In this document: piece after piece, positions 1 to 64,000 of the stretch
How the letters are laid out: every line of letters starts with the position of its first letter
Numbering within the stretch: position 1 is the first letter of the stretch
Source of the DNA: Ignavibacteriota bacterium
GTDB lineage: Bacteria > Bacteroidota > Ignavibacteria > UBA10030 > SZUA-254
Assembly: GCA_963727845.1 (NCBI GenBank)
Contig: CAVSHI010000003.1
Location: 937,913-1,001,912, forward strand
Direction of reading: 5' to 3'
Length of the DNA: 64,000 nucleotides
The notes under the pieces: generated by a model
The model's input: only the letters and a program-made list of their open reading frames with translations
Told to the model about the DNA's origin: nothing
The model's database searches: none
Position numbers and translations under genes: made by a program

Positions 1-1288
1 CGATCGCAACATCAATCGCTCTATCATATTTTCCATTTCTGATAAGACACTCGATAAATCGTTTGTTGACATCGAGATCTGCGGACTTCATGAGCTGGTA
101 CGCTTCGACATACTGGGCCTCGGCTTCCTGTAGTTTGCCAAGCTGCATCAGTCCATATGCATAGGTGTCGAGAACCATGCCCGTCAAGTACTTCATTCCA
201 TCTTCCCATTCCGCTATCGACGGATAATAGAGCTTTGTGGTCGTGTCAGGGATTCTGCTCAACTCAACACCTTTTTTCGCCCATGCGACAGCGCACTCCA
301 ACTGCTCACCTTTTTCAATCAGGTCCCATGCCGGACCATTGTACTGATCCCAGCGGGGATGCCGAATTTGTGCTAGCGCCCGTGTAGCTCTTTCGTACTC
401 TTTTGCTTCGACACAGGTTGAGAACAGCGTGAAAGTGTAATCGTCGTGTTCGGAGTCTTTGATCTGAATGTGCTCTGCGATGAATTTCTCCATTGCCGGC
501 ATCCGTTTCACCGGGTCACTGATTTGGGAAATATCGCTCCAGTCCCTGCTTCTTGCGATCAGGCCATCGGGATTCCGAGCAATTTCGGTTTGACGAATCC
601 GGGCGGCCTTCGCGCTGTCACCGGTGCGCTCATACCAGGAAATGATCCCTGGAAGCGACGACTCATCGTCCTTCCTGGCTTCGTACAATTTGCCAAGATC
701 TTCCTTGATCGAGGACATCATCTCTCCCGACTTATCCTCTTTCAGCAGTGCATTCCATACCAGCATCGGGGCCGACGAGATGTTGTTGGGATAGAGTTCC
801 TTTTCATTTTGAAGTTCGTCTCTCACTGCAGCCAGATCCCGAGCGTGCCGGAATGAATTTACCCCTCCCTGCATCAACACTGCGCGCGCGCAATGTGCAT
901 CTCTTACCGGTCTTCCGTCGGCTCCGTAGATCATTGCATCCCAGACATTGCCGCTGCGGTCGTCTACCTTTTCACCGGAGACAAACCGGAACAGAAGCAG
1001 TGTCGCCGTCGGTTCGTTCAGTGCCATCGTTGTTTTCCAGGTCCCGCCGGACTTCGTCATCGGGAGCTGGAAAAATCCAATGTTGTCGTATCCTCCCCGC
1101 CAGATAAGAACATACAACTGGATGGTTTCAGCATCCTTCAGGGTTGCGGTTTTTGCATTGGAGTTGTAGTTGACGGTGATAACATCTCCGGCTTTAGGAT
1201 GCGCGGGAGAAAGCGAAAACACGTCGCTCTCCTCCTGTGCAAACGCCAGACTGGCGAATAAGATGGTGCAGATCAGTATTCTTTTCAT
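1..1288 (-). CDS. secreted hypothetical protein (helical/TPR-like), 5'-complete, 3' end runs off window start
   Basis: Reverse-complement from ATG at 1288 reads an open frame with no stop down to position 1 (MKRILICTILFASLAFAQEE...). N-terminal signal-peptide-like hydrophobic segment. Not in the ORF track because it is partial. No + strand ORF >136 aa in this span. Confidence 0.6.
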   Translation of the reverse strand, partial: MKRILICTILFASLAFAQEESDVFSLSPAHPKAGDVITVNYNSNAKTATLKDAETIQLYVLIWRGGYDNIGFFQLPMTKSGGTWKTTMALNEPTATLLLFRFVSGEKVDDRSGNVWDAMIYGADGRPVRDAHCARAVLMQGGVNSFRHARDLAAVRDELQNEKELYPNNISSAPMLVWNALLKEDKSGEMMSSIKEDLGKLYEARKDDESSLPGIISWYERTGDSAKAARIRQTEIARNPDGLIARSRDWSDISQISDPVKRMPAMEKFIAEHIQIKDSEHDDYTFTLFSTCVEAKEYERATRALAQIRHPRWDQYNGPAWDLIEKGEQLECAVAWAKKGVELSRIPDTTTKLYYPSIAEWEDGMKYLTGMVLDTYAYGLMQLGKLQEAEAQYVEAYQLMKSADLDVNKRFIECLIRNGKYDRAIDVAI

Positions 1289-1359
1289 CGCGAGCTCTCC
1301 TAACGTGTATGTTAATTGACCCGTGAAACGTAGTGATTTCACATGTAGGAATCAAACCC

Positions 1360-2076
1360 TCATGCTTTCTCCATGATGGCGCCACCGGGCAAAATTGTGG
1401 ATATTACAACACTGGCCACCACAAAGCTGCCGACCTGATCGATTGCGACGCTCAGCGTATAGAGGAATCCCGCATCGTACCATATCCAGTGCGACATCGT
1501 TTCTGAAAAAACGACGACAAGCCCCAGCGCGATTCCAAATAGAATTCGATTCCGCATCGACGAAACACCGGCCCCCATCAGCAGCCAGACAAAGATGAAG
1601 GTGGCAACGATATCCTTCAACAGTTCACCCAGCAGATGGATTCCAAATGACCCGAAGTCGCCAACGCGAACGAATGCGAACATCTGGGGACCTTTTTGCG
1701 AGCGTTGTTCGTTCGCCTGTTCGGCGGCTTTCTTTTCTGCCTCGCTGGCACCCGGTGGAGAGTTCACAATGTAAGGCATGAAGTACGTTCCCGAGACCGG
1801 AGTGCCGGAAACGATGGCCTGGGTCACCGCCTCTTCATTCGTGAACTTCTGGAGAGCGTTATTATAGAGAGGCAGTACTTCATGGTCGAGCGCTCCCCAC
1901 ACGAACATTGCGACTCCGCCGAGAACGGCAGCAAGGATAATCCTTGATGTAGACACAGCAACGTCTCCTTCCAATAGTTTGACGGGGTACTGGCTATAGC
2001 CCAATGTACTACGCTTGCGGAAACTTCGCAAATCCTCAACCCGCAGGTCTTGCTGTCCCGTAAACTTGTATTTCAC
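1360..2076 (-). CDS. hypothetical integral membrane protein
   Basis: 238-aa ORF with several hydrophobic helices (…ILAAVLGGVAMFVWGAL…, …FIFVWLLMGAGV…, …LFGIALGLVVVF…). Immediately upstream of the secreted gene at 1..1288, likely co-transcribed. Confidence 0.55.
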   Translation of the reverse strand: MKYKFTGQQDLRVEDLRSFRKRSTLGYSQYPVKLLEGDVAVSTSRIILAAVLGGVAMFVWGALDHEVLPLYNNALQKFTNEEAVTQAIVSGTPVSGTYFMPYIVNSPPGASEAEKKAAEQANEQRSQKGPQMFAFVRVGDFGSFGIHLLGELLKDIVATFIFVWLLMGAGVSSMRNRILFGIALGLVVVFSETMSHWIWYDAGFLYTLSVAIDQVGSFVVASVVISTILPGGAIMEKA

Positions 2077-2169
2077 GAGACTCTTTGCGATACTACAAAA
2101 TACGAAATCGAGGCATCTGAAATATCAATCAGAATGACACGCTTTTTCAATTTTTGGTTGTCTTAATTC

Positions 2170-3339
2170 ATGAATCCACTATCACTCAATAGAAGAGAGT
2201 CACATATGGTTCGAACAACACGCATACGTTCTTATATGGCCGGAGTTGCCATGCTCGGCATATTTCTGCCGGCAAGCTCGTGGGCATTTGGCCGTGATAG
2301 CCAGCCACAGGAAAAGAACTCCCCGGTTATGAAAACAGCCGAGCAAGTGAAAAAGAACATTCTAGCGCTTAAGGGGCTCCCCGCGTCGCAATTCAATACA
2401 GTCATGGATTTCATGTCAACTTCTCTCGGCGTTCGATGCAACCACTGCCACGTTTCCGATTCGACCGGCTGGCAATTTGAAAAAGACGATAAGGCGGAGA
2501 AACGCACCGCCCGAAAGATGATCCAGATGGTTATGGATTTGAATACGAAGAACTTCGGAGGGAGAAACGCGGTAACCTGTGTTACATGCCACCATGGCTC
2601 ACCGCAGCCGACGGCGTTGATGTCGCTTCCCCAACCTCCCGCTAAGCCTGAGAAAGAGAACACGGCCATTCCTTCGATGCCTGGCGTCGAACAGTTGCTC
2701 GCTTCCTACGAGAAAGGTCTCGGAGGGGCAGATGCGCTGAAGAAAATCTCTTCCCGCATCATGAAGGGAGTTTCCGTCGACGCACAGGGCAAGGAATCCC
2801 CTATTGAGATTGTCCAGCAGGAACCGGACAAGTATGCCGCGACGACGACAGGGGATCGCGGTGCTTTCACCCGGACGGTCAATGGTACAGCCGGCTGGAT
2901 GAGCTCACCGCGCGGCACGCGGGAACTGCCTCCGGATGCAGTCGAAGAGCTGAAACGAGATGGAGCGCTCTTCCCCATCGTTAGAATGAAAGAACTTTCC
3001 AAGACGATGCGTGTCAGCGACAAAGACACCGTGAATGGCACGACAGCCTATCTGCTCACAGCCCCCGCAGGAGAACACAATACCGAACGCTATTACATTG
3101 ACAGCTCGAGCGGACTTCTTCTCCGCAGAGTTATTATCACCGAGACGATGATCGGCGACATCCCCGAGCAGGTCGATTATTCTGATTATCGTGCCGTTAA
3201 CGGAGCAATGGTTCCGTTCACTGTGCGGACCGCAGCTGTCGACCCGCGGGACGGCTCGACACAGCGCTTTTCTTCCATCGAGCAGAATGTTTCCATCGAC
3301 GAAAAGAAATTCTCAATGCCTGAAAACAAAAAGAAATGA
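2170..3339 (+). CDS. dihaem c-type cytochrome (photosynthetic-reaction-centre cytochrome c subunit-like N-terminal domain) with extra C-terminal domain
   Basis: Two CxxCH haem-binding motifs (CNHCH, CVTCHH) in the first ~130 aa. Signal-like N-terminus (MAGVAMLGIFLPASSWAFG), so the true start is probably 2206 or 2236. ~250-aa C-terminal extension of unknown function. Confidence 0.7.
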   Translation: MNPLSLNRRESHMVRTTRIRSYMAGVAMLGIFLPASSWAFGRDSQPQEKNSPVMKTAEQVKKNILALKGLPASQFNTVMDFMSTSLGVRCNHCHVSDSTGWQFEKDDKAEKRTARKMIQMVMDLNTKNFGGRNAVTCVTCHHGSPQPTALMSLPQPPAKPEKENTAIPSMPGVEQLLASYEKGLGGADALKKISSRIMKGVSVDAQGKESPIEIVQQEPDKYAATTTGDRGAFTRTVNGTAGWMSSPRGTRELPPDAVEELKRDGALFPIVRMKELSKTMRVSDKDTVNGTTAYLLTAPAGEHNTERYYIDSSSGLLLRRVIITETMIGDIPEQVDYSDYRAVNGAMVPFTVRTAAVDPRDGSTQRFSSIEQNVSIDEKKFSMPENKKK

Positions 3340-3360
3340 CCTGTTAATGGAGAATATCTT

Positions 3361-3873
3361 ATGAAATACTTTATCGTCGCACTATTGATGATGGCGTTCG
3401 CTTCAGTTCTTATCGCCGGCAGTCCGGAGGATACAACCAAAAGCACGCCGCAATTCGACAAATTGAAGACGCTTGCCGGCACATGGAAGGGAAAGAATAG
3501 CGAAGGAAAACTTGTCACCGTTTCCTACAAACTCGTCTCCAACGGCAGCGCCTTCATGGAGGAGCTTACGTCGGAGGAACATCCCGACGCGATGGTCACG
3601 ATGTATCATCTCAACGGCAAGAAGCTCATGCTGACACACTATTGCTCGATGGGCAACCAGCCGCGCATGCGCGTGGAGAAGACTTCGATGGATGGATCCA
3701 CGCTCACCTTCTCATACGTGGATGCAACGAATCTCGCCAGCCCCAAGGATACCCACATGAGCGGGCTCGTCGTGACGTTCAAGGACGACGACCATTTCTC
3801 GCAGCAGTGGGCTTTGAGCATGAACGGGAAGAAGAAGCAACACGAAACGTTCGAATTTGAACGCGTGAAGTGA
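3361..3873 (+). CDS. small secreted hypothetical protein (possibly DUF1579/lipocalin-like beta-barrel)
   Basis: 170-aa ORF with a signal peptide (MKYFIVALLMMAFASVLIAG), 21 nt downstream of the cytochrome gene. Confidence 0.5.
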   Translation: MKYFIVALLMMAFASVLIAGSPEDTTKSTPQFDKLKTLAGTWKGKNSEGKLVTVSYKLVSNGSAFMEELTSEEHPDAMVTMYHLNGKKLMLTHYCSMGNQPRMRVEKTSMDGSTLTFSYVDATNLASPKDTHMSGLVVTFKDDDHFSQQWALSMNGKKKQHETFEFERVK

Positions 3874-3897
3874 GATCCCAACATACGCAGCACGATC

Positions 3898-3924
3898 AAA
3901 TGCCGGGTCCCTGATCCGGCATTT
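3898..3924. terminator. hairpin between convergent genes (candidate bidirectional terminator)
   Basis: AAATGCCGG-gtccctgat-CCGGCATTT: perfect 9-bp stem followed by GTATTT, lying between the + gene ending at 3873 and mfd ending at 3962. Confidence 0.4.
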
Positions 3925-3961
3925 GTATTTCACGACAAAGAGCAGGCGGTAAAATGCGGTT

Positions 3962-6900
3962 TCATCCGGAAACGGAACTCTGGTGCGCGATTTCCATCAC
4001 TTTTCTTTTCGTATCTTCCAGCCGCTCCTTTGTGCCGTCCGGCAGGATATGCATGAATTGCAGCGTTAATTCCTTCCCAACCTGTTTGAGGTACACGTCT
4101 TTCATTTCTCCGCTGCTCACCTTTTCCATCATCCGCTGGAATGGCGCCGCTTTGTAACCATCGCCCGCCATATCACTGCCGGTGGGTGATCCGTAAAACC
4201 GTTCGTCGGATGCGTCGGGCAACGTAATGGACATTCGTTTACCTTTGAGCGAGACTTTTTGAAAGCCGGCGCGGGATGCCGCCATCCGCAGCTCGACGAG
4301 AAGAAACAAATGTTCCACCTCTTCGGGGTACTCACCAAAACGGTCATGCAATTCTCCCCGCATGGCAGTGAGTTCCTCATCGCTCACCGCCCTGTACAAA
4401 CGGCGGTAGATATCGAGACGCTCGGAATTGGATTCGACGTAGAAATCGGGGATGAGTGCTTCAATATCCGATTCGATGACAGTTTCCACAGATTTCGATG
4501 CGCGAGTCGGAAATTTCGAAGCGTCCTTTTGAAAAACCTCGGTGAATTCCTCCTGCTTTAATTCCTCCACTGCCTCACGGACGACGCGTTCGTACATTTC
4601 AAAACCCATTTCCATGATAAAGCCCGATTGCTCGGCGCCGAGTAGATTGCCGGCACCCCGAATCTCCAGGTCACGCATCGCCAGATTGAAACCCGAAACC
4701 GAGCTCGGTAAATTCTTCAATGGCCTGCAAGCGGCGCAGTGTCGGCCTGGGCAGAATGCCCAGCGGCGGGGTCAACAGGTATGCATACGCCTGGACGTTT
4801 GAGCGACCGACACGCCCGCGCAGCTGGTACAACTCCGCAAGCCCGAACCGGTCCGCACGATTGACGATAATGGTGTTCACGCTCGGAATATCGATACCCG
4901 ACTCAATGATCTTGGTGCACACGAGAACGTCCCGCTTTTTCTCAAGGAAATCGAACATTACCCTCTCGAGCTCGTGTCCGTGCATCTGACCGTGGGCGAC
5001 ATCAACCCGGGCTTCCGGGACGTGCGATTGCACCTGCTGGGCGATCGCATCGATGTTGTTCACCCGGTCGTGCACAAAATACACCTGTCCGCCGCGGTGC
5101 AATTCCTTGAGAATCGCCTCACGGATAAATTGCCAGTGTCCGCGCTTATCCGTAAAATCTGCGGGCACTATTTCCGTGACAATCGGCAGACGATTTCTCG
5201 GCGGCGTTGAAATGAGCGAGAGGTCACGTGCCCCGGCCAGCGAGAAGTGCAGCGTGCGCGGAATCGGCGTTGCCGTCAATGTGAGTGTATCGACGACCGC
5301 CTTTACCTTGCGCAATTTCTCCTTCGCCGCCACGCCGAAACGGTGTTCTTCATCGATGATCAGCAAACCCAGGTCTTTCAACGCGACATCCTTCGAGAGC
5401 AGGCGGTGCGTGCCGATAATGATATCGATACCTCCGGTTTCGAGCAGCTGCACAATCTTCTTTTGCTCTTTTGTCGATTTGAATCGCATAATGCTCTCGA
5501 TTCTCACGGTGTATCGTGCCAGCCGATCCTGGAAGGTATTGTAATGCTGCATTGCGAGAATCGTTGTCGGTACAAGCACTGCCACCTGTTTTCCGTCCAT
5601 CACGGCTTTGAAGGCGGCGCGAACGGCAACCTCGGTTTTACCGAATCCAACGTCGCCGCAGATGAGACGGTCCATGGGCGATGCACTTTCCATGTCGCGC
5701 TTCACGTCCAGAGTCGCTTGCGCCTGGTCGGGAGTGTCTTCATACATGAACGACGCTTCGAGCTCCTTTTGCCAGTGCGTGTCGGGAGAGAAGGCAAAAC
5801 CCCGTTCATGTTTGCGGCGGGCGTAGAGGGCAATCAGGTCCCGCGCAATGTCTTTGATGCGCCGTTTCGCACGGGCTTTCATCCGCTCCCACTCGTCACC
5901 CCCGAGCTTGCTGAGTTTCGGGATGTGACTTTCCTGTGACGAGTATTTCTGGACCCGGTTAACAAAATTCAAATTGACGTACAGGACATCGTTTTCAAGA
6001 AACAGCAGTTTTATAACTTCCTGGTCGATCCCCCCGACCTTTAGTTTCGCCAGGCCTGCAAAGGTCCCGATGCCGTGGTCGACATGGACAACACAATCGC
6101 CGGGTCGGAGCTGCTGCAGTTCTTTCTGCGTGAATCCTTTGAAACGCCGGCGCTTGCCGGATCCACGACGCCTCAGCCGTCCGAATATTTCGTGCTCGGT
6201 GAAGACCGCAAGCCTGGCCGGAGGGAAAATGAATCCGGCATGAATCGTTTCAGAAATAATATCGAAGGTAACCGCTGATGGTGCGGCTTTCCCTCCGTCC
6301 AGGCGAGGGACCGGGAATTCATTTTCATCCTGTCGAACGTCTGCAATCCGCGTTCCGAGCCCCGATACCGCATAAGGATCTTCAGGAGAGGTCAGAACTT
6401 CCTCCACCAGCTCTTTGAGCCGCGCGCCCTCTTCCTTCGTGTCGCTTGCGAGATGAATAATATATCCATCCAGGGAAAGTTTCTTCAGCGTGTCGACCAG
6501 CATGTTGATGCTTCCATTAAAGGCCGGCTGAAGAACCGACGCAAAATCTATAAGAGATGTCGATTGTTGATTCTCGACGGTCGACGGTTGATGATGAAAC
6601 GGTGAATTGATGATCCGGCGAAAAGCCCCGGACCGTCCATCGATAAACTTCCAGTCAAAAAGGTTTTGGATGCCTTCCTGGAAAAGTTCACCAATCTCCG
6701 CCTCGATGAGCGCAGGGCCGTCGAGAATGATAATCGCATCGGGAGACAGGTAGTCGAACAACGACGCCGAAAGTTCTCCCACCTCATCTGCCGCACCGGT
6801 CACCTGCGGTCTATCCGTGTCGTCAACCGAATCGTCGGTCAGCGCTGGAACGATGCTCGCCGTGGGCAGCTCCCGGATCGACCGCTGCGAAATCACATCA

Positions 6901-7520
6901 AACTCCCGGATCGATTCGATCGTGTCGCCGAAGAATTCAATCCGGATCGGGTTTTCTCCGACAAACGGAAACACATCGACGATCCCCCCGCGGACAGCAA
7001 CATCGCCGTACCCTTCTACGAAGTCTTTTTGCTCAAAGCCGTTCTCAATTAAACGCGCGATGAAATCCTGAAAAGGCTTTTCTTCACCTGTTTTCAACTC
7101 AATGATCATCCTGGTAAACTTATCCCTGGGCGGAACACTCTCGGCCACGGACTCCGGCGATGCGACCACGACAACACTCGTGCCCGTGGCGAGCGTCTTC
7201 AGCGTTTCAGTCCGGGCAATCGGTGCGCTCATATCCAGCATTTGCGCTTGATGACGCGGTCGCGTTCCGAAGAATCGCACATTCCCTTCACCGAGCAAAA
7301 GAGTGCAATCGTCGCGGAGCTTTTCCGCCGAGTCGTCGTCCGGTGCGATCACCACCACTTGCGAGCCACTCTGTTCGAATACGTTTGCTGTCACGAAGGC
7401 GAGCAACGAACCGGCAACGCCTTGAAGAACAAGCGGATGCCCATTTTCAAGGGTCCTTAATTTCTTCCCGAGGGTTTCGAAACAATCCGAGTGAAATATT
7501 CTCTGCTTGATTTTCTTCAT
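3962..7520 (-). CDS. mfd: transcription-repair coupling factor Mfd, interrupted by an apparent 1-nt indel (ORFs 4671..7520 and 3962..4720)
   Basis: 949-aa ORF carries the Mfd N-terminal UvrB-homology, RNAP-interaction and DEAD/helicase motifs ([19 protein letters not shown]). The 252-aa ORF carries the TRCF C-terminal domain ([23 protein letters not shown]). The frames overlap at ELGFGF/SGFNLAM; DNA GGTTTCGGGTTTCAATCTGG would read ELGSGFNLAM with one T removed. Confidence 0.85.
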
Positions 7521-7672
7521 TAGCGATCTATATTCAACATCCGTCCTGCGGTTTCAAAAACACCTTTCCCACGCCGTCCCGACCTGGTCGGCACAGCAAG
7601 GGTTTATTCCATGTAACTCTCTTTGTTGCAAACTTCACCCACGTCGTTTCACGCGGGTGACGGACAAACAAT

Positions 7673-8575
7673 TTATGCCTTTCCCACTCGCAGCTTATTT
7701 GTAAGCTCTTCCTGCTTCTTGAGAAAGGCAATCAACTCGCGTTGAACTTCACGCATCTCATGGATTTCGTACGCGCGGATCTCATCCAGCTTCACGTGAA
7801 GACTTTGTATCTGCATTTCTGCTTTGAGATTGATTTGGTAATCGAGTTCTGCGCGCAATCGATCTTTTTCAGACTGCCGATTCTGGCTCATCATGATGAA
7901 CGGCGCCTGGAGGGCTGAAATGGCTCCGAGCACAAGATTGAGGAACGCGTACGGGAAAGGGTCGATAGGATGATAGAACGCTTCCAGGGTGTTGAGCGCA
8001 ACCCACAAGAGGAGAATGCCGATGAAAAGTCCGACAAATCCCCAGCTGCCGCCAAACTGCGCGACCTTGTCCGAGATTCGCTGACCGAAACTCAGGTTTT
8101 GTTCAATTTCCTCGTTGACGTTCCGCGCCGTACGTCGCTCAACCAATTCATTGGTCGCGCGCAGACGCTGGGCAATCACGCCCGCAAGAGAAATACAGAC
8201 CTCGGGCTTTCTGAGCAGGAAGCTCACGAAGTCTTCGCGCGTCATCTCCAGGAGATTTGCCTTGGTGACAACTTTCGCGCTTGCGGTGCGGGGCGAACCA
8301 TCAAACATCCCGAGCTCGCCGAAGAAGTCACCGTCGGAGAGAACGGCCAGTGTTACCTCTTCGTTATCTTCCGTCCAGGTCGTTATGGCAACTTCACCCT
8401 CACGGACAACGTACATCGCACCGGCCGGCTCCCCCTTTCTGAAAATAACCTGTCCGACATCCCGTGAAACCAATTTCCAGAGGTCGGCAAGGTTTTTCAG
8501 GTCGTCCGGTTGAAGGGTTGAAAAAAGGGGAATACGTGAGAGCGTCTCAACGTCAACAGTTGCTGAAGTACTCAT
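7673..8575 (-). CDS. cyclic-nucleotide-binding domain protein fused to DUF1003-type membrane domain
   Basis: N-terminal cNMP-binding fold (…FRKGEPAGAMYVVREGEV…GELGMFDG…). C-terminal two-TM region and coiled segment typical of DUF1003 (…GLFIGILLLWVALN…MSQNRQ…). Confidence 0.7.
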   Translation of the reverse strand: MSTSATVDVETLSRIPLFSTLQPDDLKNLADLWKLVSRDVGQVIFRKGEPAGAMYVVREGEVAITTWTEDNEEVTLAVLSDGDFFGELGMFDGSPRTASAKVVTKANLLEMTREDFVSFLLRKPEVCISLAGVIAQRLRATNELVERRTARNVNEEIEQNLSFGQRISDKVAQFGGSWGFVGLFIGILLLWVALNTLEAFYHPIDPFPYAFLNLVLGAISALQAPFIMMSQNRQSEKDRLRAELDYQINLKAEMQIQSLHVKLDEIRAYEIHEMREVQRELIAFLKKQEELTNKLRVGKA

Positions 8576-8652
8576 GATAATAGACTTATAATAGTAGAAT
8601 TGCTACAAAAAGATACTAATTTTTTGAATAGGAAGAAACTCTTAAAATTTTT

Positions 8653-9105
8653 TTGTATGTTCTACATCGTGATATAATACACATGCCCGGAGTTTCGATA
8701 AATAGTAACTTGAATATTCCAATTTCGGAATTGCAGTTCCGTTTCGCCCGGAGCGGCGGACACGGTGGACAGAACGTCAACAAAGTGGAAACCCGCGTGG
8801 AATTACTGTTTGACGTGGCCCGGTCGCCGAGTCTTTCCGAATCCGACCGCGAGAGAATTCTCAAGCATCTGCAATCGAAAATCGATACGGCGGGCGTATT
8901 GCGCGTCGTCGCGCAGGAATCACGCAGTCAGTGGCGTAACCGCGAGGATGCCGTCGAGCGATTCACCGCACTTTTAAGCGCGGCCCTGAAGCCGAGGAAG
9001 AAACGGATTGCAACGAGAATCTCGGCCGGAGCGCGAGAGAAAAGGCTGGAAGAGAAGAGGCGGAGAAGCAGAATTAAGAAGCTGCGAACATCGAGAGAAG
9101 AATGA
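8653..9105 (+). CDS. arfB: alternative ribosome-rescue factor ArfB (peptidyl-tRNA hydrolase, GGQ family)
   Basis: GGQ motif (SGGHGGQNVNKVETRV) plus basic C-terminal tail (KRLEEKRRRSRIKK). Probable real start at ATG 8683. Confidence 0.8.
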   Translation: MYVLHRDIIHMPGVSINSNLNIPISELQFRFARSGGHGGQNVNKVETRVELLFDVARSPSLSESDRERILKHLQSKIDTAGVLRVVAQESRSQWRNREDAVERFTALLSAALKPRKKRIATRISAGAREKRLEEKRRRSRIKKLRTSREE

Positions 9106-9169
9106 ACCCGGCTCCACGCCGGACCACGGGATAGCCGTCCATTTCACATTATGACGTAGTTGCTGCCTC

Positions 9170-9186
9170 GCGATTCAGCGAATCGC
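9170..9186. repeat. REP palindrome copy 1 (GCGATTCAGCGAATCGC + ACTACAG tail)
   Basis: Perfect 17-nt palindrome; one of 5 same-orientation copies clustered around the RAYT gene. Confidence 0.8.
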
Positions 9187-9244
9187 ACTACAGAATTCTC
9201 GGCGCTTCACGCCTCCCAACCGCTTCAATTCACGCTGCCCATTC

Positions 9245-9261
9245 GCGATTCAGCGAATCGC
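9245..9261. repeat. REP palindrome copy 2 (GCGATTCAGCGAATCGC + GTTACAG tail)
   Basis: Identical palindrome; the tail contains the RAYT stop codon (CTGTAA on the minus strand). Confidence 0.8.
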
Positions 9262-9262
9262 G

Positions 9263-9928
9263 TTACAGGGGAACGTTGCAGTAACTCCATTTCCATTTTG
9301 TCCACTCTTGGACCATTCCAGCTTTAACCGGATTGTTGAGAACGTATTCGATAATCCGTCCGAGATCCCCGTCGTTGCGAACGACATGGTCATAACTTTC
9401 GTGCTGCCAAAAGATGCCGGAACGATACAGTATTTTGTTGGCTTCGTGCGCCGTGAACTTCTTCAAGGATCCAATGATGTCGGTGACAATGTAGCGCGAG
9501 ACGCCGTCTCGCGCAGGTAGCGATTCAGCGAATCGCTCTACGCTGAAAACCATGTGGACATGATTGGGCATAATACAATATGCAAGAAGTTCGTACGCCA
9601 TCTGATCTCTATATTTGATGGCAGCGGACACAAGTCCGGCGATGCGGTCATCACGCAGCCAGAATTGACCTTCAGCCGACGTATCCAAGAACCGATCAAA
9701 ATTTTCGAAATACTGTTTACGCGCTTCCTCGCGCGCCAGATTCCTTTCACTATCGTCGCGCATGTGAGCGATTTGCCTTTCCAGACCCAGGTGTTCTTTC
9801 TTCAGTTGCAATACGACATAATCAGGAAGTGATCCTGCGAGCCGGAATGTCACAAAGAATGTTCCCCGTAATGGCTGGTAGTGGGGTAATCGACAACGGT
9901 AATATATTAATTCGTCTCCCATGGTCAA
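9263..9928 (-). mobile_element. REP-associated tyrosine transposase (RAYT, IS200/IS605 TnpA-like Y1 HuH transposase)
   Basis: HuH motif (MPNHVHMVF) and C-terminal catalytic-Tyr region (IFWQHESYDHVVRNDGD…YVLNNPVKAGMV) matching the RAYT signature W-Q-x-x-(F/Y)-(W/Y)-D-H-x-I-R…NP-x-K-A-G. Flanked by REP copies. Confidence 0.8.
9519..9537. repeat. REP palindrome copy 3 (AGCGATTCAGCGAATCGCT), located inside the RAYT coding sequence
   Basis: Encodes …SVERFAESLP… in the RAYT frame. Preceded by a second 10-bp palindrome GCGCGAGACG-c-CGTCTCGCGC at 9495-9515. Confidence 0.75.
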
Positions 9929-9946
9929 ATGATGTGTCGCTCCCCT

Positions 9947-9965
9947 GCGATTCGGCGAATCGCAT
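9947..9965. repeat. REP palindrome copy 4 (TGCGATTCGGCGAATCGCA, centre CGG variant)
   Basis: Same palindrome with A->G at the centre; tail TTACGATG. Confidence 0.75.
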
Positions 9966-9999
9966 TACGATGTTCTCCCTCAGTCCATTTTGCTTATTC

Positions 10000-10016
10000 G
10001 CGATTCGGCGAATCGC
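10000..10016. repeat. REP palindrome copy 5 (GCGATTCGGCGAATCGC + GCTACAG tail)
   Basis: The tail overlaps the thyX stop codon (CTGTAG on the minus strand). Confidence 0.75.
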
Positions 10017-10017
10017 G

Positions 10018-11004
10018 CTACAGGCTGAGCTTGCTCAATTTCTCCAAAAACTCATCTGCCTCGCGCTCGCCAAGGCCTTTCAACTCAAGATATTCCTTTG
10101 TGATTGATGCAGCCTCGATATGTTCTTTCAAGACACACATTTCTAAACGCGAGAAATGTTCCGCCTTGAGGTTGTAGTCTTCGAATGCTTCCCACGCGAT
10201 CGGAGTAACCTTCCTTGTAATTTCCGCCATCGCTTCAGCATAAACGCGGATTTCGTACTGCGCGTGGGGATCCATCCGCAGGGCGAGAAAATGAAAAAGG
10301 TTGTGCAGATCGATTTTCCAGTACCACTCGGTATAGAGCGACAGCGGAAGGTGTACTCTCGCGAGCTCGCGGGCAATGTCGTTATCCAGCATCTGTTCGT
10401 ATTCCGCATACGTTTCGCGCTGGGCCGTGGTGAGTATTTCCAGCACTCTCTCTCGTAGCGCCGCCGGAACCTCGTCCACGGCGCGCCCCTGTCTGTTGCC
10501 TTTGCTCTGGTAGTGAATCGCGTCGTCTTCCGGGACGTAAAATTCGTCCTTCATCACTGAGTAGCGTCCCGAGTACTCATTCACGTTTGCCGTCCGGTGA
10601 CGGATCCACTGCCGCGCAACGAATATGGGAAGCTTCACGTGGAATTTAAGCTCCACCATCTCAAACGGTGTCGTGTGTTGATGACGCATGAGATAGCGGA
10701 TGAGTCCGCGGTCTTCATTAACTGATTTTGTTCCCTTCCCGTACGAGACGCGTGCCGCCTGCACGATCGATTCATCCCCACCCATATAATCGATGAGGCG
10801 TACGAAGCCGGCATTCAGGCACTTGAATTCCTTATCGAGCAGTTCGTTTGCCTGTGGATTTATGATATGGGCCATGCTTGTCAGTACCTGAAATAATTTT
10901 TCCGCGATTAACTGTTCAATGTACTGAATCGCAGAGAGAAAATCCATTTCAAAAATTTCTTCGGACCTTCGCGCCAAGCCTGCCACGGCAGCACATCGCT
11001 TCAA
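10018..11004 (-). CDS. thyX: flavin-dependent thymidylate synthase ThyX
   Basis: ThyX signature RHRxxxxxxxSxRY present (RHRTANVNEYSGRYS). 328-aa ORF; the true start may be an internal Met (e.g. MDFLSAIQ…). Confidence 0.85.
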   Translation of the reverse strand: MKRCAAVAGLARRSEEIFEMDFLSAIQYIEQLIAEKLFQVLTSMAHIINPQANELLDKEFKCLNAGFVRLIDYMGGDESIVQAARVSYGKGTKSVNEDRGLIRYLMRHQHTTPFEMVELKFHVKLPIFVARQWIRHRTANVNEYSGRYSVMKDEFYVPEDDAIHYQSKGNRQGRAVDEVPAALRERVLEILTTAQRETYAEYEQMLDNDIARELARVHLPLSLYTEWYWKIDLHNLFHFLALRMDPHAQYEIRVYAEAMAEITRKVTPIAWEAFEDYNLKAEHFSRLEMCVLKEHIEAASITKEYLELKGLGEREADEFLEKLSKLSL

Positions 11005-11054
11005 CTGGAGGCCGGAAGATTGTTATTCCAGGCGTTTTTTCGTATCTTTTTACC

Positions 11055-11462
11055 ATGATCAAAGTTGCCGTCGGCATCATTATTCAGAATGGACTCGCAG
11101 CACCCGACGTTACTCAGGTGCTCATGTGCCAGCGCAAGCCGACAGCGCTTTATCCGCTCAAGTGGGAATTTCCGGGCGGCAAGTTTGAAAACGGTGAGAC
11201 CGCCGAGGAATGTTTGCTTCGCGAATTGAAGGAAGAGCTGGGCATCAATGCAGAAATCGGCGGACTTTTTCACCGCGAACATCACATGTATCCCGACAGC
11301 GGGACATTCGACGTTCATTACTACCTTGTGCCATCATTCAGCGGGGCGCTTGTGAACCGGGCGTTCACGAATATCCGGTGGGTACCGACGGCGGAACTCC
11401 TGAATTTCGACATTCTGGAAGGGAACCGGGCTGTCATTCAAAAAATTATTAACCGCGCATGA
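11055..11462 (+). CDS. mutT: NUDIX hydrolase, MutT-like (8-oxo-dGTP diphosphatase)
   Basis: Canonical Nudix box GGKFENGETAEECLLRELKEELGI. Start taken at ATG 11055 (MIKVAVGIIIQ…); the longer track ORF from 10878 overlaps thyX. Confidence 0.75.
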   Translation: MIKVAVGIIIQNGLAAPDVTQVLMCQRKPTALYPLKWEFPGGKFENGETAEECLLRELKEELGINAEIGGLFHREHHMYPDSGTFDVHYYLVPSFSGALVNRAFTNIRWVPTAELLNFDILEGNRAVIQKIINRA

Positions 11463-12412
11463 AAGCACTGAACCCGGCGCACGTTAAGATCATTCGCGAA
11501 CAAATTCTCCCCTGGTACCGGAAAAATCGGCGGCCGCTTTTCTGGCGAACATTACGGGACCCTTATGCAATTCTGGTTTCGGAGATCATGCTTCAGCAGA
11601 CCCAGGCAGACCGGGTGGAAGAAAAACTTCCGCTGTTTCTGAAGAAATTTCCAACATTCGATACGCTTGCCGGTGCCCCCAAAGCGGACGTTCTCCGCGC
11701 CTGGCAGGGATTGGGATACAACAATCGCGCTGCTCGCCTCTGGGATCTTGCACGTATCATCGCGAAAGATTTCGACGGCAACCTTCCAGCCGACGTAAAC
11801 ACACTCGAACAACTCCCGGGCATCGGGCCTTACACCGCCCGTGCGGTCGCGTGCTTCGCCTTTCGGAAACACACTTATGTGGTGGATGTAAATGTGCGCC
11901 GAGTCCTTTCACGCGTATTCTGGAGATTACGGACACGTTCAGAGGTTGGGGAGGAACAGAACATCTCCCGGATCGCAGAACAGATCCTGCCCCAGGATGC
12001 ACAATCATGGAATCAGGCACTCATGGATCTGGGGTCGACGCTTTGCAAAGCACAGAAACCTCTCTGCCCCACCTGCCCCGTTTCAAATATGTGCCGCTCC
12101 CGGCATTTAGGAGCACAGCCGGGGCGACGACCGAGATCAAAGCTTGTTCCGCTTAAAGCCAGGCATCGCGTTGAACCAGCATATCAGGATATCCCCCGGC
12201 GAATCTGGCGCGGGCGCATTGTTGAAGTACTGCGCAATGTGAATGGCAGAGGGTCAATCTCGATGCCCGAACTCGGCAACTCCATCAAACCGGATTTCAT
12301 GAAGCGGGAACTCCCCTGGCTCAGCAGTCTCATCGATGCACTTCTCCGCGACGGCATCGTGAGCACGACAGGTCACAGAAACGACGCACGGGTAATGCTG
12401 GCGCACAAATGA
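11459..12412 (+). CDS. mutY: A/G-specific adenine DNA glycosylase MutY
   Basis: HhH-GPD fold (LPGIGPYTARAV) and 4Fe-4S loop C-x6-C-x2-C-x5-C (CKAQKPLCPTCPVSNMC). Start overlaps the mutT stop (ATGA). Confidence 0.85.
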   Translation: MKALNPAHVKIIREQILPWYRKNRRPLFWRTLRDPYAILVSEIMLQQTQADRVEEKLPLFLKKFPTFDTLAGAPKADVLRAWQGLGYNNRAARLWDLARIIAKDFDGNLPADVNTLEQLPGIGPYTARAVACFAFRKHTYVVDVNVRRVLSRVFWRLRTRSEVGEEQNISRIAEQILPQDAQSWNQALMDLGSTLCKAQKPLCPTCPVSNMCRSRHLGAQPGRRPRSKLVPLKARHRVEPAYQDIPRRIWRGRIVEVLRNVNGRGSISMPELGNSIKPDFMKRELPWLSSLIDALLRDGIVSTTGHRNDARVMLAHK

Positions 12413-13047
12413 AAAAACGACGGCAATCACTAACGATCCAAGAAATCCGCGAGCTGTACGAAGAACGGAAGAAAGCAATTCGCGAACGGCTTGCAGAATT
12501 TGCGGCCGTTCGCCCGTCGGCATATTTCTACGAGCTCGTTTACTGTCTCCTGACGCCGCAATCGAGCGCCGTCAACGCCGCGAAAGCAGTCCGGGTTCTC
12601 CGCGACCACAACCTCCGTCATTCTGAAATCGACCCTGAACCGCTGCTGTACCAGAAGGATTTCTATATCCGGTTCCACATAACGAAAGCAAAGCACCTCC
12701 TCGCAGTCAAGGAACAATTTCCATTCATCCGGAAGGAGCTTTTGAACGGCAGCTCCAGTGTGCGGTTGCGGGAGTGGCTGGTGAAGAACGTGAAGGGAAT
12801 CGGCTGGAAGGAAGCCTCGCATTTTTTGCGCAACATCGGGCATCGCGATCTCGCGATTCTCGACCGGCACATTTTGAAGAATCTTGTTCGCCTGGGCGTT
12901 TTGCGCCAGTTGCCGGCGACGCTCACCGCGAAACGATACAAATCAATCGAGAACAAATTCCGAAAATTTTCTGGCGAAGTGCGAATTCCTATGGATGATC
13001 TCGACCTGCTCTTCTGGAGTATGGAAACCGGAGAGATCTTGAAATAG
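12409..13047 (+). CDS. ogg: Ogg2-type 8-oxoguanine DNA glycosylase/AP lyase (archaeal-type N-glycosylase/DNA lyase)
   Basis: ~212 aa with HhH motif and Lys/Asp pair (VKGIGWKEASHFLRNIGHRDLAILDRHI) characteristic of the Ogg2 family. Start overlaps the mutY stop (ATGA). Confidence 0.65.
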   Translation: MKKRRQSLTIQEIRELYEERKKAIRERLAEFAAVRPSAYFYELVYCLLTPQSSAVNAAKAVRVLRDHNLRHSEIDPEPLLYQKDFYIRFHITKAKHLLAVKEQFPFIRKELLNGSSSVRLREWLVKNVKGIGWKEASHFLRNIGHRDLAILDRHILKNLVRLGVLRQLPATLTAKRYKSIENKFRKFSGEVRIPMDDLDLLFWSMETGEILK

Positions 13048-13314
13048 ATGGTGGGTTGTTAGGTAATAGAAGATTGGCAGATGGTGTAGCGAGGAAGGGG
13101 AATAGATTGAGGATGGACGATGGATGATAGCTAAGGCCATTTGCCTTTGGCTTTTAGCAAAAACAATGAACCAATAACAAAGAACCAACAACGCATAACA
13201 CTCTGTCATCGCGAAGCCCCCAATGACCAATGACAAACAACAATTGACTAACCGCAAGTTCGAGAGCACAATGAACCTAAAACAAAGTACAAACAACCAG
13301 CAACGAACCGACAG

Positions 13315-14460
13315 ATGAAAACGCTTGTCATCGGTGCCGGGATGATGGGAAGCGCGATGGCCTATGACCTCTCTCATTCGGAAAGCGTAACCGAAGTGCT
13401 CGTGGCCGACGTAAGCTACGAGAGGGCGGAAGCTGTCGCACTGTCGCTGGGCGACAACGTTCATCCATTGAAACTTGATATTCATTACTATGACGACGTG
13501 ATGTACGTGATGAGCACTGTGGATGTTGCTTTCGGCGCGACGTCGTACACGCACAACCATCTGCTGGCAAGAGCTGCGATTGAAGCGGGGGTTCATTTCT
13601 GCGATCTCGGGGGAAACATGGACGTTGTCGACCGACAGCTTTTGCTTGATCCCCGGGCGAAGGAGGCCGGTGTTTGCATCATCCCGAACTGCGGCCTTGC
13701 CCCCGGGATGGCCTGCGTCATCGCTGCCGGCGCCGCAAAGAAGTTTGAGCATGTCGATGAAATTCACATTCGGGTCGGCGGGCTTCCCCAGCATCCGCAG
13801 CCGCCGCTGAATTACCAGCTCGTCTTTTCCGCGGAAGGGCTCATCAACGAGTATCTTGAGCCGGCGGAAGCGATCCGGGACGGGAAAATTCAGAAGCTCG
13901 AATCGATGACGGAATGCGAAAAACTTGAATTCCCGCCGCCGTTCGGAAAACTGGAGGCATTCAACACGTCCGGTGGTATATCGACATTGACCAGAATGTT
14001 TGAGGGAAAGGTGAGAGACGTCGATTACAAAACCATCCGGTATCCGGGACATTGCGAGAAATTCAAAACGCTCCTGGACCTCGGATTCGCAAGTGCGGAG
14101 CCCATCATGGTCGGGAATTCCACCTCAACCGTACGGGAATTCTTCGAGAACCTTTTACGCAAGAAGCTCGCCTCAAACGGTCCCGATGTCGTGCTCATGC
14201 GCGTTACTGTCACCGGCACCATGGACGGCCGAAAGAGGACACTTGCGTATGAGTTGATAGATTATTATGATACAAATCTGAAGATGACATCCATGATGCG
14301 AACAACGGCCTTTCCAACATCAATCATCGGGCAGATGGTCGTGAACGGCACAATTTCAGTGCACGGCGTTTGTCCGCCGGAGCAGTGCGTACCGCTGGAG
14401 CCATTCCTGGCTGAATTATCCAAAAGAAATATCATTTTGAAAGAATCACTCGCAGGATGA
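13315..14460 (+). CDS. saccharopine dehydrogenase-family NAD(P) oxidoreductase (Lys1 / carboxy(nor)spermidine dehydrogenase-like)
   Basis: N-terminal Rossmann GxGxxG (MKTLVIGAGMMGSAMAYDL). Length and layout as in the Sacchrp_dh family. Confidence 0.7.
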   Translation: MKTLVIGAGMMGSAMAYDLSHSESVTEVLVADVSYERAEAVALSLGDNVHPLKLDIHYYDDVMYVMSTVDVAFGATSYTHNHLLARAAIEAGVHFCDLGGNMDVVDRQLLLDPRAKEAGVCIIPNCGLAPGMACVIAAGAAKKFEHVDEIHIRVGGLPQHPQPPLNYQLVFSAEGLINEYLEPAEAIRDGKIQKLESMTECEKLEFPPPFGKLEAFNTSGGISTLTRMFEGKVRDVDYKTIRYPGHCEKFKTLLDLGFASAEPIMVGNSTSTVREFFENLLRKKLASNGPDVVLMRVTVTGTMDGRKRTLAYELIDYYDTNLKMTSMMRTTAFPTSIIGQMVVNGTISVHGVCPPEQCVPLEPFLAELSKRNIILKESLAG

Positions 14461-14619
14461 ATCTATGAAGCGTCCACTATCGGTCATTATTATTTCGAAA
14501 GACCCCCATACCCTGCAGGAAACTCACAGCCGCTTCGACGCGCAGACGAGTTTCCCACGGTTGAGACTCCTTTCGATCTTTCTGAAAGCTTTCTTCTCAA
14601 AAAACATTTAGAGCACGCC

Positions 14620-15117
14620 ATGCCAGACACAAGTTCTTTTGACATCGTTTCGAAGGTCGATTTGCAGGAAGTCGACAACGCAATCAACCAGGCACGAAAG
14701 GAAATCGCGCAGCGGTACGACTTCAAAGGCTCAAAGACTTCCATCGAGCTGATACAGAAGGAGCATGAAGTCGTCATCCTGTCTGACGATGATTTTCGCA
14801 TGAAGGCGACCGTCGACCTTCTTCAATCGAAGTTCGTGAAACGCGGCGTTCCGCTGAAGGCGTTCACCTATGGTAAGATCGAACCGGCCGCCGGCAGCCT
14901 CGTCCGGCAGACAATCAAACTGCAGAACGGCATTGACAAGGAAAACGCCAGGCTGATCGTCAAGATGATCAAAGACACGAAGCTGCGGGTGCAGGCACAG
15001 ATCATGGACGACCAGGTGCGCGTCAGCGGCAAGAACAAGGACGACCTTCAGGCCGTGATTGCGATGCTGCGCAAAGCAGACCTCAATTTCTCGATGCAAT
15101 ATATTAACTACCGTTAA
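14620..15117 (+). CDS. yajQ: YajQ-family nucleotide-binding protein (UPF0234)
   Basis: 165-aa [41 protein letters not shown]… typical of YajQ. Confidence 0.85.
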
Positions 15118-15124
15118 GCTGAGA

Positions 15125-15820
15125 ATGAGGATTCGACTCCTTCTCGCCGTTCAACTTTTCATCGCTTCAACGGCTTTCTGTCAATATTCCATCCCCGTCC
15201 AGTTCCCGAACCAGCCTTCGCGCAACGCGCAGGTTGCAACATTCCTTCGGGGGAAAACGCTCTACGGCGCTCTGAACGACCTTCTTTCATGCCTTCACAT
15301 CCAGAGTGCTTCTCGCTCCGGGACCAGGCAAGTGCAATTCAAGACAAATAACTGCACGGTGATGGTGACCGCAACCAGTCCGTACGTCGCGATCACCGAC
15401 AGGGATTCCAATATCAGCTCCATACAACTGCCGCAGGACGTTCTGTTCGGAGCAAGCCAGATTTTTGTTCCACTTGAATCGTTCGTTCCCGTTCTCGGTA
15501 CCGTCACCGGAAGGAACATCATATTCAAGTCTGGCGAAAAACGGATCGTGGTGGAAGATGCTGCGGCAGCGTCACCGTACGACATTACCGGACTGAGCGT
15601 GGAGGAAAAGAGCAATGGCGCTCTTGTGCGTATCCGATGCACGAAGACCCTCAAAGACTATGAAAGCTGGGTGAAACCGGAAGCTCGTGAAACGTGGCTC
15701 TACGTAACGATTGCCAACGCAAAAGCGGATACAACCGCCATTACAGCCACGAGGCCATCCGGCATCATGAAACAAATCATCGTGTTTCAATCGCCGACGT
15801 TCCGTCCAGTTCACCGTTAA
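15125..15820 (+). CDS. N-acetylmuramoyl-L-alanine amidase, N-terminal targeting domain portion (frame 2) of a probably single frameshifted amiC-like gene
   Basis: Signal peptide MRIRLLLAVQLFIASTAFCQ at ATG 15125. The ORF ends at 15820 while the catalytic-domain frame is already open from 15771. Confidence 0.6.
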   Translation: MRIRLLLAVQLFIASTAFCQYSIPVQFPNQPSRNAQVATFLRGKTLYGALNDLLSCLHIQSASRSGTRQVQFKTNNCTVMVTATSPYVAITDRDSNISSIQLPQDVLFGASQIFVPLESFVPVLGTVTGRNIIFKSGEKRIVVEDAAAASPYDITGLSVEEKSNGALVRIRCTKTLKDYESWVKPEARETWLYVTIANAKADTTAITATRPSGIMKQIIVFQSPTFRPVHR

Positions 15821-16688
15821 GCTGAAGGGAAAGTTCACGAGCACCGAGCCGTCATCGGCAGAAGGCTCAAACGACATCCTCATCGCGCTCCCGACACCAC
15901 CCCCAGAAAAGAACGACGATGTCGAGCGGTCGTTGGACCGAGAACGGAGCAAGTGGAAACTCGATTGCATCGTCATTGATGCGGGGCACGGCGGCGACGA
16001 CCCGGGAACTATCGGCGTCGCGCGAACAAAAGAGAAAGACATAACGCTCGCCATCGCGCTTAAACTCGGCAAGTTGATTGAGAAGAGCCTTCCGCAGACG
16101 AGAGTCGTCTACACGCGAAAAACCGATGAATTTATTGAATTATACCGCCGCGGCCAGATCGCAAACGAAGCCCAGGGAAAACTCTTTATCAGCATCCACT
16201 GCAACTCCGCCCCCCGGAAACCGGCTCCGGCACATGGGTTCGAAATCTATCTCCTGCGTCCAGGAAAAACAGAGAACGCTGTTCGCATTGCGGAACGGGA
16301 AAACGATGTCGTCAAACTTGAGAAAAATTACGAGCAGCGTTATCAGGAATTGAATGAAGAGCGTTTCATTCTCGTCACCATGGCACAGAGCGCCTACGTC
16401 AAGTACAGCGAACAATTTGCCGGAATCGTTCAGCAGGAAATGGGAAAGTATCTCAAGCAGGAGAATAACGGCGTGAAGCAAGCCGGGTTCTACGTGCTCG
16501 TTGGCGCATCAATGCCGAATGTGCTCATCGAGACCGGATATCTCTCCAACCGGAAAGAGGAACAGGTACTAAAGAGCGCGAAGGGGCAACAGCACATCGC
16601 CGAAGCGATCTTCAACGCGGTGAAGCGGTACAAGCAGGGATACGAGAAATCTCTGGAGGAGGGTAAGGACATTGGGACGCCGGATTGA
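15771..16688 (+). CDS. N-acetylmuramoyl-L-alanine amidase catalytic domain (Amidase_3) portion; first in-frame start is TTG 15933
   Basis: Amidase_3 hallmarks (CIVIDAGHGGDDPGTIG, …FISIHCNSA…, …VLIETGYLSN…). Protein-like Pro/Glu linker (VQFTVKLKGKFTSTEPSS…LPTPPPEKNDD) in the same frame upstream of the first start codon. Confidence 0.7.
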   Translation, partial: NKSSCFNRRRSVQFTVKLKGKFTSTEPSSAEGSNDILIALPTPPPEKNDDVERSLDRERSKWKLDCIVIDAGHGGDDPGTIGVARTKEKDITLAIALKLGKLIEKSLPQTRVVYTRKTDEFIELYRRGQIANEAQGKLFISIHCNSAPRKPAPAHGFEIYLLRPGKTENAVRIAERENDVVKLEKNYEQRYQELNEERFILVTMAQSAYVKYSEQFAGIVQQEMGKYLKQENNGVKQAGFYVLVGASMPNVLIETGYLSNRKEEQVLKSAKGQQHIAEAIFNAVKRYKQGYEKSLEEGKDIGTPD

Positions 16689-16903
16689 TTAACCTTTCTT
16701 GATGCTGCCACAACGAAAACTGCCTATCCTGCACAAGCCTAGCGGTAACCCCCCAATAATATAATGATGGGAACGTTGTGGTGCAGCATGTTGCCTACTG
16801 TCTGCACCGAAACAAGCCAACCAGTCTGAAAACAGGTTCTTCAGAAAATGCGGCCAGCGTGAGTGATGTTCCTTCACGCCTGAGATTCCTCTTAGCGAAG
16901 ACC

Positions 16904-17062
16904 TCATATATGTACAGCAATCTTCAGGACAACATTTCGCGGTTCTTCCCAGCTTGCTCCAGTAGTGTTTGCACCTTTGATGAGATGTGTGTGATCTAAT
17001 AAATTGGTAACATATTTGGACGGTTCGAAAGTGCTCCCTCCCTCAACCTCAAGAAATGTTTT
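16904..17062 (-). pseudogene. orphan 3'-terminal fragment of a TonB-dependent receptor paralogue
   Basis: Translation …GGSTFEPSKYVTNLLDHTHLIKGANTTGASWEEPRNVVLKIAVHI* is ~85% identical to the C-terminus of the TBDR at 17813..20302; the DNA is ~87% identical over ~190 bp (16873-17062 vs 17787-17975). Confidence 0.7.
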
Positions 17063-17708
17063 TTCCCCCTTTTTCCAGACATTCAGCGCCTTCCCGGTAA
17101 GAAAAATAAGCAATCACAACTGAGCCGACAGCATCAACATATCCAATGTTCGTAATCTGATATATCAGGCTCGCAATCAATAGTGTCAGGGACATTTGGA
17201 TGCAGACTTTTGTACAGTTGCCGTCTGCAATGATCGGTCGAGAATTCAGATCCCTCCCAACACGAAGTTTCGCCACCATCAAACCCATCATCATGAGTAT
17301 TGATAGAAGAGAGATGATGAGGCCTGGAACGGTTGTCTCTGGCTTATGATTGGTCACCGCTGCCACGATTGCACTGAACGCCAATGTCAAAGACAGAACA
17401 TAGAATGAAACACCAGTGACCTTCAAGGCGAATTGTTCAAAGTCATCTCTCACCACGTTATTGTTGTTTCGAATTCTCGTTATCAGGTGAGCAATTCCAA
17501 CTGCAGAGGCTGTTTCAATAAGGCTATCAATGCCGAAACCGAACAGCGTCAGGGTTTGGTCGGCATATCCAAAATAGAGCGAAAATATGGCTTCAAGCAA
17601 ACATGAAATGATCGTCAAAATACTCAAGCCGAAAGCAATCTTGTAGAGCTGTCTTTTCTCCATAGTACGGTGTCCTCTAATAATAACTCGCCCTCTGTTC
17701 GTTGCCAA
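17049..17708 (-). CDS. cation-diffusion-facilitator-like membrane protein (TMD only, degenerate metal-site motifs), AT-rich
   Basis: ~6 TM helices. CDF-like FGxxxDSLxE (FGFGIDSLIETASAV) and xIADGNCT in place of the DxxxH/HxxxD sites. GC visibly lower than surroundings. Probable start at MEKRQLYK (17663). Confidence 0.45.
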   Translation of the reverse strand: MATNRGRVIIRGHRTMEKRQLYKIAFGLSILTIISCLLEAIFSLYFGYADQTLTLFGFGIDSLIETASAVGIAHLITRIRNNNNVVRDDFEQFALKVTGVSFYVLSLTLAFSAIVAAVTNHKPETTVPGLIISLLSILMMMGLMVAKLRVGRDLNSRPIIADGNCTKVCIQMSLTLLIASLIYQITNIGYVDAVGSVVIAYFSYREGAECLEKGGKNIS

Positions 17709-17812
17709 ATGTCTGTATGATGGCTGAAAGCAGGTAAAGGTTGTACGGAATCACCTTCGCACCAGGAATCCGAGCTGCTCCCTCAAGCGTGAGATTCCTC
17801 TTCGCGAAGATT

Positions 17813-20302
17813 TCATATATGCAAGGCAATCTTCAAGACAACATTCCGCGGTTCTTCCCAGCTCGCTCCTGTGGTGTAAGCACCTTTGATTAGATGTATG
17901 TGATCCAATAGATTGGTAACATATATGGACGGTTCGAAAGAACTTCCTCCCTCGAGATGGAAGGTATGCCCTGCGCTAAAATTGAATATCCAATATGGAG
18001 TTGTATGTGCTGCCTGATTGAAATCGAACAATCCTGTTTTGTAGATGGAAACGTCCTCCGGGTGGCCGTTAGAAAGTCCGGATCCATACGTCACCTCGGG
18101 ATTGATATACCAATCTTGGGGCTGGTAGTTGATGGCAGCCACAATCGAAAGCCTTTGATCATGATCAAGGTCGGTTGCCGATCCGTCAGTGCTCGGGGGC
18201 AAGAAGCCCCCTGTCAGAGGACCCGAACCAACAGCATGAATGATTGAAGAGTTCAGGTGGCCCGAGAATGGGGTTGTCGGATCGCTATAGGAGAGTGAAC
18301 ACTCGATCCCGGTTGTCTTTACAGTGGCAATATTGAACGGGGTTTTGATTGCAGTATTACCGATTTGTGCATCATCCGTAAATGGACTGGCATACTTGAA
18401 GAAGGCCGCCGTTTTGAACCGGAGATTAACTGGAAAACTGTGGGTGTAGACGGCCTCATAGTAGGAGTCGCGCTCTGGAAATGTTGCTGTGACTGAGTTG
18501 CTTACACGTTGAGCTATCGATCTAAGTGCTTCAATATTTGTAGGCATGAAGAGCCTGCCGTAATACAGGTACGCTGAACTGTATTCATCTATGAGGAAAT
18601 TCCACCGGATTCTGGGGCTGACCTGTCGCTGGAGCGGAACCACTGGAGCGATATGTTGATCATAGCGGGTACCCAGATCGAACGAGGTCCAGTCGAGAGG
18701 ATGCCATTTAGTCTCCACGAAAATCCCACAATCTGAACCAGTGAAGTTGCTGAGGATTGATGGACCGGGGTTTTGCAAAGAATCACGAGATGTGAAATTC
18801 TCGGCCCCGCTGGTGCTACTAAGGTTGAATCCAACCTTATACATGAACTGGTGAGAAAGCCTCTCGTCGAACGTCGAGCGGATACCGAGCGTGGTAAAAC
18901 TTCTGTCCTCGAAGAGATTATAGTTTGTCGAATCTCCGGCAAATTGGAAGTTCGGTGGATCAATATCGCCAGGAGTATAGATCAAGTTACCTTCGCGCGT
19001 ATACGCTCCCATGAACAGGTTTTCCTCTTGACCGGGTTGTGAATTCATTTCACGGAAATAAGAAATTGCTTGCAATGAATTAGTTGTTGCCTGCACATCG
19101 GAAGTAATTTGCACCGTGGGATCGTAAGGAACTTGTGTGGAGGTTCTTCCAAAACTCAGATTTGCCGTTATGTAATCGATATCGCTAAGGATATAATCGA
19201 ACTTGCCGTAGAGAAAATAATCGAACCCATGGTCGTGAAACAGATTTGGCACGGGGGTGTCTATGCGACGATCTGTTTCCTGACGCGAGGCGGATGCATA
19301 ATATCCCAATTTGCCAAGGTGATCACTAATCGACAAAGCCTCGCCGTCTGAATTAAGTGCTCTGAAAGGGCCGACGCGACCGCCGAGTGTGTCACCTGGG
19401 ATAGCCGATGACGGGCCGGATGCGACTTCGGTTCCAGCCGAAAGGGGTTTGGTTCCATTGAACACAAGATAACTCCCCACATATGTCGAAGCATCGAGAT
19501 GAAATGTTCCTGTCGGGACACGGTTATTCAGGTCGATGATGGCAGACATCTGGCCACCGTACTCAGCGGGGAATCCTCCCGTGATGAAAGTTGCACGGTC
19601 TATGACTTTCGGATCGACAACTTCATTTAATCCCCCAAATACGCCCAGCGGAACCGGAATACCATCGATATAATACGTGAATTCTCCGTGTTGTCCCCGG
19701 ATATGGACTTCACTTGTAGGCGCCCGTGCTGCCCCCGTGAGGTTTTGCTGAATCAAGTTTGTCATTTGAGCCGTCGGCGGTGGGTGATAGGTTTCTGATT
19801 CAAAGGTTTGATTGCCAGTACTGACATTGATATTCGAAACGCCAGGTTCACGATGGCCGACCACTTCAACGCCCTGAAGTTGACTATCCTTTGGCCGGAG
19901 GTTAATTGTGCAGGTTGTGTGATCCTGATTTATCAGAACGGAATCCGTGTAAATCTCATAGCCGACGAACCAGGCGGTCAGCGTGTAAAAGCCTGGTTGT
20001 ATATTGCGAATCCAAACTTGTCCTGCCGTATTGGTTGCATCCTCAGCAACGACTTTTTTCCCATGCTGCAATACCACTCGTGCAAGGCCGATGGGGACTT
20101 TTTCATTAGCATCATAAACTGATATCCTGAAATCTATGCCCTCTTTGCCTTGTGGAGTGGAAATTGTCCGCTCTGCATGTGCGAAAGAGGTAATCCACAT
20201 AAACAGACATAATAGCATCATAGAGGAAATTCTTTGATGTACCATCTCTATAATTTGTCGCATAAATGCCATAGATCGTGTTCGCCTTTTTTCGAACATC
20301 AT
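17813..20302 (-). CDS. TonB-dependent outer-membrane receptor (CarboxypepD_reg-like N-domain + plug + beta-barrel)
   Basis: 829 aa. Signal peptide, then carboxypeptidase-regulatory-like segment (FRISVYDANEKVPIGLARVVL…GFYTLTAWFVGYEIY), plug-like region and long barrel. Start overlaps the stop of the upstream gene (ATGA at 20299-20302). Confidence 0.75.
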   Translation of the reverse strand: MMFEKRRTRSMAFMRQIIEMVHQRISSMMLLCLFMWITSFAHAERTISTPQGKEGIDFRISVYDANEKVPIGLARVVLQHGKKVVAEDATNTAGQVWIRNIQPGFYTLTAWFVGYEIYTDSVLINQDHTTCTINLRPKDSQLQGVEVVGHREPGVSNINVSTGNQTFESETYHPPPTAQMTNLIQQNLTGAARAPTSEVHIRGQHGEFTYYIDGIPVPLGVFGGLNEVVDPKVIDRATFITGGFPAEYGGQMSAIIDLNNRVPTGTFHLDASTYVGSYLVFNGTKPLSAGTEVASGPSSAIPGDTLGGRVGPFRALNSDGEALSISDHLGKLGYYASASRQETDRRIDTPVPNLFHDHGFDYFLYGKFDYILSDIDYITANLSFGRTSTQVPYDPTVQITSDVQATTNSLQAISYFREMNSQPGQEENLFMGAYTREGNLIYTPGDIDPPNFQFAGDSTNYNLFEDRSFTTLGIRSTFDERLSHQFMYKVGFNLSSTSGAENFTSRDSLQNPGPSILSNFTGSDCGIFVETKWHPLDWTSFDLGTRYDQHIAPVVPLQRQVSPRIRWNFLIDEYSSAYLYYGRLFMPTNIEALRSIAQRVSNSVTATFPERDSYYEAVYTHSFPVNLRFKTAAFFKYASPFTDDAQIGNTAIKTPFNIATVKTTGIECSLSYSDPTTPFSGHLNSSIIHAVGSGPLTGGFLPPSTDGSATDLDHDQRLSIVAAINYQPQDWYINPEVTYGSGLSNGHPEDVSIYKTGLFDFNQAAHTTPYWIFNFSAGHTFHLEGGSSFEPSIYVTNLLDHIHLIKGAYTTGASWEEPRNVVLKIALHI

Positions 20303-20817
20303 TGGAAGCCAAACAGTATGCCCGCAGATGCTCCCAAAGACTGCGAGGATCTCTCGCCAAACGTGGAGCTATAACCTGGCTCTATATACCAGCCCACGTT
20401 CGTTTTTGGCCAGCACATGAAGTCGAGAACGATTTCCATATCATAGGAGGTTGTACGATCGTTCCCACCAAATTTGTGAACCACTTCAGGCCCAAGGCCG
20501 AACATAAACTCCGCAGTGTGAGATAGTCGATATGGTTTCTTGAACAGAAGGTCAATTCCAACTTCGGTGTGATCCGAAGTTTGGAGTGCGGTTACGCCGC
20601 TTTCCAACTCGAGCCAATTTTCTATCGGTGTTACCTCGACCGCAAACGTGCCGCCGAATTGAAATGAAGATTCATTAAGATCCCATTCTCCTGCCGGTCC
20701 AATCTCGAGAACCAGACCATGATCCTTGTCGACATCCTCTTGAGCGAGGACAGAGCACGCGGAGCATTGAAGAACGCCAACGACGAGAATCATCCACAAT
20801 CTTACTTTACATCGCAT
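20299..20817 (-). CDS. small secreted hypothetical protein, first gene of the TBDR operon
   Basis: 172 aa with a signal peptide (MILVVGVLQCSACSVLAQ). Preceded by the DtxR/MntR-type operator and promoter. Confidence 0.6.
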   Translation of the reverse strand: MRCKVRLWMILVVGVLQCSACSVLAQEDVDKDHGLVLEIGPAGEWDLNESSFQFGGTFAVEVTPIENWLELESGVTALQTSDHTEVGIDLLFKKPYRLSHTAEFMFGLGPEVVHKFGGNDRTTSYDMEIVLDFMCWPKTNVGWYIEPGYSSTFGERSSQSLGASAGILFGFQ

Positions 20818-20844
20818 AGGTCTATTACAACGTTTTCATCATAT

Positions 20845-20887
20845 TTTAGGTATACCTAAATATAAGTTTTGGTGCACTGAAATGCAA
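20845..20887 (-). promoter_or_regulatory. sigma70-like promoter (-35 TTGCAT at 20882-20887, 17-nt spacer, -10 TATATT at 20859-20864) overlapped by perfect 16-bp palindrome TTTAGGTATACCTAAA (20845-20860)
   Basis: Palindrome resembles DtxR/MntR-family operators. The whole ~45-nt module is near-identical to the one upstream of mntR at 23738-23780. Confidence 0.6.
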
Positions 20888-21181
20888 GTCGGCTCGGACA
20901 TGGCCGCGCACACCGGGTGATCATTCGTCAATTGAACGAGGGGAAGAATTAATAGATCGGCAAGCTACGCCGGGAGATCAAATATTCACAAAGAATCGAC
21001 CCAAGAAGGGGAGCAGTCCAATTTTCATGATTCCTAAAATAACAATTGGATCAGTTTTACATCTAGGCACAGATAAAGACTCTGATCGCGATGATCTGAG
21101 AACAGAGTGGTGCCCAAATCAAGACCCGCGCCGGAGCAAACGCGAGATCCGGGTCTCCATGTCAACCAATGTGGAAGTCTT

Positions 21182-21598
21182 CTACTTCGCTTTGAGAAGA
21201 AGCACGGGCACGCTTATGTGGTGCCGGACTTTTGTGACCGTTGTCCCGAGAAACAGGTCGGCTACCAAACGGTGGCCGTGTGTGCTCATCGCTAGGAGAT
21301 CGCATCCCTCTTTCTGAATCCATTTGACAATTTCCTGGGCCGGTTCGCCGTAAGCCAATTCTGCTTCCGCCGGAATATTCTCTGAGCGGAATTCTGATTT
21401 CACTTTTTCCAAGTACGCCTTGTCCTCAACTACCTCCGGGCTGACGGCGTCGCGACCGAATATGCGAGCCGCCCAGCCATCGGCGACATGCAACAACACC
21501 ACCCGGCTTTGCATGAATCGGGCGAGTTGTTTGACGTGTTCGATGATCGCCCTGTCGGTGGGAGTGCCGTCCAGGGTTACAAGAATCGTTTTATACAT
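21182..21598 (-). CDS. universal stress protein (UspA family)
   Basis: 138-aa Usp fold (MYKTILVTLDGTP…VLLHV…GCDLLAMSTHGH…VPVLLL); last gene of the mntR-mntH-usp cluster. Confidence 0.75.
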   Translation of the reverse strand: MYKTILVTLDGTPTDRAIIEHVKQLARFMQSRVVLLHVADGWAARIFGRDAVSPEVVEDKAYLEKVKSEFRSENIPAEAELAYGEPAQEIVKWIQKEGCDLLAMSTHGHRLVADLFLGTTVTKVRHHISVPVLLLKAK

Positions 21599-21626
21599 GC
21601 CTGTTTCCTGTTTGCTGAGAAAAACC

Positions 21627-23045
21627 TCATCCGCCGATGATGACCCGCCACGCTTCCTTCAGTGACTCTGGAAGACTGTAGAGATCCATGACAGTTATGA
21701 GCAGGGCGCTTCCCCATCCCAATATAATCAGAAACCAGCCACTTGTCCACTTTCCCATTATCTTACGGGATGAAGCGAAATACAACAGGGGAAACATCGC
21801 AAAAGGCAATATGAGGCAGAGAATGACCTGACTGAGATTGACCAAATCCGTCACGCTGCCGCCTCCGCGGACACTGATGATCAGAATTGCCGGAACCACC
21901 GCAAGCGTCCGCGAGATCATCCTTCGCAGCCACGGACGGATACGCCAATTCATGAAGCCTTCCATCACGACCTGTCCGGCCAGCGTGCCGGTAATCGTGC
22001 TGCTTTGTCCACTGGCAAGCAATGCCACAGCAAAGAGCGTGCTCGCGAAGGTAGTACCGAGCAGCGGGGCCAATGTCAGGTGAGCTATACGGATCCAATC
22101 GCTGTCGGGGCTGAACATCACCACCTGCCCCCCCGCCACCGTTACACTATTCTTGCCGTAAAAAACCATCGCCGCCAGCACGAGGATCGCGGCGTTGACC
22201 ACGAACGCAACGGCCAGCGCGACGGAGGAATCAATGGTATTGAACCGAATCGCGTTACGAATCGAACGGTCATCGCGCTGGAACTTCCGCGTCTGAACAA
22301 GAGCAGAGTGAAGGAACAGGTTATGAGGCATGACGGTGGCGCCGATCATCCCGATAGCTATTACGAGCATGCCTGTTTGCCGAAAGCTGGGTTGAAGCAG
22401 CGCCTGACCCATCTCCAGAAAACTTGGTTGTGTCTGCGGGAGGATGAATATCTCGATGGCATAGCAGACGCCGATCGTAGCCACGAACACCGTGACAACG
22501 GCTTCAATCATCCGCATGCCAAATCCTTGCAAAGCAAGCAAGAGCAGAACATCGGCTGCGGTGATAACGATCGCCCAGGCAATGGGAATATGAAACAAGA
22601 GATTCAAAGCAACCGCACTGCCCAGCGCTTCGGCCAGATCCGTCGCACCAATGGCGATTTCCATAGAGATCCAGTTGGGCCAGCGGCTCCATTTCGGAAG
22701 ATAATCGCGGCAACACTGGGCAAGATCCTTCCCGGTGGCTACGCCCAAACGGGCTGAGATCACCTGAAGGATGACTGCCATGAAGCTTGCCAGTGCGATA
22801 ACCCACAGCAGGGCATATTTGAACTGTGCTCCCCCGGTGAGATCCGTTCCCCAATTGCCGGGATCCATGTAACCAACACTCACCAGCACTGCCGGCCCCA
22901 CAAACGCACGCCAGTTTTGCCAGAAACCGGCCTCGTTGTTCGGCACCGCCACCGTGTTGTGCATCCCCTCCAATGAAGGATGAGCGCGTGATTCCGGATT
23001 CTCAGGCGTCATGTTCTCTTCCGGCGACAATGGTTTTTTAAACAA
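21627..23045 (-). CDS. mntH: NRAMP-family divalent metal (Mn2+/Fe2+) transporter MntH
   Basis: NRAMP signature (GYMDPGNWGTDLTGGAQFKY) and ~11 TM helices. Overlaps the mntR stop by 8 nt. Confidence 0.85.
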   Translation of the reverse strand: MFKKPLSPEENMTPENPESRAHPSLEGMHNTVAVPNNEAGFWQNWRAFVGPAVLVSVGYMDPGNWGTDLTGGAQFKYALLWVIALASFMAVILQVISARLGVATGKDLAQCCRDYLPKWSRWPNWISMEIAIGATDLAEALGSAVALNLLFHIPIAWAIVITAADVLLLLALQGFGMRMIEAVVTVFVATIGVCYAIEIFILPQTQPSFLEMGQALLQPSFRQTGMLVIAIGMIGATVMPHNLFLHSALVQTRKFQRDDRSIRNAIRFNTIDSSVALAVAFVVNAAILVLAAMVFYGKNSVTVAGGQVVMFSPDSDWIRIAHLTLAPLLGTTFASTLFAVALLASGQSSTITGTLAGQVVMEGFMNWRIRPWLRRMISRTLAVVPAILIISVRGGGSVTDLVNLSQVILCLILPFAMFPLLYFASSRKIMGKWTSGWFLIILGWGSALLITVMDLYSLPESLKEAWRVIIGG

Positions 23046-23718
23046 CCTCTATAAAAATACTCTTTGCAAGCAGGGGGCTCAGCGGGATTTCTTTTCTCCC
23101 CACAATGACGATGACGGAGCCGTCAAACTTTATTTTCTGCTTGACCCGGACTTTCTTGTTCAGACCCAGGCCGAGCTTCGTGAGAAGCTGCAGGGCTTCC
23201 TGGCTTTCATCGCTGACGCGCACGATGATGCCGACGTCGTGAGCATCGCACTGGGAGAGCCGCCGATACGTGATTTTCTTGAGCACTCCATCGGCTGTCG
23301 GGATAGGATCTCCGTGGGGATCGACCTTGGGGTGGCCGAGTGCTTTATCGAGCCTGATCTCCATTTCATCAGACGTCACATGTTCGAGAAGCTCGGCCTC
23401 GTCATGAATTTCGTCCCACGTGTAGCAGAGAAATTTAACAAGAAACATTTCCCACAGGCGGTGCCGCCGCACCATTTTGAGCGCCACACGCCGTCCGGCT
23501 TCCGTGAGCGTTACACCCTGGTATGGCTCGTAATTGATAAGCTGTTTTTCCGAGAGTTTCTTGACCATGTCGGTGACGGAGCCGTCGCCGATCTTCAGGT
23601 GCTTTGCCAGGACTGATGTCGGGACGACCTGTTCGCCCGCCTTCGAAGTGTGTTCTGCAGCAAGGCGAATCTGTAGATGGTAAATGCTTTTGAGGTAATC
23701 TTCCGTTGATTGGTTCAT
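23038..23718 (-). CDS. mntR: DtxR/MntR-family metal-dependent transcriptional repressor with C-terminal FeoA/SH3-like domain
   Basis: N-terminal wHTH (MNQSTEDYLKSIYHLQ…SVLAKHLKIGDGSVTDMVKKL), metal-binding/dimerisation region (…HRLWEMFL…DEIHDEAELLEH…) and C-terminal FeoA-like domain. Confidence 0.8.
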   Translation of the reverse strand: MNQSTEDYLKSIYHLQIRLAAEHTSKAGEQVVPTSVLAKHLKIGDGSVTDMVKKLSEKQLINYEPYQGVTLTEAGRRVALKMVRRHRLWEMFLVKFLCYTWDEIHDEAELLEHVTSDEMEIRLDKALGHPKVDPHGDPIPTADGVLKKITYRRLSQCDAHDVGIIVRVSDESQEALQLLTKLGLGLNKKVRVKQKIKFDGSVIVIVGRKEIPLSPLLAKSIFIEVV

Positions 23719-23737
23719 TTTAGCGCATGTAATCTAT

Positions 23738-23780
23738 TTTAGGCATGCCTAAATATAGGTTTTGGTGTACGAAAATGCAA
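23738..23780 (-). promoter_or_regulatory. mntR promoter (-10 TATATT 23752-23757, -35 TTGCAT 23775-23780) overlapped by perfect 16-bp palindrome TTTAGGCATGCCTAAA (23738-23753)
   Basis: Same architecture and spacing as the module at 20845-20887; probable autoregulatory operator. Confidence 0.6.
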
Positions 23781-23847
23781 GTTGGCAGGGGACTGGGCCC
23801 TTACTGATGGGGGACTGGAGAAGGTTTTGCAACGTCCGGTGCTATGG

Positions 23848-23925
23848 CTTTCGAAACCCTCACCCTGTCACTCAGTGACATCCCTCTCCCATTTATGGGA
23901 GAGGGAGCGAGGGTGAGGGTTACAA
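23848..23925. repeat. nested triple-palindrome element (outer CCCTCACCCT/AGGGTGAGGG, inner GTCACTcAGTGAC, and CCCTCTCCCA-ttta-TGGGAGAGGG)
   Basis: Read directly: aaaCCCTCACCCTGTCACTCAGTGACATCCCTCTCCCATTTATGGGAGAGGGAGCGAGGGTGAGGGttac, in the intergenic region between marC and mntR. Confidence 0.6.
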
Positions 23926-24061
23926 TGACATTTGAGAAATCTCGAGATGTCTGGCAGTACGCATTGGATTACTTGGGGTTATTGTTTCAGGCGGCAGAGG
24001 CATCCAGGTGAGAATGAAGTTTTCCATCGATCAGTGAAACGTCGACCTAGCCCGCCTGCTC

Positions 24062-24739
24062 CTAACCCTGCCAGAAGCTCCGCTCCAGCACCAAATCCCG
24101 CACGCCATTGATCATGAATTGAATTCCAATACAGACGAGAAGGAACCCCATTATACGCGATAGACTATTGACGCCATTTACGCCCAGATAGCGGCGCAAG
24201 GCCGTCGCCCCGCGAAGGACCAACCACGAGATAATCGCGGTGATTATGATTGCCAAGACTACTCCGACAAAGCCTAGTATTTTATCCATCCCCCTCCATC
24301 CCGCGATAGATGATGACATCGTAATGACAACAGCGATGGATCCTGGTCCGCTCAAGCTCGGCATCGCGAGAGGGCTGAATGAAATATCTTGTTTCTTCCC
24401 CGCCTCCTCTTTACCCTCCTCAGTCAGCGGACCGCCGTCCGGAAACAACATGCGGAACCCGAGATATCCAATGACCATTCCACCTGCTATACGTATGCCC
24501 GGTACGGAGATACCGAATCCGACAATGATAAAGTGACCGGCGAAAAGGAACGCGAGCAGGATTGCCGTCATGTACATGCACGCCCGCGTGACCTGTCGAT
24601 TGCGTTCCTTCTCATCGATATGCGCGCTTATACTGAGAAGAAGGACGGCCGTGCCCACGGGGTTGATAATGGGGAGAAGGGTTACAAGCGTCACGCCGAT
24701 CCAGGAAAGAAATCCGCCAAAGCTATTCATCGCGCACAT
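24062..24739 (-). CDS. marC: MarC-family integral membrane protein (UPF0056)
   Basis: 225 aa with 6 TM helices and conserved MarC-type segments (LLPIINPVG…, GPGSIAVVI…). Start possibly at MNSFGG (24730). Confidence 0.7.
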   Translation of the reverse strand: MCAMNSFGGFLSWIGVTLVTLLPIINPVGTAVLLLSISAHIDEKERNRQVTRACMYMTAILLAFLFAGHFIIVGFGISVPGIRIAGGMVIGYLGFRMLFPDGGPLTEEGKEEAGKKQDISFSPLAMPSLSGPGSIAVVITMSSSIAGWRGMDKILGFVGVVLAIIITAIISWLVLRGATALRRYLGVNGVNSLSRIMGFLLVCIGIQFMINGVRDLVLERSFWQG

Positions 24740-24968
24740 CTCCCCACGCGAGAAGCCGTGACCACAAGATCAACTCCATCACACAGATCGATCAAGACCC
24801 AAGGATTTCCTCGTCCGTGAAGTACCTGATTTCCAACAGATAAACAAACTGTTAACGCTCGGCACCATTTCATATCAGCATACCACCTCTCTTCCTGATC
24901 TATTGAATTGAGAGCAATCCACGACCCAATATACAAAAATACCAACTAGATCCCTTTTCGGCACCAGG

Positions 24969-27356
24969 TCATCGATTGATCCGACATACCATCGAGTTCA
25001 TTCCACCATGAAGCGCGTGCCGCGAACTATCCGGCAGAATTGCCATAGCTTCAACTGCCGCAGGAACAGTCGCCGAAAGTTGAAATTCCTTCTTTGTGCG
25101 AGTCCATTTCACGATGATTTTTCCTGCCGGACTGTCGAAAGATGCCGATGCTTTCTTCATATCGCCCGGCTGCGGCGCTATGAGAATCTTGTGCCAGCCA
25201 ACACTTCCTGGCTGCTGGCGAATACCGGCAACGTACGCGAACTGCCACTCCATAAGTTGTCCGAGCATAAAATGGTTCATGCTATTTCCCGTCCCGGGTT
25301 TCGCCTCCCAGCTTTCGGGGAGCGTCGTGAGACCAAGCTTTACCATATATCCATAGCTTCCAACTCCTTCCCGGCTGTACACTTTGTGCAGGACGTCTCC
25401 GCGACCGCCTTCTGCCAGCGCCCGTATCAGGAAAACATGGAGCACTTCGCCGGTGGTTTGCTGCCATCCCCGCCGCTGCAGATCATCGACGATCGCTTGC
25501 AACGCTCCCTCGCGGTCTTCGTCGGGCACGAGTCCCATGCACAGAGCGGTCGCATTCCCCGCCTGACAGGAGCCGCCGTTCTTCACCGTCTTTGTTTGTG
25601 GATCGTAGAAATTTCGCTGAAAGTCCTTCTTCACCTGGCTGTACAGACTGTCGTAATGGTTGGAATCTTCCCGCCGATTCAAGACTCTAGCGGCGTTGGC
25701 TACCGTTCTGGCACCGAGCGCCCAGACCGCCGTTGCCGAAACCTGCGTTGGCGTCCATTGGGACGGCCCGTCTCCTTTTCCGTGTCCGTAGTCGTACCAG
25801 TCGCCGAGGTTGCTTGCGATCACTCCATCTTTCGCCTGGCTTGAAAGGTAATCGACGTACCGCTTCATGCTTTCGAACGAAACTGCCAGGGTGCTTGTGT
25901 CTCCGTACCATTCATACAACTGCCAGGGGACGAGAACTCCGGAAATTCCCCACTCGGGAGCTTCGTTCCAATAACCATGCGGGGGAATGCCGACCAGGTA
26001 ATTCGGACAGTTGGTTGGAATGTGGCCGTCGGGTAGTTGCGTATCTCGTACGTCGTGCATGATCTTGCGATACCAGTCACGTACGTCAAAAAGATACGCG
26101 ATCGCTCTCGCCATGTGCCAGTTTTCTTCCTGCCAGCCGTTCTTCTCGCGGTGGGGACAGTCGGTCGCGACGTGACTCATGTTCGACCGTATTGACCAAT
26201 CGATCAACCGGTGAGCGGCATTCTGCAATGTACTGGAACATTCGAATGAGCCGACCCGCCGGTTGGCAGCGCGAATATGGACGAGTTCCAGTTTCCCTAT
26301 GACCGGCAGTTTTTCCGGATTCGGATACCCGGCGGGAACGGCGCCCGTCACTCCGACATACTGGCCGCCGACATAACAGAAAAGTATCTGATGAGACTCA
26401 TCTTTGGCGCCGGACAATGTATAATCGTGCCAGATATCCTTGTTTGTTCCCCATGTGTACGTGAAACGGACGCGGCCGGTGGAGTCGATATATTCACAGG
26501 GTTTGAAGCGGATGCGGCTTCCCGATTTGCCGGTAACGGTAAACCGCAGGAGCGCGGAACAATTCTGCGGGAAGATATAGGTGTATTCTCCAGAACCAAT
26601 CTTTACAATCTTTATATTTTTGAATACTTCAAATTCTTTGACCGCCGGGCCGGGCAGTGGGACCAGTTTGCCCTCTGGGGCAGGGAAAGTGGCTGCATGG
26701 TTCCAATTTTCATCGTCGAATCCCGGTTTGTCCCAGCCAATTGGATTGAGGCGCGCATCGTAATCCTCGCCGGCGTAGATGTGCGAGAAAGTGAGCGGGC
26801 CCGGAGTCCATTTCCACAACGAGTCGCTGACAATCACCGTATCGACACCGGATGCCAATCGTATGCGAGCTTCAAGCCACAGGAGGTACGGATGACCGTT
26901 GGAAAAATCAGGCATTGCATCGGTTTTGGAGTAGCGGCCTGAATCGTTCGGTGGACCGACGCGCCAGAAGGAATTTCCGAGCATCACACCAAAAACATTT
27001 TCGCCCTTTGACAGCAAACGGGAGACATCGAATTCCTGAGTGTAGAGTGTTTTGTTGTATTCAGACCAGGCCTGGTTTATCACAGACTCCCCGACTTGCC
27101 TGCCGTTGAGTCGAAGCTGGTAATGACCCAGTCCGACAATGCGGATGGTGCCTTTTAGCGGCTTCTCTTTCAGTAAAAACCGTGAGCGCAGGATCGGGCA
27201 GGGCTGTTGATCCGCCGCGCGACCATCAATTGAAGGGCCGATCCATTGAGGAGTTATATCGGTCCCTCCAGATTGGGGGGCCGGGACTTGTGAGAGGATG
27301 GAACCGCAAGTACATACGATGAGAGATGCAGCGAGTAGTAATTGTTTGATGTGCAT
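24969..27356 (-). CDS. alpha-L-rhamnosidase, glycoside hydrolase family 78
   Basis: GH78 catalytic hallmark TDCPHREKNGWQEE…, plus NLGDWYDY and six-hairpin-domain segments. Signal peptide MHIKQLLLAASLIVCTCGS from ATG at 27356; the track ORF extends spuriously to 27539. Confidence 0.8.
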   Translation of the reverse strand: MHIKQLLLAASLIVCTCGSILSQVPAPQSGGTDITPQWIGPSIDGRAADQQPCPILRSRFLLKEKPLKGTIRIVGLGHYQLRLNGRQVGESVINQAWSEYNKTLYTQEFDVSRLLSKGENVFGVMLGNSFWRVGPPNDSGRYSKTDAMPDFSNGHPYLLWLEARIRLASGVDTVIVSDSLWKWTPGPLTFSHIYAGEDYDARLNPIGWDKPGFDDENWNHAATFPAPEGKLVPLPGPAVKEFEVFKNIKIVKIGSGEYTYIFPQNCSALLRFTVTGKSGSRIRFKPCEYIDSTGRVRFTYTWGTNKDIWHDYTLSGAKDESHQILFCYVGGQYVGVTGAVPAGYPNPEKLPVIGKLELVHIRAANRRVGSFECSSTLQNAAHRLIDWSIRSNMSHVATDCPHREKNGWQEENWHMARAIAYLFDVRDWYRKIMHDVRDTQLPDGHIPTNCPNYLVGIPPHGYWNEAPEWGISGVLVPWQLYEWYGDTSTLAVSFESMKRYVDYLSSQAKDGVIASNLGDWYDYGHGKGDGPSQWTPTQVSATAVWALGARTVANAARVLNRREDSNHYDSLYSQVKKDFQRNFYDPQTKTVKNGGSCQAGNATALCMGLVPDEDREGALQAIVDDLQRRGWQQTTGEVLHVFLIRALAEGGRGDVLHKVYSREGVGSYGYMVKLGLTTLPESWEAKPGTGNSMNHFMLGQLMEWQFAYVAGIRQQPGSVGWHKILIAPQPGDMKKASASFDSPAGKIIVKWTRTKKEFQLSATVPAAVEAMAILPDSSRHALHGGMNSMVCRINR

Positions 27357-27648
27357 GTTTACTCCGCTGGTGATGAAGGAACGCAGTCGCTTGTCATTCT
27401 GAATCCGCCGACTTGCCCGCCGTGTTCTTGGCGTGAGGCGTATGAAGAATCTCATCCATGTATTGTCAGATCCTTCTCCCGTCCCGAAAAGAATCGGGAC
27501 GCGATCAGGATGACATTCTTCATTTTTTAGATGTCTCAAGTTCTAATATCGAAACCTTAAACAAACCCGTCTTGCTGACATTCTTTGGGTCAGCAACTAA
27601 GCGTAGCAGTCAATTGACGAAGAGAAACAATCGTCAATGAAAATGGTA

Positions 27649-28548
27649 TCATTTCAATTTGTCTCCTTCATTAAGCGGTGCCAAGTAGACCGAGCTTTCA
27701 TCCTCATGTGCGCCCCAGTCATAAACTATTGATTTCTCATCATTCGAGATATCCCAACTCAGGATATTTTGGTCATGACCACACTCAAATACTTTCTTCG
27801 CCGGGTTCTTTCCTTCGACATCTATTTTCCACACCGAATAATTGTCGCCGTAGTATAGAAATTTGGCATCGTTCGACCACTTTGCATGTTTTACTGTTAT
27901 CCCTTGCAAGAAGATCGCCTGACCGTCGCCGCTTGCCATCATAAGCCAAATTCTTGGCTGACCTGAATTGTGGTCCACACGTAGATAAGCGATGAGCTTC
28001 CCATTGGGAGACCAATCTCCCATGTATTCAAACTCCCTCTCCGGCTCTTTTGTCAGAGGTTGGGTGTACTCACCGCTTGTGTCAACGATCCAAAGTTGGC
28101 TGCCGTGGGAAAAGACAATGTTCTTCCCGTCCGGTGACCACAATGGGAATATATCGATTGAATCATGCATGCTAGACTGCTTGAGCAAACGATGCGGATT
28201 GCTGCCATCGGAGTTCATGACAAAAAGTTGATAGGATGTGTCGCGAACACCTTGGAACTGATAAACCAGCTTGCTGCCGTCAGGGCTCCATGAAGCATTG
28301 ACCTCTTCGGGAGCATGACCAATTTGTCTTTTGTTCTTGCCTGTAACACTCATCGTCCAAATCTTTCCGTTGTGCCGGTAGACGATCTTTGTACCTTGAC
28401 GGTTGAACTTAGGTGAGTCGCCATCCGCCAGAACTTTCACTTTGGATTGTCCATCCACCCGTAACATTGTGTAAAGAGAGACGATGGCGATACATACCAA
28501 TTTGACCATGATCGGACATCCTGTCTTTATACTTCTTCCTTTTAGCAC
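27649..28548 (-). CDS. TolB-like beta-propeller protein (PD40/WD40-like repeats), secreted
   Basis: Repeated SWSPDGSKLVY / LWSPDGKNIVF / DWSPNGKLIAY motifs. Signal-anchor MVKLVCIAIVSLYTM (start probably 28509). Confidence 0.65.
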   Translation of the reverse strand: MLKGRSIKTGCPIMVKLVCIAIVSLYTMLRVDGQSKVKVLADGDSPKFNRQGTKIVYRHNGKIWTMSVTGKNKRQIGHAPEEVNASWSPDGSKLVYQFQGVRDTSYQLFVMNSDGSNPHRLLKQSSMHDSIDIFPLWSPDGKNIVFSHGSQLWIVDTSGEYTQPLTKEPEREFEYMGDWSPNGKLIAYLRVDHNSGQPRIWLMMASGDGQAIFLQGITVKHAKWSNDAKFLYYGDNYSVWKIDVEGKNPAKKVFECGHDQNILSWDISNDEKSIVYDWGAHEDESSVYLAPLNEGDKLK

Positions 28549-28614
28549 AGAGTTACCTAACCAAAAATCAATACGCCTTACGCTCAGTTTTCTGCATTCG
28601 TGAGCGGTTGTTGT

Positions 28615-29892
28615 TTACGCCGCCCCTTCCCTCAGCTCCCGCGCCATCACCAACTTATTATACAGGTACATCAGAAGCGTCCCCAGAGCGCCAATCCCCA
28701 CAAGCGCAAACCACACCAGGTTTATTCTGCCGCTCGATTTCGTCGTCTGGTACAACCATCCGCCGATCGGGTCGCCGACAAACCTCGCGATCGCGATGGG
28801 CAGGAACGCATATCCCTGGAACAATCCCTGCTGTCCCGGGGGCGCGATCTCGGAAATGTATTCGTAATACCGCGGCGCCTGGATCATCTCACCGATCGCA
28901 AACGCGACGATGCCGGCGATGATTGTCGGGATGCTCGGGTACAGTCCGATGATGAGCCAGATGAGACTTGAAATCGCGAACCCGAGAACGATTGCCTTGC
29001 GCGTCGGGATGTTCTTCGTCATCCGGTTGAGCGGGATTTGCAGCAGGATGATCGCCCCCGCACCCGCCCATGATTGGATGATTTCGTAGGGCGCGTTCTT
29101 GTCGATAAAATCCGTGATGTAATACGGAACGATGATATACTCCTGCCAGAAGATGATCCAGTACAGCGAATAGATGAGAAGAAAGATTATGAACTTGAAA
29201 TTCGCCAGCACCACGAAAAGATTGGCAATTTTTTTCCCGAGCGATTCCACAACTTCCGTCTTCGCGCTTTTCACTTCCTTGTAGAGCAGGAGGTTCACAA
29301 TGATCATCGCGAAACAGCTGATGGCGGAAACCATGTAGACGAACTCGTTGCCGAAGCTATCCCTCACGAAATAGGCGATTGTGGGTCCCAGCATCGCGCC
29401 CGCGTTTACAAGCCAGTAGTACACTGCGAAACCGAGCGACTTGGTTTTCTCCGTCGATGTGACTGCCACGGTGCCGAGCACTGACGGCTTGATGAACGAG
29501 CCGCCAAAAGCGGTGAGTACCAGGAACGCCATGAGGAGCCAGTAGTGGTCAAGACCGCCGTAGACGCCGGCGAAAGCGCTCATGCCCACCGACCCGATCA
29601 GGAAGTAGCCGAGCGCCAGGATGGAAAACGCGATGTTAAAGGCGCGGCGGAATCCCCATTTGTCGGCAAGCGTGCCGCCCAGAATCGGAAGGAGATAGAG
29701 TAAGCCGCCGAAGAGGCCGGAGAGCTGTCCCGCCTCCGACTCGGTGAAGCCCAGCTTGTTGCGCATGTAGATCATGAAAACGATCTGCTGGCCGTAGTAG
29801 GCGAGCCGCTCAAACAACTCCATGATGTTCGCAACCCAGAAGGTCCGGTGAAAGCCGTTCCGGAAGGCGTCAAACTGTTCTTTTAGTTTCAT
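28615..29892 (-). CDS. proton-dependent oligopeptide transporter (POT/PTR2 family, MFS)
   Basis: PTR2 signature ELFERLAYYG near the N-terminus; ~12 TM helices. Confidence 0.8.
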   Translation of the reverse strand: MKLKEQFDAFRNGFHRTFWVANIMELFERLAYYGQQIVFMIYMRNKLGFTESEAGQLSGLFGGLLYLLPILGGTLADKWGFRRAFNIAFSILALGYFLIGSVGMSAFAGVYGGLDHYWLLMAFLVLTAFGGSFIKPSVLGTVAVTSTEKTKSLGFAVYYWLVNAGAMLGPTIAYFVRDSFGNEFVYMVSAISCFAMIIVNLLLYKEVKSAKTEVVESLGKKIANLFVVLANFKFIIFLLIYSLYWIIFWQEYIIVPYYITDFIDKNAPYEIIQSWAGAGAIILLQIPLNRMTKNIPTRKAIVLGFAISSLIWLIIGLYPSIPTIIAGIVAFAIGEMIQAPRYYEYISEIAPPGQQGLFQGYAFLPIAIARFVGDPIGGWLYQTTKSSGRINLVWFALVGIGALGTLLMYLYNKLVMARELREGAA

Positions 29893-30260
29893 GTATGTTC
29901 CTTCGTTCGATGATCGAGCATGCGCTTGATGTTAACGACTTTCGAAAGTAGCAAAATCGAGGGTCAGAATCAAGATGGAGGCACCGGTGGCTGTCGCGGC
30001 CGGCCCGCTGCGCAAACCCAACGTCATCCCGACACGCTTCTAGTCGGGATCTATGCGTTGCCTGCTCGGTTTAGTTGCTGACCAGATCCTTCGACTACTC
30101 AGGACGGGCTTGGAAAAGGGGAGTCGGCAATAACCGGGTTTGGGGTTGGGGTAAAGGGCAAAGAGAATTTTTCAATCCACAATCGCCAATCCACAATTCA
30201 CAATCCTTTTGTCTGTCTCTGGCTTTTTTCTTATCTTAGAAAAAATCTGCGGTCAATTTT

Positions 30261-31307
30261 ATGAAGGCAATTCGATTCAGCGCATTCGGCGGGACGGACG
30301 TCCTGCGATACGAGGAAGCTCCGAGACCGGTCATCGGTCCGGGAGAGATTCTCGTTCAGCTGAAAGCCGCGGCGCTCAACCATCTCGATCTCTGGGTTCG
30401 CAGCGGCGCTCGCGAGCGAAACATCCCGCTGCCGCACATTCCCGGCTCAGACGGCGCGGGCATCATTGCGGAAGTCGGGTCTGCAGTCAACGGGCCGAAG
30501 CCCGGCGACGAAGTTCTCATTTCACCCGGCCTCTCATGCGGGCATTGCGACCTGTGCCTGGGCGGTCGCGACAATCTCTGCAAAAATTATCGCGTTCTGG
30601 GCACGAAGGAGGATGGCACTTACGCCGAGTTTGTGAAAATACCGGCCGCGAATGTCCTCCCGATTCCCGAAGGTCTGGATTTAAATGAGGCCGCCGCAAT
30701 TCCGCTGGTGTTCCTGACGGCATGGCACATGCTCGCAACGCTTGCAAAGGTGCGGTCATCAGATACGGTGCTGGTGCACGGGGCGGGAAGCGGTGTCGGT
30801 TCTGCCGGCATTCAAATCGCGAAACTCCTCGGCGCGCACGTCATCACGACTGCCGGATCGCAGGAAAAGCTGGAGAAGGCAAAGAAGCTCGGGGCCGATG
30901 AGCTGATCAATTATCGTGAGAACGATTTTGTCGAAGAGGTCAAAAAGCTCACCGGCAAGCGGGGAGTGGATGTCGTGTTTGAGCACATAGGCGGAGAGGT
31001 ATTTGAGAAGAGTATTACAGTGTTGGCAAAAGGAGGTCGGATTGTGACCTGCGGTGCTACGACCGAGTTCGTGGCCAAACTTGACCTCCGGTATGTCTAT
31101 TCCCGACATCAAACAATTTATGGATCCTGGATGGGAGGGAAACCGGAATTGACCGAAGTTTTGAAATTCTTCCGAAAAGGAGCCGGGCAAGAACATCATC
31201 GCCTTCAGCCGGTTGTCGACCGCGTTTTCCCACTTGCCCAGGCCGCTGAAGCTCAGCGGTATATGGAGGAACGGAAGAATTTCGGGAAGGTGGTGTTGAG
31301 CATATGA
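30261..31307 (+). CDS. zinc-type alcohol dehydrogenase / quinone oxidoreductase (MDR superfamily)
   Basis: GroES-like N-domain with Zn ligands (…GSDGAGII…, CGHCDLCLGGRDNLC). Rossmann GAGSGVGSAGIQ. Confidence 0.8.
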   Translation: MKAIRFSAFGGTDVLRYEEAPRPVIGPGEILVQLKAAALNHLDLWVRSGARERNIPLPHIPGSDGAGIIAEVGSAVNGPKPGDEVLISPGLSCGHCDLCLGGRDNLCKNYRVLGTKEDGTYAEFVKIPAANVLPIPEGLDLNEAAAIPLVFLTAWHMLATLAKVRSSDTVLVHGAGSGVGSAGIQIAKLLGAHVITTAGSQEKLEKAKKLGADELINYRENDFVEEVKKLTGKRGVDVVFEHIGGEVFEKSITVLAKGGRIVTCGATTEFVAKLDLRYVYSRHQTIYGSWMGGKPELTEVLKFFRKGAGQEHHRLQPVVDRVFPLAQAAEAQRYMEERKNFGKVVLSI

Positions 31308-32251
31308 CCACCTTCTCCGACATCGAACGCGCCTACAAGACTCTCCAGCCCGTCGTCCACAAGACGCCGCTTCTCTCTTCGCGAACGTTCAACCGGATCA
31401 CCGGAAACGAGGTCTATTTCAAAGCGGAAAATTTTCAGCGCATCGGCGCCTTCAAATTCCGGGGAGCTTACAACAAAATTGCATCATTGACGGAAGAAGA
31501 ACGGCGGAAGGGGGTTGTGGCACATTCATCGGGAAACCATGCACAGGGCGTTGCGCTCGCAGCCAGCCTTTTTGGTATCAAAGCGGTTGTGGTGATGCCT
31601 CACGATTCCGTTGCGCTCAAAGTTGAAGGCACAAAGAGCTACGGCGCTGAGGTTGTCTTCTGCGGCAACACCACCGACGACCGGGAGCGCGTAACGGCCG
31701 AACTCATAGCACAATTCGGCTACACTCTGATCCATCCGTACAATGATGAACGTCTCATCGCAGGGCAGGGAACGATGGTTCTCGAAATATTCCAGGACAT
31801 CAAGGAACTCGACTATCTTTTTGTTCCCATCGGCGGCGGCGGACTCATTGCCGGCTGCGCGCTCGCCGCCAGGAATCTCTTCCCGCAGATCAAAATCATC
31901 GGAGTGGAGACGGATGGCGCGAATGATTGCTATCAATCCTTCCGCGCGAAGAAAATAATCAAGCTGCAATCCACCAACACGATTGCCGACGGGATGCGCA
32001 CGCTCTCTGTCGGCCCCATCAACTTCAACATTATCCTGCGCTGCGTCGACGACGTCATCACGATCGCGGACAACGACATACTGCCGATGATGAAATTTTT
32101 CTTTGAGCGGATGAAGATTGTCGTGGAACCAACCGGGGCTGTCGCTCCGGCCGCAGTCATGAAAAATGCCGCCGGTATCAAGGGTAAGAAAATTTGTGCC
32201 ATCATCAGCGGCGGCAATGTCGACCCGCAGTTCCTGAAGAAGATCCTGTGA
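31304..32251 (+). CDS. PLP-dependent threonine/serine dehydratase-family enzyme (fold-type II, no ACT domain)
   Basis: PLP-lysine region (FKAENFQRIGAFKFRGAYN), SxGNHAQG motif (HSSGNHAQG) and Gly-rich loop (VPIGGGGLIAG). Start overlaps the ADH stop. Confidence 0.75.
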   Translation: MTTFSDIERAYKTLQPVVHKTPLLSSRTFNRITGNEVYFKAENFQRIGAFKFRGAYNKIASLTEEERRKGVVAHSSGNHAQGVALAASLFGIKAVVVMPHDSVALKVEGTKSYGAEVVFCGNTTDDRERVTAELIAQFGYTLIHPYNDERLIAGQGTMVLEIFQDIKELDYLFVPIGGGGLIAGCALAARNLFPQIKIIGVETDGANDCYQSFRAKKIIKLQSTNTIADGMRTLSVGPINFNIILRCVDDVITIADNDILPMMKFFFERMKIVVEPTGAVAPAAVMKNAAGIKGKKICAIISGGNVDPQFLKKIL

Positions 32252-32466
32252 AACTGGACGGTTGTCGTTGGCCAGGAAGTCGAAAGCCTGGAAGAGTACG
32301 CCGCGTTGTCCCGCAAGACAATGTCCGACAAAAACCTGCAAAAGGTCATGAAGGATTATCACGACCTCGTCGTCTCAGGGCATCGTGAGATCTATCAGAT
32401 CGAGCAGTAAGACACAGTGAGTGAATACCAGGCCGCGAGTTTTCTTCCGGAGATCATTGAAAAACA

Positions 32467-32585
32467 TTTCCTGCCGTCTTTGCGAGGAGTCCCGCCTGGC
32501 GGGACGACGAAGCAATCCGACTTTCTGCATTAGATTCGGGGGTGAGATTGCTTCGTCCCGATAAATCGGGACTCGCAAAGACAGA
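32467..32585. repeat. ~120-nt imperfect palindrome / long hairpin element between convergent genes
   Basis: gtctttgcgagGAgtcccg…gggacgaCgaagcaatc…(28-nt loop)…gattgcttcgtccc…gtcccgat-aa-atcgggac…cgggactcgcaaagac. Outer ~16-bp and inner ~14-bp stems with single bulges. Confidence 0.55.
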
Positions 32586-32648
32586 CCTTTTGTTTTTTCA
32601 ACAACCTGTTAGGAAGCAAGCTCGCGGTTCGTTTTTCGGTCCGGCGGG

Positions 32649-33353
32649 TCAGCCGAGAATTTGTGCCGCAACGGTCACTGCGGCCGTTTCAGTCCGCAAC
32701 CGGCGCTGGCCAAGCGAGAATGCGGTGCAACCCTTCAAAATGCACATCTGAACTTCTTCTTCACTGAACCCTCCCTCGGGTCCAACCAGCACCAGGATGG
32801 GACCCCGCTCATCTCCGGCCAGCGTACGCAGAGAATCGGACAATTTCACCTGTTCGTGGGCAACCAGCGTCCGGTCAAATCGGTTGAAGTCATCGCACAC
32901 CCGCTCCAGCGGCGTCAATTCCCTCACACGCGGCAAGTATGCCCGTCCGCATTGTTTCATCGCTGCGAGTGCAAGCTTTTGCCAGCGATCCGTTTTCGCG
33001 TGTGACGGGATGGTCCGGTCTGTTTCGAGAGGAATGATTTCCTTCACTCCCAGCTCGGTTACTTTCTCGACGAGAAAATCGAACCGGGAAGGATTTTTTA
33101 GAATCCCGACGGCCAGCGTCAACCGGACCGCCGGTTCAAGATGGCTCCGGGAGGTCGCGGTAATTTTTCCCCTTGCCTGTTTCTTTCTTATCTCATCGAG
33201 CGTGACTTCGTGGAAAGTCCCTTCTCCGTCGACCACACCTATCACATCTCCGGTTTTCTTCCTCATCACATGAACAAGATGGGAAAACTCTTCCCCCTCG
33301 ATGAGAACAGACCCAGCGGATATTTTGTCGGGTGGACAGTAAAAATTATCCAT
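32649..33353 (-). CDS. rsmE: 16S rRNA (uracil1498-N3)-methyltransferase RsmE
   Basis: RsmE/SPOUT features incl. C-terminal LVGPEGGFSEEE motif and N-terminal PUA-like region. Confidence 0.8.
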   Translation of the reverse strand: MDNFYCPPDKISAGSVLIEGEEFSHLVHVMRKKTGDVIGVVDGEGTFHEVTLDEIRKKQARGKITATSRSHLEPAVRLTLAVGILKNPSRFDFLVEKVTELGVKEIIPLETDRTIPSHAKTDRWQKLALAAMKQCGRAYLPRVRELTPLERVCDDFNRFDRTLVAHEQVKLSDSLRTLAGDERGPILVLVGPEGGFSEEEVQMCILKGCTAFSLGQRRLRTETAAVTVAAQILG

Positions 33354-33369
33354 CGGTCAGCCGGGAACG

Positions 33370-34777
33370 CTAAAAATTTGAACCGAGGTCAATAATGAAT
33401 TCTCCCCGGCGGACTTCATTCAGCGCATAGTCCAGCCGAACGACCGTACTGTATGGCAGAAGGACGTTGAGGCCCGCTCCGTATCCTTTCTTCGAGCAAA
33501 TTGGCCGCTACCGGATTGCCCCGGAACCAGACCGTGCCCGCGTCCCCAAAAATCTCACCAACGAGGCCAAATCTCCACACACCGAACGCCGGCGGCAGGA
33601 TGTCCGTCTTAAAGTACCTGGCTGATAAAAGCGTATAATGCAGCTCGGCTGTTCCACCGAGGATGCTCTCACCTTCTTTCACATCGTTGAAGTGCCCGCG
33701 AATACGTTCGCTGTATCCGAAGTAAACCCGATTATAGCTTGGTGTTTGCCCCGCCGCCGCCACGTTTGTCATGACACGCATGGCAAGACCCAATCTTGAC
33801 TGGAGGGGAACGAACTCTCTCACATCCGCGGCATACCGGATGACATTCACAAGCGTCGAAGGAACGCCGTACTTCGTGACGGTTCCCTGAATGTACGAGC
33901 CCCTGAAAGGATACTCCGCGAGGTCCCTCGAATCATACGTGAACCCGCCGCTGAACACAGGATATTTGTCCTCTCCGCTCGGGGAAAGCGTCGTGAACGG
34001 ATTGTACTGGGAAACTCTGACGATTTCGTACCCGGCGGAAAGCCAGCCGGTGGTCGTGATGCCGGCTCGTTCTCCGAGAGTCAGGGAGACGTTGTAGTGC
34101 CGCTCATCAAAGTTACCCGAGGGGGCCATGGCCAGGAGACTCTTGTTCTGGACGACATTGGTACCGATACGCGCCTCAAGATAATGAGATCCATCTTCGG
34201 AAAGGAACGGATTCCGGTACGAAAGCTGTATCCACGGATTGTAGCCGAGTGCAAAGGAAGCGATCAGCTTTTCATTCCGCCCGCGAAAATTCATATGGAG
34301 GAGACCGAGTCCGTAATAAACCTTGCTCCAATCACGGTCCCAGATACCAAGAATCGGATAGGGATAGATAAACCAGCGTTCGGTCACATTCACGATGATG
34401 GTCGCATTACTGTCGATCGACGGTATTGCCTGTATATCAACCTTGTTGAAAAGACCGAGGCTGTAGATGCGATTTTTATCGTACTCGATGAGCTCCTTCG
34501 TGATCATGGAACCCGGTTTCAGGCTCATTTCACGCAGGACAACAAAATCTTTGGTATAGTCATTACCCGAGACGAGGATGCGGTCAACATAGTAGGCCGA
34601 ATCCTTGATTTCCCCTTCCACCGGGCGCATCCAGAGTGAATCCTGGGCTTTCGCCCCCGAGCCGGCAGCGACGAGCATGATGGCGCACAGAAAGAACGAC
34701 GCGCGGAACGAAGCGAACCGCGCCGTCGGCTGAAGGGAGAAGATTGTCACCGGAGATTGAACGATAGTCGGCCTCAA
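33370..34777 (-). CDS. Omp85-family outer-membrane protein (single POTRA + Bac_surface_Ag barrel), 3' end frameshifted
   Basis: POTRA (YYVDRILVSGNDYTKDFVVLREMSL…) and barrel. The track ORF ends at 33416 in a frame giving …RSGPQRPSAIQYGRSAGLCAE. An alternate frame from ~33505 gives the canonical Omp85 C-terminus KKGYGAGLNVLLPYSTVVRLDYALNEVRRGEFIIDLGSNF* ending at 33370. Confidence 0.7.
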
Positions 34778-35541
34778 ATCAGTTGCAGTTTTTGGAGTGC
34801 TTTTTCTGCGGCCGCCTGCTCGGCATCTTTTTTGTTTTTCCCCATGCCCACCCCGTGCGGGTCGTTGCCGACGTACACTTCGACGGTGAACGTCCGGTCG
34901 TGGTCCGGACCTTCTTCATTGATGGTCGCATACCGCGGGATGCTCAAACCTTCGGCCTGGGCGTACTCGAGCAATTGACTTTTGAAATTTTCGTCATCTG
35001 TCGTGACCGTCCCGTCGCGCAGGGCAGAATTAATTTGTCGATCGATAAATTCCCTGGCGGCTTCGTTCCCGCCATCCAGATAGATCGCAGCGACAAGAGC
35101 TTCAAACGCATCCGCAAGAATCTTACTCATGCCTCTGCCATCTGTCCGGGTGGCGCTGACGCCGATCAACATAAAATCTTCAAGGTGAACCTGGTGAGCA
35201 TAGATGCTGAGGGATTTGCGATTAACGAGACGGGAGCGGCCTTTTGTAAGGTCGCCTTCCGGAGAGGATTCGTGCTGTTCGAAGAGGCGCTTCGCCACAA
35301 TAAGATTCAGTACTGCGTCGCCCAGGAATTCCATCCGTTCATTGGAACCGAGGGCGCCATTGCCATTCTCCTGGAAGTACGAGCGGTGGGAGAGCGCTTG
35401 CAAAAACAGCTGTCGATCGCGGATGCTATAGTTGATAGCCCTTGAGAGTTTCCCCAAATCGACCGTGCGAAGGAGGTCGTGCTCTGAAGGTACGCTCCGC
35501 CATCGGCTGAACCATTTAGCGAGCCGACCGATCACCTTCAT
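34774..35541 (-). CDS. rnc: ribonuclease III
   Basis: RNase III signature ERMEFLGDAVLNL plus C-terminal dsRBD (…KNKKDAEQAAAEKALQKL). Confidence 0.85.
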   Translation of the reverse strand: MKVIGRLAKWFSRWRSVPSEHDLLRTVDLGKLSRAINYSIRDRQLFLQALSHRSYFQENGNGALGSNERMEFLGDAVLNLIVAKRLFEQHESSPEGDLTKGRSRLVNRKSLSIYAHQVHLEDFMLIGVSATRTDGRGMSKILADAFEALVAAIYLDGGNEAAREFIDRQINSALRDGTVTTDDENFKSQLLEYAQAEGLSIPRYATINEEGPDHDRTFTVEVYVGNDPHGVGMGKNKKDAEQAAAEKALQKLQLI

Positions 35542-35553
35542 TGTGCCACACGA

Positions 35554-36810
35554 TTAATTCTTCTGATACTTCTTGAAGAGCAATGATACGTTATGACCGC
35601 CAAACCCGAACGTGTTGCTGATGGCAACGTTTACTATTTTCTTGACGGCCTGGTTGGGAATATAGTTTAAATCGCATTCCGGGTCGGGAAATTCATAGTT
35701 AATCGTCGGCGGCATGACGTCGTGATACGTCGCGAGTATGGTAATGACTGCTTCGATTGCCCCCGCGGCGCCGAGTAAATGCCCGGTCATGGACTTCGTT
35801 GAGCTGACGTGGAGCTTGTACGCATGCTCGCCAAAAACTCCCTTGATCGCCTCGGTTTCCGACTTGTCATTGTACGGCGTGGATGTTCCGTGCGCGTTGA
35901 TGTAGTCGACATCTTTCGGCTGGAGGCCGGCATCCTCGATACACAAACGCATCGAGCGGATCGCCCCTTCTCCGCCCGGAGCCGGGGCGGTAATATGATA
36001 CGCGTCTGCCGTCATCCCGACGCCCGCTATTTCTCCGTAGATGATGGCTCCGCGATCGAGCGCGTGCTGGAGTTCTTCGAGCACGAGGACACCGCCGCCC
36101 TCACCCATGACGAAGCCATCCCGTTTCAAATCGAACGGCCGGCTTGCCTTTTCGGGTTCATCATTCCGGAGCGACATCGCCTTCATGGCATTAAAGCCTC
36201 CGATTCCCATGGGACACACCGCGGCTTCGGAGCCGCCGGCGAACATGACCTCGGCGTTTCCGCGCTGGATCAGCATGAAAGCATCGGCGATTGCATGCCC
36301 CAACGTCGCACACGCCGATGTTGTGGCGTAGTTAGGACCTTTTGCCTGGAATCGCATCGATATGTGCCCGGCGGCGATATCGGCAATCATCATCGGTACG
36401 AAGAACGGACTTATACGATGAGGGCCGCCGGTTTCGTACATCGTCTGCATCTGCCGATGCCACGTCCACATGCCTCCGATGCCGGAGCCGAAAACGACGC
36501 CGATCCGGTCGCGGTTTTCCTTTTCGAGATTGAGTCGGGAATGCTGAACCGCCATCTCGGATGCCGCCATCGCGTACTGCGTGAACAGATCCATCCGATT
36601 GACCGTCTTCTTATCCATGAATTTCAGCGGGTCGAAGCCTTTGACCTCGGCGGCAATTTTTGTATCGTACTGTGTCGTGTCGAAATACGTTATCTTCGCC
36701 ACGCCGCTCTTGCCGGCAATTGAATTCTTCCAGAACTCATCAAGGTCCAGGCCGATGGGAGCTACTACTCCCATGCCCGTGACAACAACCCGTCGGCGTT
36801 GATTCGTCAT
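35554..36810 (-). CDS. fabF: 3-oxoacyl-ACP synthase II (KAS II)
   Basis: Thiolase-fold KAS with active-site Cys context (TTSACATLGHAIADA), HGTSTP and GHLLGAAG motifs. Confidence 0.9.
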   Translation of the reverse strand: MTNQRRRVVVTGMGVVAPIGLDLDEFWKNSIAGKSGVAKITYFDTTQYDTKIAAEVKGFDPLKFMDKKTVNRMDLFTQYAMAASEMAVQHSRLNLEKENRDRIGVVFGSGIGGMWTWHRQMQTMYETGGPHRISPFFVPMMIADIAAGHISMRFQAKGPNYATTSACATLGHAIADAFMLIQRGNAEVMFAGGSEAAVCPMGIGGFNAMKAMSLRNDEPEKASRPFDLKRDGFVMGEGGGVLVLEELQHALDRGAIIYGEIAGVGMTADAYHITAPAPGGEGAIRSMRLCIEDAGLQPKDVDYINAHGTSTPYNDKSETEAIKGVFGEHAYKLHVSSTKSMTGHLLGAAGAIEAVITILATYHDVMPPTINYEFPDPECDLNYIPNQAVKKIVNVAISNTFGFGGHNVSLLFKKYQKN

Positions 36811-36843
36811 TGCGTTCCTCCTAGTACCCGGATTGTAGAAATG

Positions 36844-37080
36844 TCACTTGGCTTTACCCGTAAGATACGACACTGCGTCTCCTACGGTGGAGATCTTCTC
36901 GGCGTCTTCGTCGGGAATCTGGAGGTTGAACGCTTTTTCAAATTCCATCACGAGCTCAACGGTATCGAGAGAATCGGCCCCGAGGTCATTTGTAAACGAT
37001 GCCTCTTTCGTCACTTGAGAAGCCTCCACACCGAGCTTGTTCATGATGATTTCTTTGACTTTTGCTTCTATGTCTGCCAT
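36844..37080 (-). CDS. acpP: acyl carrier protein
   Basis: [17 protein letters not shown] phosphopantetheine-attachment motif. Start taken at MADIEAKV (ATG 37080) rather than the longer track ORF. Confidence 0.9.
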
Positions 37081-37143
37081 GGCAGTTGCTCCTTTTATTA
37101 GTGAATTGATGATAGTTGTTTTCTCTTTCAACTCTCCGATGAC

Positions 37144-37890
37144 TTAGCCCGTGTACATCCCGCCGTCAACGCTGATGACCTGCCCGGTGATGTAACTTGC
37201 CTCTTCCGAAGCAAGGAATAGCACCGCATTGGCGACATCCTCGGCATCGCCAAATCGCTTGAGTGGAATAGACTTGAGGTAATTCTCTTTGACCGCTTCA
37301 TCCAGCTTCTCCGTCATTGCCGTCTTGATGAATCCGGGCGCCACGGCGTTGCACGTGATATTACGGGAGGCGAGTTCCTTTGCGACCGATTTGGTAAAGG
37401 CGATAAGGCCCCCTTTTGAAGACGCATAGTTCGCCTGACCGGCATTTCCGATCCGGCCCACCAGGGACGACACATTGATTATTCGACCGTGCCTTTGCTT
37501 CATCATGACCGGGCTGACGGCTTTTGTCAAAAGGAACGGCCCTTTCAGATTGACATCGAGAACGACATCCCAATCCTCCTCCGCCATTCTCATGATCAAA
37601 TTATCCCGCGTCAAGCCCGCATTATTGACGAGGATGTCAATTGTCGGAAAAGCCTCCTGGATTTTCCCCACCAATTCCCCGACTTCGGCGGCATTGGCAA
37701 CATTACACTTCACCGCGATGGCCTTCCTTCCCATGGCCGTAATTTCACCGACGGTTTCATTCATCGCATCGATATTCATATCGGCAACAACGATGTCTGC
37801 GCCCGCGTTGGCAAACTTCAAAGCAATGGTTTTACCGATACCCTGGGCGCCGCCGGTGACGACCGCTACTTTATTTTGCAGAGAAGACAT
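37144..37890 (-). CDS. fabG: 3-oxoacyl-ACP reductase
   Basis: SDR with TGGAQGIG cofactor motif and YxxxK (YASSKGG). Confidence 0.9.
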   Translation of the reverse strand: MSSLQNKVAVVTGGAQGIGKTIALKFANAGADIVVADMNIDAMNETVGEITAMGRKAIAVKCNVANAAEVGELVGKIQEAFPTIDILVNNAGLTRDNLIMRMAEEDWDVVLDVNLKGPFLLTKAVSPVMMKQRHGRIINVSSLVGRIGNAGQANYASSKGGLIAFTKSVAKELASRNITCNAVAPGFIKTAMTEKLDEAVKENYLKSIPLKRFGDAEDVANAVLFLASEEASYITGQVISVDGGMYTG

Positions 37891-37895
37891 GATTG

Positions 37896-38816
37896 TTATA
37901 CTCCGATCATTTTGGGAATATCATCGAATCGCTCGACACCCATCACACTGACACCGTTGTTAATTCGTTTCACCAATCCCTGAAGGACTTTCCCCGGCCC
38001 GATTTCCACGAAGTTCGTTGCGCCGTCACCGATCATGTTCCGGACAGTCGCTTCCCACTGCACGGGGCTGGTGAGTTGTTCTTCAAGCAATCTACGAATT
38101 TCTTCCGCCTTTTCCACAGGACGCCCGGTAACATTCGCATACACGGGTATTCTTGCATTCCGGATCGCAGTTTGCCCGAGCGCTGAATGCAGTCCCTTCT
38201 GTGCGCTTTGCATCAGCGGGGAGTGGAATGCTCCGCTGACCACCAGTTCTTTGACCAATTTCGCACCTTTCGACTTTGCGATCTCCATGGCCCTGTGAAC
38301 GCCGCCCACCGACCCGCTGATCACTATCTGCCCGGGGGAATTAAGATTCGCACATTGCACGACTCCCGCAGAATTTGCTTCGCGGCAGATTTCTACAAGA
38401 ATGTCGGGCAGAAGGCCCACAACCGCAGCCATCGTTCCCTTTTGTTCTTCACCGGCACGCTGCATGAGCTCCCCCCGTACGCGGACGAGCTTCATGCCGT
38501 CCTCAAACGTGAGAGCGCCGGCGAACACAAGGGCAGAATACTCTCCGAGTGAGTGACCTGCGACCATCGCGACATCATTGCGTTCCATCATGCTCGTGAG
38601 TATGACGCTGTGCAGGAATATCGCCGGTTGCGTGTTCTTCGTTTGTTTGAGTTCTTCTTCCGGACCCTCAAAGCAAATCCGACTTAACGGGACGCCAAGA
38701 ATGGCATCGGCTTTCTCGAAAAGTTCGCGAGCTGCATCGCTCTGCCCGTACAAGTCTTTTCCCATTCCGACGTACTGGGAGCCCTGACCGGGGAATATGT
38801 AAGCTATTGTCGGCAC
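37896..38816 (-). CDS. fabD: malonyl-CoA:ACP transacylase
   Basis: FPGQGSQYVGMG and GHSLGEYSAL active-site motifs. Confidence 0.9.
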   Translation of the reverse strand: MPTIAYIFPGQGSQYVGMGKDLYGQSDAARELFEKADAILGVPLSRICFEGPEEELKQTKNTQPAIFLHSVILTSMMERNDVAMVAGHSLGEYSALVFAGALTFEDGMKLVRVRGELMQRAGEEQKGTMAAVVGLLPDILVEICREANSAGVVQCANLNSPGQIVISGSVGGVHRAMEIAKSKGAKLVKELVVSGAFHSPLMQSAQKGLHSALGQTAIRNARIPVYANVTGRPVEKAEEIRRLLEEQLTSPVQWEATVRNMIGDGATNFVEIGPGKVLQGLVKRINNGVSVMGVERFDDIPKMIGV

Positions 38817-38841
38817 TGTTAGAAAAATGACAAAGGCGTTT

Positions 38842-39867
38842 TCAGGATTTACCCGGACTATCGACTGCCCATTTCACCAGCACGGCGCCCCAGGTATATC
38901 CCGCGCCGAAACTCGACAGGACGATCGTGTTTCCGCGTTTGAGCTTGCCCCACTGCCACCATTCCGAAAGACAGAGCGGTATCGTCGCCGCCGTTGTGTT
39001 TCCATACCGGTCGATGTTGATCATCACCTTGGAGGGATCGAGCCCCATTCGTTCCCTGCAGGCGTCGATGATGCGCAGGTTTGCCTGGTGGGGCACGAGA
39101 AAGTCGACATCGTTCCCCGTCAGGTTGTTACGCTTCATGATTTCCGCAGAAACATCCGCCATGCCGAGCACGGCAACTTTGAACACTGCCTTGCCGTCCT
39201 GGTAGATATAGTGCATTTTCTTATCGACCGTCTCATGGGTCGGGGGATTGAGGCTTCCGCCGCCTTTCATGTGCAGAGATTCCGAGCGAGCGCCATCGAC
39301 GTAGAAAACGTGATCGAGAATGCCAAACTCGGGGTCATCGGTTGGCTCCAGCAGCACGGCGCCGCCGGCATCGCCGAACAGAATACAATTATTGCGGTCG
39401 GTGTAATCGGTAATCGAAGTCATCTTGTCCGCTCCGACAACCACGACCTTTTTGTACGCGCCCGATTCGATGAACTGGGCGCCGGTAATGAGCGCAAAAA
39501 GAAATCCCGAGCACGCCGCCGAAAAATCAAACCCCCACGCTTTCTTCGCGCCGACCTTGTCCTGCACGAGGCAGGCGGTCGCCGGGAAGAACATATCGGG
39601 CGTGACCGTGGCAACAATAATGATCTCGATCTCTTCGGGACCGATGCCGCGGTTCTTCAGCATTGCCTTCACCGCTCCCGCGCCCAAGTCTGAGGTCGCG
39701 CCATTTTCGAGAATCCTCCGCTCACGAATTCCCGTGCGCGTCCGGATCCATTCGTCGGTCGTATTGACCATCTTTTCCAGATCGGCATTGGAAAGAACTT
39801 TATCGGGGACGTAGTGGCCGATCGCCGTAATCGCGGCGCGAATGGGTTTCTGCGTCGAGGATTTCAT
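38842..39867 (-). CDS. fabH: 3-oxoacyl-ACP synthase III (KAS III)
   Basis: FabH fold with AACSGFLFAL active-site Cys region, HQANLRII and GAGYTWGA motifs. Confidence 0.9.
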   Translation of the reverse strand: MKSSTQKPIRAAITAIGHYVPDKVLSNADLEKMVNTTDEWIRTRTGIRERRILENGATSDLGAGAVKAMLKNRGIGPEEIEIIIVATVTPDMFFPATACLVQDKVGAKKAWGFDFSAACSGFLFALITGAQFIESGAYKKVVVVGADKMTSITDYTDRNNCILFGDAGGAVLLEPTDDPEFGILDHVFYVDGARSESLHMKGGGSLNPPTHETVDKKMHYIYQDGKAVFKVAVLGMADVSAEIMKRNNLTGNDVDFLVPHQANLRIIDACRERMGLDPSKVMINIDRYGNTTAATIPLCLSEWWQWGKLKRGNTIVLSSFGAGYTWGAVLVKWAVDSPGKS

Positions 39868-40886
39868 CGTGTCACCACCAGTGCTTCCTGAATGCGCTTA
39901 TTGATCCGTTTCCGAACCATTTCTTCCGCTTTGAGAATCATATTCTTGATCGCTTTGGGAGTCGATTTGCCGTGCCCGATGATCGAAACTCCGTTAATGC
40001 CAAGAAGCGGCACGCCGCCATACTCTTCGTAATCCAGACTTTTGAGGGCATTGCGCATTGTCCCGCGCATGAACGCCGCAAAGATCCTTTTGAATTTGTG
40101 TTTTTCAAAATATTGTTTGACCGCGCTTTTGAAGAACGCCGGAACGCTTTCTGCAAATTTCAAAAGGATATTCCCGACAAACCCGTCGCACACGACCACC
40201 TGGGCTGCTCCCCGCAAAATATCCCGTCCTTCCACGTTCCCAACAAAATTCAGCTGGCTGTTCTTCAAGAGGTTATATGTTTCCTTCACAGCTTCACTGC
40301 CTTTGGACGCTTCTTCACCTATATTCAATAATCCGACCGTCGGATTTTCGTAGCTAAGCATTTCCCGCGCGTAAATGCTGCCCATCACGGCAAACTCATA
40401 CAGGTGCTGCGGTTTGCAATCAACGTTTGCGCCCGCGTCCAGCACAAGGCACACACCCTGTTCATTCGGGAAAAACGCGCCGATTGTCGGGCGCCCGACG
40501 CCTTCAATGCGTCCGAGCATCAGAGTGGATGCAGACATGACCGCGCCCGTATTGCCCGCGCTTACAAAGGCGTCCGCTTTGTGTTCCTTTTGCAGAGTTA
40601 TCCCGACCGTAATGGAGGAATCTCTCTTCTGTTTTAACGCCGCCGTCGCTCCATCGTGCATATCGATGACCTGGGACGCGTTGACGACGCGGTACGAAAA
40701 TCCGTTGCTTTGGCGCTGTCGGAGTTCTTCCAGCACGGTCGTTTCGGGACCCACGAAGATAATTTCAAACCGATTGTTCGTCTCACGCAGGGCTTCCAGC
40801 GCACCGTCGATGACATTGCGCGGAGCAAAATCGCCGCCCATGGCGTCGACAGCGATTTGTATATTTGCGCGTTCCATATTCAGCAC
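39864..40886 (-). CDS. plsX: phosphate acyltransferase PlsX
   Basis: IAVDAMGGDFAP N-terminal motif. Gene order plsX-fabH-fabD-fabG-acpP-fabF. Confidence 0.9.
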   Translation of the reverse strand: MLNMERANIQIAVDAMGGDFAPRNVIDGALEALRETNNRFEIIFVGPETTVLEELRQRQSNGFSYRVVNASQVIDMHDGATAALKQKRDSSITVGITLQKEHKADAFVSAGNTGAVMSASTLMLGRIEGVGRPTIGAFFPNEQGVCLVLDAGANVDCKPQHLYEFAVMGSIYAREMLSYENPTVGLLNIGEEASKGSEAVKETYNLLKNSQLNFVGNVEGRDILRGAAQVVVCDGFVGNILLKFAESVPAFFKSAVKQYFEKHKFKRIFAAFMRGTMRNALKSLDYEEYGGVPLLGINGVSIIGHGKSTPKAIKNMILKAEEMVRKRINKRIQEALVVTR

Positions 40887-41005
40887 GTAACCGATAGTGT
40901 TCCGTTAACTGATAGACAATGGCCGATATTCGTATGCCACAAAAATCCCAGAGCTTTCGGACGCGTTCTCAACGTAACGTTGAGTGGCATCAATCGCAGA
41001 GGAAG

Positions 41006-41188
41006 TTATGATTCTTTGGGAATGATGATGGAACGCCCGTGATAGTATCCGCAGTTCGGGCAAGCGCGATGAAGGAGTTTTTGCTCGTGGCAATTTGGAC
41101 ACTCGGCAACGGAAGGAACGCTCGCCTTGTAATGCGTTCGCCGTTTTGCTCCACGCGATTTCGAGTGTCGTCGTTTGGGATTTGGCAT
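41006..41188 (-). CDS. rpmF: 50S ribosomal protein L32
   Basis: 60-aa basic protein with CPNCHEQ…CPNCGYY zinc-ribbon, MPNPKRRHSKSR start. Confidence 0.9.
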   Translation of the reverse strand: MPNPKRRHSKSRGAKRRTHYKASVPSVAECPNCHEQKLLHRACPNCGYYHGRSIIIPKES

Positions 41189-41208
41189 GTTTATGCTTTC
41201 TTTAACAT

Positions 41209-41763
41209 TTATTGGTCTATGAATTTCTTCAGTGATTCCCAGCGGCCGTCAACATTCTCATCCTTGCACGAGCATGTCCCGCGATTCAAGTTGACGCCAC
41301 AATGCGGACACAATCCTTTGCAGTTTTCCTTGCACAGGAGCTTCAGCGGAACCGACAACATGACGCTTTCCCGAATATCGTCTGTAAGGTCGAGCTGGGG
41401 CGTTTCCGGAGAAATTACTCTGACTTCGTCATCGCTGGATCTTCCGGCGTCGAGTCCGTCGTACACATACAGCACCGAGAACCTTGCGGAAACTTCGTGC
41501 TCAAACTCCTCGACGCAGCGGTCACACTGGAACAACCCTGCCGTTCTTATGTCCGCCTGAAGGCAGAACTGCCGACCGCTTTTATCGATGGTGGCGTCGA
41601 TCACCACCGATCCCGGGAAGTTGCTCCCGAGTCCAATCCCGGATGCTGCGGGGGAAAGGTGGTACTCGTGAAGTCCGTTCGAGAGCTGAGAAATTCGTAT
41701 TCTAGTGTCACCGTGCTCAATATTCATGCGAACGCTCCATCTCAAAGAACTTCCAACGGTCAA
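41209..41763 (-). CDS. yceD: YceD/DUF177 family protein (large-subunit rRNA accumulation)
   Basis: CDRC…CPHCGVNLNRGTCSC Cys cluster; sits upstream of rpmF as in the conserved yceD-rpmF-plsX cluster. Confidence 0.75.
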   Translation of the reverse strand: MTVGSSLRWSVRMNIEHGDTRIRISQLSNGLHEYHLSPAASGIGLGSNFPGSVVIDATIDKSGRQFCLQADIRTAGLFQCDRCVEEFEHEVSARFSVLYVYDGLDAGRSSDDEVRVISPETPQLDLTDDIRESVMLSVPLKLLCKENCKGLCPHCGVNLNRGTCSCKDENVDGRWESLKKFIDQ

Positions 41764-41893
41764 AATTCAGGCAATTTGACAGAAACCGGTTGAATAATAT
41801 AAAAAAAAACTGACCGAGAGTCAAGGATACAGAATGACCCATCCCCCGCATTTTCGCTCGAAAGGCCAATTTTTCAGCGGTCCGTTCAAAATC

Positions 41894-41922
41894 TTGACTT
41901 TCAACGAGACGGACACTATATT
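41894..41922 (+). promoter_or_regulatory. candidate sigma70-type promoter for the Crp/Fnr gene (-35 TTGACT, 17-nt spacer, -10 TATATT)
   Basis: TTGACTttcaacgagacggacacTATATTaatataat located ~65 nt upstream of ATG 41986. Confidence 0.4.
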
Positions 41923-41985
41923 AATATAATTTCCTTGGCCGGGATAGTCCACCGGAACAACAATCATAGTGTAACTTTATACTTC

Positions 41986-42711
41986 ATGAGCATGCCGAGT
42001 TCAACGACCCAATCCATATCAGCCGAGCTCAGAGAATCGATCGATATTCTCCGCGGAATACCTCTATTCTCCGACATTGAAGACGATGCCCTGGCGAAAA
42101 TTGCACGCCTCGGGGTTCGGAAAAAGTACAAGAAGGGAACCGTCATCCTGATGGAAGAAGAAGCAGGAATGGCCCTTTTTGTTATCATTGGCGGCAAAAT
42201 CAAGATTGTCCGCACCGATGACACCGGTCGCGAAGTGATTCTCTCCATCCTGAGCGAAAGCGATTTCTTCGGCGAGATGGCAATTCTCGACGGCCTGGCA
42301 CGCTCCGCAAGCGCCGTCGCTATTTCAAAAACGGAATTGTTCATGATCCACCGCCAGGATTTCCTGAAACTCCTCCACGACCATCCCCTCGTCGCAATCG
42401 CATTGCTCAGGGAAATGACAATGCGGCTGCGCAAAGCCGATACCCAGATCAAGAGCCTGTCTTTGAAGGATGCCGCAGGGAGAGTGGCAAACGTCATCCT
42501 CCAGCTGGCCGATGATGTCGGCACGATCCGAAAAGGCCGTGTTGAAATTGACGAGCTCCCACTGCAACAGGACCTCGCAAATATGGCAGGGACTTCACGT
42601 GAGACCATCTCGCGAACGATGCACATGTTCGTGAAGAAAGGACACCTGGAGCTTCAAGGGAACAAGCTCATAATCAAAGATTACGAGAAGTTCAAGAGCT
42701 TGTACTTCTGA
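41986..42711 (+). CDS. Crp/Fnr-family transcriptional regulator (cNMP-binding + HTH)
   Basis: cNMP-binding region (…GDFFGEMAILDGLARSASAVA…) and C-terminal HTH (LPLQQDLANMAGTSRETISRTMHMF). Confidence 0.8.
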   Translation: MSMPSSTTQSISAELRESIDILRGIPLFSDIEDDALAKIARLGVRKKYKKGTVILMEEEAGMALFVIIGGKIKIVRTDDTGREVILSILSESDFFGEMAILDGLARSASAVAISKTELFMIHRQDFLKLLHDHPLVAIALLREMTMRLRKADTQIKSLSLKDAAGRVANVILQLADDVGTIRKGRVEIDELPLQQDLANMAGTSRETISRTMHMFVKKGHLELQGNKLIIKDYEKFKSLYF

Positions 42712-42738
42712 CCCAGAGATTTCCGAGCGAAGTGTAGT

Positions 42739-43590
42739 ATGGAACAGTGGGAGGTACTAAACGACGGCAAAGCGGATCTTCACACGCACACCACATTCTC
42801 CGACGGCGTGTTGACTCCCGCCCAGCTCGTGAAGAAGGCGAAGCAGGCCGGGCTTGCGGCCATCAGTATCACCGATCATGACAACGTCAACGGGCTGGAC
42901 GAAGCTATCTCGGCAGGAAAAGATCTTGGTGTGGCGGTTGTGCCCGGCGTCGAGCTGAGTGCAACATTCGACCGGAAGGAAGTTCATATCCTTGGATTCT
43001 TTTTCGATCATCATGATGAAGAATTTCAGAGATTTCTTTCGCAATTGCGGGAACAGCGGGTAAAGCGCGCCGAGCGCATCGTTCAAAAACTTAACCAGAT
43101 GAATATTCCCCTCATGATGAATTCGGTTCTCGAAAAGGCCGGCAACGGCGCGGTGGGACGGCCTCATATCGCCATGGCCATGGTCGGCGAGGGACTTGTG
43201 AAATCGTACCAAATCGCATTCGATGACTATATCGGCAATGGCCGCCCCGCCTACGAAAAAAAAGCGGACGTTTCCCCCGAAAGAACCATGCGCCTCATCG
43301 CCGATGCCGGAGGACTCTCCTTTCTTGCCCATCCGGGGCGCTCCCTCGATGACAACGAGGTTCATCAACTGGTAAAGGCTGGAATCGACGGAATCGAAGT
43401 AGTCCATCCGAGTCACACTCCATGGACTGTTCAGCATCTTCACGACATAACCAGCGAGTATTTCCTGCTCGAATGCGGCGGCTCTGATTTTCACGGAGGA
43501 CTGAGGGGCGACGACGATTTGTTCGGACAAGTAACCATCGCGGCGAAGACTGTAGAAATCATGCGCCGGCGGTTGTTTTCTCATCACTAA
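42739..43590 (+). CDS. PHP-domain metal-dependent phosphoesterase (TrpH/YciV-like)
   Basis: ADLHTHTTFSDG and SITDHD His/Asp metal-ligand motifs of the PHP fold. Confidence 0.7.
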   Translation: MEQWEVLNDGKADLHTHTTFSDGVLTPAQLVKKAKQAGLAAISITDHDNVNGLDEAISAGKDLGVAVVPGVELSATFDRKEVHILGFFFDHHDEEFQRFLSQLREQRVKRAERIVQKLNQMNIPLMMNSVLEKAGNGAVGRPHIAMAMVGEGLVKSYQIAFDDYIGNGRPAYEKKADVSPERTMRLIADAGGLSFLAHPGRSLDDNEVHQLVKAGIDGIEVVHPSHTPWTVQHLHDITSEYFLLECGGSDFHGGLRGDDDLFGQVTIAAKTVEIMRRRLFSHH

Positions 43591-43605
43591 CTACCTCATA
43601 CGACT

Positions 43606-44085
43606 ATGCCAAATATTATTGAAGGACGTCTTCTCGCGGCACCGTACACCTTTGCGATTCTGGTGAGCCGGTTCAACGAATTCGTTTCGCGGCGGCTTCT
43701 CAAGGGCGCGCTCGATTGCCTGCGAAGACACGGGGCTTCCGATGATGCGATCGATATCATCCATTGCCCGGGAGCGTTTGAAATCCCCGTTCTCGCCAGG
43801 AAACTCGCCGACCGGGGAAAGTACAACGTCATCATTGCCCTGGGGTGCATCATTCGCGGCGATACTCCTCATTTCGACTATATCGCAAGCGCGGTCAGCA
43901 CCGGATTGACACGGGTATCTCTGGAAACCCATGTCCCCGTGACATTCGGTGTCCTGACCACGGATTCTCTCGAGCAAGCTATCGAACGTGCCGGGGCGAA
44001 AGACGGCAACAAGGGCTGGGAAGCCGCACTTGCCGCAATCGAGCTGGCCGACCTCTACAAGAACATCTCCGCGAAGAAAAAGTAG
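43606..44085 (+). CDS. ribH: 6,7-dimethyl-8-ribityllumazine synthase
   Basis: 159-aa ORF matching RibH (…[12 protein letters not shown]…[11 protein letters not shown]…[15 protein letters not shown]…). Confidence 0.9.
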
Positions 44086-46392
44086 TTGTTCCCTGTGCTC
44101 AACGCTCGGCGGGTTTTGGCTTGCGCAGTATGCCTGGTGGGATTCGCGGCGGTCAACTCATCGCTGTCCCTCGCCGGAATTGGAGACTGGAAGACATACA
44201 CGGCCAAAAACGAAGTGCGCGGCGTGGTCTTCGACGGGCGCACGGGAACAGTCTGGGCCGCAACCAGCGGCGGGTTGTTTTCGTATCATGTTTCTGACAG
44301 CACGTTTAACGGTATCACGACCTCCGACGGTCTGAAGACAATCGACCTAACGGCGATTGCCATCGATAGCAATGAGACAATCTGGTCGGGTGGATCGGAC
44401 GGATTCGTTCACGCCTATCACCCGGCATCGGGACAATGGCAGTATGTTTCCGACATATTCTCTCTCAATGCTCCTCAAAAACAGGTGAACGCGCTCGAAG
44501 TCATGGGTGATACACTGTTCATCCTTTCCGATGTCGGTGTCAGCACGTTCTCCATTTCCCGGATGGAATTCGGCGATACGTACTCGCGATTTGGCTCGGC
44601 GCCGAACCAGCTTGCGAGCAATGCCACGTCGGTACAGATCTTTGACGGACAGATCTGGGTATCCACGGGCAGCGGCATCGCGTCAACCCCGACGTCGAAT
44701 GAGAATCCATCGGCGCCTGAATCGTGGCAGGTGTATACTGTGGCTCAGGGATTGCCCTCGAATTCAATTTCAGGACTCGCCGTTCTCAACGGTACTCTCT
44801 ATGCCGGAACCGGTACGGGCTTGGCCTATTTCACCGGGACTTCGTGGACCAGCGTCCCGGGAACTCTTGCGTTGAACATTATCAATCTTGCATTCCATCC
44901 AGGTTGTCCCGGATGCTCGCCGAATGATCCGCCTTCGATCAGTTTTGTCACACCGACTCAGTACGGCACGGTCACGAATTCGAATACCGTGAGTCTCTCC
45001 GGTGTTCCATACACACTCACCGCCGTCGCGGGGGGGAATACTCCCGTTCTGGGAACTCAATCCGCGGGAGCGTTGATACAACGGAAAGGTCCGTGGATTT
45101 CTATCGTACCGCCGGGTCCTCCGACGAACGGATTTTACGGCATGGCTGTAGATGATAGAGGAGTTTTCTGGTCCGGGACAGGAACAACGAGCACGATTGG
45201 TTTCATGCGATTCGACGGACAAACATGGCGAGTGTACAATCCCCAGACCGACCCCGAATTGGGCAGTGTAGATAGCGGAGCCGGCGCCCCGTTCCGGATC
45301 GACGTTGGAGCCAACGGTACGAAGTGGGTAAGTCTGTTCGGTGCCGGCGTTGCAATGGTCAATCAGAACGACGTCATCGCGCATGTCTTCAACACTTACA
45401 ACGGACTGGCGAATACAACCAACCAAAACGGTAATGCACGCTTCGTCGTTGTCATGGGAGTTGCCACAGATCTTCAGGGAAATGCATGGATAAATGTCCG
45501 GTGGCCTACAAACTCTTTGGCGCTCGCGGTTTACACTCCGTCGACAGGGTCGTTTCGTTACGTTCAGTACCCCGCCCCCGTCCCGTCGATACCCGTTCTC
45601 TCCGGTCTCGCGATTGATTCGTACGGGACCCTCTGGTTCTCGAATCAGATCGATGGCAGCAATACCCCGCCCGGTCTCGTGCTCTACAATCCAGCATCAG
45701 GTTGGGATGTTGTAACCGTGTCCGACGGCCTCACAAGTAATGTAGTCTCCGCTGTCGCAGTCGACAATGATCAGAACATATGGGTAGGGACTCCTTCGGG
45801 TGGAATCAACATCATTTATGACCCGACCAGTCCCCACGATCACATACTGATTTATCATCCTCTGAACGATCAGATCATCTATAGTATCCTTGTCGACCCC
45901 ATTAACAACAAGTGGGTCGGGACGAACAACGGTGTGTTTGTCCTCTCATCGGATGGGACGTCGATCCTCAACCAGTACACAATGGAGTCGACCGACGGAA
46001 AGATACCCGACAACAACATAACTTCGCTCGCGATGGACAACAAGGCTGGAATCGTATACATTGGAACGTCGAAGGGTCTTGCCGCGCTTCCGACAACGGC
46101 CGCAGCTCCCGTGCAGAGCTTTTCGGGCCTCAAGTTTTCTCCAAACCCTTTTCTTCTGCCTTCCGCGAAACAACTTACCGTCGACGGACTGGTCGAAGGC
46201 TCGTCCTTGAAAATTCTATCAATTGATGGAAAGTTGATCCGGGATCTGACCACACCGGGAGGCCGGCTGGGGTTCTGGGATGGTACGGACAACAACGGGA
46301 ATCTTGTCGGGACCGGAGTGTACATCGTCGTCGCTTATTCTTCCGATGGGACTCAGGTGGCGACCGGGAAGGTAGCGGTGGTTCGAAAATGA
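44086..46392 (+). CDS. secreted beta-propeller protein (two-component-regulator 'Reg_prop' repeats) with T9SS C-terminal sorting domain
   Basis: Signal peptide, then repeated …W.(G|A)T..G(L|V).. units (WAATSGGLFSY, IWSGGSDGFVHAY, LYAGTGTGLAYF, WVGTNNGVFVL, VYIGTSKGLAAL). C-terminal ~80 aa (…FSPNPF…KILSIDGKLIRDL…WDGTDNNGNLVGTGVYIV…) resembles a T9SS type-A CTD. TTG/GTG start. Confidence 0.6.
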   Translation: MFPVLNARRVLACAVCLVGFAAVNSSLSLAGIGDWKTYTAKNEVRGVVFDGRTGTVWAATSGGLFSYHVSDSTFNGITTSDGLKTIDLTAIAIDSNETIWSGGSDGFVHAYHPASGQWQYVSDIFSLNAPQKQVNALEVMGDTLFILSDVGVSTFSISRMEFGDTYSRFGSAPNQLASNATSVQIFDGQIWVSTGSGIASTPTSNENPSAPESWQVYTVAQGLPSNSISGLAVLNGTLYAGTGTGLAYFTGTSWTSVPGTLALNIINLAFHPGCPGCSPNDPPSISFVTPTQYGTVTNSNTVSLSGVPYTLTAVAGGNTPVLGTQSAGALIQRKGPWISIVPPGPPTNGFYGMAVDDRGVFWSGTGTTSTIGFMRFDGQTWRVYNPQTDPELGSVDSGAGAPFRIDVGANGTKWVSLFGAGVAMVNQNDVIAHVFNTYNGLANTTNQNGNARFVVVMGVATDLQGNAWINVRWPTNSLALAVYTPSTGSFRYVQYPAPVPSIPVLSGLAIDSYGTLWFSNQIDGSNTPPGLVLYNPASGWDVVTVSDGLTSNVVSAVAVDNDQNIWVGTPSGGINIIYDPTSPHDHILIYHPLNDQIIYSILVDPINNKWVGTNNGVFVLSSDGTSILNQYTMESTDGKIPDNNITSLAMDNKAGIVYIGTSKGLAALPTTAAAPVQSFSGLKFSPNPFLLPSAKQLTVDGLVEGSSLKILSIDGKLIRDLTTPGGRLGFWDGTDNNGNLVGTGVYIVVAYSSDGTQVATGKVAVVRK

Positions 46393-47072
46393 TGGAAGAC
46401 CCGATCGTGGCAAGCGACCTTCCCGTAACTGCAACCATCATTAATTTCCGAACGCCCGACCTGTTGAAACGCGCGGCGGAAAGCCTGCTGAAGTATTACC
46501 CCAATATCACGGCACTTTTGATCGACAACGGCTCCGGTAACGGAAGCGCGGGAGCGATAGAGACAATCCGGCTACGGAATCCCGCGCACACAGAGGTCAT
46601 ATTGAATGGTGAAAACCTTCACCACGGACCCGCTATGGACCAGGCTCTCCGGCATCTCCGGTCGCGGTACGTTCTGTTCCTGGACTCCGATGCCGAGCTC
46701 CGCGCCGGCCGATTTCTCGAAATGATGGTAAACGCGGCGGAAGAGCATCCGGGCGTGTATGCTGTGGGGCATTGCGTTCGAATGAACAAGCGTGGATTTG
46801 ATGTCCCCCGGGAGAAGGGGGGAACTCCGTATATCCGCCCGTATTGCATGTTGATACGGCGAGAGTTATATTTGACTCTCCCGAGTTTTGAACGGCACGG
46901 CACCCCGTGCCTGGCGAACATGAAAGCCGCCGTCGATCGCGGCCTGACGCTGGTTGACTTTCCCGTTTACGATTACGTCGCCCATGAAGGCCGGGGGACA
47001 GCAGGAAAATTCGGTTACCAACTCGGCGTACGCGGCAAGTTCAATCATGTTATGAATAAACTTGGCTGGTAG
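46389..47072 (+). CDS. glycosyltransferase family 2
   Basis: GT-A fold with DxD (LFLDSDAE) and TATIINFRTPDLL N-terminus; start overlaps the upstream stop. Confidence 0.7.
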   Translation: MMEDPIVASDLPVTATIINFRTPDLLKRAAESLLKYYPNITALLIDNGSGNGSAGAIETIRLRNPAHTEVILNGENLHHGPAMDQALRHLRSRYVLFLDSDAELRAGRFLEMMVNAAEEHPGVYAVGHCVRMNKRGFDVPREKGGTPYIRPYCMLIRRELYLTLPSFERHGTPCLANMKAAVDRGLTLVDFPVYDYVAHEGRGTAGKFGYQLGVRGKFNHVMNKLGW

Positions 47073-47085
47073 GGCCTGAACGTTC

Positions 47086-47469
47086 ATGAAGAAAAAAACA
47101 ATCCTCATAGTCGAAGACAGTCCCGGTTTTTCCGAGCTCATGAAGTATGTGGTGGAAGATGAAGGATATACCGGAGTCATATTTCCCCTCGAGGAAAACT
47201 TCCTTCACTGGGTCGAAAAGGAAAAACCGGCCGCCATTATCATGGATCTGGCTCTCAACCGCATGAGCGGCTTCGATTTCATCCGCGAGCTGAAGAACAG
47301 CGGGAAACTCAAACACATCCCCGTTATCGTCATCACGGGCAAGGACCTGGGCGCGCATGATATTGCAGAGCTGAAAATGCTCGACATTCCCTATCTCCGC
47401 AAGGGACGCGTTGACATGCATGAAATCCATCAAGCCATCAAGAACGCGGTTGGAGCATCGGAAAGTTGA
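47086..47469 (+). CDS. single-domain response regulator (CheY-like receiver)
   Basis: ILIVEDSP…(phospho-acceptor Asp in IIMDLAL)…PVIVITGK receiver motifs; no output domain. Confidence 0.75.
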   Translation: MKKKTILIVEDSPGFSELMKYVVEDEGYTGVIFPLEENFLHWVEKEKPAAIIMDLALNRMSGFDFIRELKNSGKLKHIPVIVITGKDLGAHDIAELKMLDIPYLRKGRVDMHEIHQAIKNAVGASES

Positions 47470-47826
47470 TTCCGCAAGGGCAGGACTAATCTCCGCTTTT
47501 TCAAGACACCGTCCGTTCCCCGCGCCGCCTCACCATTTCCTTTAAATCTCAATGCGCGGAGGCCGTTGAGAATCACGACCTGCGCAGTGCCGCCATCCGC
47601 AAAAACAGTAACTTGGGAAACCATCCCGAACCTTCGGAATGTTTACCGAGAAAGTTCCAAGATCAACCTTGCGAAGGTTTACCGTTTCTGAGAGAACGCC
47701 TGGCTGAGCTCCGCTGGCATCGCGCGTTCCCAAATGGAATTTGGGAACGCGAACCGCCGCGGAATATCTCTTGACTTTCCGCAAGCCCTTCTGTACCTTG
47801 TGATTGTCAATTTGAGAAGCGTCTAA

Positions 47827-48876
47827 GTGAGGCCAGCATATTCCTCCAGACTATTAGGAGTCACCTTGAAAAACCATAAGAGTCGCATTCAACTAATTTC
47901 TATTTTGGGGTTTTCTCTTTTCAGTAAAACGGTTCTTCCTCAGGCTTCAATGGATTCGGTACAACAGGAAATGATCCGTTTTGTCGGAAAATTAGATAAC
48001 AATGCTGGATTACTTTTTGGCATGTATAATGAAAAAACGGGTGACGTCAAAATATTAACAGAAGGTGCAATAGATAAGAATGACGATCTTCGAGTCGCTT
48101 GTCCAATCACGAAACCGTGTGTTGCATATATGGTTTTAAAGGAAGGTTTGAATTTAAACTCGTCAATTAGTAAATGGTTTCCTGTGGAAAAAGGATACAC
48201 AAAAGCTGACACAATAACTCTACGGATGTTACTATATCACACAAGTGGCATCAGAGATTTTGCGAGAGTTGTTAAGATCGATCCCTATAAGAAAGTTACT
48301 CCGATTGAGACAATAAACCTTGCATATCAAAATCAGCCACTCGACTTTATACCCGGCTCAAGATACCAATACTCAAATACCGATTACAATATTCTTGGAA
48401 CAATCCTAGTGCAAACTAGGAATAAATCATTTGAGGGTTTGATAAAGGAATATTTTGGGCCAGTTTCCCCCACCTTACGCCTTGATGATGGTGAAGGAAA
48501 ATATCCTAGGGGTTATTCTAATCCGTGGCCATATCATTGGAGCACAACAGGATACGCGGGCGGCTTGATTTCGACAGCAGAAGATGCAATGAAAGTGTTT
48601 TCGTACATCTCCAAGTCTCCCGAATATCAACAAATGACGGAATGGATAAGAGATTCGGAAAAAAGTAATCATTTGGTCGGAATGGGCGTGTTTGCATTTG
48701 ACAACTTTCACAATTTGGGTAGGGCAGTTTACTACGATGGTGATATGATGGCAAACCAGATGTTCATAATTAAAATTGGCGATACCATTTATTATTTCCA
48801 CACTACTCACCAAGTAGTGCTGGAAGAACTGATAAATTTTTCATACAAAGTTATTTCATTAGTTCATAACAAATAG
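47827..48876 (+). CDS. beta-lactamase/PBP-family serine-hydrolase homologue, AT-rich, with non-canonical SxxK motif
   Basis: YSNTDYNILG (class-C/esterase Y-x-N element) and overall PF00144-like layout. At the expected S-x-x-K position the sequence is C-P-I-T-K. GC content and codon usage (AAA/AAT/TTT-rich) differ markedly from flanking genes. Start uncertain (TTG 47866 gives a signal-peptide-like N-terminus). Confidence 0.6.
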   Translation: MRPAYSSRLLGVTLKNHKSRIQLISILGFSLFSKTVLPQASMDSVQQEMIRFVGKLDNNAGLLFGMYNEKTGDVKILTEGAIDKNDDLRVACPITKPCVAYMVLKEGLNLNSSISKWFPVEKGYTKADTITLRMLLYHTSGIRDFARVVKIDPYKKVTPIETINLAYQNQPLDFIPGSRYQYSNTDYNILGTILVQTRNKSFEGLIKEYFGPVSPTLRLDDGEGKYPRGYSNPWPYHWSTTGYAGGLISTAEDAMKVFSYISKSPEYQQMTEWIRDSEKSNHLVGMGVFAFDNFHNLGRAVYYDGDMMANQMFIIKIGDTIYYFHTTHQVVLEELINFSYKVISLVHNK

Positions 48877-49132
48877 ATAATACCCCCCAACCAGTTGCTG
48901 TCCGAATGAGTCTCTCAGGGAAAACATCACCCCGACCAAAAGTCCGAAAGGTTCGAAGGATTTCTCTAGAGAATCATTTCCCCGCTCCGAAGGAGTCTCT
49001 TGGGGAAGGGGCATTCGAACGTGGCGTGTCGAGCAAACGACTCCAATCATAGTTCCTCCCTACGCAAAAAAAAAATCGGCGAGGAATTGCGATTGTGACG
49101 CACAATCTTAACATTAACTTAAGGATAAAACC

Positions 49133-49354
49133 ATGACAAATGACATAAATGTTTCTGCACACGATCATAGAGGGAAAAAAGGAATGAAAGACGGCGGGGC
49201 CTTCGGCAGTATTTATGGGCTGGCCTTCATCGGCGCTGCGGTTTACTACATCCAGCATTCCTCCACATTCTGGGAAGGCGTGCTCGGTATCCTCAAGGCC
49301 CTGGTTTGGCCTGCCTTGTTGATGTACAAATTGCTTGAGTTCCTCAAAATGTAG
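49133..49354 (+). CDS. small hypothetical membrane protein (73 aa)
   Basis: Two predicted TM helices (FGSIYGLAFIGAAVYYI, GVLGILKALVWPALLMY). Preceded by palindrome GATTGTGacgCACAATC and a reasonable RBS; coding status unproven. Confidence 0.4.
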   Translation: MTNDINVSAHDHRGKKGMKDGGAFGSIYGLAFIGAAVYYIQHSSTFWEGVLGILKALVWPALLMYKLLEFLKM

Positions 49355-49499
49355 GCACATTGGACCGCACATAGCCCCGATTCTGGCAAATCGTGGCTGA
49401 GAAACAACCCCGCACGCAGATACATCTTCTTGAATCTGAGGGTATCCCCGGGCAAGCCATTCCCACTAAAGGCCAACAGCTAATTACCAACAGCCGGTT

Positions 49500-51131
49500 T
49501 TACATCTTCTCCGGCGCGGCAATTCCGAGGATCGCACATCCGTTGGCAAGAACGGTTTTCGTCCCGAGACACAGCGCTATGCGCGCTGCGGTCACCGCCT
49601 TTTCCTCCGTGATCACCCTATGGGCATGGTAAAATTTGTGAAAACTCCCCGCCGCCGCCTGGAGGTACTCTGCAAGTCGGTGCGGCTCGAACGTCACCGC
49701 ACAGGATTCAACCATATCCGGAAAATCGGCGAGCTGTTTCATGAGCGCCATCTCCTCGGCGTGGGAGAGCAGTGAGAGATCCGCCGGTGAACTGCCGTCG
49801 ATTCCCTGGCTCTCCGCGTGACGGAGTATGCTCGCGATCCGCGCATGGGCATACTGCAGGTAGTAGACGGGATTCTCCTCCGAACGCTCTTTCGCAAGCT
49901 TCAGATCAAAATTCAAGTGACTGTCGATGCTCCGCATGAGGAAGAAATAGCGCACGACGTCGGCTCCGACTTCCTCGATCAGCTCATCGAGCGTGATGAA
50001 ATTTGCCTTCCTCGTGGACATCTTTACGACTTCGCCGCCCTGCACGATTGTTACAAACTGGTGAATGAGCACTTTCACCTTCGTCGCGTCGAGCCCGAGC
50101 GCCCGCAGGCCCGCCAGCACGTCGGGATATGTGGCAACGTGGTCGGCTCCGAACACATCGACGACGAGCTCAAACCCGCGCCGGAATTTCTCCCGGTGGT
50201 ACGCAATATCCGGAAGGCGGTACGTCGGCTCGCCCGTGCTCTTCACGATAACCTTGTCTTTCTCGCCGCCCAGCGCACTTGCTTTGAACCACACGGCGCC
50301 GTCCTGGTCATATGCCAGCCCCTTTGCCCGTAATTCTTCGATGATCTCTTTTATCTTACCGGTCTCGTACAACGAGTTCTCGTTATAGAACACATCGAAC
50401 TCGATCCCGAGCCGTTGCAAAGTTTTTTTGATGTCGTCGAAAATCTCCCCTTCGGCCTGCCGCTTAAACATTCCTTCCGCCGGCTCGGCTTTCAGTCTGT
50501 CGCCGTGCTCGTCCTTCAGATGGCCGGCAATGGCCTTGATGTACTCGCCCTGATAATAGTCTGCGGGATATTCGGCCTTTTCTCCGAAGAGCTCCAGATA
50601 GCGCAGCCGGACCGAATCTCCGAGTATGCGCATCTGCCTGCCGGCGTTGTTGAAATAATACTCCCGCGTAACGTCGTAGCCGGTCCACTCAAGCAGCCGC
50701 GCTACGGTATCGCCGAACACGGCCCCGCGGCCATGACCGACGGTCAGCGGTCCGGTCGGGTTGGCGCTCACAAACTCGACTTGCGTTTTCTTCCGGAATC
50801 CGAGGTTGAGCCGACCGAACTCCTTGCCGGCGCGCACGATGTTGCCAAGCTGTTGCTCAAAGAACTTCGCGGTAAAATGAAAATTGATGAAGCCCGGCCC
50901 GGCAATTTCAACACGGTCGACGAAAGAAGTGTCGACATCCAGGCTGTCAACGATGCGCTGGGCGAGCTGGCGAGGAGGTTCCCCTGCCTGTTTTGCAACG
51001 ACCATCGCGATATTCGTTGTGAGGTCGCCATGCTCCGGAACGCGCGGCTTCTCGAACGTCGGCAGGGCAGAATCGCCCACACCGATGGCCTTCAAGGCCG
51101 AACCAACCCGCTCGCGAAGATACTGTTTCAT
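49500..51131 (-). CDS. argS: arginine--tRNA ligase
   Basis: Class I aaRS with HIGH-type motif region (SANPTGPLTVGHGRG) and DALR anticodon-binding C-terminus. Confidence 0.9.
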   Translation of the reverse strand: MKQYLRERVGSALKAIGVGDSALPTFEKPRVPEHGDLTTNIAMVVAKQAGEPPRQLAQRIVDSLDVDTSFVDRVEIAGPGFINFHFTAKFFEQQLGNIVRAGKEFGRLNLGFRKKTQVEFVSANPTGPLTVGHGRGAVFGDTVARLLEWTGYDVTREYYFNNAGRQMRILGDSVRLRYLELFGEKAEYPADYYQGEYIKAIAGHLKDEHGDRLKAEPAEGMFKRQAEGEIFDDIKKTLQRLGIEFDVFYNENSLYETGKIKEIIEELRAKGLAYDQDGAVWFKASALGGEKDKVIVKSTGEPTYRLPDIAYHREKFRRGFELVVDVFGADHVATYPDVLAGLRALGLDATKVKVLIHQFVTIVQGGEVVKMSTRKANFITLDELIEEVGADVVRYFFLMRSIDSHLNFDLKLAKERSEENPVYYLQYAHARIASILRHAESQGIDGSSPADLSLLSHAEEMALMKQLADFPDMVESCAVTFEPHRLAEYLQAAAGSFHKFYHAHRVITEEKAVTAARIALCLGTKTVLANGCAILGIAAPEKM

Positions 51132-51523
51132 GAACTCTTGGCCGTCGCTTTCTTCCGGGGAGTTCTTTTCCTGGGAGCTTTATCTTCCACCGCTTCGATC
51201 TTTGCATCGCCCCAGAGTTTTTCGAGGGCATAAAATGAACGGGCATCCTTATGAAAGATATGGACGACGACATCAACATAATCCAGTAAAATCCATTGCC
51301 GCTGGGAAACACCTTCGCGGTGCCAGAGTTGCACCCCCAGTTTATCCATCCCATCGGCGACGGCGTCGGCAATGGCTTTCACCTGGACTTCGGAATCTGC
51401 GGAACTGACAATAAAAAAATCCGTCATGTCGGTCACCTTCCGCAAGTCCATGATCATGACATCAAGGGCTTTCTTCGTGTGTGCGAGCTGGGCAATCTTC
51501 TTCGCAAGCGCTTTTGTCGTCAA
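51128..51523 (-). CDS. rsfS: ribosomal silencing factor RsfS (Iojap)
   Basis: 131 aa with the Iojap-like core (…DVMIMDLRKVTDMTDFFIVSSADS…WILLDYVDVVVHIFH…). Confidence 0.85.
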   Translation of the reverse strand: MTTKALAKKIAQLAHTKKALDVMIMDLRKVTDMTDFFIVSSADSEVQVKAIADAVADGMDKLGVQLWHREGVSQRQWILLDYVDVVVHIFHKDARSFYALEKLWGDAKIEAVEDKAPRKRTPRKKATAKSS

Positions 51524-51541
51524 TCTTCACTCCCTCCTTTG

Positions 51542-52069
51542 TTAGTGTGAATGGGGAAGGGTGGCATAATCCTCCCCGATGATAACTGATACATCGACAT
51601 AATAATCAGGACTTAATTGTTGAATCACGTTTTGGTTTTCCACTCCGAGCGCAAGCGCTACTTCGCGGGCGGCATCCAGATTACCTACGCGATCGACAAC
51701 GAGTGTTTGGGGGACACGCGAGGATTTGTAATTTTTTACTTCGACGACATCGAACCCGTGTGCGCGCAGGTAGTCGGTAAACTTCGCGCCGACATTTTTC
51801 GCTCCGCAGCCGTTGATGACATCCAGCTGAAGAACACGAACCGGTCTGGCCTTCACCGTGTCCGGGGCGGAGGGCGAAGATGCAAAGTAATTATTCGAGA
51901 TGAACGCATAGGAAAAGTATCCGGTTGCCAGGACAAGAACGACAATAAGAATGTTCAGAACCATCACCGCGAGTCGTGGTCGCCGTTTGGGCCGGGCAGG
52001 CCTCATCCTCCTGGTGTCACTCCGTTGTGACTTTTCTGTCACACTACGTACCCTGCGGGGGAAACACAA
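51542..52069 (-). CDS. LytR_C (LytR/CpsA/Psr C-terminal) domain membrane protein
   Basis: N-terminal TM anchor then LytR_C-like domain (VLQLDVINGCGAKNVGAKFTDYLRAHGFDVVEV…VSVIIGEDY). Probable start MRPARPK (52006). Confidence 0.6.
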   Translation of the reverse strand: MCFPRRVRSVTEKSQRSDTRRMRPARPKRRPRLAVMVLNILIVVLVLATGYFSYAFISNNYFASSPSAPDTVKARPVRVLQLDVINGCGAKNVGAKFTDYLRAHGFDVVEVKNYKSSRVPQTLVVDRVGNLDAAREVALALGVENQNVIQQLSPDYYVDVSVIIGEDYATLPHSH

Positions 52070-52151
52070 AAAAGCCGAGTTAGCAACATGCAGAGTGACT
52101 AACCCGGCAAAATCTCAGAACAGTAATAGAGAAATCGGCGCCCAAAGGAAT

Positions 52152-52688
52152 TTATTGTTCTCCCGGCAGTGCAGAATACGGGGAGCGGTTGTACCACCCG
52201 TAGTAACCGAGCGGCATTTGCGCGTACTGAAGCCTGACAGAAAAATTCTCCCATGGCCGGTAATTCAATTCGGCCCGGCTCACAAACAGCTTACTCAAAT
52301 CGTTCTGCTGCAGCGATCCGCCTTGCGCGAAGGGAGAGCCCTGGAGCGTAAGGTCAAACCGCACATCGAGCGGGTCGGCAATCTTGTAGAACATGCTGTT
52401 CGTGTACGCTGCCAGCGACATCGATTGTCCGCCGAACGTAAAGTAGCTCATTGAAATATTCTGTCGCATCTGGAAATTATCCGGGTTGAACCAGCTCAGG
52501 AGACTTGAAATCCCGGATGGATGAACGAGATATTGCGAGGCGCTTGGCTGGTTATCGATCTCCGATTTAAATTGTGCAGAGGCGTTCGCCGACATCACAA
52601 TGCCTGCGAGGACCGCCGCCAGCACACTTTTCATCGCTGTACCTTTCATAACCATCATAATTATACACAAATCACGACTTATTGTCAA
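52152..52688 (-). CDS. hypothetical secreted/outer-membrane protein
   Basis: Signal peptide MKSVLAAVLAGIVMSANASAQ (start ~52634); beta-rich, ends with aromatic-rich segment. Confidence 0.5.
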   Translation of the reverse strand: MTISRDLCIIMMVMKGTAMKSVLAAVLAGIVMSANASAQFKSEIDNQPSASQYLVHPSGISSLLSWFNPDNFQMRQNISMSYFTFGGQSMSLAAYTNSMFYKIADPLDVRFDLTLQGSPFAQGGSLQQNDLSKLFVSRAELNYRPWENFSVRLQYAQMPLGYYGWYNRSPYSALPGEQ

Positions 52689-52705
52689 ACACTCCGCGAT
52701 GCCTC

Positions 52706-53479
52706 TTAACCCGCGCTACGCTTTGCCAGAACGCCCCGGGCATACTCCAGCTGTTCCGCGGTGTTGATCCCCATAACCTCAAACGGATCAATGGCTTTCA
52801 CAGCGGAGACGCGCCACTTGTTCTTCCAGAAAAACTCAAAGACGTCCGTCAGATAGTACTCACCCTGAGCGTTGTCCGGCTTCAGAAGTTCAAGGCATTC
52901 GAAGAGTCTCTGTTTTTTAAACACATAGATTCCCGAATTAATTTCCTTGATCGTTTTCTCCTCTTTTGAAGCGTCTTTGTCTTCGACAATTCTCTTCACG
53001 CTGCCGTCTTTGTGCCGCAAGATGCGACCGTAGCCCGCCGGGTCGTCAAACTCCGCGGACAGGATGGTCGCTAGCGCTTCGCTTGAGCGATGATAGCCGA
53101 GAAGCGCTTTCAGCGTCTTCTCCGAGAGAAGGGGGACATCGCCGGAGAGAACAAGCACATCGCCGTCAAACTCCGTGAGCGCCAACCTGGTCTGGAGGAC
53201 CGCGTGTCCAGTCCCGAGTTGTTCGGTCTGGTCGACGAACTCGGCCATCGCAAGTTTCTTTGAAACATGATCGACAACCGTTTGTCTTTGCCAGCCGACG
53301 ATCAGGAGAATGCGATGGGGCTGCAATGTTTGTGCCAATTGAACAGCGTATTCGATCATCGGTCGCCCATCGATCTCATACATTACTTTGGCCATTTCCG
53401 GATTCTTCATCCGCTTGCCTTTTCCGGCGGCAAGAACGATAACAGCCAGATGTTGGGGTTGTTTGGATTCCATTGCCAT
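52706..53479 (-). CDS. sugar-phosphate nucleotidyltransferase (GlmU N-terminal-domain-like, no LbH acetyltransferase domain)
   Basis: LAAGKGKRM nucleotide-binding motif and GT-A like fold; 257 aa only. Confidence 0.7.
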   Translation of the reverse strand: MAMESKQPQHLAVIVLAAGKGKRMKNPEMAKVMYEIDGRPMIEYAVQLAQTLQPHRILLIVGWQRQTVVDHVSKKLAMAEFVDQTEQLGTGHAVLQTRLALTEFDGDVLVLSGDVPLLSEKTLKALLGYHRSSEALATILSAEFDDPAGYGRILRHKDGSVKRIVEDKDASKEEKTIKEINSGIYVFKKQRLFECLELLKPDNAQGEYYLTDVFEFFWKNKWRVSAVKAIDPFEVMGINTAEQLEYARGVLAKRSAG

Positions 53480-53485
53480 AAGTGT

Positions 53486-54337
53486 TCAAACCGTTATGAG
53501 TGTGTTGTCGATAAGCCGTGTCGAGCCGATACGAACTGCCATGGAAACGAGGGCTGTCGTCCCCTGACCCAGCGCCGCGAGTTCCCGAAGCGTTGCCGCA
53601 TCCGCAATCGAGATATAATCTATCCGGGCGGATGGTTGGGACGCGATGTGCTTCCTCATCTCGGCAACAATGATCTCGCATTTTTTTTCACCCGCGGCAA
53701 TCCGTTTACGGGCCAGCTCGAGCGATTGAGACAACGCGAGAGCCTGTCGTCGCTCATCCGGGGAGAGGTAGACGTTCCTCGAGCTCATCGCGAGTCCATC
53801 CTGTTCTCTGACAATCGGACCAACGACAATTTCAACATCGAAATTCAAGTCCTTCACCGCCTGCCGTACGACGGCGGCCTGTTGGGCATCTTTCTGGCCG
53901 AAGACGGCGAGATGCGGCCTGGTAACATTGAGCAATTTCACCACGACAGTCGCTACACCACGAAAGTGCGTCGGCCTGAAGCTCCCTTCGAGCACTTCCG
54001 TAATCTTTTCAACGTTCACGTACGTGTGGTAATCTTCAGGATACATTTCCTTTTCGTTCGGCACGAAGAGAATATCCGTTCCCGCCGATTCTGCAAGGCG
54101 CGTATCGCGGTCAAGGTCGCGCGGATATCTCGAAAGGTCCTCGTTCGGTCCAAATTGCGCCGGGTTGACAAAAATCGTGGTAACAACAACATCGGATTTC
54201 TTCTTCGCGATCCGGATGAGACTGAGATGTCCCTCATGCAGGTATCCCATGGTCGGAACGACGCCGATGCGTTTGCCCTCACGCCGGAGCGCCTCTGCGG
54301 CATGCTGCATTTCCGAAATTGAATTGATGACGGTCAT
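53486..54337 (-). CDS. panC: pantoate--beta-alanine ligase
   Basis: PTMGYLHEGHLSL (HIGH-type) and KMSSRN-type motif (AMSSRN). Confidence 0.9.
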   Translation of the reverse strand: MTVINSISEMQHAAEALRREGKRIGVVPTMGYLHEGHLSLIRIAKKKSDVVVTTIFVNPAQFGPNEDLSRYPRDLDRDTRLAESAGTDILFVPNEKEMYPEDYHTYVNVEKITEVLEGSFRPTHFRGVATVVVKLLNVTRPHLAVFGQKDAQQAAVVRQAVKDLNFDVEIVVGPIVREQDGLAMSSRNVYLSPDERRQALALSQSLELARKRIAAGEKKCEIIVAEMRKHIASQPSARIDYISIADAATLRELAALGQGTTALVSMAVRIGSTRLIDNTLITV

Positions 54338-55180
54338 TTATGCCCACATCAACTTAAGCAATCGTGTCACCGTTTCTTTCATCTCCTTTCGATGCAGAAC
54401 AACGTCAACAAAACCGTGCTCGAGCTGGAATTCCGACCGTTGAAAACCTTTCGGTAGATCTTTGCCCGTGGCTTGTTTTATCACGCGGGGGCCGGCAAAA
54501 CCGATGAGCGCGTTCGGCTCTGCGAGATTCACGTCCCCGAGCATGGCATAACTTGCCGTCACGCCGCCTGTTGTCGGGTCGGTGATGACGGAAATAAACG
54601 GGATTTTCGCGTCGGAGAGCTGGGCGAGCTTGGCGCTCGTTTTCGCCAGCTGCATGAGGGAAAGCGCCGCCTCCATCATGCGCGCGCCACCGCTCGAGGA
54701 AATAATCACCAGCGGCCGTTTCGTTTTCAGAGCTTTATCGATCGCGCGGGCAACTTTTTCTCCGACAACCGAGCCCATGCTGCCGCCGATGAAGCTGAAG
54801 TCCATCGCGGCAACGACAATATCGATGCCGCCGATTTTCCCCGTCCCCGTGCGCACGGCGTCATGCAATTCAGTCTTGCGCATGGCATCTCTGATGCGGT
54901 CCTTGTATTTCTTTGTGTCCGAAAAACCCAGCGGGTCGGTTGAACGCATTTTCCTGTCGATTTCCTTGAAGGTTCCTTCGTCAAGGAAGAACGAAAGGTA
55001 TTCTTTGCTCCCAATTCGAAAATGGTAATTGCATTTAGCGCAGGTGTACAGCTGCTGCTCGAGCTGTTTGCGGTGGATGATCTCACCACAGCCGTCGCAT
55101 TTTGCCCACAGGCCGTCGGGAAGATCTTTCCGCTGCGGCTCGCTGGCAATGCTTACTTTTGAGCGTCTAAACCACGCCAT
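54338..55180 (-). CDS. accD: acetyl-CoA carboxylase carboxyltransferase beta subunit
   Basis: N-terminal C4 zinc ribbon (CDGCGEIIHRKQLEQQLYTCAKCNYH) and carboxyltransferase domain. Confidence 0.9.
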   Translation of the reverse strand: MAWFRRSKVSIASEPQRKDLPDGLWAKCDGCGEIIHRKQLEQQLYTCAKCNYHFRIGSKEYLSFFLDEGTFKEIDRKMRSTDPLGFSDTKKYKDRIRDAMRKTELHDAVRTGTGKIGGIDIVVAAMDFSFIGGSMGSVVGEKVARAIDKALKTKRPLVIISSSGGARMMEAALSLMQLAKTSAKLAQLSDAKIPFISVITDPTTGGVTASYAMLGDVNLAEPNALIGFAGPRVIKQATGKDLPKGFQRSEFQLEHGFVDVVLHRKEMKETVTRLLKLMWA

Positions 55181-55905
55181 TATTGCACCGTTGAATGTTG
55201 TGTCTTCAGTAACGTATGGAAATCCTTGATGTACATTGGTTCGAGTGTTTCAAGATGTGCAGCATGGCCATTCAGCAGATGCCGTTCGCCGATCAGGCCG
55301 ACGGCGGAGGCCTTGCACTGGAAACGCTCATCGACCGGGAGGGGGATCCGCGACGCATGTTCCGGATATGTTCCCCGGAGAAACTCATTGAATTTTTTCG
55401 CGCCGTCTCCCATTGTGACAATATACTCATTATCCAGCACTATGTGCACGAGATTCTCCATCGTCATCGATTGTGCGGCTAATGTCTCTTCGAGTCTGCC
55501 GTCGATGCAACGATAGCCCGCAACGTAAACTTCGTCCCGCCGGGCGTCGATCATCGGGAGAATCAAACCCCCGCGTTGGACCGCTCCCGGGCGTGCCGCT
55601 TCCCATGCCAGAGCTTCAAGAGTTGGAACAGCCGCCAGCGGCTTGTTCCAGGCGTATGCCAATCCTTTTGCAACACTCAGTCCGATGCGAAGACCGGTAA
55701 AAGAACCGGGACCGATGGATACGGCAATTCCGTCGACCGCCCCGGATTTTACGGAGGCCGCCGCGAGAGCCCGGTCGATCAACGCGATCAGTTTTTCCGA
55801 ATGGACGCGGGGAGCACTCAACTCGAACTCTGACCGCGTCATTCCGTCGGCGACTACTGCGGCTGCGCAGACGGCGGTTGCTGTTTCAATCGCCAGAACG
55901 GTCAC
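55180..55905 (-). CDS. tsaB: tRNA t6A biosynthesis protein TsaB (YeaZ)
   Basis: MTVLAIETATAVCAAAV…SIGPGSFTGLRIGLSVAKGLA typical of TsaB. Confidence 0.8.
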   Translation of the reverse strand: MTVLAIETATAVCAAAVVADGMTRSEFELSAPRVHSEKLIALIDRALAAASVKSGAVDGIAVSIGPGSFTGLRIGLSVAKGLAYAWNKPLAAVPTLEALAWEAARPGAVQRGGLILPMIDARRDEVYVAGYRCIDGRLEETLAAQSMTMENLVHIVLDNEYIVTMGDGAKKFNEFLRGTYPEHASRIPLPVDERFQCKASAVGLIGERHLLNGHAAHLETLEPMYIKDFHTLLKTQHSTVQ

Positions 55906-56339
55906 GCTGCAACTCCAACAGTCTCTTCGATCATAATCTCACGGCTGTTCTCCGTATTCCCGAGCTTCGGATCAACGTCGAAGCGGCGGGGAGGGAGAAG
56001 GCTTTGAACGCGGTCCGCCCATTCAATGAGGCAAATGCCGTCGCCATCCAGAGATTCTTCAAAGCCGAGCTCACGAAGTTCCGGCTCCGAAGTGACGCGG
56101 TAGAAATCCCAGTGATAGACCGTGAGGCCGTCGCCTGCATACTCCCTCAGAATTGTGAATGTCGGACTCATGACGCGTTCCCTGACTCCGAGGCCTTTGC
56201 AGATTCCTTTCACCAGGCATGTTTTCCCCGTTCCGAGGTTGCCGAAACATGCGACGACGTGTCCCCGTAGCAACCGGCGTGCGAGTTCCATTCCAGCCGC
56301 GACGGTCTCTTCCTCGGAGTGTGTAATGACTTTCGTCAT
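55902..56339 (-). CDS. tsaE: tRNA t6A biosynthesis ATPase TsaE (YjeE)
   Basis: P-loop GNLGTGKT and the YjeE-type SPTF…Y.HWDFYR motif. Confidence 0.8.
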   Translation of the reverse strand: MTKVITHSEEETVAAGMELARRLLRGHVVACFGNLGTGKTCLVKGICKGLGVRERVMSPTFTILREYAGDGLTVYHWDFYRVTSEPELRELGFEESLDGDGICLIEWADRVQSLLPPRRFDVDPKLGNTENSREIMIEETVGVAA

Positions 56340-57944
56340 TGTTTGGGTTCAAGTTTCACGATCGGCAGAATCATTTCTTCCATCGATATACCTCCGTGCT
56401 GGAAGCTGTCGCGGTATTGGTTGACGTACTTATGGAAATCGGTCGGATAGACGAAGTAGTAGTCTTCCTTCGCAATGAGATAATTGATCGTCACACTCCG
56501 GCGTGGAAGTCGAAAATCCGCCGGGTTTTTCACAAAGATAGCCTGGCGTTCATCACACTTGAGGTTGCGTCCGAATTTGTACCTGAGGTTGGTCGAGGCC
56601 TCTTTGTCGGCAATGACCCGCGCGCTACGCATGCAGCGGATGCTGCCGTGATCCGTCGTTAAAATAATCGTCACATTTTTCTGGCGCGACAGCGTGCGCA
56701 GCATGGCGAGGAAGGAAGAATGCATGAACCACGATTTCGTCAGCGAGCGGTACGCCGACTCGTCGGGAGCGATTTCCTTGAGAAGCTGCGAATCGGACCG
56801 CCCATGCGCCAGCATATCCACAAAATTGAGGACAATGGACGTCAGCGGATTCTTCGCATAGGAGAGGATGTTCTGCTCGATGCTGCGTCCGAATTCCGGG
56901 TCAAGGATTTTGACGTATTTCGATTCGGGCTTGAGCTGAACTTTGCGCCGTTGCAACAGGTTGTCGAAGAAATTGATGTTCGTTTCGGTTCCGGCTATTA
57001 TCGTCGTCTTCCCATTCCTCCCAGATTTCCGGAAATCGTCCTTCGATTTCATCCGGGAACGCGCCGCTGAAAATCGCGTTGCGAGAATACGGCGTGGCAG
57101 TCGGAAGAATCGAATAGTAGTAATCGCGGGTGACGTTGTAATACTCGCGCAGGACCGACTCCATCATCAACCACTGGTCAAGCCGCAAACAATCGATCAC
57201 GAAGAAGAAGACGGAGCGCCCTTTGGAAAGCTCGGGGATGAGGAACCGTTCGACAACGTCCACCGACAGCTTCGGCCGGTTCTTCTGCTCCAACCAGTGA
57301 CGGTAATTGGCCTCGACAAATTTCGAGAACTCGACGTTGCATTCCCGGATCTGGTCGCGGAGTGTCAGCCGCAATTCCGATTCAGAGTGGATATCAAACT
57401 CGAGAGCCCAGTGCGAGAGCTTGTCATAGATTTCTATCCAGTCGGCTGAATTCAGGGGCGATTGAAGGGTGACGGAAATCTCGTTGAATTCTTTTATGTA
57501 GTCGCGCGATGCATAATCCTCGGTGATTTTTTTTCCCTCCAGGAATTTTTTGCACGTCAGCAGAACCTGGCTCGGGTTCACCGGCTTGGTGAGGTAATCG
57601 TTGATCTTGACGCCGATGGCTTCTTCCATGAGCCCTTCGTCTTCGTTTTTCGTGACCATGACAACGGGAAGTTCGGGCTTCATGTCTTTTATGACCGTGA
57701 GGGTCTTCAACCCCCCCATGCCGGGCATCATCTCGTCAAGAAAGACCATGTCGAAATTGCCGGATCGCACAAGGTCGGCGGCATCTTCCCCGTTGGTTGC
57801 GGTTACGACGCCATACCCCTTCTCTGTCAGCAGCATGATATGCGGCTTGAGAAGCTCAATTTCGTCGTCAACCCACAGAATTTTCCCTTTTGTTGCGGTC
57901 GTTGTAAGCATTATTACCTCATAGATAGAAAATACATATTTCAA
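56336..57944 (-). CDS. porX: PorX-like T9SS response regulator (CheY receiver + PglZ/alkaline-phosphatase-like domain), interrupted by an apparent 1-nt indel near 56990-57010
   Basis: ORF 56901..57944 has the receiver (KILWVDDEIELL…MVFLDEMMPGMGG…) and the start of PglZ (SVFFFVIDCLRLDQW…). ORF 56336..57052 continues PglZ (…TTIIAGTETNINFF…TTDHGSIR…). The frames overlap at EEWEDDD/KTTIIAG. Confidence 0.7.
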
Positions 57945-57990
57945 GGTCGAGAATCAACGGATGTTCATTCTCGCCTTCTTGGATTACGGA

Positions 57991-60900
57991 TTACTGGATG
58001 GCAATATGAACGTCTAACCCCGCTTCATTCGTGGTCGTTCCGGGGATGGTCGATCCGGCCTGGTCCGGTTCCATCGATGTGAAGCGATAAAAGACCGATG
58101 CCCGGACACGGGAACTGAGGGCATAGTTGACGCGTGGTTCCAGCGTCGTCCGGGTGTTGCCGTCAAGCGGGGTACCGTCGGGGTTTGATGTAAGCAGGTC
58201 GCTCTCGTGCATGCTGCGGGCATTTCGCGTGCGCGAGTATGTCATTGCCAGGTCGATGTCGTTTTGCAGATTGATACCGAATAATGGAAGATTGAATCCG
58301 CGATGAGAATAGCTCAGTGAAAGAGAAATCTCCTGTGCATCCGTCTCGACAATGTTCGAAGCGGAGAGATTCAAGTCGTACGTCGTTGTCGTATTGTAAC
58401 GGAATGTCCCGGATAAATTCCCTTTGAATAGCTCTTTGAACGTTGTATTCAATCCGATGAGAGGAGAAAATCCATATTGCAATCGTTCAACATCGGTTTC
58501 TTCCGAGCCGTCGACTGCGCCGCGGAAATCGCGCCTGAAGTCGGAGGAGTACGCATGTTCGAGCGACATTCGCTGGACGACCGAGCTCAATCCGCCGATC
58601 TTTTCGAGTCCATCCCACCGAAGGGTCCAGTTGGCACGGGGGACGAATTCACCAAAGAATTTGCTCAGGATCGGAAATGCCTCGAGCCCATTTTCAAATG
58701 CATTGGAAAGAGCGACGTTGTCGGGTTGAGTGAGCTTATTCGTCTCGTATCTCTTACCGACTTCCTCCAGCGAGTTATTAAATGCTTTAAAGAGAAAGAC
58801 CGGTGGGATGGTCAGGAACGAACGATCAACGCTCCCCGACCACGTCGACAAACTGGGATGCGCGACCCCGTTGCTGTCCGTCGTTAGTGTTGTCGATTTG
58901 CTGAACTGCCATCCCACCTTCCAATTGATCTCCAGGGTCGCCCCATCCCACAGTGGCCGGCTCGTTTTTAGCGCCACGCTATTGTTTTGTGAGAACTGGT
59001 CGGTCAAGGTGGCATTCGCCGCACGAAGTCCCTGGTCGATCCCTTGCGAGTGCAACTGCGAGAATCCAAAAACGCTCTTTCCGCTAGGATCCGTAGTCAG
59101 TCCCAATTGATACAAGAGAGAGGGACCATTTTCCAGAAGAGAGCCTTGACCCGGGACCCGTCCCCAAAAGTTTTCAAACCCGGTGGTTCCGATGAGCCCG
59201 CTGTTTGCAGAATGGTTCGCTTGCGAAAAGGAAATAGTGATGTTCTCGTAATCAAGCAACGGAATTTTGACGAACAGCTTCGCGATTTTCCTGATCTGCA
59301 GAAGTATGTCTTTTCCCTTCAGCGTCGGTCGTTCCAAAACTGAATCCTGTCTGGCTAATTTTGTTGTATCCTGTCTAGCCCGTTTCGTTGTATCCTGTTT
59401 TGCTGCCGCGGTGGTATCCGCGGGTTTACGCTCCGGCGGTCGACGCCGGGTGATTTGGGCGTTCTCGGGAGGAGAAGGCTCCTCCGTTATCTGGAACAAC
59501 GGGTCGGTCAGCGCCTTCAGTCGGAGGCTCGAGCCCACGGCAATGTTATTATCCCACCCGGCACTTTTGCCGATATCCCCGCCTTGAAATGCATTTTGCC
59601 AGCTGTAGTTGACCGAATAATTGGCGTTGATGTCAAAGTATCTTGGTATATCGAGTACATTCGGAAGCTTCGGCTTTGTATTGATAGAGAAATGCTGGGC
59701 GTAATGCCCGTCCCGGCCGCCCAGGAATATGTCGTGGAGAATCGACGAGAAACCCCTTCCGAGGGAATCGTTATCAAGAAACAAGAGGTCGCGACTGATC
59801 GTGAGACCGTAGTCTCCACTGAGGTTAAGGAACCCCCCCTCGGTTAATTTCCATCCAAATCCAGCCGTCTTGTTGGCGGCAAAAGTGCGGGAATCCTGTA
59901 TGATGGCATCGGGTGCATTGCTTAACGCAGTCGCGCGAGATCGTTGAGCGGTCAATGATGCCGAAAGGTTGGTGAGCGGAACGTAGTAGAACTTCCAATC
60001 CTTAAACTCGTCCAGGAAGAGCAGCTTATTGAAGAGTGACCTGAAGGGTTGAATATAATACTCCGTCGGAAGACCGACCGCATAACTGGTGCCCATGTTC
60101 CAGGCCCAGTTGTTTCTGAATATCGTTGACGGGTCGCGGTCATTCGATTTGGTGAACGTAAAGTTGTACGAGAGCTTGCTGAGAATATCCCGAACGTACC
60201 AGACCTGCCAGGGAAAGGAGAAGTGCACGCCCGGGAGCGAATACGAATCCTGTGTATGCAACGATTGGGAAGACGTAACCACTGCGTTCGCCGCGGCTGC
60301 TGCCGACGTTCCGAGTGGAGCCTCTTCGGCAGCACGAGCGGCTGCCGCATCGACAAGAATATCCGTGCTGGGAAGATACCTGGGCTTGGTTATTGCTTCC
60401 TGATGCGAATATCCGAAAGAAAGCATGGTGCCCTGCCAATCTTGAGGAAAAAATCGCTCGAGCGAGAATGTCGTATTCATTGCCCAGTTGATATGTGTGA
60501 TGCGGTCTCCAACTCGTTGGTCGATACCATGAAAGTTAGGGTCCACTTTCGAATAATTGAAGGCCATTTGACCGAGATCCGAAAGTTTGAGTTGTGTGTC
60601 AAAATGGTACGCGTAGCCCTTCGAATTATCAACGCCGATGACACGAAGTTCATTGTACCAGACGTCACCGGTGAGAGATTGTTTGTGACCGATTCCTTTC
60701 GGTTTGTATAATCCGAGACCGATATAGCGAATTTGGGTCAGCGACGGGTTGCCCTTGACGCCGTAGGGGGTTCCAGGATGATGATAGAGCAGCTTTGCCA
60801 GCGAATCCCGGGCGGCGTTTGCATCGCGCGCAGACTTGATGGATGTCAGTTCAGAAAAAACAACGTCCATCTGGCTCCAATGATCGGGGGACTCATTCGG

Positions 60901-63900
60901 ATCCGAGCCGAGCGGCATGCGGTACTCATAGAAGTTGAGCGTATCCGCTCCGAACCGGAGAAATACTTCGGCGTCATAATCGTTTGGCCCCTTGTACTGA
61001 AACTTTGAGGGGTCGCGATGGACAAACATCTTCATTTCAGTATAGTTGAAAACATCAAGCGGCGCCACTGTGAAGTATTTTGCCGCCTGGCGCTCAGTGC
61101 TGTCGGCCAAACCATTAAATTTCAGGTTGAGTGCCTGCTCGTTGCCGTAGAGTTGTAGATCCGGTTGCGTTTTATCACGCTCGCGGATGACCCCCGGCGG
61201 GCTCGTGTAGTAATCCGGAGCGCCGCTATTGTCTTCAATGCTGACCACCGAAACCTTCATAACGGAATCGGTCTGCACGATCGGGAGCCACTGGTTACCC
61301 ACGAGATTTATATCTGCAATTCGAACAGTGTCGATTTCAGCGACCCCGGAGAGCCAGAGACGGACATATTGTACGTTTTGCAGAATCGATGACGTCGTCT
61401 GGGCGCTTTGCGCAGGAAGAATCCGTGAAGGTTTCTGGAGTGGAATGAGGAACTGGTACCACTGATTGTACCCTCCGCCCGCGATATAGCTGTTGCTGTC
61501 CGGGTCGAGCGGTATCTCGTATTCGAGATAGTTGTTCTCCAGGGTGACCTCGCCATCGCCGTTGAGGTCTTCCGTATCGGGATATTGACCATCGAGTCCG
61601 TTTTTTCCGCCGAGGGAACCCGGGCCATTGCCTTCCGTTCCGTTGATATGCGTAAAATCTGAACCGCCAGTTGAGTAATTGAAATCATCCCCGCTGGGGT
61701 CGTTGACGTCAACATCCGGGTCGTTCTCATTCCTCGCCATAAAAGAACTGATCGCGGGGTCGGCTCTCTCCTGGTCGTCCGAAAGCATGTCCAACCCAAG
61801 ATCCTGACCGGCGTGAAGAACGCCCGTGGGAATACCACTGGGATTGTCGGACGTCACAATGATGTCTTCGGAGTTGAGTTTCTTGTTGGGGATGGCATCT
61901 TCACTGATACGACCGACGTCAACGTACAATCGTCCCTGGCGGACATCGCTGCCCGTCGCCTTCATCCAGATTTCTAAGTAGTCGATGTTCTGTGCAACGA
62001 GATCTCCCGCGGTCGTTGAGATGTATCGCATGACGCCGTTCCAATTACGACGCCGGGCAAATGCGTCGTTGAAGCGGCCCGACTTTCCCCCGATACTTTC
62101 GCGGTGCAGGGTTGAATCGAGATTGGGGGAATAGTTATACATGCCCCTGCGGTTAGGATCAAAGTTCAGAACCATGGTTGTCACAAAATCCTGACCTACG
62201 GGCCGGCTTTGTTTGTATGGCCAAATTTCACGGTCTGTGACGGGATCGATGGTCTGAGAGTTGTTATACCACATCAATTTCGCTTTGCTGTACGTCTTGG
62301 TAGAATCCGGGTCTCCGGTGGTGCTGAGGGTATCCAGCGGCGGGCTTGCCATTTTCCACTGCGTATACGAAAGACCGAGCGGTATCGATCGCAACGCTCC
62401 TTCGAAGTCGTCGATGTAGGCAATGCTTGCGCCGTTGTCGCTCGCAATTGTACTCGTCGTAGTATTCGCGTTCGGCAGAATATAGGCGGCTTCTCCGTTG
62501 ATTCTGAATGTCGACATTTCCCGGGCGTGCAGGAACGGAATCGCATCCAGTGCATCGGTGACGAAGGGAAGGTCGGCCGACGTTCCCGCGTCCACCCCAA
62601 GGATCGTATTATTCGTCGGCTCTTCTCCTAATCGTACTTTGTCGCTCAACGTAGCCTGATTCAAATTCATCAATGTGAACCCAAAGTTCGTGTTCTGGGA
62701 AAGGCTCATCTCCGCGCGCACGCCCATTTGTGTCTTCGATGCAATCTGGAACAAATCGTTTTGCTCGTATTTCACCTGCAAATTCGCGCCTGGAACCAGG
62801 GCCTGGGCATTGCGAACGACTACTTCTCCGATGATATAATCTACCGTATAGTCGACATTGGGTTGCAGGGGCGAGCCATTGAGCAGGACCTGGACGCTTC
62901 CCTCAACGATGTTGAAGCCCCCCAGACTGAAGTGGTTAGACTGCGCCGTCGAGGAGGTGACGCGCATATAGTACACGTCCTTCGTTGCATTCATCTGAGC
63001 CGCTTGCCACGTCGTATCGTAAACATCATTGAACGTCAGCGAGTCGGGGATTACAAAATTCGGGTGATTTTGAATAAAGACGGGATCTTTCTTCGCAAAA
63101 TCGAATGAGAACGGCTGGAGCGTCGGAAAGATTATTTCAGCACGCGCCATGTCGACGGTGAGTCCCGAGATGAAATCAAATTTACCGTCCGGCTTAGGAC
63201 TATTGTCGGTGCTGTACTTATCAAGGCCCATGAGCTCCAGAAGAGTCACGCCGAGAAGAGTGTTTATTTCCGAGCCGCCCACCGGTTTATAGTAAACATT
63301 CAGGTCGAATCCTGCTTGCTTTAAGTCCTTGCCGCCAAGTGAAAAAATATTCTTCATCTGGAGATTCCAGGCCGGCTGGTAGCCCGGTTGGAGGTTTCTG
63401 GGTGCAAGCAGCTTCAAGATAAGGGTCTGAGTCGTGTCTGAAACCGCCGTTTCTCCATAATTGCTTCCCCCGGCTGTGCTGTAGGCGACGGCGAGCGCCT
63501 GATTAGTTCCAACCTCGGCGTTCAAGGAAATATAGCCCGAGGTCGCATCATAAGTGTACTGGTCGGGATAATGCAGCTTAAGGAAATATCCTGTTTCACC
63601 GCGTCCCCCCACATTTTGCACGTTCGTCATGTGCTCCTGAGTGCGCAGACTATCCGGGTAGCCTTTCGCCGGTTGCGGTCCGAGATCGATATACGCATTG
63701 ACCAGCCGCGCCCCCTGACCGGTACTGTTTTGATTCAAATTCGTGCTCAACCAGAACGTCGATATACGTGATACGATTGGAGTCGATATGGGCCGTCAGC
63801 TGTGGAACCGCCATCCGGTGCATTATCTCGAACGAGCTGCGATACGATGTGTCAAGGAGGAAGTGCGTCCTTGCATATTCATAGGCGTGATAGTCGTGCG

Positions 63901-64000
63901 TGTTTTGCTGCGAGCCGCCGGAAATGCTGATTTGTTTTGCCTGCCCTTTCTTCTGCGAAACGAGGCCGGTCAGCATGAGCGGGCCGAGCTGCGCTTTCGC
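57991..64000 (-). CDS. sprA: giant SprA-like cell-surface protein (T9SS translocon/gliding-motility SprA/Sov family), 5' end beyond window, apparent 1-nt indel near 63727-63731
   Basis: 1919-aa ORF (57991..63750) plus an upstream-frame ORF (63650..>64000) that is open to the window edge. Beta-rich, N/S/T/Y/G-rich repeat architecture with SprA-like segments (…YSVNYSWQN…PKLPNV…). Adjacent to porX. Family call from memory of SprA signatures, not a search. Confidence 0.55.

Follow-up and report, generated by a model that had tools for sequence, protein, structure and literature searches.

Why does the 3′ end of an intact gene for a TonB-dependent-receptor-like protein (TBDR) reappear behind the next gene of the same operon, as a fragment without a gene of its own? 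The question arises from a 64,000-nt stretch of DNA, here called the window, in which a repeat search returned 16867-17044 (copy A) and 17776-17953 (copy B) as one repeat family of 178 nt with 86% identity and a spacing of 909. Both copies read on the minus strand. They align without gaps in MAFFT, with unrelated sequence beyond both edges, and blastn against the whole window gave a self-match of E = 1.8e-56 for the pair and no third copy. An earlier note on this DNA had described a repeat of about 190 nt and had suggested comparing the region with itself; the comparison confirms the two copies and corrects their length to 178 nt. Copy B is the native 3′ end of the TBDR gene (17813-20302, minus strand; an open reading frame (ORF) of 829 aa, collection product P0121 of 819 aa) and consists of the final 46 codons, the stop codon and 37 nt of 3′ flank. 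Copy A is made up in the same way of 46 codons (16907-17044), a stop codon (16904-16906) and 37 nt of TBDR 3′ flank (16867-16903). Its translation, EGGSTFEPSKYVTNLLDHTHLIKGANTTGASWEEPRNVVLKIAVHI followed by the stop, agrees with the orphan C-terminal fragment read before. Copy A has neither a start codon nor the 782 upstream codons, and the two protein ends share 89% of their amino acids. The repeat does not continue beyond +40 nt past the stop, where the downstream regions align no better than shuffles (z = 1.4 in global and 1.0 in local alignment).

The gene between the copies (17049-17663, minus strand, 615 nt) encodes a CDF-like membrane protein of 204 aa. The most likely start is the ATG at 17663, and the 204-aa product is present in the protein collection as P0001; the gene of 660 nt assumed previously begins with TTG and is a mechanical ORF only. 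Nor does the 3′ end of the gene overlap the fragment, as had been thought: its stop codon lies at 17049-17051 and TBDR homology begins at 17044, and what runs back over the CDF 3′ end is only a mechanical ORF of 69 aa. The protein matches PF01545 over profile positions 2-190 of 198 with 35.6 bits, above the gathering score of 26.6, and carries the six-helix transmembrane domain of the CDF family; no second domain that would correspond to the cytoplasmic C-terminal (dimerisation / metal-sensing) domain was found. It ends about 15 residues past the last helix, its tail being cut short by the TGA at 17049-17051. TIGR01297 scored 29 bits against a cut-off of 82, the best NCBIfam similarity, to the manganese exporter MntE, was weak and far below the cut-offs, and there was no sequence match in the PDB. 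The same genome harbours a second CDF copy elsewhere, P0242, which is identical to the window protein over residues 1-197. After residue 197, two of the seven residues before the window's stop differ, and P0242 keeps a CxC tail. Identity over 197 aa next to a sharply divergent tail demonstrates a recent recombination tract ending near codon 197, and the second copy with its different tail shows further recombination at the locus.

The junction zone between the CDF-like gene and copy A (17034-17051, minus strand) reads ...TCT TGA GGT TGA GGG AGG GAG. Copy A begins 5 nt past the CDF stop, within a putative purine-rich microhomology, and the two in-frame TGA triplets at the junction are Cys codons in relatives and in the second genomic CDF copy. 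The purine-rich stretch GAGGGAGGGAG fits two readings, as CDF tail (C-G-S-E in P0242) or as TBDR codons 783-786. Exact microhomology with the known DNA of relatives amounts to 2 nt (GA); a longer match (8-9 of 11) is obtained only with the P0242 tail back-translated from protein. On the other side of the CDF-like gene, the TBDR-CDF spacer (17664-17812, minus strand) proved composite in alignments with copy A and with three related loci (L012, L004 and L001). Its first ~40 nt are the TBDR 3′ flank common to copy A and L012, of which the first 29 nt also occur in L004. Its last ~37 nt are the CDF 5′ leader, also present in L001, of which the last 26 nt also occur in L004; the intervening ~72 nt are window-specific.

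Copies A and B differ mostly at synonymous positions (Sd = 13, Nd = 5, dS = 0.585, dN = 0.049, omega = 0.083), and a test of the hypothesis that copy A has been neutral since the split gives P of about 0.002. At the same time, the copy A lineage has acquired I->K and Y->N exchanges at sites that never vary among 11 outgroup genes and 16 protein-cluster representatives. Because mostly synonymous differences are combined with these two exchanges, and because copy A lacks a 5′ part, we regard it as a non-functional, decaying remnant of a sequence that evolved inside a working TBDR gene. The divergence between A and B would then date mainly from a period in working genes. One reservation concerns the second CDF locus, which could allow gene-conversion overwriting of copy B and so weaken the dN/dS test. 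At the nucleotide level, copy A is 87% identical to B and up to 84% identical to the TBDR ends of other lineages, and its protein is as close to P0122 as to B once its own three changes are set aside. Such near-equidistance is expected if A and B are alleles of two lineages. The 3′ flank of copy A is of the L004/L012 type and not of the L009 type. Its similarity to the flank in L012, a locus without a CDF gene downstream of the TBDR, reaches +48 nt, as compared with +40 for copy B, which is a weak difference.

Both copies lie in a block of 4,463 nt (16719-21181, minus strand) that comprises a promoter/operator region, a gene for a 172-aa protein (h172), the TBDR gene, the CDF-like gene and copy A, and that sits between convergent genes for a Usp protein and an amidase. 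h172 (20299-20817, minus strand) is the first gene of the operon and has no Pfam match; its stop overlaps the TBDR start. The TBDR carries CarboxypepD_reg at its N-terminus and matches Plug weakly (19 bits against a cut-off of 23.9). The barrel model PF00593, which many homologues with 65-80% identity have on record, does not match it. The entire block is absent from the two lineages most closely related to the window (L170-L173 and L174-L177), which are collinear with it on both flanks at 86-90% nucleotide identity. The slot between Usp and amidase is hypervariable and elsewhere holds 106 nt, a 184-aa gene or ECF sigma/anti-sigma/YfiO genes. At a GC content of 0.472, the block is the lowest in the window among stretches of its length, whose mean is 0.524 (sd 0.016). 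Given its absence from collinear closest relatives and its deviant base composition, it should be treated as accessory. Windowed GC, proposed earlier as a check, places the CDF-like gene in the lowest 2% of 615-nt windows (0.437 against 0.524 for the window). The idea of an AT-rich insert therefore holds for this gene, but not for it alone, since the TBDR gene (GC 0.478, GC3 0.48) and h172 (GC 0.489, GC3 0.50) are low as well compared with the flanking genes (GC3 0.59-0.78). Low GC is also seen in the CDF orthologues of every relative checked. Note that the low GC of the block does not date its acquisition, because the orthologous genes in relatives show the same offset. There are no terminal repeats at the ends of the block, no tRNA gene adjoins them, and neither an integrase nor a transposase gene lies within it; the sole Y1_Tnp gene of the window is found at 9263-9928. 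The neighbouring amidase gene contains a frameshift near 15795-15810 that is missing from intact relatives.

The arrangement was compared with related loci, whose records label the lineage Bacteroidota, Kryptoniota or Ignavibacteriota. A TBDR gene followed by a CDF gene also occurs in L004, L005-L008, L086 and L017/L018, and in L004 the collinearity with the window extends over h172, TBDR, 3′ flank and CDF (84-87%); after its CDF gene, Nramp is reduced there to a 5′ stub and Usp to a 3′ stub. The nearest CDF genes (88-90%) belong to L004, L167 and L001, in TBDR-CDF or DtxR-x-CDF-Nramp loci, and a search of metagenome contigs for closer CDF relatives gave 67% at best. In the wider short-CDF family, none of the 33 loci with enough upstream sequence has a TBDR of the window type upstream. 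All loci that share the order Nramp-Usp-(h172)-TBDR (L009, L166, L011, L015, L013, L021 and L046) end at the TBDR without a CDF gene. A foreign CDF cassette that landed beside a TBDR gene, as the earlier note considered, is not supported in that form, because the pair recurs in related lineages and the deviant or absent unit is the whole 4.46-kb block. The fragment is found in no relative examined: nothing like copy A follows the CDF gene in L001-L008 or in 77 TBDR loci. The genes upstream of the block have conflicting affinities. The DtxR gene is 90-94% identical to those of L170/L174 as opposed to 49-50% to that of L009, whereas Nramp and Usp are 89-91% identical to those of L009 as opposed to 71-77% to those of L174. 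From these affinities, the presence or absence of the block and the second CDF copy, the locus is visibly a mosaic, with a probable allele replacement whose breakpoint would lie between regulator and Nramp.

The gene for the DtxR/MntR-family metal-dependent regulator (23038-23718, minus strand), closest to MntR, heads the regulator-Nramp-Usp operon (21182-23718). Its predicted promoter/operator, P1 (23735-23786, minus strand), contains the palindrome TTTAGGCATGCCTAAA at 23738-23753. Upstream of h172 lies P2 (20842-20893, minus strand), a 52-nt copy of this promoter region (86.5%) with the palindrome TTTAGGTATACCTAAA at 20845-20860. The motif TTTAGGnAnnCCTAAA matches only at these two palindromes, with 0.03 matches expected, and recurs upstream of DtxR or TBDR genes in L001, L005, L013, L015, L022-L024 and L166. 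A terminator-like hairpin after Usp (21125-21146, minus strand) separates the two transcription units. Palindromic putative operators upstream of operons with the regulator encoded nearby conform to the pattern of DtxR/MntR regulons, and the block is apparently connected to the resident MntR/DtxR-like repressor via a copied predicted promoter/operator; regulation by this repressor is something we infer. Searches for further homologues of the P2 region, of the spacer middle and of the sequence downstream of copy A gave none beyond those named here.

The fragment could be explained by different histories. The one we prefer, tentatively and with slightly less than even confidence, holds that a segment with a TBDR 3′ end and a CDF gene displaced the resident TBDR end. 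A segment [TBDR 3′ part - 40-nt flank - spacer - CDF] would have arrived from a related lineage or a paralogous TBDR-CDF locus and undergone homologous recombination with a resident h172-TBDR operon lacking CDF, inside the body of its TBDR gene. Its far end would have been joined to resident TBDR codon ~783 at the match between CDF tail and purine-rich GAGGGAGGGAG, and the resident 3′ end, shifted downstream, would have lost its function and begun to decay. Copy A is apparently orphaned by illegitimate (microhomology) recombination, with the other breakpoint in the dispensable C-terminal tail of the CDF protein. The repeat, the junction, the decay pattern, the absence of the block, the recurrence of TBDR-CDF and the second CDF copy are observations, from which we infer the direction and order of the recombination events. 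Displacement is favoured because window-like arrangements in relatives end at the TBDR and the nearest CDF genes reside in TBDR-CDF or DtxR-x-CDF-Nramp loci. L004 has a donor-like TBDR-CDF arrangement, the L009 clade and L012 have CDF-less TBDR operons, and a donor of the L004 type would supply exactly copy B, spacer and CDF. The case is weakened in several respects: the resident TBDR was not simply L009-like, as the copy A flank is of the other type; the donor and recipient states are unobserved and no relative has a TBDR directly convergent on the amidase; a 200-nt sliding identity comparison with 11 relatives, including L004 and L009, revealed no switch of nearest relative along the TBDR; recombination is inefficient across 14% divergence, and A and B are nowhere identical over more than 17 nt; and the exact junction microhomology with known DNA is so short. 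The whole case also rests on one metagenome-assembled contig.

Decay of a tandem paralogue is a possible alternative, to which we give a lower probability than to displacement. Here, an ancestral order h172-TBDR(B)-CDF-TBDR(A) would have lost most of TBDR(A) by a RecA-independent deletion from the purine-rich repeat in the CDF tail to TBDR(A) codon ~783, removing the intergenic region and 782 codons. One simple deletion suffices, and the model accounts for the common 40-nt 3′ flank and, since both copies would once have been functional, for the low dN/dS. Tandem arrays of the TBDR family are common (L010, L014, L019, L020, L023, L040, L058, L073, L075), L014 even has the order TBDR-CDF-TBDR, and decaying members or stubs are known, such as the L076 TBDR in three ORFs and the Nramp/Usp stubs of L004. 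On the other hand, a tandem TBDR pair of the same orthologue class (83-86%) occurs in no relative, tandem partners being 55-65% identical to the query. A dS of 0.58 would demand long coexistence of near-redundant receptors in a block missing altogether from the closest relatives. The ten nearest protein clusters inspected record no further TBDR with 78% identity or more from the 1.29-Mb contig of the window; an identical duplicate would be invisible in them. Among roughly 100 retrieved related loci, none has a second, intact TBDR here, so that the finding which the earlier note named as its refutation did not turn up. The mostly deleted paralogue suggested in the earlier note thus stays a live rival, with the restriction that the dominance of synonymous changes argues against neutral drift since a duplication in place. 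The same restriction bears on the other earlier option, a cassette with segmental duplication, which in the strict sense means that copy A was never more than a fragment. A local event, either template switching or single-crossover integration of a circularised [TBDR-3′-spacer-CDF] piece, would have brought the CDF gene in behind the TBDR with duplication of 178 nt, and gene conversion of copy B or the whole TBDR-CDF stretch from the paralogous CDF locus would later have produced the 14% divergence. The R-X-R architecture is the exact product of a single crossover by a circular R-X molecule, linear DNA is documented to circularise and then integrate by a single crossover (PMC3240628), and the tract shared with the second CDF gene attests to recent recombination. 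We nevertheless consider this origin unlikely. It takes at least two events and a paralogous TBDR donor that is not seen. Drift from identity in copy A only should yield mostly non-synonymous changes, the opposite of what is seen. The CDF tail by the junction differs from the second copy, so that this tail, the junction and copy A appear to predate the recent exchange.

Two further explanations are far less probable. A chimeric join of strain variants during metagenome assembly could in principle leave a false partial duplicate, and the single contig and the amidase frameshift make indel errors possible; even so, an artefact is very improbable, because the copies are 14% divergent with 731 nt of unique, intact coding sequence between them, the substitution pattern is codon-aware, and mis-joins through overlaps lead to collapsed repeats, not to diverged ones. 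We attach the least credence to copy A being retained for a function, as operon 3′-UTR/terminator, small RNA or small protein. Conservation of the ~30-40 nt TBDR 3′ flank (TCTTCGCNAAGAGGAATCTC...) in copies A and B, L012 and L004 would speak for it. Against it stand the lack of any Rfam match in 16000-24500, folding energies no better than those of shuffles (z = -1.65, -0.20 and +0.26), the lack of a terminator-like site after either copy, the radical changes at invariant residues and the confinement of the fragment to the window among all relatives examined. Insertion sequences leave a short (2-15 bp) target duplication, terminal inverted repeats and a transposase; a transposon or IS insertion was rejected, as the repeat has 178 nt and 14% divergence, no inverted repeats surround the CDF gene and the block has no transposase ORF. 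Elements that integrate into the 3′ end of a gene encode an integrase and restore that end by a near-identical att repeat; this explanation was likewise rejected, as the CDF-like gene is alone between the repeats, without an integrase, and these are 86% identical.

Homology at one end combined with an illegitimate join at the other defines homology-facilitated illegitimate recombination (PMC3240628), which has been proposed as the origin of orphan 3′ ends in loci of the T6SS and Rhs kind (PMC5361080, citing Jackson et al. 2009 on rhs). The orphan ends of Rhs, CDI and T6SS loci resemble the window in the order gene body, current 3′ end, cargo gene and older orphan 3′ end in one orientation, with upstream homology, a non-homologous downstream join and a decaying orphan; in the window, too, an orphan 3′ fragment lies co-oriented downstream of an intact gene with a homologous end, with cargo between them. 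Unlike alternative toxin tips, however, the two ends in the window are near-identical in function (89% aa). There is one orphan, no array and no immunity-type cargo, nothing at the locus suggests diversifying selection, and donor and recipient have not been observed. Remnants of RecA-independent deletions between short repeats share the join in a short purine-rich match and the remnant without a start, and stubs of this kind exist in relatives (Nramp/Usp in L004, the broken TBDR in L076); however, no relative has shown a second full-length TBDR from the same orthologue class. With genomic islets between convergent core genes, the block shares its absence from the closest relatives, its GC, the lowest in the window, and a slot with variable content, but its ends have no integrase, transposase, tRNA or terminal repeat. 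The CDF transporters MntE, FieF and YiiP share with the window protein a Cation_efflux transmembrane domain above the gathering score. In contrast to them, the window protein has about 200 aa and no cytoplasmic C-terminal domain, and its gene shares an operon with the gene for an outer-membrane receptor, under a putative operator of the repressor type that the operon of the Nramp importer also has.

The rearrangement scar with an orphan TBDR C-terminus that the earlier note suspected is thus supported. The locus is an ordinary recombination scar and not a new system, and as such it adds one more case of recombination leaving orphan gene ends, which matters little. For annotation, the CDF gene ends at 17049, the mechanical 69-aa ORF over copy A should not be annotated as a gene, and the block is accessory. 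The locus is also a small and clearly bounded example of mosaic evolution in a lineage not yet cultured, with an island in a variable slot, a second CDF copy and, as the comparisons suggest, allele replacement and a copied promoter/operator. Of more interest is a functional lead, namely a domain-less CDF-like protein co-transcribed with a TBDR behind the putative operator of the Nramp operon. It is conceivable, though we think it improbable, that h172-TBDR-short-CDF is in this clade a mobile, MntR/DtxR-repressed module for manganese/iron acquisition in which the CDF protein acts together with the receptor in uptake. A CDF protein without cytoplasmic domain would then be an inner-membrane importer or counter-ion valve co-expressed with uptake, and not a classical exporter, and the orphan TBDR tail would record the capture of cargo genes by TBDR operons via C-terminal displacement.

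The repeat lies on the minus strand at the end of a short gene series in the order h172 (20299-20817, an ORF for a 172-aa protein), a TonB-dependent-receptor-like gene (TBDR, 17813-20302), a spacer of 149 nt and a short gene for a cation-diffusion-facilitator-like membrane protein (CDF, 17049-17663), behind which the end of the receptor gene is found again. The TBDR ORF encodes 829 aa with a CarboxypepD_reg N-domain and a weak Plug match, and its homologues carry TonB-dependent receptor annotation. A repeat search aligned 16867-17044 (the orphan, copy A) with 17776-17953 (the native TBDR 3' end and flank, copy B) over 178 nt at 86% identity with a start-to-start spacing of 909; blastn against the whole window found this pair (E = 1.8e-56) but no third copy. 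Each copy consists of 46 codons, a stop codon and 37 nt of 3' flank; in a MAFFT alignment the match is ungapped and bordered by unrelated sequence on either side, the similarity of the two copies past +40 nt being no better than that of shuffles. This confirms an earlier note describing repeats of the TBDR 3' end around the CDF-like gene, with the correction that they span 178 rather than ~190 nt. The same note had the CDF-like gene as a 660-nt ORF whose 3' end overlaps the fragment; its product is instead a protein of 204 aa (P0001), and there is no overlap because receptor homology starts 5 nt past the CDF stop.

Copies A and B are each other's nearest sequences, albeit narrowly: they share 87% identity over 138 coding nt, while identities to the next-nearest sequences reach 84% for A and 85.5% for B. 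The 40-nt 3' flank of the two copies recurs only in L012 (75%) and, partly, L004 (29 nt), and a TBDR fragment behind the CDF gene occurs in no relative (loci L001-L008 and 77 TBDR loci). Among the 18 coding differences between A and B, 13 are synonymous and five non-synonymous (dS = 0.585, dN = 0.049, omega = 0.083). Neutral drift of A since the split predicts ~64% non-synonymous changes, and the observed 5/18 has P ~0.002. Since synonymous changes dominate and neutral drift is this improbable, the divergence was probably acquired mostly inside working genes, with copy A decaying for a small part of that time. When polarised with 11 outgroups, the changes I->K, I->T and Y->N fall to copy A; I->K and Y->N hit positions that are invariant in all homologues compared.

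At the junction the window reads ...AAC ATT TCT TGA GGT TGA GGG AGG GAG CAC TTT CGA ACC..., and from GAGGGAGGGAGCAC on it is identical to the TBDR of L009 from codon 783 on. The CDF gene ends with ...ATT TCT TGC GGC TGA in L005 and with ...AAC ATT GAT TGT AGC TGC GAA AGC GAA TGA in L004, so that the two in-frame TGA codons of the window occupy Cys positions of the relatives, or the stop of L005 itself. Independent stops are found at codons 200 (L167), 203 (L001), 205 (window) and 207 (L005); a breakpoint in the CDF tail is tolerable because this tail is evolutionarily labile. Members of the wider short-CDF family typically end in a Cys-x-Cys tail, which four related lineages have lost independently through these stops (17049-17075 in the window). 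When compared with known DNA, the two sides of the join share 2 nt of exact overlap; by back-translation, 8-9 of 11 nt of the purine-rich run would agree with the tail (C-G-C-G-S-E*) of a second CDF copy, TGC GGG AGC GAR in that tail then facing GAG GGA GGG AGC in the window.

This second CDF-like gene of the same genome encodes P0242, a protein of 210 aa that clusters at 90% with the CDF protein of the window, is recorded on a contig of the same length as the window's (1,291,877 nt) and ends in …EKGKKNVSCGCGSE*. Its gene was not found within the window by blastn. Residues 1-197 of the two proteins are identical; beyond them P0242 has the intact tail KKNVSCGCGSE* and the window GKNIS*. CDF omega between relatives is ~0.1, and the two copies show no change in 197 codons; of the seven residues that precede the stop of the window two differ, and the proteins then end differently. 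Because 197 unchanged codons adjoin a differing tail, this implies that a recombination tract ends near codon 197. A recent exchange between the two CDF loci, by gene conversion or duplication, therefore postdates copy A, the junction and the CDF tail of the window.

Of the interpretation in the earlier note, the rearrangement scar is supported and the foreign CDF cassette is not, as the order TBDR-then-CDF recurs in related lineages and the CDF gene of each relative checked is likewise low in GC (0.43-0.45; in L017, which is AT-richer, 0.39), always lower than its neighbour genes. GC3 in the window is 0.47-0.50 for the h172-TBDR-CDF stretch and 0.59-0.78 for the flanking genes. In L004 the order is h172-TBDR-CDF, and collinearity with the window (84-87% identity) extends across the TBDR 3' flank and the CDF leader; L005-L008 and L086 have DtxR-TBDR-CDF-Nramp-Usp, and L017/L018 have TBDR-CDF. 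Other operons end at TBDR, namely DtxR-Nramp-Usp-h172-TBDR in L009, L166, L011 and L015 and, without h172, DtxR-Nramp-Usp-TBDR in L013, L021 and L046; in all seven a convergent RND efflux cluster and no CDF gene lies beyond. The pairing of the short CDF-like protein with this TBDR is confined to the window's clade: of 33 loci of the wider short-CDF family with enough upstream sequence, none has this TBDR. In L004, positions 5915-6064 are a deletion scar of an ancestral CDF-Nramp-Usp order: of what followed the CDF gene there remain only 82 nt, running from the CDF end through the first ~58 nt of Nramp, and, abutting on them, 70 nt from the 3' part of Usp. In L012, the TBDR 3' end is ~1 kb from a block (13520-21004) collinear with 34837-41703 of the window, where, unlike in L012, the TBDR is inverted and ~14.5 kb away from this block; an inversion or another rearrangement, one end of it close to the TBDR 3' flank, would fit this difference.

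What is gained or lost as one unit is a whole block of 4,463 nt, TBDR included (16719-21181, containing the putative promoter/operator of h172, h172, TBDR, CDF and copy A), between convergent Usp and amidase genes. Usp (21182-21598) is the last gene of a separate minus-strand operon upstream of h172-TBDR-CDF, headed by a DtxR/MntR-family regulator (23038-23718) with Nramp second (21627-23045) and followed by a terminator-like hairpin (21146-21125, minus strand). The closest-relative lineages, traced via the clusters at 90% identity that contain the DtxR, Usp and saccharopine-dehydrogenase proteins of the window, are L170-L173 and L174-L177. In both, collinearity with the window holds on either side of the block, with flank nucleotide identities of 86-90% and amino acid identities of 95-96% for MFS, 91-92% for rhamnosidase, 95-98% for amidase, 95-96% for YajQ and 90-93% for SDH. 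Their Usp/amidase slot measures 106 nt in L170 and 722 nt, with one unrelated 184-aa gene, in L174; in L001/L005 it holds ECF sigma, anti-sigma and YfiO genes. The block's GC of 0.472 is the lowest in the window for stretches of that length (mean 0.524, sd 0.016), and neither terminal repeats nor mobility genes were found in it. The window's regulator is 90-94% identical to those of L170/L174 and only 49-50% to those of L009/L166, while Nramp and Usp reach 88-91% to L009/L166, 92-96% to L170 and 71-77% to L174, an allele mosaic at 21182-23718 with a recombination breakpoint between regulator and Nramp. The N-acetylmuramoyl-L-alanine amidase gene (15059-16688), a single intact 520-aa gene in L170 and L174, is split into two ORFs in different frames (frameshift near 15795-15810) and is either a pseudogene or an assembly indel error. 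A MarC-family gene (24062-24739) between rhamnosidase and regulator, absent there in L170 and L174, is another small indel. A 28-nt palindromic element (GTAGCGCGATTCGCTGAATCGCGAATGG-like) at 9239-9266 and 9994-10021 flanks an IS200-like Y1_Tnp ORF (9263-9928), a layout resembling REP elements with their transposase; a copy of the element fills the Usp/amidase slot of L170 (10429-10459).

All the evidence concurs: copy A is a scar left by illegitimate recombination and has no function. As its route we prefer, tentatively, displacement of the receptor C-terminus: a segment of the L004 type (TBDR 3' part, flank, spacer and CDF) would have entered the TBDR of an operon lacking CDF by homologous recombination, and the joining of its far end at codon ~783 of the resident TBDR would have pushed the resident 3' end downstream. 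Such a route would explain why CDF is missing from every operon of the window's type, why there is collinearity of the L004 type, why A and B differ in the manner of alleles, mostly at synonymous sites and by no less than species do, and why the locus is mosaic in general. Both the mechanism, homology-facilitated illegitimate recombination, and the product, orphaned 3' ends, are documented (PMC3240628; PMC5361080). However, the recipient state is seen in no relative, the TBDR has no internal mosaic break and identical runs between A and B do not exceed 17 nt.

The main rival, deletion of most of a tandem TBDR copy that left copy A behind, is possible but doubtful: tandem TBDR arrays are frequent, L014 has the order TBDR-CDF-TBDR and gene stubs occur in L004 and L076, but no relative has two TBDR copies of the same class, and long coexistence would be needed in a block that the closest relatives lack. 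A duplication of the fragment in place, followed by divergence as gene conversion altered copy B, is unlikely. The dN/dS argument is silent on the origin of copy A in the event that a paralogous locus has recently overwritten copy B; in the protein clusters inspected, the 1,291,877-nt contig has no second TBDR on record with an identity of 78% or more, an identical duplicate being invisible to this search. A mis-assembly is very improbable, and we give hardly any credence to copy A as a functional RNA or peptide.

The feature is thus a recombination scar of an ordinary kind, located at one edge of a small accessory block for metal homeostasis. More promising is a functional lead, namely a domain-less CDF-like protein whose gene is predicted to be co-transcribed with that for a TonB-dependent receptor, in an operon behind a putative MntR/DtxR-type operator common to the Nramp importer operon. 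The CDF-like protein matches Pfam Cation_efflux with 35.6 bits (gathering score 26.6) in the transmembrane domain only and stays far under the cut-offs of the NCBIfam CDF models, the best specific similarity, a weak one, being to MntE. It has no sequence relative in the PDB and belongs at full length to a widespread family of proteins of ~200-220 aa (350 matches). As for the operator, 52 nt upstream of h172 (20842-20893) form a direct repeat with the regulator's promoter region (23735-23786; 86.5% identity, blastn). Both stretches contain the palindrome TTTAGG-N4-CCTAAA, which is found nowhere else in the 64 kb (0.03 chance matches expected) and also occurs upstream of DtxR or receptor genes in relatives, so the regulator-Nramp-Usp and h172-TBDR-CDF operons look co-regulated. 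Upstream of h172 in L009, L166 and L015, which have the same gene order, the sequence is different and lacks the palindrome, which suggests that the copy in the window was captured from the operator of the resident regulator itself.

Follow-up and report, generated by a model that had tools for sequence, protein, structure and literature searches.

Outer-membrane crossing by manganese is known for few bacteria, the cases being MnoP, MnoT, OmpU, and a candidate described from Stenotrophomonas in 2026. The question raised by the present locus is whether a TonB-dependent receptor gene, preceded by a gene for a small signal-peptide protein and by a DtxR/MntR-type operator, specifies another such route, as was proposed in an initial annotation made from the DNA alone. 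The window analyzed is a 64-kb (64,000-nucleotide) contig segment from a soil-dwelling member of the Ignavibacteria/Kryptonia group.

Operators and Operon Organization

The two open reading frames of the initial annotation, encoding 172 and 829 residues, are present on the minus strand (20299-20817 and 17813-20302, respectively). Operator O1 (TTAGGTATACCTAA, 20846-20859), a perfect 14-nt palindrome of the DtxR/MntR box type, lies 29 nt 5' of the 172-residue frame. When up to three mismatches are allowed, for which 0.54 matches are expected by chance in 64 kb, O1 has a single further match in the window, i.e. operator O2 (TTAGGCATGCCTAA, 23739-23752), which is located directly 5' (20 nt) of a gene for a DtxR-family metalloregulator (23038-23718, minus strand). 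The regulator gene is followed on the same strand by those for an NRAMP Mn2+ importer, MntH (21627-23045), and a universal stress protein (Usp, 21182-21598), the final gene of this operon, with a terminator-like hairpin (21125-21146) 3' of it. Each operator lies within one copy of a 52-nt direct repeat (20842-20893, minus strand, and 23735-23786; 87% identity), placed identically before the regulator-NRAMP-Usp and the barrel-transporter operons. The proposal of a DtxR-family box common to the receptor genes and the NRAMP operon is thus borne out, with the second copy 5' of the regulator gene. An Rfam scan of positions 14000-26000 returned no riboswitch or other RNA.

The promoter of repeat copy 1 probably comprises a -35 element TTGCAT (20882-20887), a 17-nt spacer, and a -10 element TATATT (20859-20864), in which case O1 would cover the predicted transcription start along with the last part of the -10 element. 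This promoter is not listed by a consensus promoter scan, because its -35 element fits at only three of six positions.

O1 scores 26.3 bits with a position weight matrix, for which related loci totalling 1.8 Mb contain only 15 sites of 16 bits or more. A 29-bit site is present upstream of the regulator gene in locus L084, which is independent, having been left out of matrix building. The same box is found 5' of the regulator-NRAMP operon in L007, L008, L010, L012, L020, L036, L048, and L084 (in all of which, L036 apart, the regulator-NRAMP-Usp order is also recorded as kept) and in the intergenic region between divergent regulator and transporter genes in L021, L022, L024, L025, and L086; L016-L018 have a variant form, GTTAGATACATCTAAC. 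A palindromic operator is therefore present at the promoter, is common to the regulator's own operon, and is kept in orthologous loci. An 18-bit matrix match in L019, internal to an unrelated coding sequence, was attributed to chance. In the closest syntenic loci (L007, L008, and L010) no second operator precedes the small-barrel gene, and neither a DtxR gene nor the box is found near three very close transporter orthologues (L009, L011, and L013), which have a different conserved upstream stretch in common.

The Metalloregulator and the NRAMP Importer

The regulator has a C-terminal FeoA/SH3-like domain. Of the NCBIfam models, that for Thermus-type MntR fits it best, reaching 193 of the 350 bits required by the cut-off, and its best Protein Data Bank matches are 5zr4, which we take to be Mycobacterium tuberculosis MntR, 8pvt, ScaR, and SloR, with IdeR and DtxR ranking lower. 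When the regulator is aligned with DtxR chains, the offsets place metal ligands at Asp7, His105, Glu109, Glu112, and His113, with Asp7 and Glu109 aligning with Met10 and Cys102 of DtxR; Asn and Glu occupy these two positions in the regulator orthologues and divergent paralogues. Fe-type DtxR proteins have Met10 and Cys102, whereas Mn-type MntR proteins have Asp or Asn and Glu. By this rule the regulator looks like a Mn-type member of the DtxR family. The NRAMP protein exceeds the cut-off of the equivalog-level MntH model NF001923 (506 versus 430 bits).

The TonB-dependent Transporter

The product of the 829-residue frame is a divergent TonB-dependent transporter, as was first proposed; the basis is family-level Pfam matches and fold. 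The Plug (PF07715) score of the frame itself is weak (19 bits, below the cut-off of 23.9), but among close family members a Plug match is obtained for 31 of 40 (E ≤ 0.01, best 1.9e-5) and a barrel match for 15 of 40. The carboxypeptidase-regulatory-like N-terminal domain of the initial annotation is confirmed, with CarboxypepD_reg scoring 33.3 bits against a cut-off of 32.3 at residues 61-133. The order of elements is signal peptide, CarboxypepD_reg extension, TonB-box-like VEVVG, plug, and 22-strand barrel. The conserved E-V-E-V-V-G stretch (residues 143-149), between the N-terminal extension and the plug, resembles a TonB box and is a candidate for this role, and in 85 paralogues the plug consensus, EVHIRGQHGEFTYYIDGIPVP...GGFPAEYGG, hardly varies. 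The predicted model has 22 strands with long and short connections alternating, as in a 22-stranded barrel; it was used solely for strand count and fold class, its confidence being low (pLDDT 55, about 25 in the plug) because the alignment comprised only sequences of >61% identity, and no metal-binding site can therefore be read from it. A search of the family profile against Protein Data Bank sequences matched no solved TonB-dependent transporter. Clustering with SusC-type glycan importers, which the initial annotation had named as evidence against a metal substrate, is not seen; TIGR04056 scores 15.5 bits, far below its cut-off of 368, there is no SusD neighbor, and SusC-type glycan import was rejected.

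The reported ATGA overlap of the two genes is present in the DNA, but the translational coupling read from it is doubtful. All transporter orthologues start at the position of Met20 (MVHQRISSMMLLCLFMWITSFAHA, a normal signal peptide), their median length is 810 residues, and the public record of the same contig calls the transporter at 819 residues. Translation probably starts at Met20 (position 20245), giving a protein of about 810 residues (17813-20245, minus strand) and a 53-nt spacer after the 172-residue frame. The apparent coupling is then probably an artefact of choosing the longest frame; the two genes are nonetheless likely co-transcribed.

A tree was constructed for 85 paralogues encoded in Ignavibacteriota/Kryptoniota genomes. 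A DtxR-family gene lies within 3 kb in 15 of the 20 members of the clade to which the present transporter belongs, and in 3 of the other 65 (Fisher p = 6e-10). Other clades adjoin ZnuA, ABC-3, ZIP, heavy-metal P-type ATPase, and DUF2946-like genes, so that the whole family looks metal-related. It appears to be confined to Ignavibacteriota, Kryptoniota, and related Bacteroidota, with paralogues attached to different metal regulons and transporters. Two to four paralogues occur in tandem in several genomes (L009, L013, and L063), and no chelate-biosynthesis genes were seen adjoining the paralogue loci. Sixteen candidate His/Asp/Glu ligand positions, including those in TDLDHDQR and FHDHGFD, are constant in all clades, zinc-type contexts included, and only E67, D159, Y335, and E736 are clade-specific. 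The candidate ligand residues being alike in all clades, the assignment of Mn derives entirely from regulation.

A gene for a short CDF-like membrane protein (204 residues, transmembrane domain only; 17049-17663, minus strand) follows that of the transporter. Its product matches Cation_efflux with 35.5 bits over profile positions 2-190 of 198. As the gene recurs in other genomes, both beside the transporter clade and beside the small barrel, it is part of the conserved module; it may be co-transcribed with the transporter here, across a gap of 104 nt. CDF proteins are normally exporters, and its presence is thus a poor fit to a pure uptake model.

The Small Outer-membrane Barrel

The partner had been envisaged as a small accessory secreted protein, a lipocalin or β-barrel fold being raised as a question. 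It is not a soluble secreted protein or a lipocalin but a minimal, 8-stranded integral outer-membrane β-barrel with a signal peptide. Its loops are very short (4-6 residues), it has about ten invariant or near-invariant acidic residues and the motifs LFKKP and DFMxWP, and its lumen-facing positions are mainly invariant Glu/Asp and Gly; the carboxylates of the lumen are E38, E61, E70, E72, D89, E103, D132, and E146. There is no Pfam or NCBIfam match, including to OmpW, OmpA_membrane, OMP_b-brl, and PagL; when 41 family members were compared with named families, only single members matched, with E values of 0.01-0.2, and the family profile gave nothing at E ≤ 10 against Protein Data Bank sequences. 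A PagL/PagP-type lipid A enzyme was considered and rejected, since no His, Ser, or Cys is invariant.

Clustering at 50% identity gives about 1,100 clusters for the family, which lacks a Pfam model and for which no described function was found in the literature. Three different gene orders connect the small barrel with the transporter and regulator, i.e. Usp-barrel-transporter, transporter-barrel (L015), and regulator-barrel divergent from the transporter (L086). On distant Acidobacteria-type contigs it adjoins CarboxypepD_reg transporters, P-type ATPases, NRAMPs, and short CDFs; the survey is noisy, the high-GC metagenome contigs being short and rich in shadow frames, and the counts of metal-transporter neighbors are therefore indicative, with no statistical test attached. 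Many family members stand alone in unrelated contexts.

Proposed Mechanism and Alternatives

The following scheme is suggested by what was observed, namely the set of genes present, the duplicated operators, the protein folds, and the conservation of the neighborhood. The Mn-loaded DtxR-family repressor would bind both near-identical operators, each of which would overlap the -10 element and the start of transcription. The promoter being duplicated, one copy would serve the repressor-NRAMP(MntH)-Usp operon and the other the barrel-transporter operon. When Mn is scarce both operons would be derepressed; the transporter, energized by TonB, would carry Mn, either as free ions or within a small complex, over the outer membrane, and MntH would then move it over the inner membrane. 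The small barrel would be a co-regulated outer-membrane part, most likely a cation-binding or -conducting barrel or a partner of the transporter, as invariant Glu/Asp and Gly predominate in its lumen. The inferred parts of this scheme are the repressing effect of Mn, the substrate and the direction in which it is moved, and the function of the small barrel. Because it has a Mn-type repressor site in common with the NRAMP operon, the transporter is a good candidate for energized outer-membrane Mn uptake, and we assign a probability of about 0.6 to the locus being a Mn-starvation-inducible outer-membrane uptake module. A broader proposal is more speculative and on balance doubtful, i.e. that the locus represents a new two-part outer-membrane Mn route, combining a lineage-specific family of transporters that bind metal ions directly, each paralogue answering to a metal sensor of its own, with a new and widespread family of minimal barrels whose Gly/carboxylate lumen binds or conducts divalent cations, the latter being a general accessory to NRAMP, P-type ATPase, CDF, and TonB-dependent transporters in Acidobacteriota and Ignavibacteriota/Kryptoniota.

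The near identity of the candidate ligand residues across DtxR, ZnuA/ABC-3, ZIP, and P-type ATPase contexts, together with the tandem sets of two to four paralogues, would also be accommodated if all paralogues import the same substrate class, be it any divalent transition metal or one common metal chelate, and differ only in their sensor, such that the present copy is Mn-regulated, not Mn-specific. This is rather unlikely, in that the conserved residues may be structural and not ligands, the clade-specific E67 and E736 exist, and chelate-biosynthesis genes were not seen beside these loci. It is improbable that the signal is Fe2+, as for DtxR/IdeR, with the operon serving uptake of iron (or of a ferrous or ferric chelate) and the NRAMP importing Fe2+/Mn2+. 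The TTAGG...CCTAA half-sites do resemble those of DtxR/IdeR boxes; however, the regulator scores better against Mn sensors than against IdeR and DtxR, has Asp and Glu, not Met and Cys, at the positions distinguishing Fe from Mn, and is encoded with an NRAMP passing the MntH model. Reports which could be taken to favor iron are that a role in iron regulation has been put forward for DtxR-family proteins of other Gram-negative bacteria (PMC12552655), and that the MntR-controlled Stenotrophomonas receptor is induced only by Mn and Fe limitation together (PMC13217887).

With respect to the small barrel, a minority possibility is that it is an outer-membrane stabilizer or a structural protein produced under divalent-cation scarcity, like OprH, which is made under Mg limitation, or is a generic small outer-membrane protein present in the operon by chance. 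Its repeated location beside metal-cation transporters in distant lineages and its independent association with the regulator and transporter in three arrangements argue otherwise, and loops of only 4-6 residues offer little surface for binding lipopolysaccharide. Activation of the operon by the Mn-loaded regulator, which with the CDF-like gene would imply manganese detoxification, can draw on the conservation of that neighbor and on Bacillus subtilis MntR, which activates CDF exporters at high Mn. It is nevertheless highly improbable, as the position and sequence context of the operator are the same as before the NRAMP importer operon, its predicted overlap with the -10 element and start has the geometry of a repressor site, and TonB-dependent transporters are importers.

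Comparison with Known Systems

Mn-regulated TonB-dependent receptors are already known. MnoT of Burkholderia thailandensis is a TonB-dependent outer-membrane Mn transporter which works with TseM, a Mn-binding protein secreted by a type VI system (Si et al. 2017, as summarized in PMC9334652 and PMC13217887). The likeness is in the proposed entry of Mn across the outer membrane through a TonB-dependent receptor when Mn is limiting; by contrast, in a comparison with MnoT as described, no type VI/TseM-like partner was seen here, there is a CarboxypepD_reg extension and an 8-stranded barrel partner, and the type of regulator and the phylum differ. The CQNC-type receptor of Stenotrophomonas maltophilia, a candidate for Mn uptake, is MntR-controlled together with a periplasmic thioredoxin-fold protein (PMC13217887, 2026). 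The bicistronic arrangement of receptor and small partner, the location beside mntR-mntH, and the MntR box in the promoter are alike in both. However, the partner here is an outer-membrane barrel, the box is a 14-nt TTAGG-N4-CCTAA palindrome as opposed to 25 bp in Stenotrophomonas, and the lineage is different; the CQNC motif is absent from the translated transporter, the only Cys residues of which lie outside the plug. Transporters of the ZnuD/OprC/TdfH type, which bind metal ions directly, are also among the closest known systems.

For the small barrel, MnoP, which is controlled by the Fur-family regulator Mur, provides a functional precedent as a β-barrel co-regulated with an NRAMP Mn importer, although the barrel here, compared with MnoP by description, has only eight strands. 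MnoP of Bradyrhizobium japonicum is described as an outer-membrane Mn channel, the expression of which is co-regulated with that of mntH (Hohle et al. 2011, via PMC9334652). The small barrel differs from OmpW, the OmpA N-domain, OprF-N, NspA, OprH, and PagL in having no family match and very short loops, and from PagL/PagP in having no invariant His or Ser for an active site, with acidic residues and LFKKP/DFMxWP instead. Metal-cation transport may be a first functional lead for this sizeable family. The transporter paralogues look like a natural set, in which one scaffold is placed under different metal regulons, and should be useful for studying metal selectivity. Set beside the Stenotrophomonas receptor, and MnoT as described, the locus provides a third, unrelated candidate receptor family, from a poorly studied soil phylum and with clear regulatory wiring.

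Operator, probable promoter and layout of the operon

The minus strand carries a 172-aa ORF (20299..20817) and, after it, a long ORF (17813..20302; 829 aa as its longest reading). A perfect palindrome, TTAGGTATACCTAA, is present at 20846-20859, 29 nt upstream of the first ATG of the 172-aa ORF, and a search of the whole window allowing 3 mismatches, for which 0.54 sites are expected by chance, revealed a sole second site, TTAGGCATGCCTAA, at 23739-23752, 20 nt ahead of the gene for a DtxR-family regulator (23038..23718, minus; assigned by domain matches). The regulator gene is followed on its strand by genes for an NRAMP (21627..23045) and a universal stress protein (Usp, 21182..21598). The proposal in the initial annotation of a DtxR-family box next to an NRAMP operon is thus borne out; the observation of an operator-controlled ORF pair is real and well beyond chance.

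Both palindromes form the core of a 52-nt direct repeat with 87% identity (20842-20893 and 23735-23786). On the minus strand the repeat contains TTGCAT and TATATT, 17 nt apart, with the palindrome beginning at the last base of TATATT; this arrangement is probably a promoter, absent from the list of a consensus promoter scan because its first hexamer matches at only 3/6 positions. The presence of the repeat before both operons, together with a terminator-like hairpin after the Usp gene (21125-21146), indicates that in this genome the small-protein and receptor pair has a promoter/operator of its own, copied from that of the regulator-NRAMP operon or the reverse.

The regulator encoded here has a 10-residue insertion, IRLAAEHTSK (residues about 17-26), between helix 1 and the DNA-binding helix-turn-helix, which is present in none of 16 aligned orthologues/paralogues. 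An IS200/Y1-type transposase-like ORF (9263-9928, minus; 25 bits, just above the cut-off) is located about 7 kb from the operon, among housekeeping genes (ThyX, Ogg, saccharopine dehydrogenase, amidase, alpha-L-rhamnosidase).

Start and class of the receptor

Translational coupling of the two ORFs via ATGA had been proposed; the overlap is present in the DNA, but coupling is unsupported, in that every orthologue begins where the long ORF has Met20 (median length 810 aa), leaving a 53-nt spacer. A Met20 start gives a normal signal peptide (MVHQRISSMMLLCLFMWITSFAHA), and a Met1 start would leave a 27-residue N-region; the public record of this contig has the receptor as 819 aa. The receptor thus likely starts at 20245, 53 nt after the stop codon of the 172-aa ORF, and co-transcription of the two is the simplest reading.

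The evidence for receptor class from the single protein is thin: Pfam gives a CarboxypepD_reg match at the N-terminus (33.3 bits; cut-off 32.3) and only a below-threshold Plug match. The family-level picture is clearer, with Plug matched in 31/40 homologues of 61-86% identity and the TonB-dependent receptor barrel model in 15 of the 40 (best E 2.9e-17), and with a plug consensus that is nearly invariant across 85 receptor paralogues. The AlphaFold model, of low confidence (pLDDT 55), has 22 strands, with long loops alternating with short turns. The assignment as a TonB-dependent receptor with a carboxypeptidase-regulatory-like N-domain is supported by the family-level matches and the fold. Clustering with SusC-type glycan importers, which the initial annotation had held to be incompatible with its proposal, is rejected, since the receptor reaches 15.5 bits with the SusC/RagA model, for which the cut-off is 368, and no SusD gene lies beside it. 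A sequence profile of the receptor family detected none of the solved transporters; the family is a divergent one.

The small barrel and its neighbourhoods

The 172-aa protein had been described as a small accessory secreted protein, with the question whether it is a lipocalin or a beta-barrel partner; it is an integral, 8-stranded outer-membrane barrel rather than a soluble secreted or lipocalin-like protein. Its family is large (>2,000 matches in one search; 1,102 clusters at 50% identity in another), and alignment reveals invariant or nearly invariant acidic residues (E38, E61, E66, E70, E72, E85, D89, E103, D132, E146), K93-K94-P95, many glycines, and the motifs PIENWLELE, DLLFKKP and LDFMxWP. 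From strand alternation, the acidic and glycine positions likely face the lumen and the hydrophobic positions the lipid; if the topology is the one usual for barrels of this kind, the turns with the strongest conservation would be periplasmic. The alignment contains no invariant His, Ser or Cys, which argues against a PagL/PagP-type enzyme. Seven homologues of about 280 aa (P0155, P0163, P0167, P0193, P0203, P0216, P0229) have N-terminal SH3-type domains (PF06347, PF08239) fused to the barrel.

Many members of the family are solitary, in unrelated neighbourhoods; the family is also linked with receptor and regulator, in three distinct arrangements of the genes. In a survey of 83 loci (80 of them soil-metagenome contigs; 55 with a flank of at least 1.5 kb), the neighbours included CarboxypepD_reg TonB-dependent receptors at 7 loci, heavy-metal or type II P-type ATPases at 5, including L006, NRAMPs at 4, short CDF-like proteins at 3 and KdpA at 1; at locus L090 receptor, P-type ATPase and barrel are consecutive. 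These counts, which are not a statistical test, are suggestive of action in cation transport. L006 (10001-13110) is another cation-transport context for the family: its homologue of the small barrel (66% identity) is preceded by a DUF2243 protein, and 68 nt beyond the homologue, in the same orientation, comes a type II P-type cation ATPase (Cation_ATPase_N/C).

The short CDF-like gene

Downstream of the receptor is a gene for a 204-aa CDF-like protein (17049-17663, minus), which matches the cation-efflux family over its transmembrane part (35.5 bits, cut-off 26.6; profile positions 2-190 of 198) and has no cytoplasmic domain. The same short protein lies beside the receptor at L011, L013, L016 and L017, beside the regulator at L015 and beside the small barrel at L120, L147 and L152; its gene is part of the conserved module. 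CDF proteins normally export, hence its role is hard to assign. By eye, the expected transport-site positions are D-x3-E in TM2 (GIDSLIE) and C-x3-C in TM5 (ADGNCTKVC), which would be a thiol-containing site, unusual for a CDF protein.

Directly after the stop of this gene is a relic of a second receptor gene (16904-17050, minus), a 49-aa stretch that matches the C-terminal 49 residues of the 829-aa protein at 84% identity; relic and receptor have a common 45-nt DNA repeat (17000-17044 with 17909-17953). The relic suggests that a tandem paralogue has been lost here; L013 shows the corresponding arrangement, receptor-CDF-receptor.

Conservation of the receptor-regulator link

A scan of species-representative genomes gave 76 loci, nearly all in MAGs labelled Ignavibacteriota, Kryptoniota or Bacteroidota, in which ORFs were called and searched with the window proteins. 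The order regulator-NRAMP-Usp-(small barrel)-receptor is kept in L007/L014, L008, L010, L012, L020, L048 and L084, and a divergently transcribed DtxR-family paralogue adjoins the receptor in L015-L018, L021, L022, L024, L025 and L086. Neighbour-joining of 85 full-length receptor paralogues places the window receptor within a 20-member clade, of which 15 have a DtxR-family gene within 3 kb, versus 3/65 outside it (Fisher p = 6e-10); the proposed link between receptor and DtxR-family regulator therefore recurs across genomes.

In the DtxR-linked loci, the TTAGG-N4-CCTAA box either precedes the regulator operon or lies between the divergent genes, with a variant palindrome, GTTAGATACATCTAAC, in L016-L018. 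With a position matrix built from 14 sites, only 15 sites in 1.8 Mb reach 16 bits or more; among them is an independent 29-bit site upstream of the regulator gene in L084. The window is the only one of the compared loci in which a second operator immediately precedes the small gene. No regulator gene or box lies near three very close orthologues (L009, L011, L013); in place of the box they have a common conserved stretch, TTAGTTATCTGCCATTTGAACCCTTAAGTATAGAG, about 60 nt before the receptor start. Overall, comparative genomics supports the regulatory interpretation well.

The metal signal and the substrate

All three DtxR-family domains are matched in the regulator, the top NCBIfam match of which is the Thermus-type Mn-dependent MntR model (193 bits, below the model cut-off of 350), ahead of the actinobacterial DtxR model (82 bits). 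Among solved structures 5zr4, 8pvt, ScaR and SloR, which we take to be Mn-responsive family members, rank above IdeR and DtxR. Using alignment offsets to DtxR chains, DtxR Met10, His98, Cys102, Glu105 and His106 correspond to Asp7, His105, Glu109, Glu112 and His113. Replacement of Met and Cys by Asp and Glu is a signature of Mn-type MntR versus Fe-type DtxR; in the orthologous regulators, and in a second, more divergent regulator subfamily beside the receptor in other genomes, the two residues are Asn and Glu. With the curated MntH model the NRAMP scores above the cut-off (506 versus 430 bits). The model and structure rankings, the Asp/Glu positions and the MntH-type NRAMP make manganese the most likely signal, with iron a less likely alternative.

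The substrate of the window receptor and the role of the small barrel are matters that we infer. Other receptor clades adjoin ZnuA-type binding proteins, ABC-3 permeases, ZIP transporters, heavy-metal P-type ATPases and a small DUF2946-like Cys/His protein; the whole family thus appears associated with metal-cation transport, and these contexts support a metal as the probable substrate. The main rival to manganese itself is that the paralogues share one binding site and differ mainly in regulation, for which the invariant His/Asp/Glu candidate ligands, the same in all clades, argue. They are H173, H200, H205 and E207 in the plug region, FHDHGFD at 355-361, TDLDHDQR at 710-717, and H268, H328, H550, H689 and H766; E67, D159, Y335 and E736 alone set the DtxR-linked clade apart. 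Such conservation is the main weakness of a 'manganese' label, though the residues may be either ligands or structural.

In the clades without a DtxR link, a protein of about 120 aa with a Cys/His motif and weak DUF2946 similarity (20.7 bits, below the cut-off) is encoded directly upstream of the receptor (L018, L029, L032, L035, L036, L038, L041, L043, L044, L047, L049-L052, L081), often near ZIP, ZnuA/ABC-3 or P-type ATPase genes. It looks like a parallel small-partner-plus-receptor design for another metal.

Comparison with known systems

A search of limited literature found no paper describing the receptor or small-barrel family, which is no evidence that none exists. Two leads are the most valuable: the family of 8-stranded barrels, as yet uncharacterised, and the set of receptor paralogues connected to different metal systems. 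TonB-dependent Mn uptake is characterised in a single case, that of MnoT, which acts in Burkholderia together with the T6SS effector TseM; MnoP (Bradyrhizobium) and OmpU (Vibrio) are outer-membrane routes without energisation (PMC9334652). The window receptor lies outside the CQNC family of Stenotrophomonas maltophilia, in which an MntR-controlled receptor has a thioredoxin-fold partner (PMC13217887): it lacks the CQNC motif, and partner, box and phylum all differ. As in the CQNC-type system, the window operon comprises a receptor and a small partner, is located next to mntR-mntH and has a box for the regulator in its promoter.

Follow-up and report, generated by a model that had tools for sequence, protein, structure and literature searches.

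A duplicated promoter-operator module predicted to place an outer-membrane protein pair under a manganese-type DtxR-family repressor in an Ignavibacteriota bacterium

In a 64-kb stretch of DNA from an Ignavibacteriota bacterium, analysed here as a whole and referred to as the window, a gene for a DtxR-family metalloregulator (mntR) and a nearby gene pair for predicted outer-membrane proteins are preceded by what appears to be the same palindromic promoter module. This arrangement raises the question of whether both palindromes are operators of the adjacent regulator, of which metal that regulator would sense, and of how the second copy came to lie where it does.

Two near-identical promoter-operator modules

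The module 5' of the small barrel gene (module A, 20842-20889, minus strand) and the one 5' of mntR (module B, 23735-23782, minus strand) each consist of the hexamer TTGCAT, a 17-nt spacer, the hexamer TATATT and a perfect 16-bp palindrome, which reads TTTAGGTATACCTAAA in operator A (20845-20860) and TTTAGGCATGCCTAAA in operator B (23738-23753). The sequence-only reading, which had placed one module of about 45 nt at both sites, thus located the palindromes correctly and was right about their near-identity, although the conserved block measures 48 nt; 42 of these 48 positions are identical and the flanks do not align. The six differences are confined to the spacer and to two central Y/R positions, and the central ones vary among orthologous operators too. 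On the minus strand, the hexamers occupy 20887-20882 and 20864-20859 in module A and 23780-23775 and 23757-23752 in module B, and in both modules the palindrome begins with the last two T's of TATATT (2-nt overlap). Both operator copies lie directly 5' of minus-strand genes, with operator A in the correct orientation 27 nt from the ATG of the small gene (20817) and operator B 19 nt from the ATG of mntR (23718). While the hexamers and the spacing that had been read as -35 and -10 elements are present, only three of the six TTGCAT positions agree with the sigma-70 -35 consensus, and a promoter scanner called neither module; the exact promoter reading is uncertain because the host belongs to the FCB group, in which promoter rules differ.

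Both palindromes contain TTAGGNNNNCCTAA, the 14-bp single-dimer consensus proposed for IdeR/DtxR targets (PMC8464063), for which the 64-kb window has exact matches at 20846-20859 and 23739-23752 only. Scanning the window with TTTAGGYATRCCTAAA and allowing up to three mismatches returned only these two copies, compared with 0.23 matches expected, and two matches were reached in 1 of 100 shuffles. The resemblance to DtxR/IdeR boxes that had been pointed out therefore holds as an exact match to the single-dimer form, whereas the classical 19-bp two-dimer iron box (TTAGGTTAGSCTAACCTAA) is absent at both copies: either one reaches 13/19 at best, which is background level in the window, where unrelated coding positions attain 13-14/19.

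The regulator and its conserved putative operator

mntR (23038-23718, minus strand) encodes a protein of 226 aa with an N-terminal winged-helix DNA-binding domain (PF01325, E 1.4e-11) and a dimerisation/metal-binding domain (PF02742, E 8e-32), both over the gathering score, followed by a C-terminal FeoA/SH3-like domain (PF04023, E 1.4e-11, residues 153-224), so that the family and the FeoA-like domain first assigned from the translation are borne out by Pfam. The SH3-like/FeoA domain marks the DtxR/IdeR/ScaR/DR2539 subgroup and is absent from the subgroup of B. subtilis and E. coli MntR; in keeping with this build, the protein aligns over its full length to ScaR and SloR. The best NCBIfam model is the Thermus-type MntR at 193 bits, which is under the equivalog cutoff of 350 bits and thus identifies the regulator as a family member, not as an orthologue. 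In a PDB search, the closest solved relatives were 5zr4, 8pvt (DR2539), ScaR and SloR, which are Mn-responsive; 5zr4, whose record is titled 'metal-dependent transcriptional regulator', we take to be M. tuberculosis MntR. The regulator carries the Mn-type ligands D6, H85, E89, H104, E108, E111 and H112. Of these, D6, E108, E111 and H112 align with M10, C102, E105 and H106 of iron-sensing DtxR and H85, E89 and H104 with its ancillary site, in an alignment whose range agrees with the PDB matches. Mn-selective members show such a D/E/E/H primary site, in which neither Met nor Cys supplies a sulfur ligand (PMC4805248). Within the clade, the recognition-helix region GDGSVTDMVKKL is conserved. Judging by these residues and relatives, the adjacent regulator is most likely a DtxR-family repressor of the manganese type.

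The start of mntH (21627-23045, minus strand) overlaps the stop of mntR, and a gap of 28 nt separates mntH from usp (21182-21598, minus strand), which encodes a member of the universal stress protein family (Pfam Usp, E 9e-24). MntH is an NRAMP Mn2+ importer (Pfam Nramp, E 5.9e-121) that passes NCBIfam NF001923 with 506 bits against a cutoff of 430 bits. More than 25 Bacteroidota loci share the mntR-mntH-usp triad, and the earlier proposal that the three genes form one operon is thereby upheld.

Across 80 homologous loci (857 kb), exact TTTAG-N6-CTAAA cores were observed 60 times, compared with 1.3-1.8 expected. In 46 of 59 FCB-group (Bacteroidota/Ignavibacteria) loci, such a core is found no more than 200 nt 5' of the gene that opens the mnt operon, at a median distance of 50 nt from the start codon, which agrees with the idea, implicit in the sequence-only reading, that the palindrome behaves as the regulator's own operator. 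The outer arms of the orthologous sites are fixed by the search pattern and carry no evidential weight; position 6, which the search leaves unconstrained, is A in most Bacteroidota sites and G in the window. The wider clade operator consensus is TTTAG(A/G)-N4-(C/T)CTAAA, with TTAGG-N4-CCTAA as the form seen in the window, and the central 6 nt of orthologous operators are freely variable and often devoid of self-complementarity, as in TTTAGACAAAACTAAA. The architecture TTGCAT..CAAAAC.TATATTTAGGnnnnCCTAAA also recurs 5' of orthologous regulators, in loci L001, L163, L164 and L165.

The predicted outer-membrane pair and the origin of the second module

Module A precedes a gene (20299-20817, minus strand) for a 172-aa protein of an unannotated family, the translation of which displays a signal peptide ending VLA/QE and which we predict to be an 8-stranded outer-membrane beta-barrel. 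Pfam and NCBIfam gave no match, but the AlphaFold2 model (pLDDT 87.6) has 8 strands, and its top Foldseek matches were OmpX, OmpA-TM, NspA and OmpW, with E-values of 2.5e-6 to 1e-4 and a probability of 1.00 to OmpX, OmpA, NspA and Ail. Since sequence identity to solved barrels is only 8-16% and neither Pfam nor NCBIfam returned a match, this barrel membership applies at the level of the fold. At E<=1e-3, the family numbers 1089 representative clusters (50% identity, about 1,100 in round figures), and most of its soil-metagenome members have neither the box nor a receptor neighbour.

The next gene (17813-20302, minus strand) encodes a protein of 829 aa (or 819 aa), and its start overlaps the stop of the 172-aa gene, making one operon likely. 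The small-protein/TonB-dependent receptor operon that had been suggested thus stands as regards its overlapping genes, while its receptor part needs rewording: Pfam identifies a CarboxypepD_reg domain in the 829-aa protein and no Plug or barrel (PF00593) match above threshold, with Plug reaching only E 0.002 and 19 bits against a cutoff of 23.9. A PDB search with the family profile found nothing, and the AlphaFold2 model is poor (pLDDT 46.6), with long beta strands predicted. On the other side, many homologues (63-83% identity) carry PF00593 and are named TonB-dependent receptor, several bearing the JGI label 'outer membrane receptor protein involved in Fe transport', and hhalign against bona fide Plug+barrel receptors gave 95% probability (E 3.5e-8, 620 columns). 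We therefore refer to the protein as divergent and TonB-dependent-receptor-like, an assignment made by remote homology.

In close relatives, mntR, mntH, usp, the small-protein gene and the receptor gene stand in line behind one operator. The outer-membrane pair is in line with mntR-mntH-usp in L081, L161, L162, L168 and L167 (the contig of the last starts within mntH), and the receptor alone is so in L164. In L169, a TTAGATTAATCTAA palindrome and a divergent DtxR paralogue of its own accompany the pair, and in L083 the pair adjoins a DtxR paralogue. Furthermore, bona fide TonB-dependent receptors are found behind the same box in seven Bacteroidota loci (L004, L006, L024, L028, L036, L060 and L065). 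The pair would be linked to DtxR-family sensors by four or more routes: an in-line position, a duplicated operator (this locus), a paralogous regulator dedicated to it and a divergent arrangement.

Operator A is absent from the closest relatives, and the gap between usp and the small gene measures 364 nt here, compared with 74-141 nt in close relatives. At non-palindrome positions, modules A and B are identical in 28 of 34 cases, whereas module A does not exceed 24/34 against any orthologous promoter. By sequence comparison, the second operator copy is a lineage-specific addition and not a conserved feature, and with operator A missing from the closest relatives, its function has no comparative support of its own.

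Regulatory model and comparison with known systems

Starting from the observed sequences, positions, domains, ligand residues, cross-species operator conservation and recurrent gene linkage, we propose, with a probability of roughly 0.75, that both palindromes are operators of the adjacent Mn-sensing MntR and that they co-control the mnt operon and the outer-membrane pair. When cytoplasmic Mn2+ (possibly Fe2+ too) is sufficient, one metal-loaded MntR dimer would bind each TTAGG-N4-CCTAA site and block RNA polymerase, because each site coincides in part with the downstream promoter element and with the likely start of transcription. This would shut off both the autoregulated mntR-mntH-usp operon and the operon of the 8-stranded barrel and the TonB-dependent-receptor-like protein. 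Under metal scarcity, both units would be derepressed, so that the outer- and inner-membrane uptake steps would be switched on together. Module A would be a copy of the mntR promoter-operator that originated in this lineage and would provide the outer-membrane pair with a metal-controlled promoter of its own, whereas close relatives have the pair behind usp with no separate operator. Binding by MntR, its metal specificity, repression and the transport function of both outer-membrane proteins are the parts of this model that we infer.

The same architecture could also serve an iron signal, or iron together with manganese, in which case the regulator would be a dual Mn/Fe sensor and the receptor operon a route for iron or iron-chelate uptake. 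The operator is identical to the one-dimer consensus of IdeR/DtxR, either Mn(II) or Fe(II) activates DR2539, a paper on T. denticola TroR describes a manganese- and iron-dependent repressor in its title, and the JGI label of several receptor homologues names Fe transport; PgMntR likewise binds both metals, though Fe2+ destabilises its complex with DNA. However, the primary site, with its D/E/E/H residues, has no sulfur ligand from Met or Cys, the co-regulated transporter of the inner membrane scores above the cutoff of the MntH model and the cluster is devoid of Fur-type or siderophore genes, which together make an iron signal unlikely, if still a serious contender.

We consider it improbable that module A is a recent neutral scar of duplication or recombination, with the outer-membrane genes being expressed by read-through or from another promoter and lacking metal control of their own. 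Such a scar, which may have arrived with an insertion of about 250 nt between usp and the small gene, would account for the absence of module A and the shorter gap in close relatives, for the closer resemblance of A and B to each other than to orthologous promoters, which is what a young copy should show, and would fit other traces of rearrangement nearby, namely a 178-nt direct repeat around a CDF-like gene. Against this, copy A has retained both hexamers, spaced exactly 17 nt apart, as well as a perfect palindrome, its six differences from B fall in the spacer and at central positions that vary in orthologous operators anyway, it is correctly placed and oriented before a start codon, and the genes behind it are tied to DtxR-family regulators elsewhere by three other arrangements. 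It is more improbable by far that the palindromes are RNA hairpins at transcript 5' ends or a short dispersed REP/MITE-type repeat instead of protein operators. The leader of copy A does fold better than shuffles (z = -2.7) and a REP-like palindromic repeat family exists elsewhere in the window (9168-10023), but the fold of copy B is not significant (z = -1.6) and pairs differently, and the varying central 6 nt of the orthologues fit dimer contacts, not a stem. Moreover, only two copies exist in the window, both at promoters, and the site is kept 5' of the same gene family across phyla.

Palindromic operators in front of autoregulated mntR-mntH operons are textbook knowledge, and the regulatory design described here is ordinary, not new. 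What the locus adds is a testable operator consensus for the SH3-domain MntR clade of Bacteroidota, Ignavibacteria and relatives, of which we found no description in the searchable literature and which would permit regulon prediction in thousands of genomes, and two uncharacterised outer-membrane protein families tied to metal homeostasis. For Mn2+, only a handful of routes through the outer membrane are known, namely MnoP, MnoT and the S. maltophilia receptor published in 2026. We suggest tentatively, and with some doubt, that the small-barrel and CarboxypepD_reg receptor families together represent an unrecognised outer-membrane route for Mn2+ or another divalent metal in Kryptoniota/Ignavibacteria-like FCB bacteria; if this is true, regulated Mn uptake across the outer membrane would be widespread in these phyla. 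The locus would also offer a neat natural illustration of how a regulon grows when a promoter-operator is duplicated, with the copy-less relatives usable as controls.

Among known systems, the window regulator shares its three-domain build with DR2539 and with 5zr4, which is presumably a DtxR-type Mn sensor with an SH3-like domain that represses mntH. DR2539 of Deinococcus radiodurans represses an NRAMP gene via a pseudo-palindrome in the promoter, but this site spans 21 bp, unlike the 16-bp palindrome of the window, and no outer-membrane genes are reported for the regulons of DR2539 or 5zr4 in the literature searched. As in DR2539-type proteins, Lys replaces the Glu11 ligand of BsMntR and a His98 equivalent is present (PMC3327659). 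The single-dimer target of Saccharopolyspora erythraea IdeR (PMC8464063) provides the counterpart on the operator side, with an exact 14-bp match that is palindromic, promoter-located and predicted to be bound by a DtxR-family protein; in contrast to IdeR/DtxR operators, the predicted effector is Mn, not Fe, and the host belongs to the FCB group, not to the actinobacteria. PgMntR of Porphyromonas gingivalis, a Bacteroidota DtxR-family Mn regulator, has the same residue numbering (H85, E89, H104, E111, H112, D132 and H134) and is autoregulated together with its Mn transporter, as proposed here for mntR-mntH, but it contains a pair of FeoA domains, carries Cys108 at the position of Glu108 in the window protein and has FeoB2 instead of NRAMP as its transporter, and its operator was not mapped in that work (PMC4805248). 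Precedents for MntR-controlled receptors are MnoT of B. thailandensis and the 2026 MntR module of Stenotrophomonas maltophilia, which comprises mntH, mntP, a TonB-dependent receptor and, in the periplasm, a thioredoxin-fold protein (PMC13217887). As proposed for the window, a Mn-repressor box there stands before the importer of the inner membrane as well as before an outer-membrane receptor operon adjoining mntR and mntH, but the S. maltophilia MntR recognises a box of 25 bp (PMC13217887). In S. maltophilia, the receptor bears a CQNC motif in its plug and is partnered by a thioredoxin-fold protein, whereas the receptor-like protein of the window has no CxxC there, showing ARAPTSE where Bacteroidota box-associated receptors have NCxxCNT, and is paired with an 8-stranded barrel; the type with a CxxC receptor and a thioredoxin is found under the same box in the Bacteroidota loci L036 and L060.

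Two predicted promoter-operator modules and the conservation of the palindrome

The locus under study consists of five genes, all on the minus strand: a DtxR-family regulator of 226 aa identified by Pfam and NCBIfam (mntR, 23038-23718), an NRAMP-type MntH (21627-23045) whose start overlaps the regulator's stop, a Usp (21182-21598) 28 nt past mntH and, beyond a gap of 364 nt, a 172-aa protein with a signal peptide (20299-20817) and an 829-aa protein (17813-20302) whose start overlaps the stop of the small gene. Two similar blocks of 48 nt lie upstream of mntR (module B, 23735-23782) and within the 364-nt gap (module A, 20842-20889); they are identical at 42 of 48 positions and have unrelated flanks. 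On the coding strand both copies read TTGCAT, a 17-nt spacer, TATATT and then a perfect 16-bp palindrome that shares its first two bases with the end of TATATT (TTTAGGCATGCCTAAA at 23738-23753 for operator B, TTTAGGTATACCTAAA at 20845-20860 for operator A). From the end of the palindrome to the ATG there are 27 nt in module A and 19 nt in module B. When up to three mismatches were allowed, the palindrome was found at these two sites only in the 64-kb window, compared with 0.23 matches expected. The promoter hexamers of both modules were read by eye, and a sigma-70 promoter scan called neither module because TTGCAT scores 3/6; we therefore infer, rather than observe, the promoter assignment. 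The host belongs to the FCB group, with Kryptoniota, Ignavibacteriae and Bacteroidota MAGs as its nearest named relatives. The FCB group uses a -33/-7 type promoter, and TATATTTAG can alternatively be read as a near match to the -7 element; under either promoter reading the operator overlaps the downstream promoter element.

Both operators match TTAGGNNNNCCTAA exactly; this 14-bp target is bound by one IdeR dimer, and a redefinition of the IdeR/DtxR consensus to this sequence has been put forward (PMC8464063). Neither site contains the classical 19-bp two-dimer box, the best score being 13/19, no better than at unrelated window positions. For phylogenetic footprinting we used 80 genomic loci encoding regulator homologues (857 kb), in which the exact pattern TTTAG-N6-CTAAA occurs 60 times against an expectation of 1.3-1.8. 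This core lies at most 200 nt upstream of the first mnt-operon gene in 46 of 59 Bacteroidota/Ignavibacteria loci, where its median distance to the start codon is 50 nt. Of the 18 loci that belong to other phyla, only 2 have it. The sequence-only reading had described a duplicated module whose palindrome resembles a DtxR/IdeR box, and both elements of that description were borne out, the likeness now being specified as an exact single-dimer match with a strong footprint. Our search of the literature, which did not extend to curated regulon databases of the RegPrecise type, found no published MntR box of this form for Bacteroidota or Ignavibacteria.

We also considered whether the palindrome might instead act as an RNA hairpin. 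The outer arms of the footprint sites are fixed by the search pattern, flanking position 6 is mostly A in Bacteroidota sites and G in the window, and the four to six bases at the centre are free to vary, in many cases without self-complementarity. This pattern agrees with a protein dimer contacting the DNA rather than with an RNA stem. Leader folding of the two copies was weak and inconsistent between them, and the hairpin reading was rejected on these grounds. Consensus match and footprint together support the palindrome as the probable operator of this regulator family. The operon order is itself conserved, widely as mntR-mntH-usp and in Flavobacterium as mntH-usp-mntR. In one or the other of these orders, usp is a steady partner of mntH across Bacteroidota (many loci among L003-L062), and this recurrence suggests a functional role for Usp in manganese homeostasis.

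The regulator and the mosaic locus

Pfam divides the regulator into an N-terminal DNA-binding domain, a dimerisation/metal domain and a C-terminal FeoA/SH3-like domain. Its best solved relatives are 5zr4 (E 1e-46), which was deposited as a 'metal-dependent transcriptional regulator' and which we take to be M. tuberculosis MntR, D. radiodurans DR2539 (8pvt), ScaR and SloR, all of them manganese-responsive. In an alignment with DtxR, residues D6, E108, E111 and H112 of the regulator occupy the positions of DtxR M10, C102, E105 and H106, and the ancillary-site residues H85, E89 and H104 are retained. Manganese-responsive members are marked by O/N ligands replacing Met and Cys (ligand lists in PMC4805248), and at the position of B. 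subtilis MntR Glu11 the window regulator and DR2539 alike carry Lys (PMC3327659). The nearest NCBIfam model, Thermus-type MntR, scores below its equivalog cutoff, so the protein is a member of the family rather than an orthologue of a characterised protein. According to the literature, several relatives in its subgroup respond to Fe2+ too, and the window regulator may therefore not be specific for manganese alone.

Orthologous regulators at 65-75% identity (L001, L163, L164 and L165) are preceded by the window-type promoter, with TTGCAT or TTTGC/T followed by ...CAAAAC.TATATTTAGGnnnnCCTAAA, and from this shared architecture we take module B to be the ancestral promoter through which regulators of this type control their own expression. 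The loci closest to the window by mntH (73-93% identity), usp (88-91%), the small protein (75-81%) and the 829-aa protein (74-90%) are L081, L161, L162, L167, L168 and L169. In L081, L161, L162 and L168 the five genes are consecutive and have a single operator, located upstream of mntR; the gap between usp and the small gene measures 74-141 nt and contains no operator; the gap is likewise operator-free in L167, whose contig begins within mntH, and in L169 a second regulator gene is inserted there. The 364-nt gap of the window does not align with those of the close relatives. Outside the palindrome, module A is identical to module B at 28 of 34 positions, compared with at most 24 of 34 for any orthologous promoter, and the six differences between the modules fall in the spacer and at two central Y/R positions, which vary among orthologues too. 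This likeness, the unaligned gap and the location of the differences point to module A as an intragenomic copy that has retained all that is needed for function. Past usp there is a terminator-like hairpin (21146-21125), which is a consensus match only; matches of this kind turn up in the region at background frequency.

The close relatives have a regulator about 50% identical to that of the window, under a promoter of another type (CTTGACTTTTGC..TTCTAAA.ATTAT) but with identical operator arms, so it seems that close relatives have exchanged regulator-plus-promoter cassettes with the operator core and arms unchanged. Taken as a whole, the locus is mosaic: the L081/L161/L167/L168/L169 set is 73-93% identical to the window in MntH, Usp, the small protein and the 829-aa protein and only about 50% in the regulator. 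The more distant L164, 65-78% identical throughout, carries the regulator and promoter type of the window.

The predicted outer-membrane pair

The 172-aa protein has no Pfam or NCBIfam match and its homologues are all named 'hypothetical'; a profile of the family detected 1089 representative clusters at E <= 1e-3 among 1.84 billion proteins. An AlphaFold model built from a 29-sequence alignment (pLDDT 87.6) comprises a signal helix and eight long antiparallel strands, and its best solved matches in Foldseek were OmpX, the OmpA transmembrane domain, NspA, Ail and OmpW. Judged by this model, the protein most likely forms a small barrel in the outer membrane; many of its acidic residues are invariant. 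Some members of the family (P0275, P0283, P0287, P0313, P0336 and P0349) are about 280 aa long and carry extra bacterial SH3 domains (PF06347, PF08239). A metagenome scan with the small protein as query returned mostly soil loci with neither the box nor a receptor neighbour, so that the tie to this operator does not extend to the entire small-barrel family. Neighbours of these soil members are heterogeneous, with a slight excess of metal genes (Cation_efflux 4, receptor-like 3-4, MerR 2 and Nramp 1 among 109 ORFs).

In the 829-aa protein we found a CarboxypepD_reg domain and a Plug match that was sub-threshold only. Its family profile had no match among PDB sequences, and its AlphaFold model (pLDDT 46.6) was too poor for a fold search. 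Many homologues at 63-83% identity contain a TonB barrel domain and are named TonB-dependent receptor, and profile-profile comparison with bona fide Plug+barrel receptors gave 95% probability (E 3.5e-8, 620 columns). We treat the protein as a putative, divergent TonB-dependent-receptor-like protein.

The 3' end of the receptor gene is duplicated in a 178-nt direct repeat (16867-17044 and 17776-17953, 86-91% identical), which brackets a short CDF-like gene at 17049-17708 (Cation_efflux E 1e-8) with its own promoter-like site and no operator. At about 205-219 aa its product is shorter than typical CDF transporters (~300 aa). In relatives other genes follow the receptor, namely DUF190 with an RND efflux system (L161, L162, L168, L169) or, in L164, an amidase; this difference points to the insertion of a cassette. 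An Rfam scan of the whole window (1-64000) gave no family at gathering score and no yybP-ykoY manganese riboswitch, including near the CDF-like gene. Elsewhere, at 9168-10023, a 26-nt palindromic repeat (TCGCGATTCAGCGAATCGC..TACAG) occurs in five copies around and within a 221-aa ORF (9263-9928, minus strand) with an IS200-like Y1 transposase domain (E 2e-5), an arrangement reminiscent of a REP element and its RAYT transposase.

The pair stands in line with mntR-mntH-usp in L081, L161, L162 and L168 and also in L167, on a contig without the regulator; L164 has the receptor only. In L169 (5198-6000) a DtxR-family regulator of a third type, 227 aa long and 38-40% identical to the others, is divergent from the pair, and the 120-nt intergenic region holds a perfect TTAGATTAATCTAA palindrome. 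A comparable regulator in L083 is followed by the small-protein gene, divergent from the receptor, and no clear operator was identified at that locus. Thus, the pair appears tied to DtxR-family regulators in several independent arrangements, the duplicated operator of the window among them. Among Bacteroidota, the TTTAG-N6-CTAAA box also lies upstream of bona fide TonB-dependent receptors, in loci of Flavobacterium, Pedobacter, Daejeonella, Winogradskyella and Maribacter.

Proposed regulation and comparison with known systems

From the observed sequence anatomy, residues, conservation and linkage, we propose a scheme in which binding, metal specificity, repression and transport are predicted. 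With sufficient Mn2+, and possibly also Fe2+, one metal-loaded dimer would occupy each TTAGG-N4-CCTAA site and would occlude RNA polymerase, since every such site overlaps both the -10 element and the probable start of transcription. Metal limitation would derepress both units and couple an outer-membrane step to MntH import across the inner membrane. We give a probability of roughly 0.75 to an MntR-type repressor acting on both operators; that the outer-membrane pair is a genuine manganese uptake route is a more tentative proposal, which we hold to be somewhat doubtful. The sequence-only reading had placed a DtxR-family regulator with a FeoA-like domain in one operon with mntH and usp, and the Pfam domains and the overlapping or closely spaced genes agree with this; its overall interpretation is likewise supported, and we regard the locus as a DtxR-family manganese operon with a duplicated operator. 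Two aspects go beyond the routine: an operator consensus shared across phyla, and a connection to metal uptake for two outer-membrane families that are uncharacterised.

The design itself is standard for DtxR-family manganese repressors, as in DR2539 acting on mntH, M. tuberculosis MntR, ScaR/SloR and PgMntR, and MnoT is another manganese-linked receptor in the literature. In S. maltophilia, a manganese repressor was described in 2026 that controls an outer-membrane receptor adjoining mntR and mntH; the MntR box there measures 25 bp, the receptor has a CQNC plug, and its partner has a thioredoxin fold; Bacteroidota is absent from the phyla listed in that paper (PMC13217887). Box-preceded Bacteroidota receptors (L036:3132-5871, L060:3092-5977; L004, L006, L024, L028, L065) share an invariant NCxxCNTGD plug motif, and the receptors of L036 and L060 are followed by a WCxxC thioredoxin-fold protein, a module that looks like that of S. 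maltophilia (PMC13217887) but stands under a DtxR-type MntR. The window receptor, in contrast to that of S. maltophilia, is without a CxxC motif and has a barrel as its partner, and so would belong to a different receptor family.

Follow-up and report, generated by a model that had tools for sequence, protein, structure and literature searches.

A probably cassette-derived PF00144 gene with a conserved Cys-Pro-x-x-Lys motif in an Ignavibacteriota genome

Within the window, that is, the whole 64-kb stretch of Ignavibacteriota DNA analyzed here, lies a PF00144 gene whose product carries Cys-Pro-x-x-Lys in place of the Ser-x-x-Lys motif of active-site-serine enzymes. The family to which it belongs is small, phylogenetically coherent, and conserved; it very probably travels as integron-type cassettes, with the window copy having been acquired into a chromosomal slot. 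The explanation that best accounts for the findings overall, and to which we give slightly better than even chances, is that the gene came from a cassette and encodes a secreted acyl-transfer hydrolase whose nucleophile is a cysteine. The gene and its three motifs are located as follows:

47866-48876, forward strand: PF00144/S12-like gene, TTG start, 336 amino acids, predicted to be secreted
48100-48114, forward strand: motif 1, Cys79-Pro80-Ile81-Thr82-Lys83 (codons TGT CCA ATC ACG AAA), in place of Ser-x-[ST]-Lys
48370-48378, forward strand: motif 2, Tyr169-Ser170-Asn171 (Y-x-N), intact, within YSNTDYNILG
48733-48741, forward strand: motif 3, Tyr290-Asp291-Gly292, aligned to H-x-G / K-T-G of relatives

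The best start is the TTG at 47866, which is preceded by a ribosome-binding site (AGGAG at 47856-47860) and yields a 336-residue product that matches the homologues in length, while the GTG at 47827 is merely the mechanical start of the open reading frame. The first ~27 residues form a predicted signal peptide (K/H/K/R, then LISILGFSLF, then PQA directly before S). The protein is a single domain that matches the PF00144 profile with an E value of 8e-23 (81.5 bits versus a cut-off of 27), which assigns it to the PBP-beta-lactamase fold with its alpha/beta and all-alpha parts, as found in the D-stereospecific peptidases of MEROPS family S12 and in the R61 DD-peptidase. Its nearest structural relatives are not class C beta-lactamases but peptidases and amidases of D-stereospecific type (dHy1 9s7k, Bacillus alkaline D-peptidase 4y7p, Streptomyces D-amidohydrolase 3wwx, and Ochrobactrum D-amino acid amidase 2dns) and the Streptomyces R61 DD-peptidase 1cef. 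Compared to these S12 enzymes, the window protein shows 17-24% identity, has Cys-Pro for Ser with one extra residue before the Lys, and substitutes Tyr for the His of H-x-G.

The preliminary description of this DNA had read YSNTDYNILG as a motif of the class C/family VIII type. A Tyr-x-Asn motif of class C/S12 type is indeed present and invariant, whereas the class C kinship does not stand, the S12 D-peptidases and R61 being nearer: the NCBIfam bla_class_C model gives 16.3 bits where 415 are required, and every named AmpC family scores at most 24 bits against cut-offs of 266-900. Nor does the protein correspond to the family VIII carboxylesterases, for a member of which an S-x-x-K nucleophile with esterase activity, and EstB-type enzymes as nearest structural relatives, would be expected. 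The same description had pointed to a non-canonical nucleophile motif (ACPITKP), and this reading was confirmed and found to be conserved family-wide. Motif 1 reads LRVACPITKPCVAY in context, with C79 at 48100-48102 and K83 at 48112-48114, and the window protein thus has R-V-A-C79-P80-I-T-K83 where its relatives have G-S-x-[ST]-K; the Lys is kept, no Ser stands at Lys-3, and alignment against the PF00144 profile located no genuine Ser-x-x-Lys elsewhere. In motif 3, where Lys/His-Thr/Ser/x-Gly is expected on strand beta3, the Gly alone is kept; hhalign pairs YYDGDM with GHRGQT, and the nearest canonical relatives have G-H-D-G. Tyr for His at this site is thus a second alteration of the active site; the Tyr alone is not disqualifying, since Y-x-G (WYSG, WYTG) is found in some canonical Ser relatives.

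Which residue occupies the position of the catalytic serine is a question of register. HMMER, MAFFT, and hhalign all align Pro80 to the Ser column of S-x-x-K, in agreement with the earlier observation of Pro at the Ser position with Cys just before it; this placement, however, is one of two that score equally, the Cys/Pro difference amounting to a one-residue indel, and the secondary structure of the models favors Cys. The upstream anchor L-R-h-[GA] directly adjoins the Cys, and comparison of the nearest canonical relatives (D-x-L-R-I-G-S-L-S-K) with the window protein (D-D-L-R-V-A-C-P-I-T-K) places the indel exactly between the anchors. Two sequences with 52% mutual identity, P0049 and P0194, read A-S-P-G-S-K, with Ser at the Cys position and Pro retained; this S-P group consists of these two sequences only, and its sister grouping with the C-P sequences has 46% bootstrap support. 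The AlphaFold (AF2) model of the canonical relative P0196 shows a strand at A97-R99, coil at V100, and a helix from G101 in which S102 is second, and the model of the window protein, built alike, shows a strand at L75-R76, coil at V77, and a helix from A78 in which C79 is second; the DSSP register comes from predictions and may be off by one residue, and AF2 confidence is moderate around residues 71-80 (block mean 78). On the basis of these matched models and the S-P-G-S-K group, we favor Cys79 rather than Pro80 as the probable Ser equivalent. Were Pro80 truly located at the Ser site, the oxyanion-hole backbone NH—half of the hole—would be lost.

The altered motif is a property of the whole clade: C-P-x-x-K is found in 33 of 33 members, with identity down to ~39% and representation from several phyla and many samples. 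Lys83, Tyr169, Ser170, Asn171, and Gly292 are invariant, and YSNT is present in all 29 full-length members. The clade consensus for motif 1 is [RK]-h-[AG]-Cys-Pro-x-[ST]-Lys, versus R-h-[GA]-Ser-x-[ST]-Lys in relatives, and that for motif 3 is Tyr-[Asp/Glu]-Gly, versus His-Asp-Gly. Hosts comprise Bacteroidota/Ignavibacteria, Calditrichaceae, and Eisenbacteria MAGs, with the Eisenbacteria member (GCPTGK) residing in native high-GC DNA (GC 0.66). Phylogenetic placement, a check proposed in the preliminary description, recovered the C-P clade as monophyletic (NJ bootstrap 98%), and ~11 of 1.84 billion 50%-identity representatives fall below E 1e-30 against the clade profile. The dN/dS values are 0.11-0.20 among five homologues and 0.11-0.16 for the window gene versus four of them. 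Since C-P-x-x-K occurs in all 33 relatives and dN/dS is this low, the Cys-Pro motif is not a lesion. Cys79 is also the sole Cys that is invariant in the clade; a disulfide role for it was rejected, as the other common Cys (at +6) is missing in nine members. One apparent further variant, P0110 (starting MVACPIPKSK), was discarded because it is a fragment, truncated at its N-terminus, from another branch. A plasmid collection contained no close relative, the best match being 31% identity to Bacillus ADP-like genes.

The mechanism that we propose from these features, and which we regard as having an even chance of being correct, would place Cys79 at the N-terminus of helix alpha2, in the usual place of the serine, as the acylation nucleophile. 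Lys83 would be shifted by one residue along the same helix because of the inserted Pro80 and would act together with Tyr169 as general base/acid, with the reaction proceeding via a thioester acyl-enzyme. By analogy with the nearest relatives, the likely substrate would contain D-amino acids and would be an ester, amide, or peptide present in the cell envelope or the surroundings, such as a peptide antibiotic or peptidoglycan fragment. A TEM S70C thiol beta-lactamase was reportedly made as early as 1982 by Sigal and colleagues. The engineered Ser-to-Cys serine beta-lactamases OXA-48 and KPC-2 S70C stay active, such that a thioester acyl-enzyme is chemically viable in a site of this fold with Cys for Ser (PMC6391942). 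These enzymes are laboratory point mutants with C-x-x-K, whereas the clade is natural and conserved and has C-P-x-x-K along with an altered motif 3. If the cysteine hypothesis is right, the family would also resemble the L,D-transpeptidases (YkuD fold) in performing periplasmic peptidoglycan/D-amino-acid chemistry by means of a cysteine nucleophile, although the fold and ancestry of the two are unrelated.

It is rather unlikely, by comparison, that the protein is a catalytically dead pseudoenzyme in which Pro80 replaces Ser and no acyl-enzyme forms, leaving a periplasmic binding, sensor, or scaffold protein with a structural or ligand-contacting Cys. MipB of Pseudomonas aeruginosa is likewise an envelope protein of this fold without S-x-x-K (PMC10936184); MipB, however, has lost all three motifs or retains them only in degenerate form and carries two additional C-terminal domains, whereas the clade keeps the Lys, Y-S-N, the Gly, and a nucleophile-capable residue. 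That the catalytic residues are invariant and that the Pro always has beside it a residue able to serve as nucleophile (Cys or, in the S-P group, Ser) is a pattern that would be unexpected had catalysis been abandoned, and the helix register of the matched models sets Cys, not Pro, at the Ser place.

An active enzyme of other chemistry, in which Cys79 is a metal ligand or redox switch and catalysis depends on another residue or an activated water, seems improbable. Candidates for such a role would be the invariant His224-Trp-Ser226 loop, His312, and Asp291. Several polar residues outside the classical motifs are clade-invariant (D115, D207, H224, S226, and E253) or conserved in at least 90% of members (H312 and D291), and the H224 loop has low confidence in the AF2 model, as would a mobile active-site loop. 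There is, however, no positive pointer to a metal site, and because nearby relatives with a canonical Ser-x-x-Lys also have the H-W-S block and H312, these features are not specific to the Cys-Pro change.

The second component of the favored explanation concerns the origin of the gene. The relevant features of the locus are:

47771-47799, forward strand: promoter-like TTGACT-17 nt-TACCTT, a sequence reading, in recipient backbone and kept in sister genomes with a different downstream gene
47836-47865, forward strand: 5' leader, homologous to the one that this cassette has in loci L085, L083, L082, and L081, and including the AGGAG ribosome-binding site
47846-48929, forward strand: window-specific (acquired) DNA comprising leader, gene, and the first ~50 nt past the stop, with breakpoints from blastn and MAFFT against sister loci L087 and L090; the GC trough coincides
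48877-48910, forward strand: attC 5'-half remnant ATAATACCCCCCAACCAG, with an R''-like core CCCCAAC at 48885-48891 (compare GCAATGCGCCCTAACCAC in L085)
48901-48922, forward strand: direct repeat copy 1, TCCGAATGAGTCTCTCAGGGAA, in window-specific DNA
48986-49007, forward strand: direct repeat copy 2, TCCGAAGGAGTCTCTTGGGGAA, in backbone DNA that a sister genome also has

The preliminary description had called the gene strikingly AT-rich relative to its neighbors and suggested recent horizontal acquisition. Its GC content of 0.378 is the lowest of all window ORFs, and its GC3 is 0.359; compared to the 55 other window ORFs of at least 120 amino acids (means 0.528 and 0.614), these values correspond to z scores of -5.7 and -4.2, respectively. 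Against 1011-nt sliding windows elsewhere (mean 0.527, sd 0.025), the GC z score is -6.0, and the drop is sharp-edged, extending from ~47800 to ~48900. The AT-richness is thus borne out, with windowed GC outside the normal range. Smaller dips are seen in other window ORFs, at 17049-20817 (GC 0.44-0.49) and 27649-28548 (0.46).

The slot is flanked on one side by a response-regulator gene and on the other by a gene for a small membrane protein, itself next to argS. L087 and L090 (86-88% nucleotide identity) retain the block 47770-47845 and carry an unrelated 278-aa or 295-aa gene at this site, downstream of the shared promoter, and the ERZ1426824 contig, judged from its gene table only, has no gene there. 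One sister MAG, GCA_049515655.1, is labelled Bacteroidota, a placement with which T9SS genes agree. The promoter is absent from the list of a simple sigma-70 scan because TACCTT is a poor -10 hexamer. The alternative 278-aa gene has only five homologues, no Pfam match, and no obvious attC in L092, and it is not claimed as a cassette. Neither an Rfam search of 47000-49600 at a permissive threshold nor a tRNA scan of the window returned anything, and the flanks therefore hold no tRNA integration site or known RNA; a terminator scan was likewise empty. Tandem Repeats Finder detected no array in the 3' region and did not support a ~42-nt periodic unit there. The direct repeats described previously as imperfect and ~30 bp long do exist, but as 22-nt elements at somewhat different positions; they are identical at 19 of 22 nucleotides and occur as only two copies in 64 kb (0 expected from 100 shuffles), and L090 has the related ACCGAAGGGATCTTTTGGAC at the place corresponding to copy 2. 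They do not bound the acquired DNA, as one copy is window-specific and the other lies in the backbone.

Homologues at 80-90% amino acid identity occur in unrelated contexts on contigs of GC 0.31-0.45, and in L081 and L082 the GC of the gene equals that of its flanks (0.32); low-GC lineages are the likely reservoir. As in integron gene cassettes, these homologues are promoterless single ORFs followed by an imperfect palindrome (RYYYAAC...GTTRRRY) in same-strand arrays, an organization found in the homologues only. L085 holds a six-unit array with ~180-nt repeats (GCCTAAC..AAGCTGACGG..CCGTCAGCTT..GTTAGGC), one after each same-strand ORF; this length exceeds that usual for attC sites, and the folding of the bottom strand gives an extended hairpin (z -2.05). 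Repeated inter-ORF elements in L081 end in GTTAGGC, and the flanks of the gene in L083 read GCCCTAAT...GTTAGGA. Integron cassettes and attC clusters also occur away from an integrase, as CALIN-type arrays and secondary-site insertions, and the window copy resembles such elements in being a single ORF behind a resident promoter. Alignment shows that it shares with the cassette just the leader and the first ~30 nt of attC past the stop. Unlike integron cassettes, it has an attC cut to ~30 nt, no integrase seen within ~10 kb, and housekeeping neighbors.

The window contains no matching attC 3' half, and an intact attC with CCCCAAC/CTTGGGG cores was dropped as a candidate because 48877-49020 folds like its shuffles (z -0.12 and +0.07 for the two strands). 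No recombinase Pfam match was obtained among the called genes of the homologue loci (short contigs) or within ~10 kb of the slot in syntenic sisters; a regex attC scan based on ungapped complementarity found nothing, even in L085, and is too crude for its negatives to count. With no integrase seen in any contig and no intact attC in the window, the designation "integron-type" rests on repeat architecture and core sequences. Very probably, a single cassette was inserted, or exchanged for other DNA, immediately 3' of the resident promoter, keeping its own leader and ribosome-binding site and losing the attC 3' half, such that it would now be fixed and expressed from the host promoter.

Horizontal acquisition is accordingly supported by composition, by sister-genome synteny, and by homologues in attC-bounded arrays of unrelated low-GC contigs. 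A native gene with low GC owing to local constraint or low expression is very unlikely: the smaller dips in other window ORFs would fit such a reading, but the gene lies 5.7 sd under the mean, far below those dips, with sharp boundaries, it is absent from the slot in three sister configurations, and its close homologues sit in unrelated contigs. A decaying pseudogene or a sequencing or assembly error, in which a single TCA-to-CCA change would have converted the Ser codon of a conventional serine hydrolase gene into one for Pro, would match the one-substitution distance between these codons and the weak TTG start where homologues use ATG, yet it is refuted by the recurrence of C-P-x-x-K in 33 independent sequences, which come from numerous samples and phyla, and by a full-length ORF without frameshift at dN/dS 0.11-0.16.

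The locus neatly illustrates the capture of a cassette downstream of a resident promoter at a hypervariable chromosomal site, for which close relatives show four alternative contents. More broadly, whether the clade represents a natural cysteine-nucleophile lineage of the PBP/serine-beta-lactamase fold (Cys-Pro-x-x-Lys, Tyr-Ser-Asn, Tyr-Asp-Gly), spread on integron cassettes among environmental bacteria, is a proposal that we put at just short of an even chance. In the literature searched, whose coverage was incomplete, nothing relevant was found on natural Cys forms of this fold (CxxK, cysteine nucleophile); the superfamily is treated there as active-site-serine, with Cys versions being laboratory mutants only. 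Why D,D-transpeptidases use Ser and L,D-transpeptidases use Cys has been posed as a question (PMC6391942), and a conserved, selected, and mobile Cys-Pro family offers a natural test case for it. Motif screens that require S-x-x-K miss this cassette-borne branch of a resistance-relevant fold or mislabel it "serine hydrolase." If the proposal is true, the clade would be a natural experiment on the fold's otherwise constant use of serine, its members would form thioester acyl-enzymes, and their response to serine-directed inhibitors might differ.

The gene under study lies in a region with a single long open reading frame on the forward strand, whose mechanical start is GTG 47827; because TTG 47866 stands where the 336-aa homologues open with M-K, and is preceded by AGGAG at 47856-47860, the gene was taken as 47866-48876. 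All the 336-aa homologues have ATG where the start codon of the window copy has changed to TTG (47866), and the public protein of the gene (P0001, 308 aa, from Met29) would lose the signal peptide. That N-terminus (K/H/K/R, a hydrophobic stretch and PQA|S) looks by eye like a signal peptide, and two distant members carry a lipobox, LLGC, in its place.

The protein matches PF00144 (Pfam; 81.5 bits, cut-off 27), in line with the beta-lactamase family named in the preliminary description, and contains YSN. It is not an AmpC-type enzyme, since it reaches only 12-24 bits with the NCBIfam models for class C beta-lactamases, whose cut-offs lie at several hundred. By sequence, the solved structures closest to it are those of a Bacillus alkaline D-peptidase (4y7p) and of dHy1, a D-stereospecific hydrolase (9s7k), and after them those of a Streptomyces D-amidohydrolase, a D-amino acid amidase and the R61 DD-peptidase. 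In fold the protein resembles the S12 D-stereospecific peptidases and DD-peptidases, and it would be expected to work as they do; because it lacks the Ser-x-x-Lys that defines motif 1 of these enzymes, and its motif 3 is altered, it is not classed as an ordinary active-site-serine member. Residues 203-234 (window ~48472-48567) form a block, SLR-DDG-G-YP-GY--PWPYHWS--GYAGGL, that is kept in the Cys-Pro clade (the gene and its relatives with C-P-x-x-K) and, to some extent, in the closest canonical relatives; within it His224-Trp225-Ser226 is invariant and residues 226-231 are modelled at pLDDT < 50, and it may be a mobile active-site loop.

The sequence contains both motifs as quoted earlier (LRVACPITKPCVAY and YQYSNTDYNILG). 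Among 5.8 billion proteins searched there were 23 relatives (46-90% identity), every one with [AG]-C-P-x-[TS]-K. Run against 1.84 billion 50%-identity representatives, a profile gave only 11 matches with E < 1e-30 and contributed further C-P members, fragments among them, while a genome scan contributed members in Ignavibacteriaceae, Bacteroidia and Eisenbacteria, the Eisenbacteria copy reading GCPTGK and lying within native high-GC DNA (0.66). C-P-x-x-K is present in 33/33 sequences and YSNT in all 29 full-length ones, motif 3 reads x-Y-[D/E]-G in nearly all clade members, and pairwise dN/dS among five homologues is 0.11-0.20. The non-canonical nucleophile motif characterises the family as a whole and is no lesion. 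Cys79 is the sole invariant cysteine; a required disulfide is excluded for it, because the frequent second Cys at +6 is missing in nine members.

Pro had been described as occupying the Ser position, and HMMER, MAFFT and hhalign do place Pro80 in that column. The nearest canonical relatives read D-x-L-R-I-G-S-L-S-K against D-D-L-R-V-A-C-P-I-T-K in the family, which is one residue longer; the upstream anchor L-R-h-[GA] lies directly before Cys and the downstream anchor x-[ST]-K directly after Pro. BLOSUM62 gives Cys/Ser and Pro/Ser the same score, -1, so the aligners' choice is arbitrary, and three observations lead us to favour Cys79 as the Ser equivalent, with Pro80 inserted. First, two proteins forming an S-P group (P0049 and P0194, 52% mutual identity) read T-A-S-P-G-S-K, with Ser at the Cys position and Pro kept; in a neighbour-joining tree this pair adjoins the C-P clade (bootstrap 98%), with a bootstrap of only 46%. 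Second, AF2 models of the window protein and of a canonical Ser relative, P0196, were made in the same way and compared. In P0196 the strand A97-R99 and the single coil residue V100 lead into a helix that starts at G101 and has Ser102 in second place; in the window protein the strand L75-R76 and coil residue V77 lead into one that starts at A78 and has Cys79 in second place. The Lys is helix residue 5 in P0196 and 6 in the window protein, and helix residues i and i+4 share one face. Third, Cys works chemically in the PBP/beta-lactamase fold, since the S70C mutants of OXA-48 (about one quarter of wild-type kcat/KM kept) and KPC-2 both turn over penicillins (PMC6391942). Counting against the Cys reading, the register comparison consists of predictions only, with moderate model confidence near residues 71-80, and motif 3 is also changed, His to Tyr; Y-x-G in motif 3 also occurs in some Ser-containing relatives.

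The case for Cys79 as the nucleophile is about evenly balanced. A non-catalytic binding protein is a rather unlikely alternative: a pseudoenzyme of this fold, MipB, has been described, with all three motifs lost or degenerate (PMC10936184), whereas the Cys-Pro family keeps Lys83, Tyr169, Asn171 and Gly292, which argues for retained catalysis. Some other chemistry seems distinctly improbable. In the neighbouring canonical group, P0057 reads G-S-I-N-N, without the Lys of S-x-x-K, and H-D-S in motif 3; this is a separate, independent active-site degeneration in the same family neighbourhood.

The AT-richness first noticed against the neighbours is borne out: the gene has a GC content of 0.378 (GC3 0.359) against a mean of 0.527 (sd 0.025) for same-length sliding windows elsewhere in the 64 kb (z = -6.0), and, set against the 55 other ORFs that reach 120 aa, it is the minimum on both GC (z -5.7) and GC3 (z -4.2). 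The trough has sharp edges at ~47800 and ~48900. Secondary dips (0.44-0.49 against 0.53) at 17049-20817 and 27649-28548 hold genes for a cation-efflux protein, a CarboxypepD_reg/Plug (TonB-dependent-receptor-like) protein, a 171-aa unknown and a PD40/DPPIV-type propeller protein, and may be older acquisitions.

The neighbouring order (ribH, PorZ-like propeller, GT2, response regulator, slot, 73-aa membrane protein, argS, rsfS) is conserved at 86-88% nt identity in other assemblies, including a MAG labelled Bacteroidota (GCA_049515655.1). Homology with the sisters extends to 47845 and restarts at ~48930 in L090 and, by blastn, at 49059-49088. The slot, between the response-regulator and membrane-protein genes, has four different contents among close relatives; it was compared across window 47470-49132, L087 8385-12568, L090 10392-12002 and the ERZ1426824 contig, the flank identity coming from the loci with DNA.

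Contents of the slot in the window and syntenic sister loci
Window: Cys-Pro gene
L090: unrelated 295-aa secreted protein, GC 0.42
L087: 278-aa homologue of the L090 protein, with a P-type ATPase/ArsR pair inserted upstream
ERZ1426824 contig: P-type ATPase/ArsR pair, no slot gene (gene table alone)

A promoter-like TTGACT-17-TACCTT block (47771-47799) upstream of the slot gene is conserved in L087 and L090. Upstream of it, 47629-47684 and 47723-47751 contain a pair of 20-nt direct repeats (AACCTTCGGAATGTTTACCG / AACCTTGCGAAGGTTTACCG), the latter with the hairpin AACCTT-GCG-AAGGTT inside it, and a stem of 13 perfect base pairs, CGCGTTCCCAAAT-GGA-ATTTGGGAACGCG. L090 shares one part of this region, 47666-47817, at 93% conservation, and the region could serve as the regulator gene's terminator or as an operator.

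The closest homologues (80-90% aa identity) occur in unrelated contexts among small same-strand ORFs, and on the two contigs of low GC they have the same GC as their flanks (0.32-0.33). The homologue locus L085 is an unmistakable cassette array: each ORF is followed by one of six ~180-nt repeats that start GCCTAAC...AAGCTGACGG, end CCGTCAGCTT...GTTAGGC and fold on the bottom strand into one long hairpin (z -2.05). The repeat ends fit the integron attC core consensus, RYYYAAC / GTTRRRY. In L081 the repeated element between ORFs is a different one, which ends GGGTTAGGC, L083 has GCCCTAAT...GTTAGGA around the homologue, and L001, a Calditrichaceae contig, has repeated intergenic modules between same-strand ORFs. 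The L001 modules (3335-4126 and 5142-5894; ~750 nt, 80-88% identical) precede, one each, the Cys-Pro gene and the prior same-strand ORF, with a third, partial copy downstream (7950-8009); attC sites are far shorter. In L081, about eight tandem copies of a 42-nt unit (2720-3055) lie directly upstream of the cassette-like array with the P0008 homologue, and a 172-nt and a 95-nt repeat pair bracket the array region (3171-3438, 14177-14445). L083/L084 carries a Transposase_20 (IS110-family) gene fragment at 3109-3726, two genes downstream of the P0005 homologue (flank GC 0.45).

The window copy has the cassette's ~30-nt leader, including the RBS, and its first ~30 nt after the stop (ATAATACCCCCCAACCAG against GCAATGCGCCCTAACCAC); alignment found no further sequence common to the two, and the window region after the stop folds no better than shuffles. 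A cassette from a low-GC reservoir was probably captured behind the resident promoter and, on losing the distal half of its attC, became fixed in place. The recombination mechanism is one that we can only infer, because no integrase was seen in any homologue or syntenic sister locus. The proposed recent acquisition stands if 'recent' is read as after the split from sisters ~12-14% diverged in DNA; the nearest known homologue is at a dS of about 0.49 and so does not represent a recent donor.

The direct repeats reported after the gene are real, although 22 nt long rather than ~30 bp (19/22 identical).

Direct repeats following the gene
48901-48922: copy 1, window-specific DNA just after the attC remnant
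48986-49007: copy 2, backbone DNA; L090 has related sequence

With one copy window-specific and the other backbone, they were rejected as flanks of the acquired segment. No other copies occur in the 64-kb window, where none is expected by chance; the repeats are not in a tandem array, match no Rfam family and fold into no significant structure. They may mark the 3' junction, via microhomology or local duplication.

The literature searched yielded no account of a naturally occurring Cys member of this fold, and in the sources the annotation of family members is 'serine hydrolase domain-containing protein' or 'beta-lactamase family protein'. For the Cys-Pro gene, the evidence on structure, evolution and mobility is solid; its chemistry is a proposal that can be tested.
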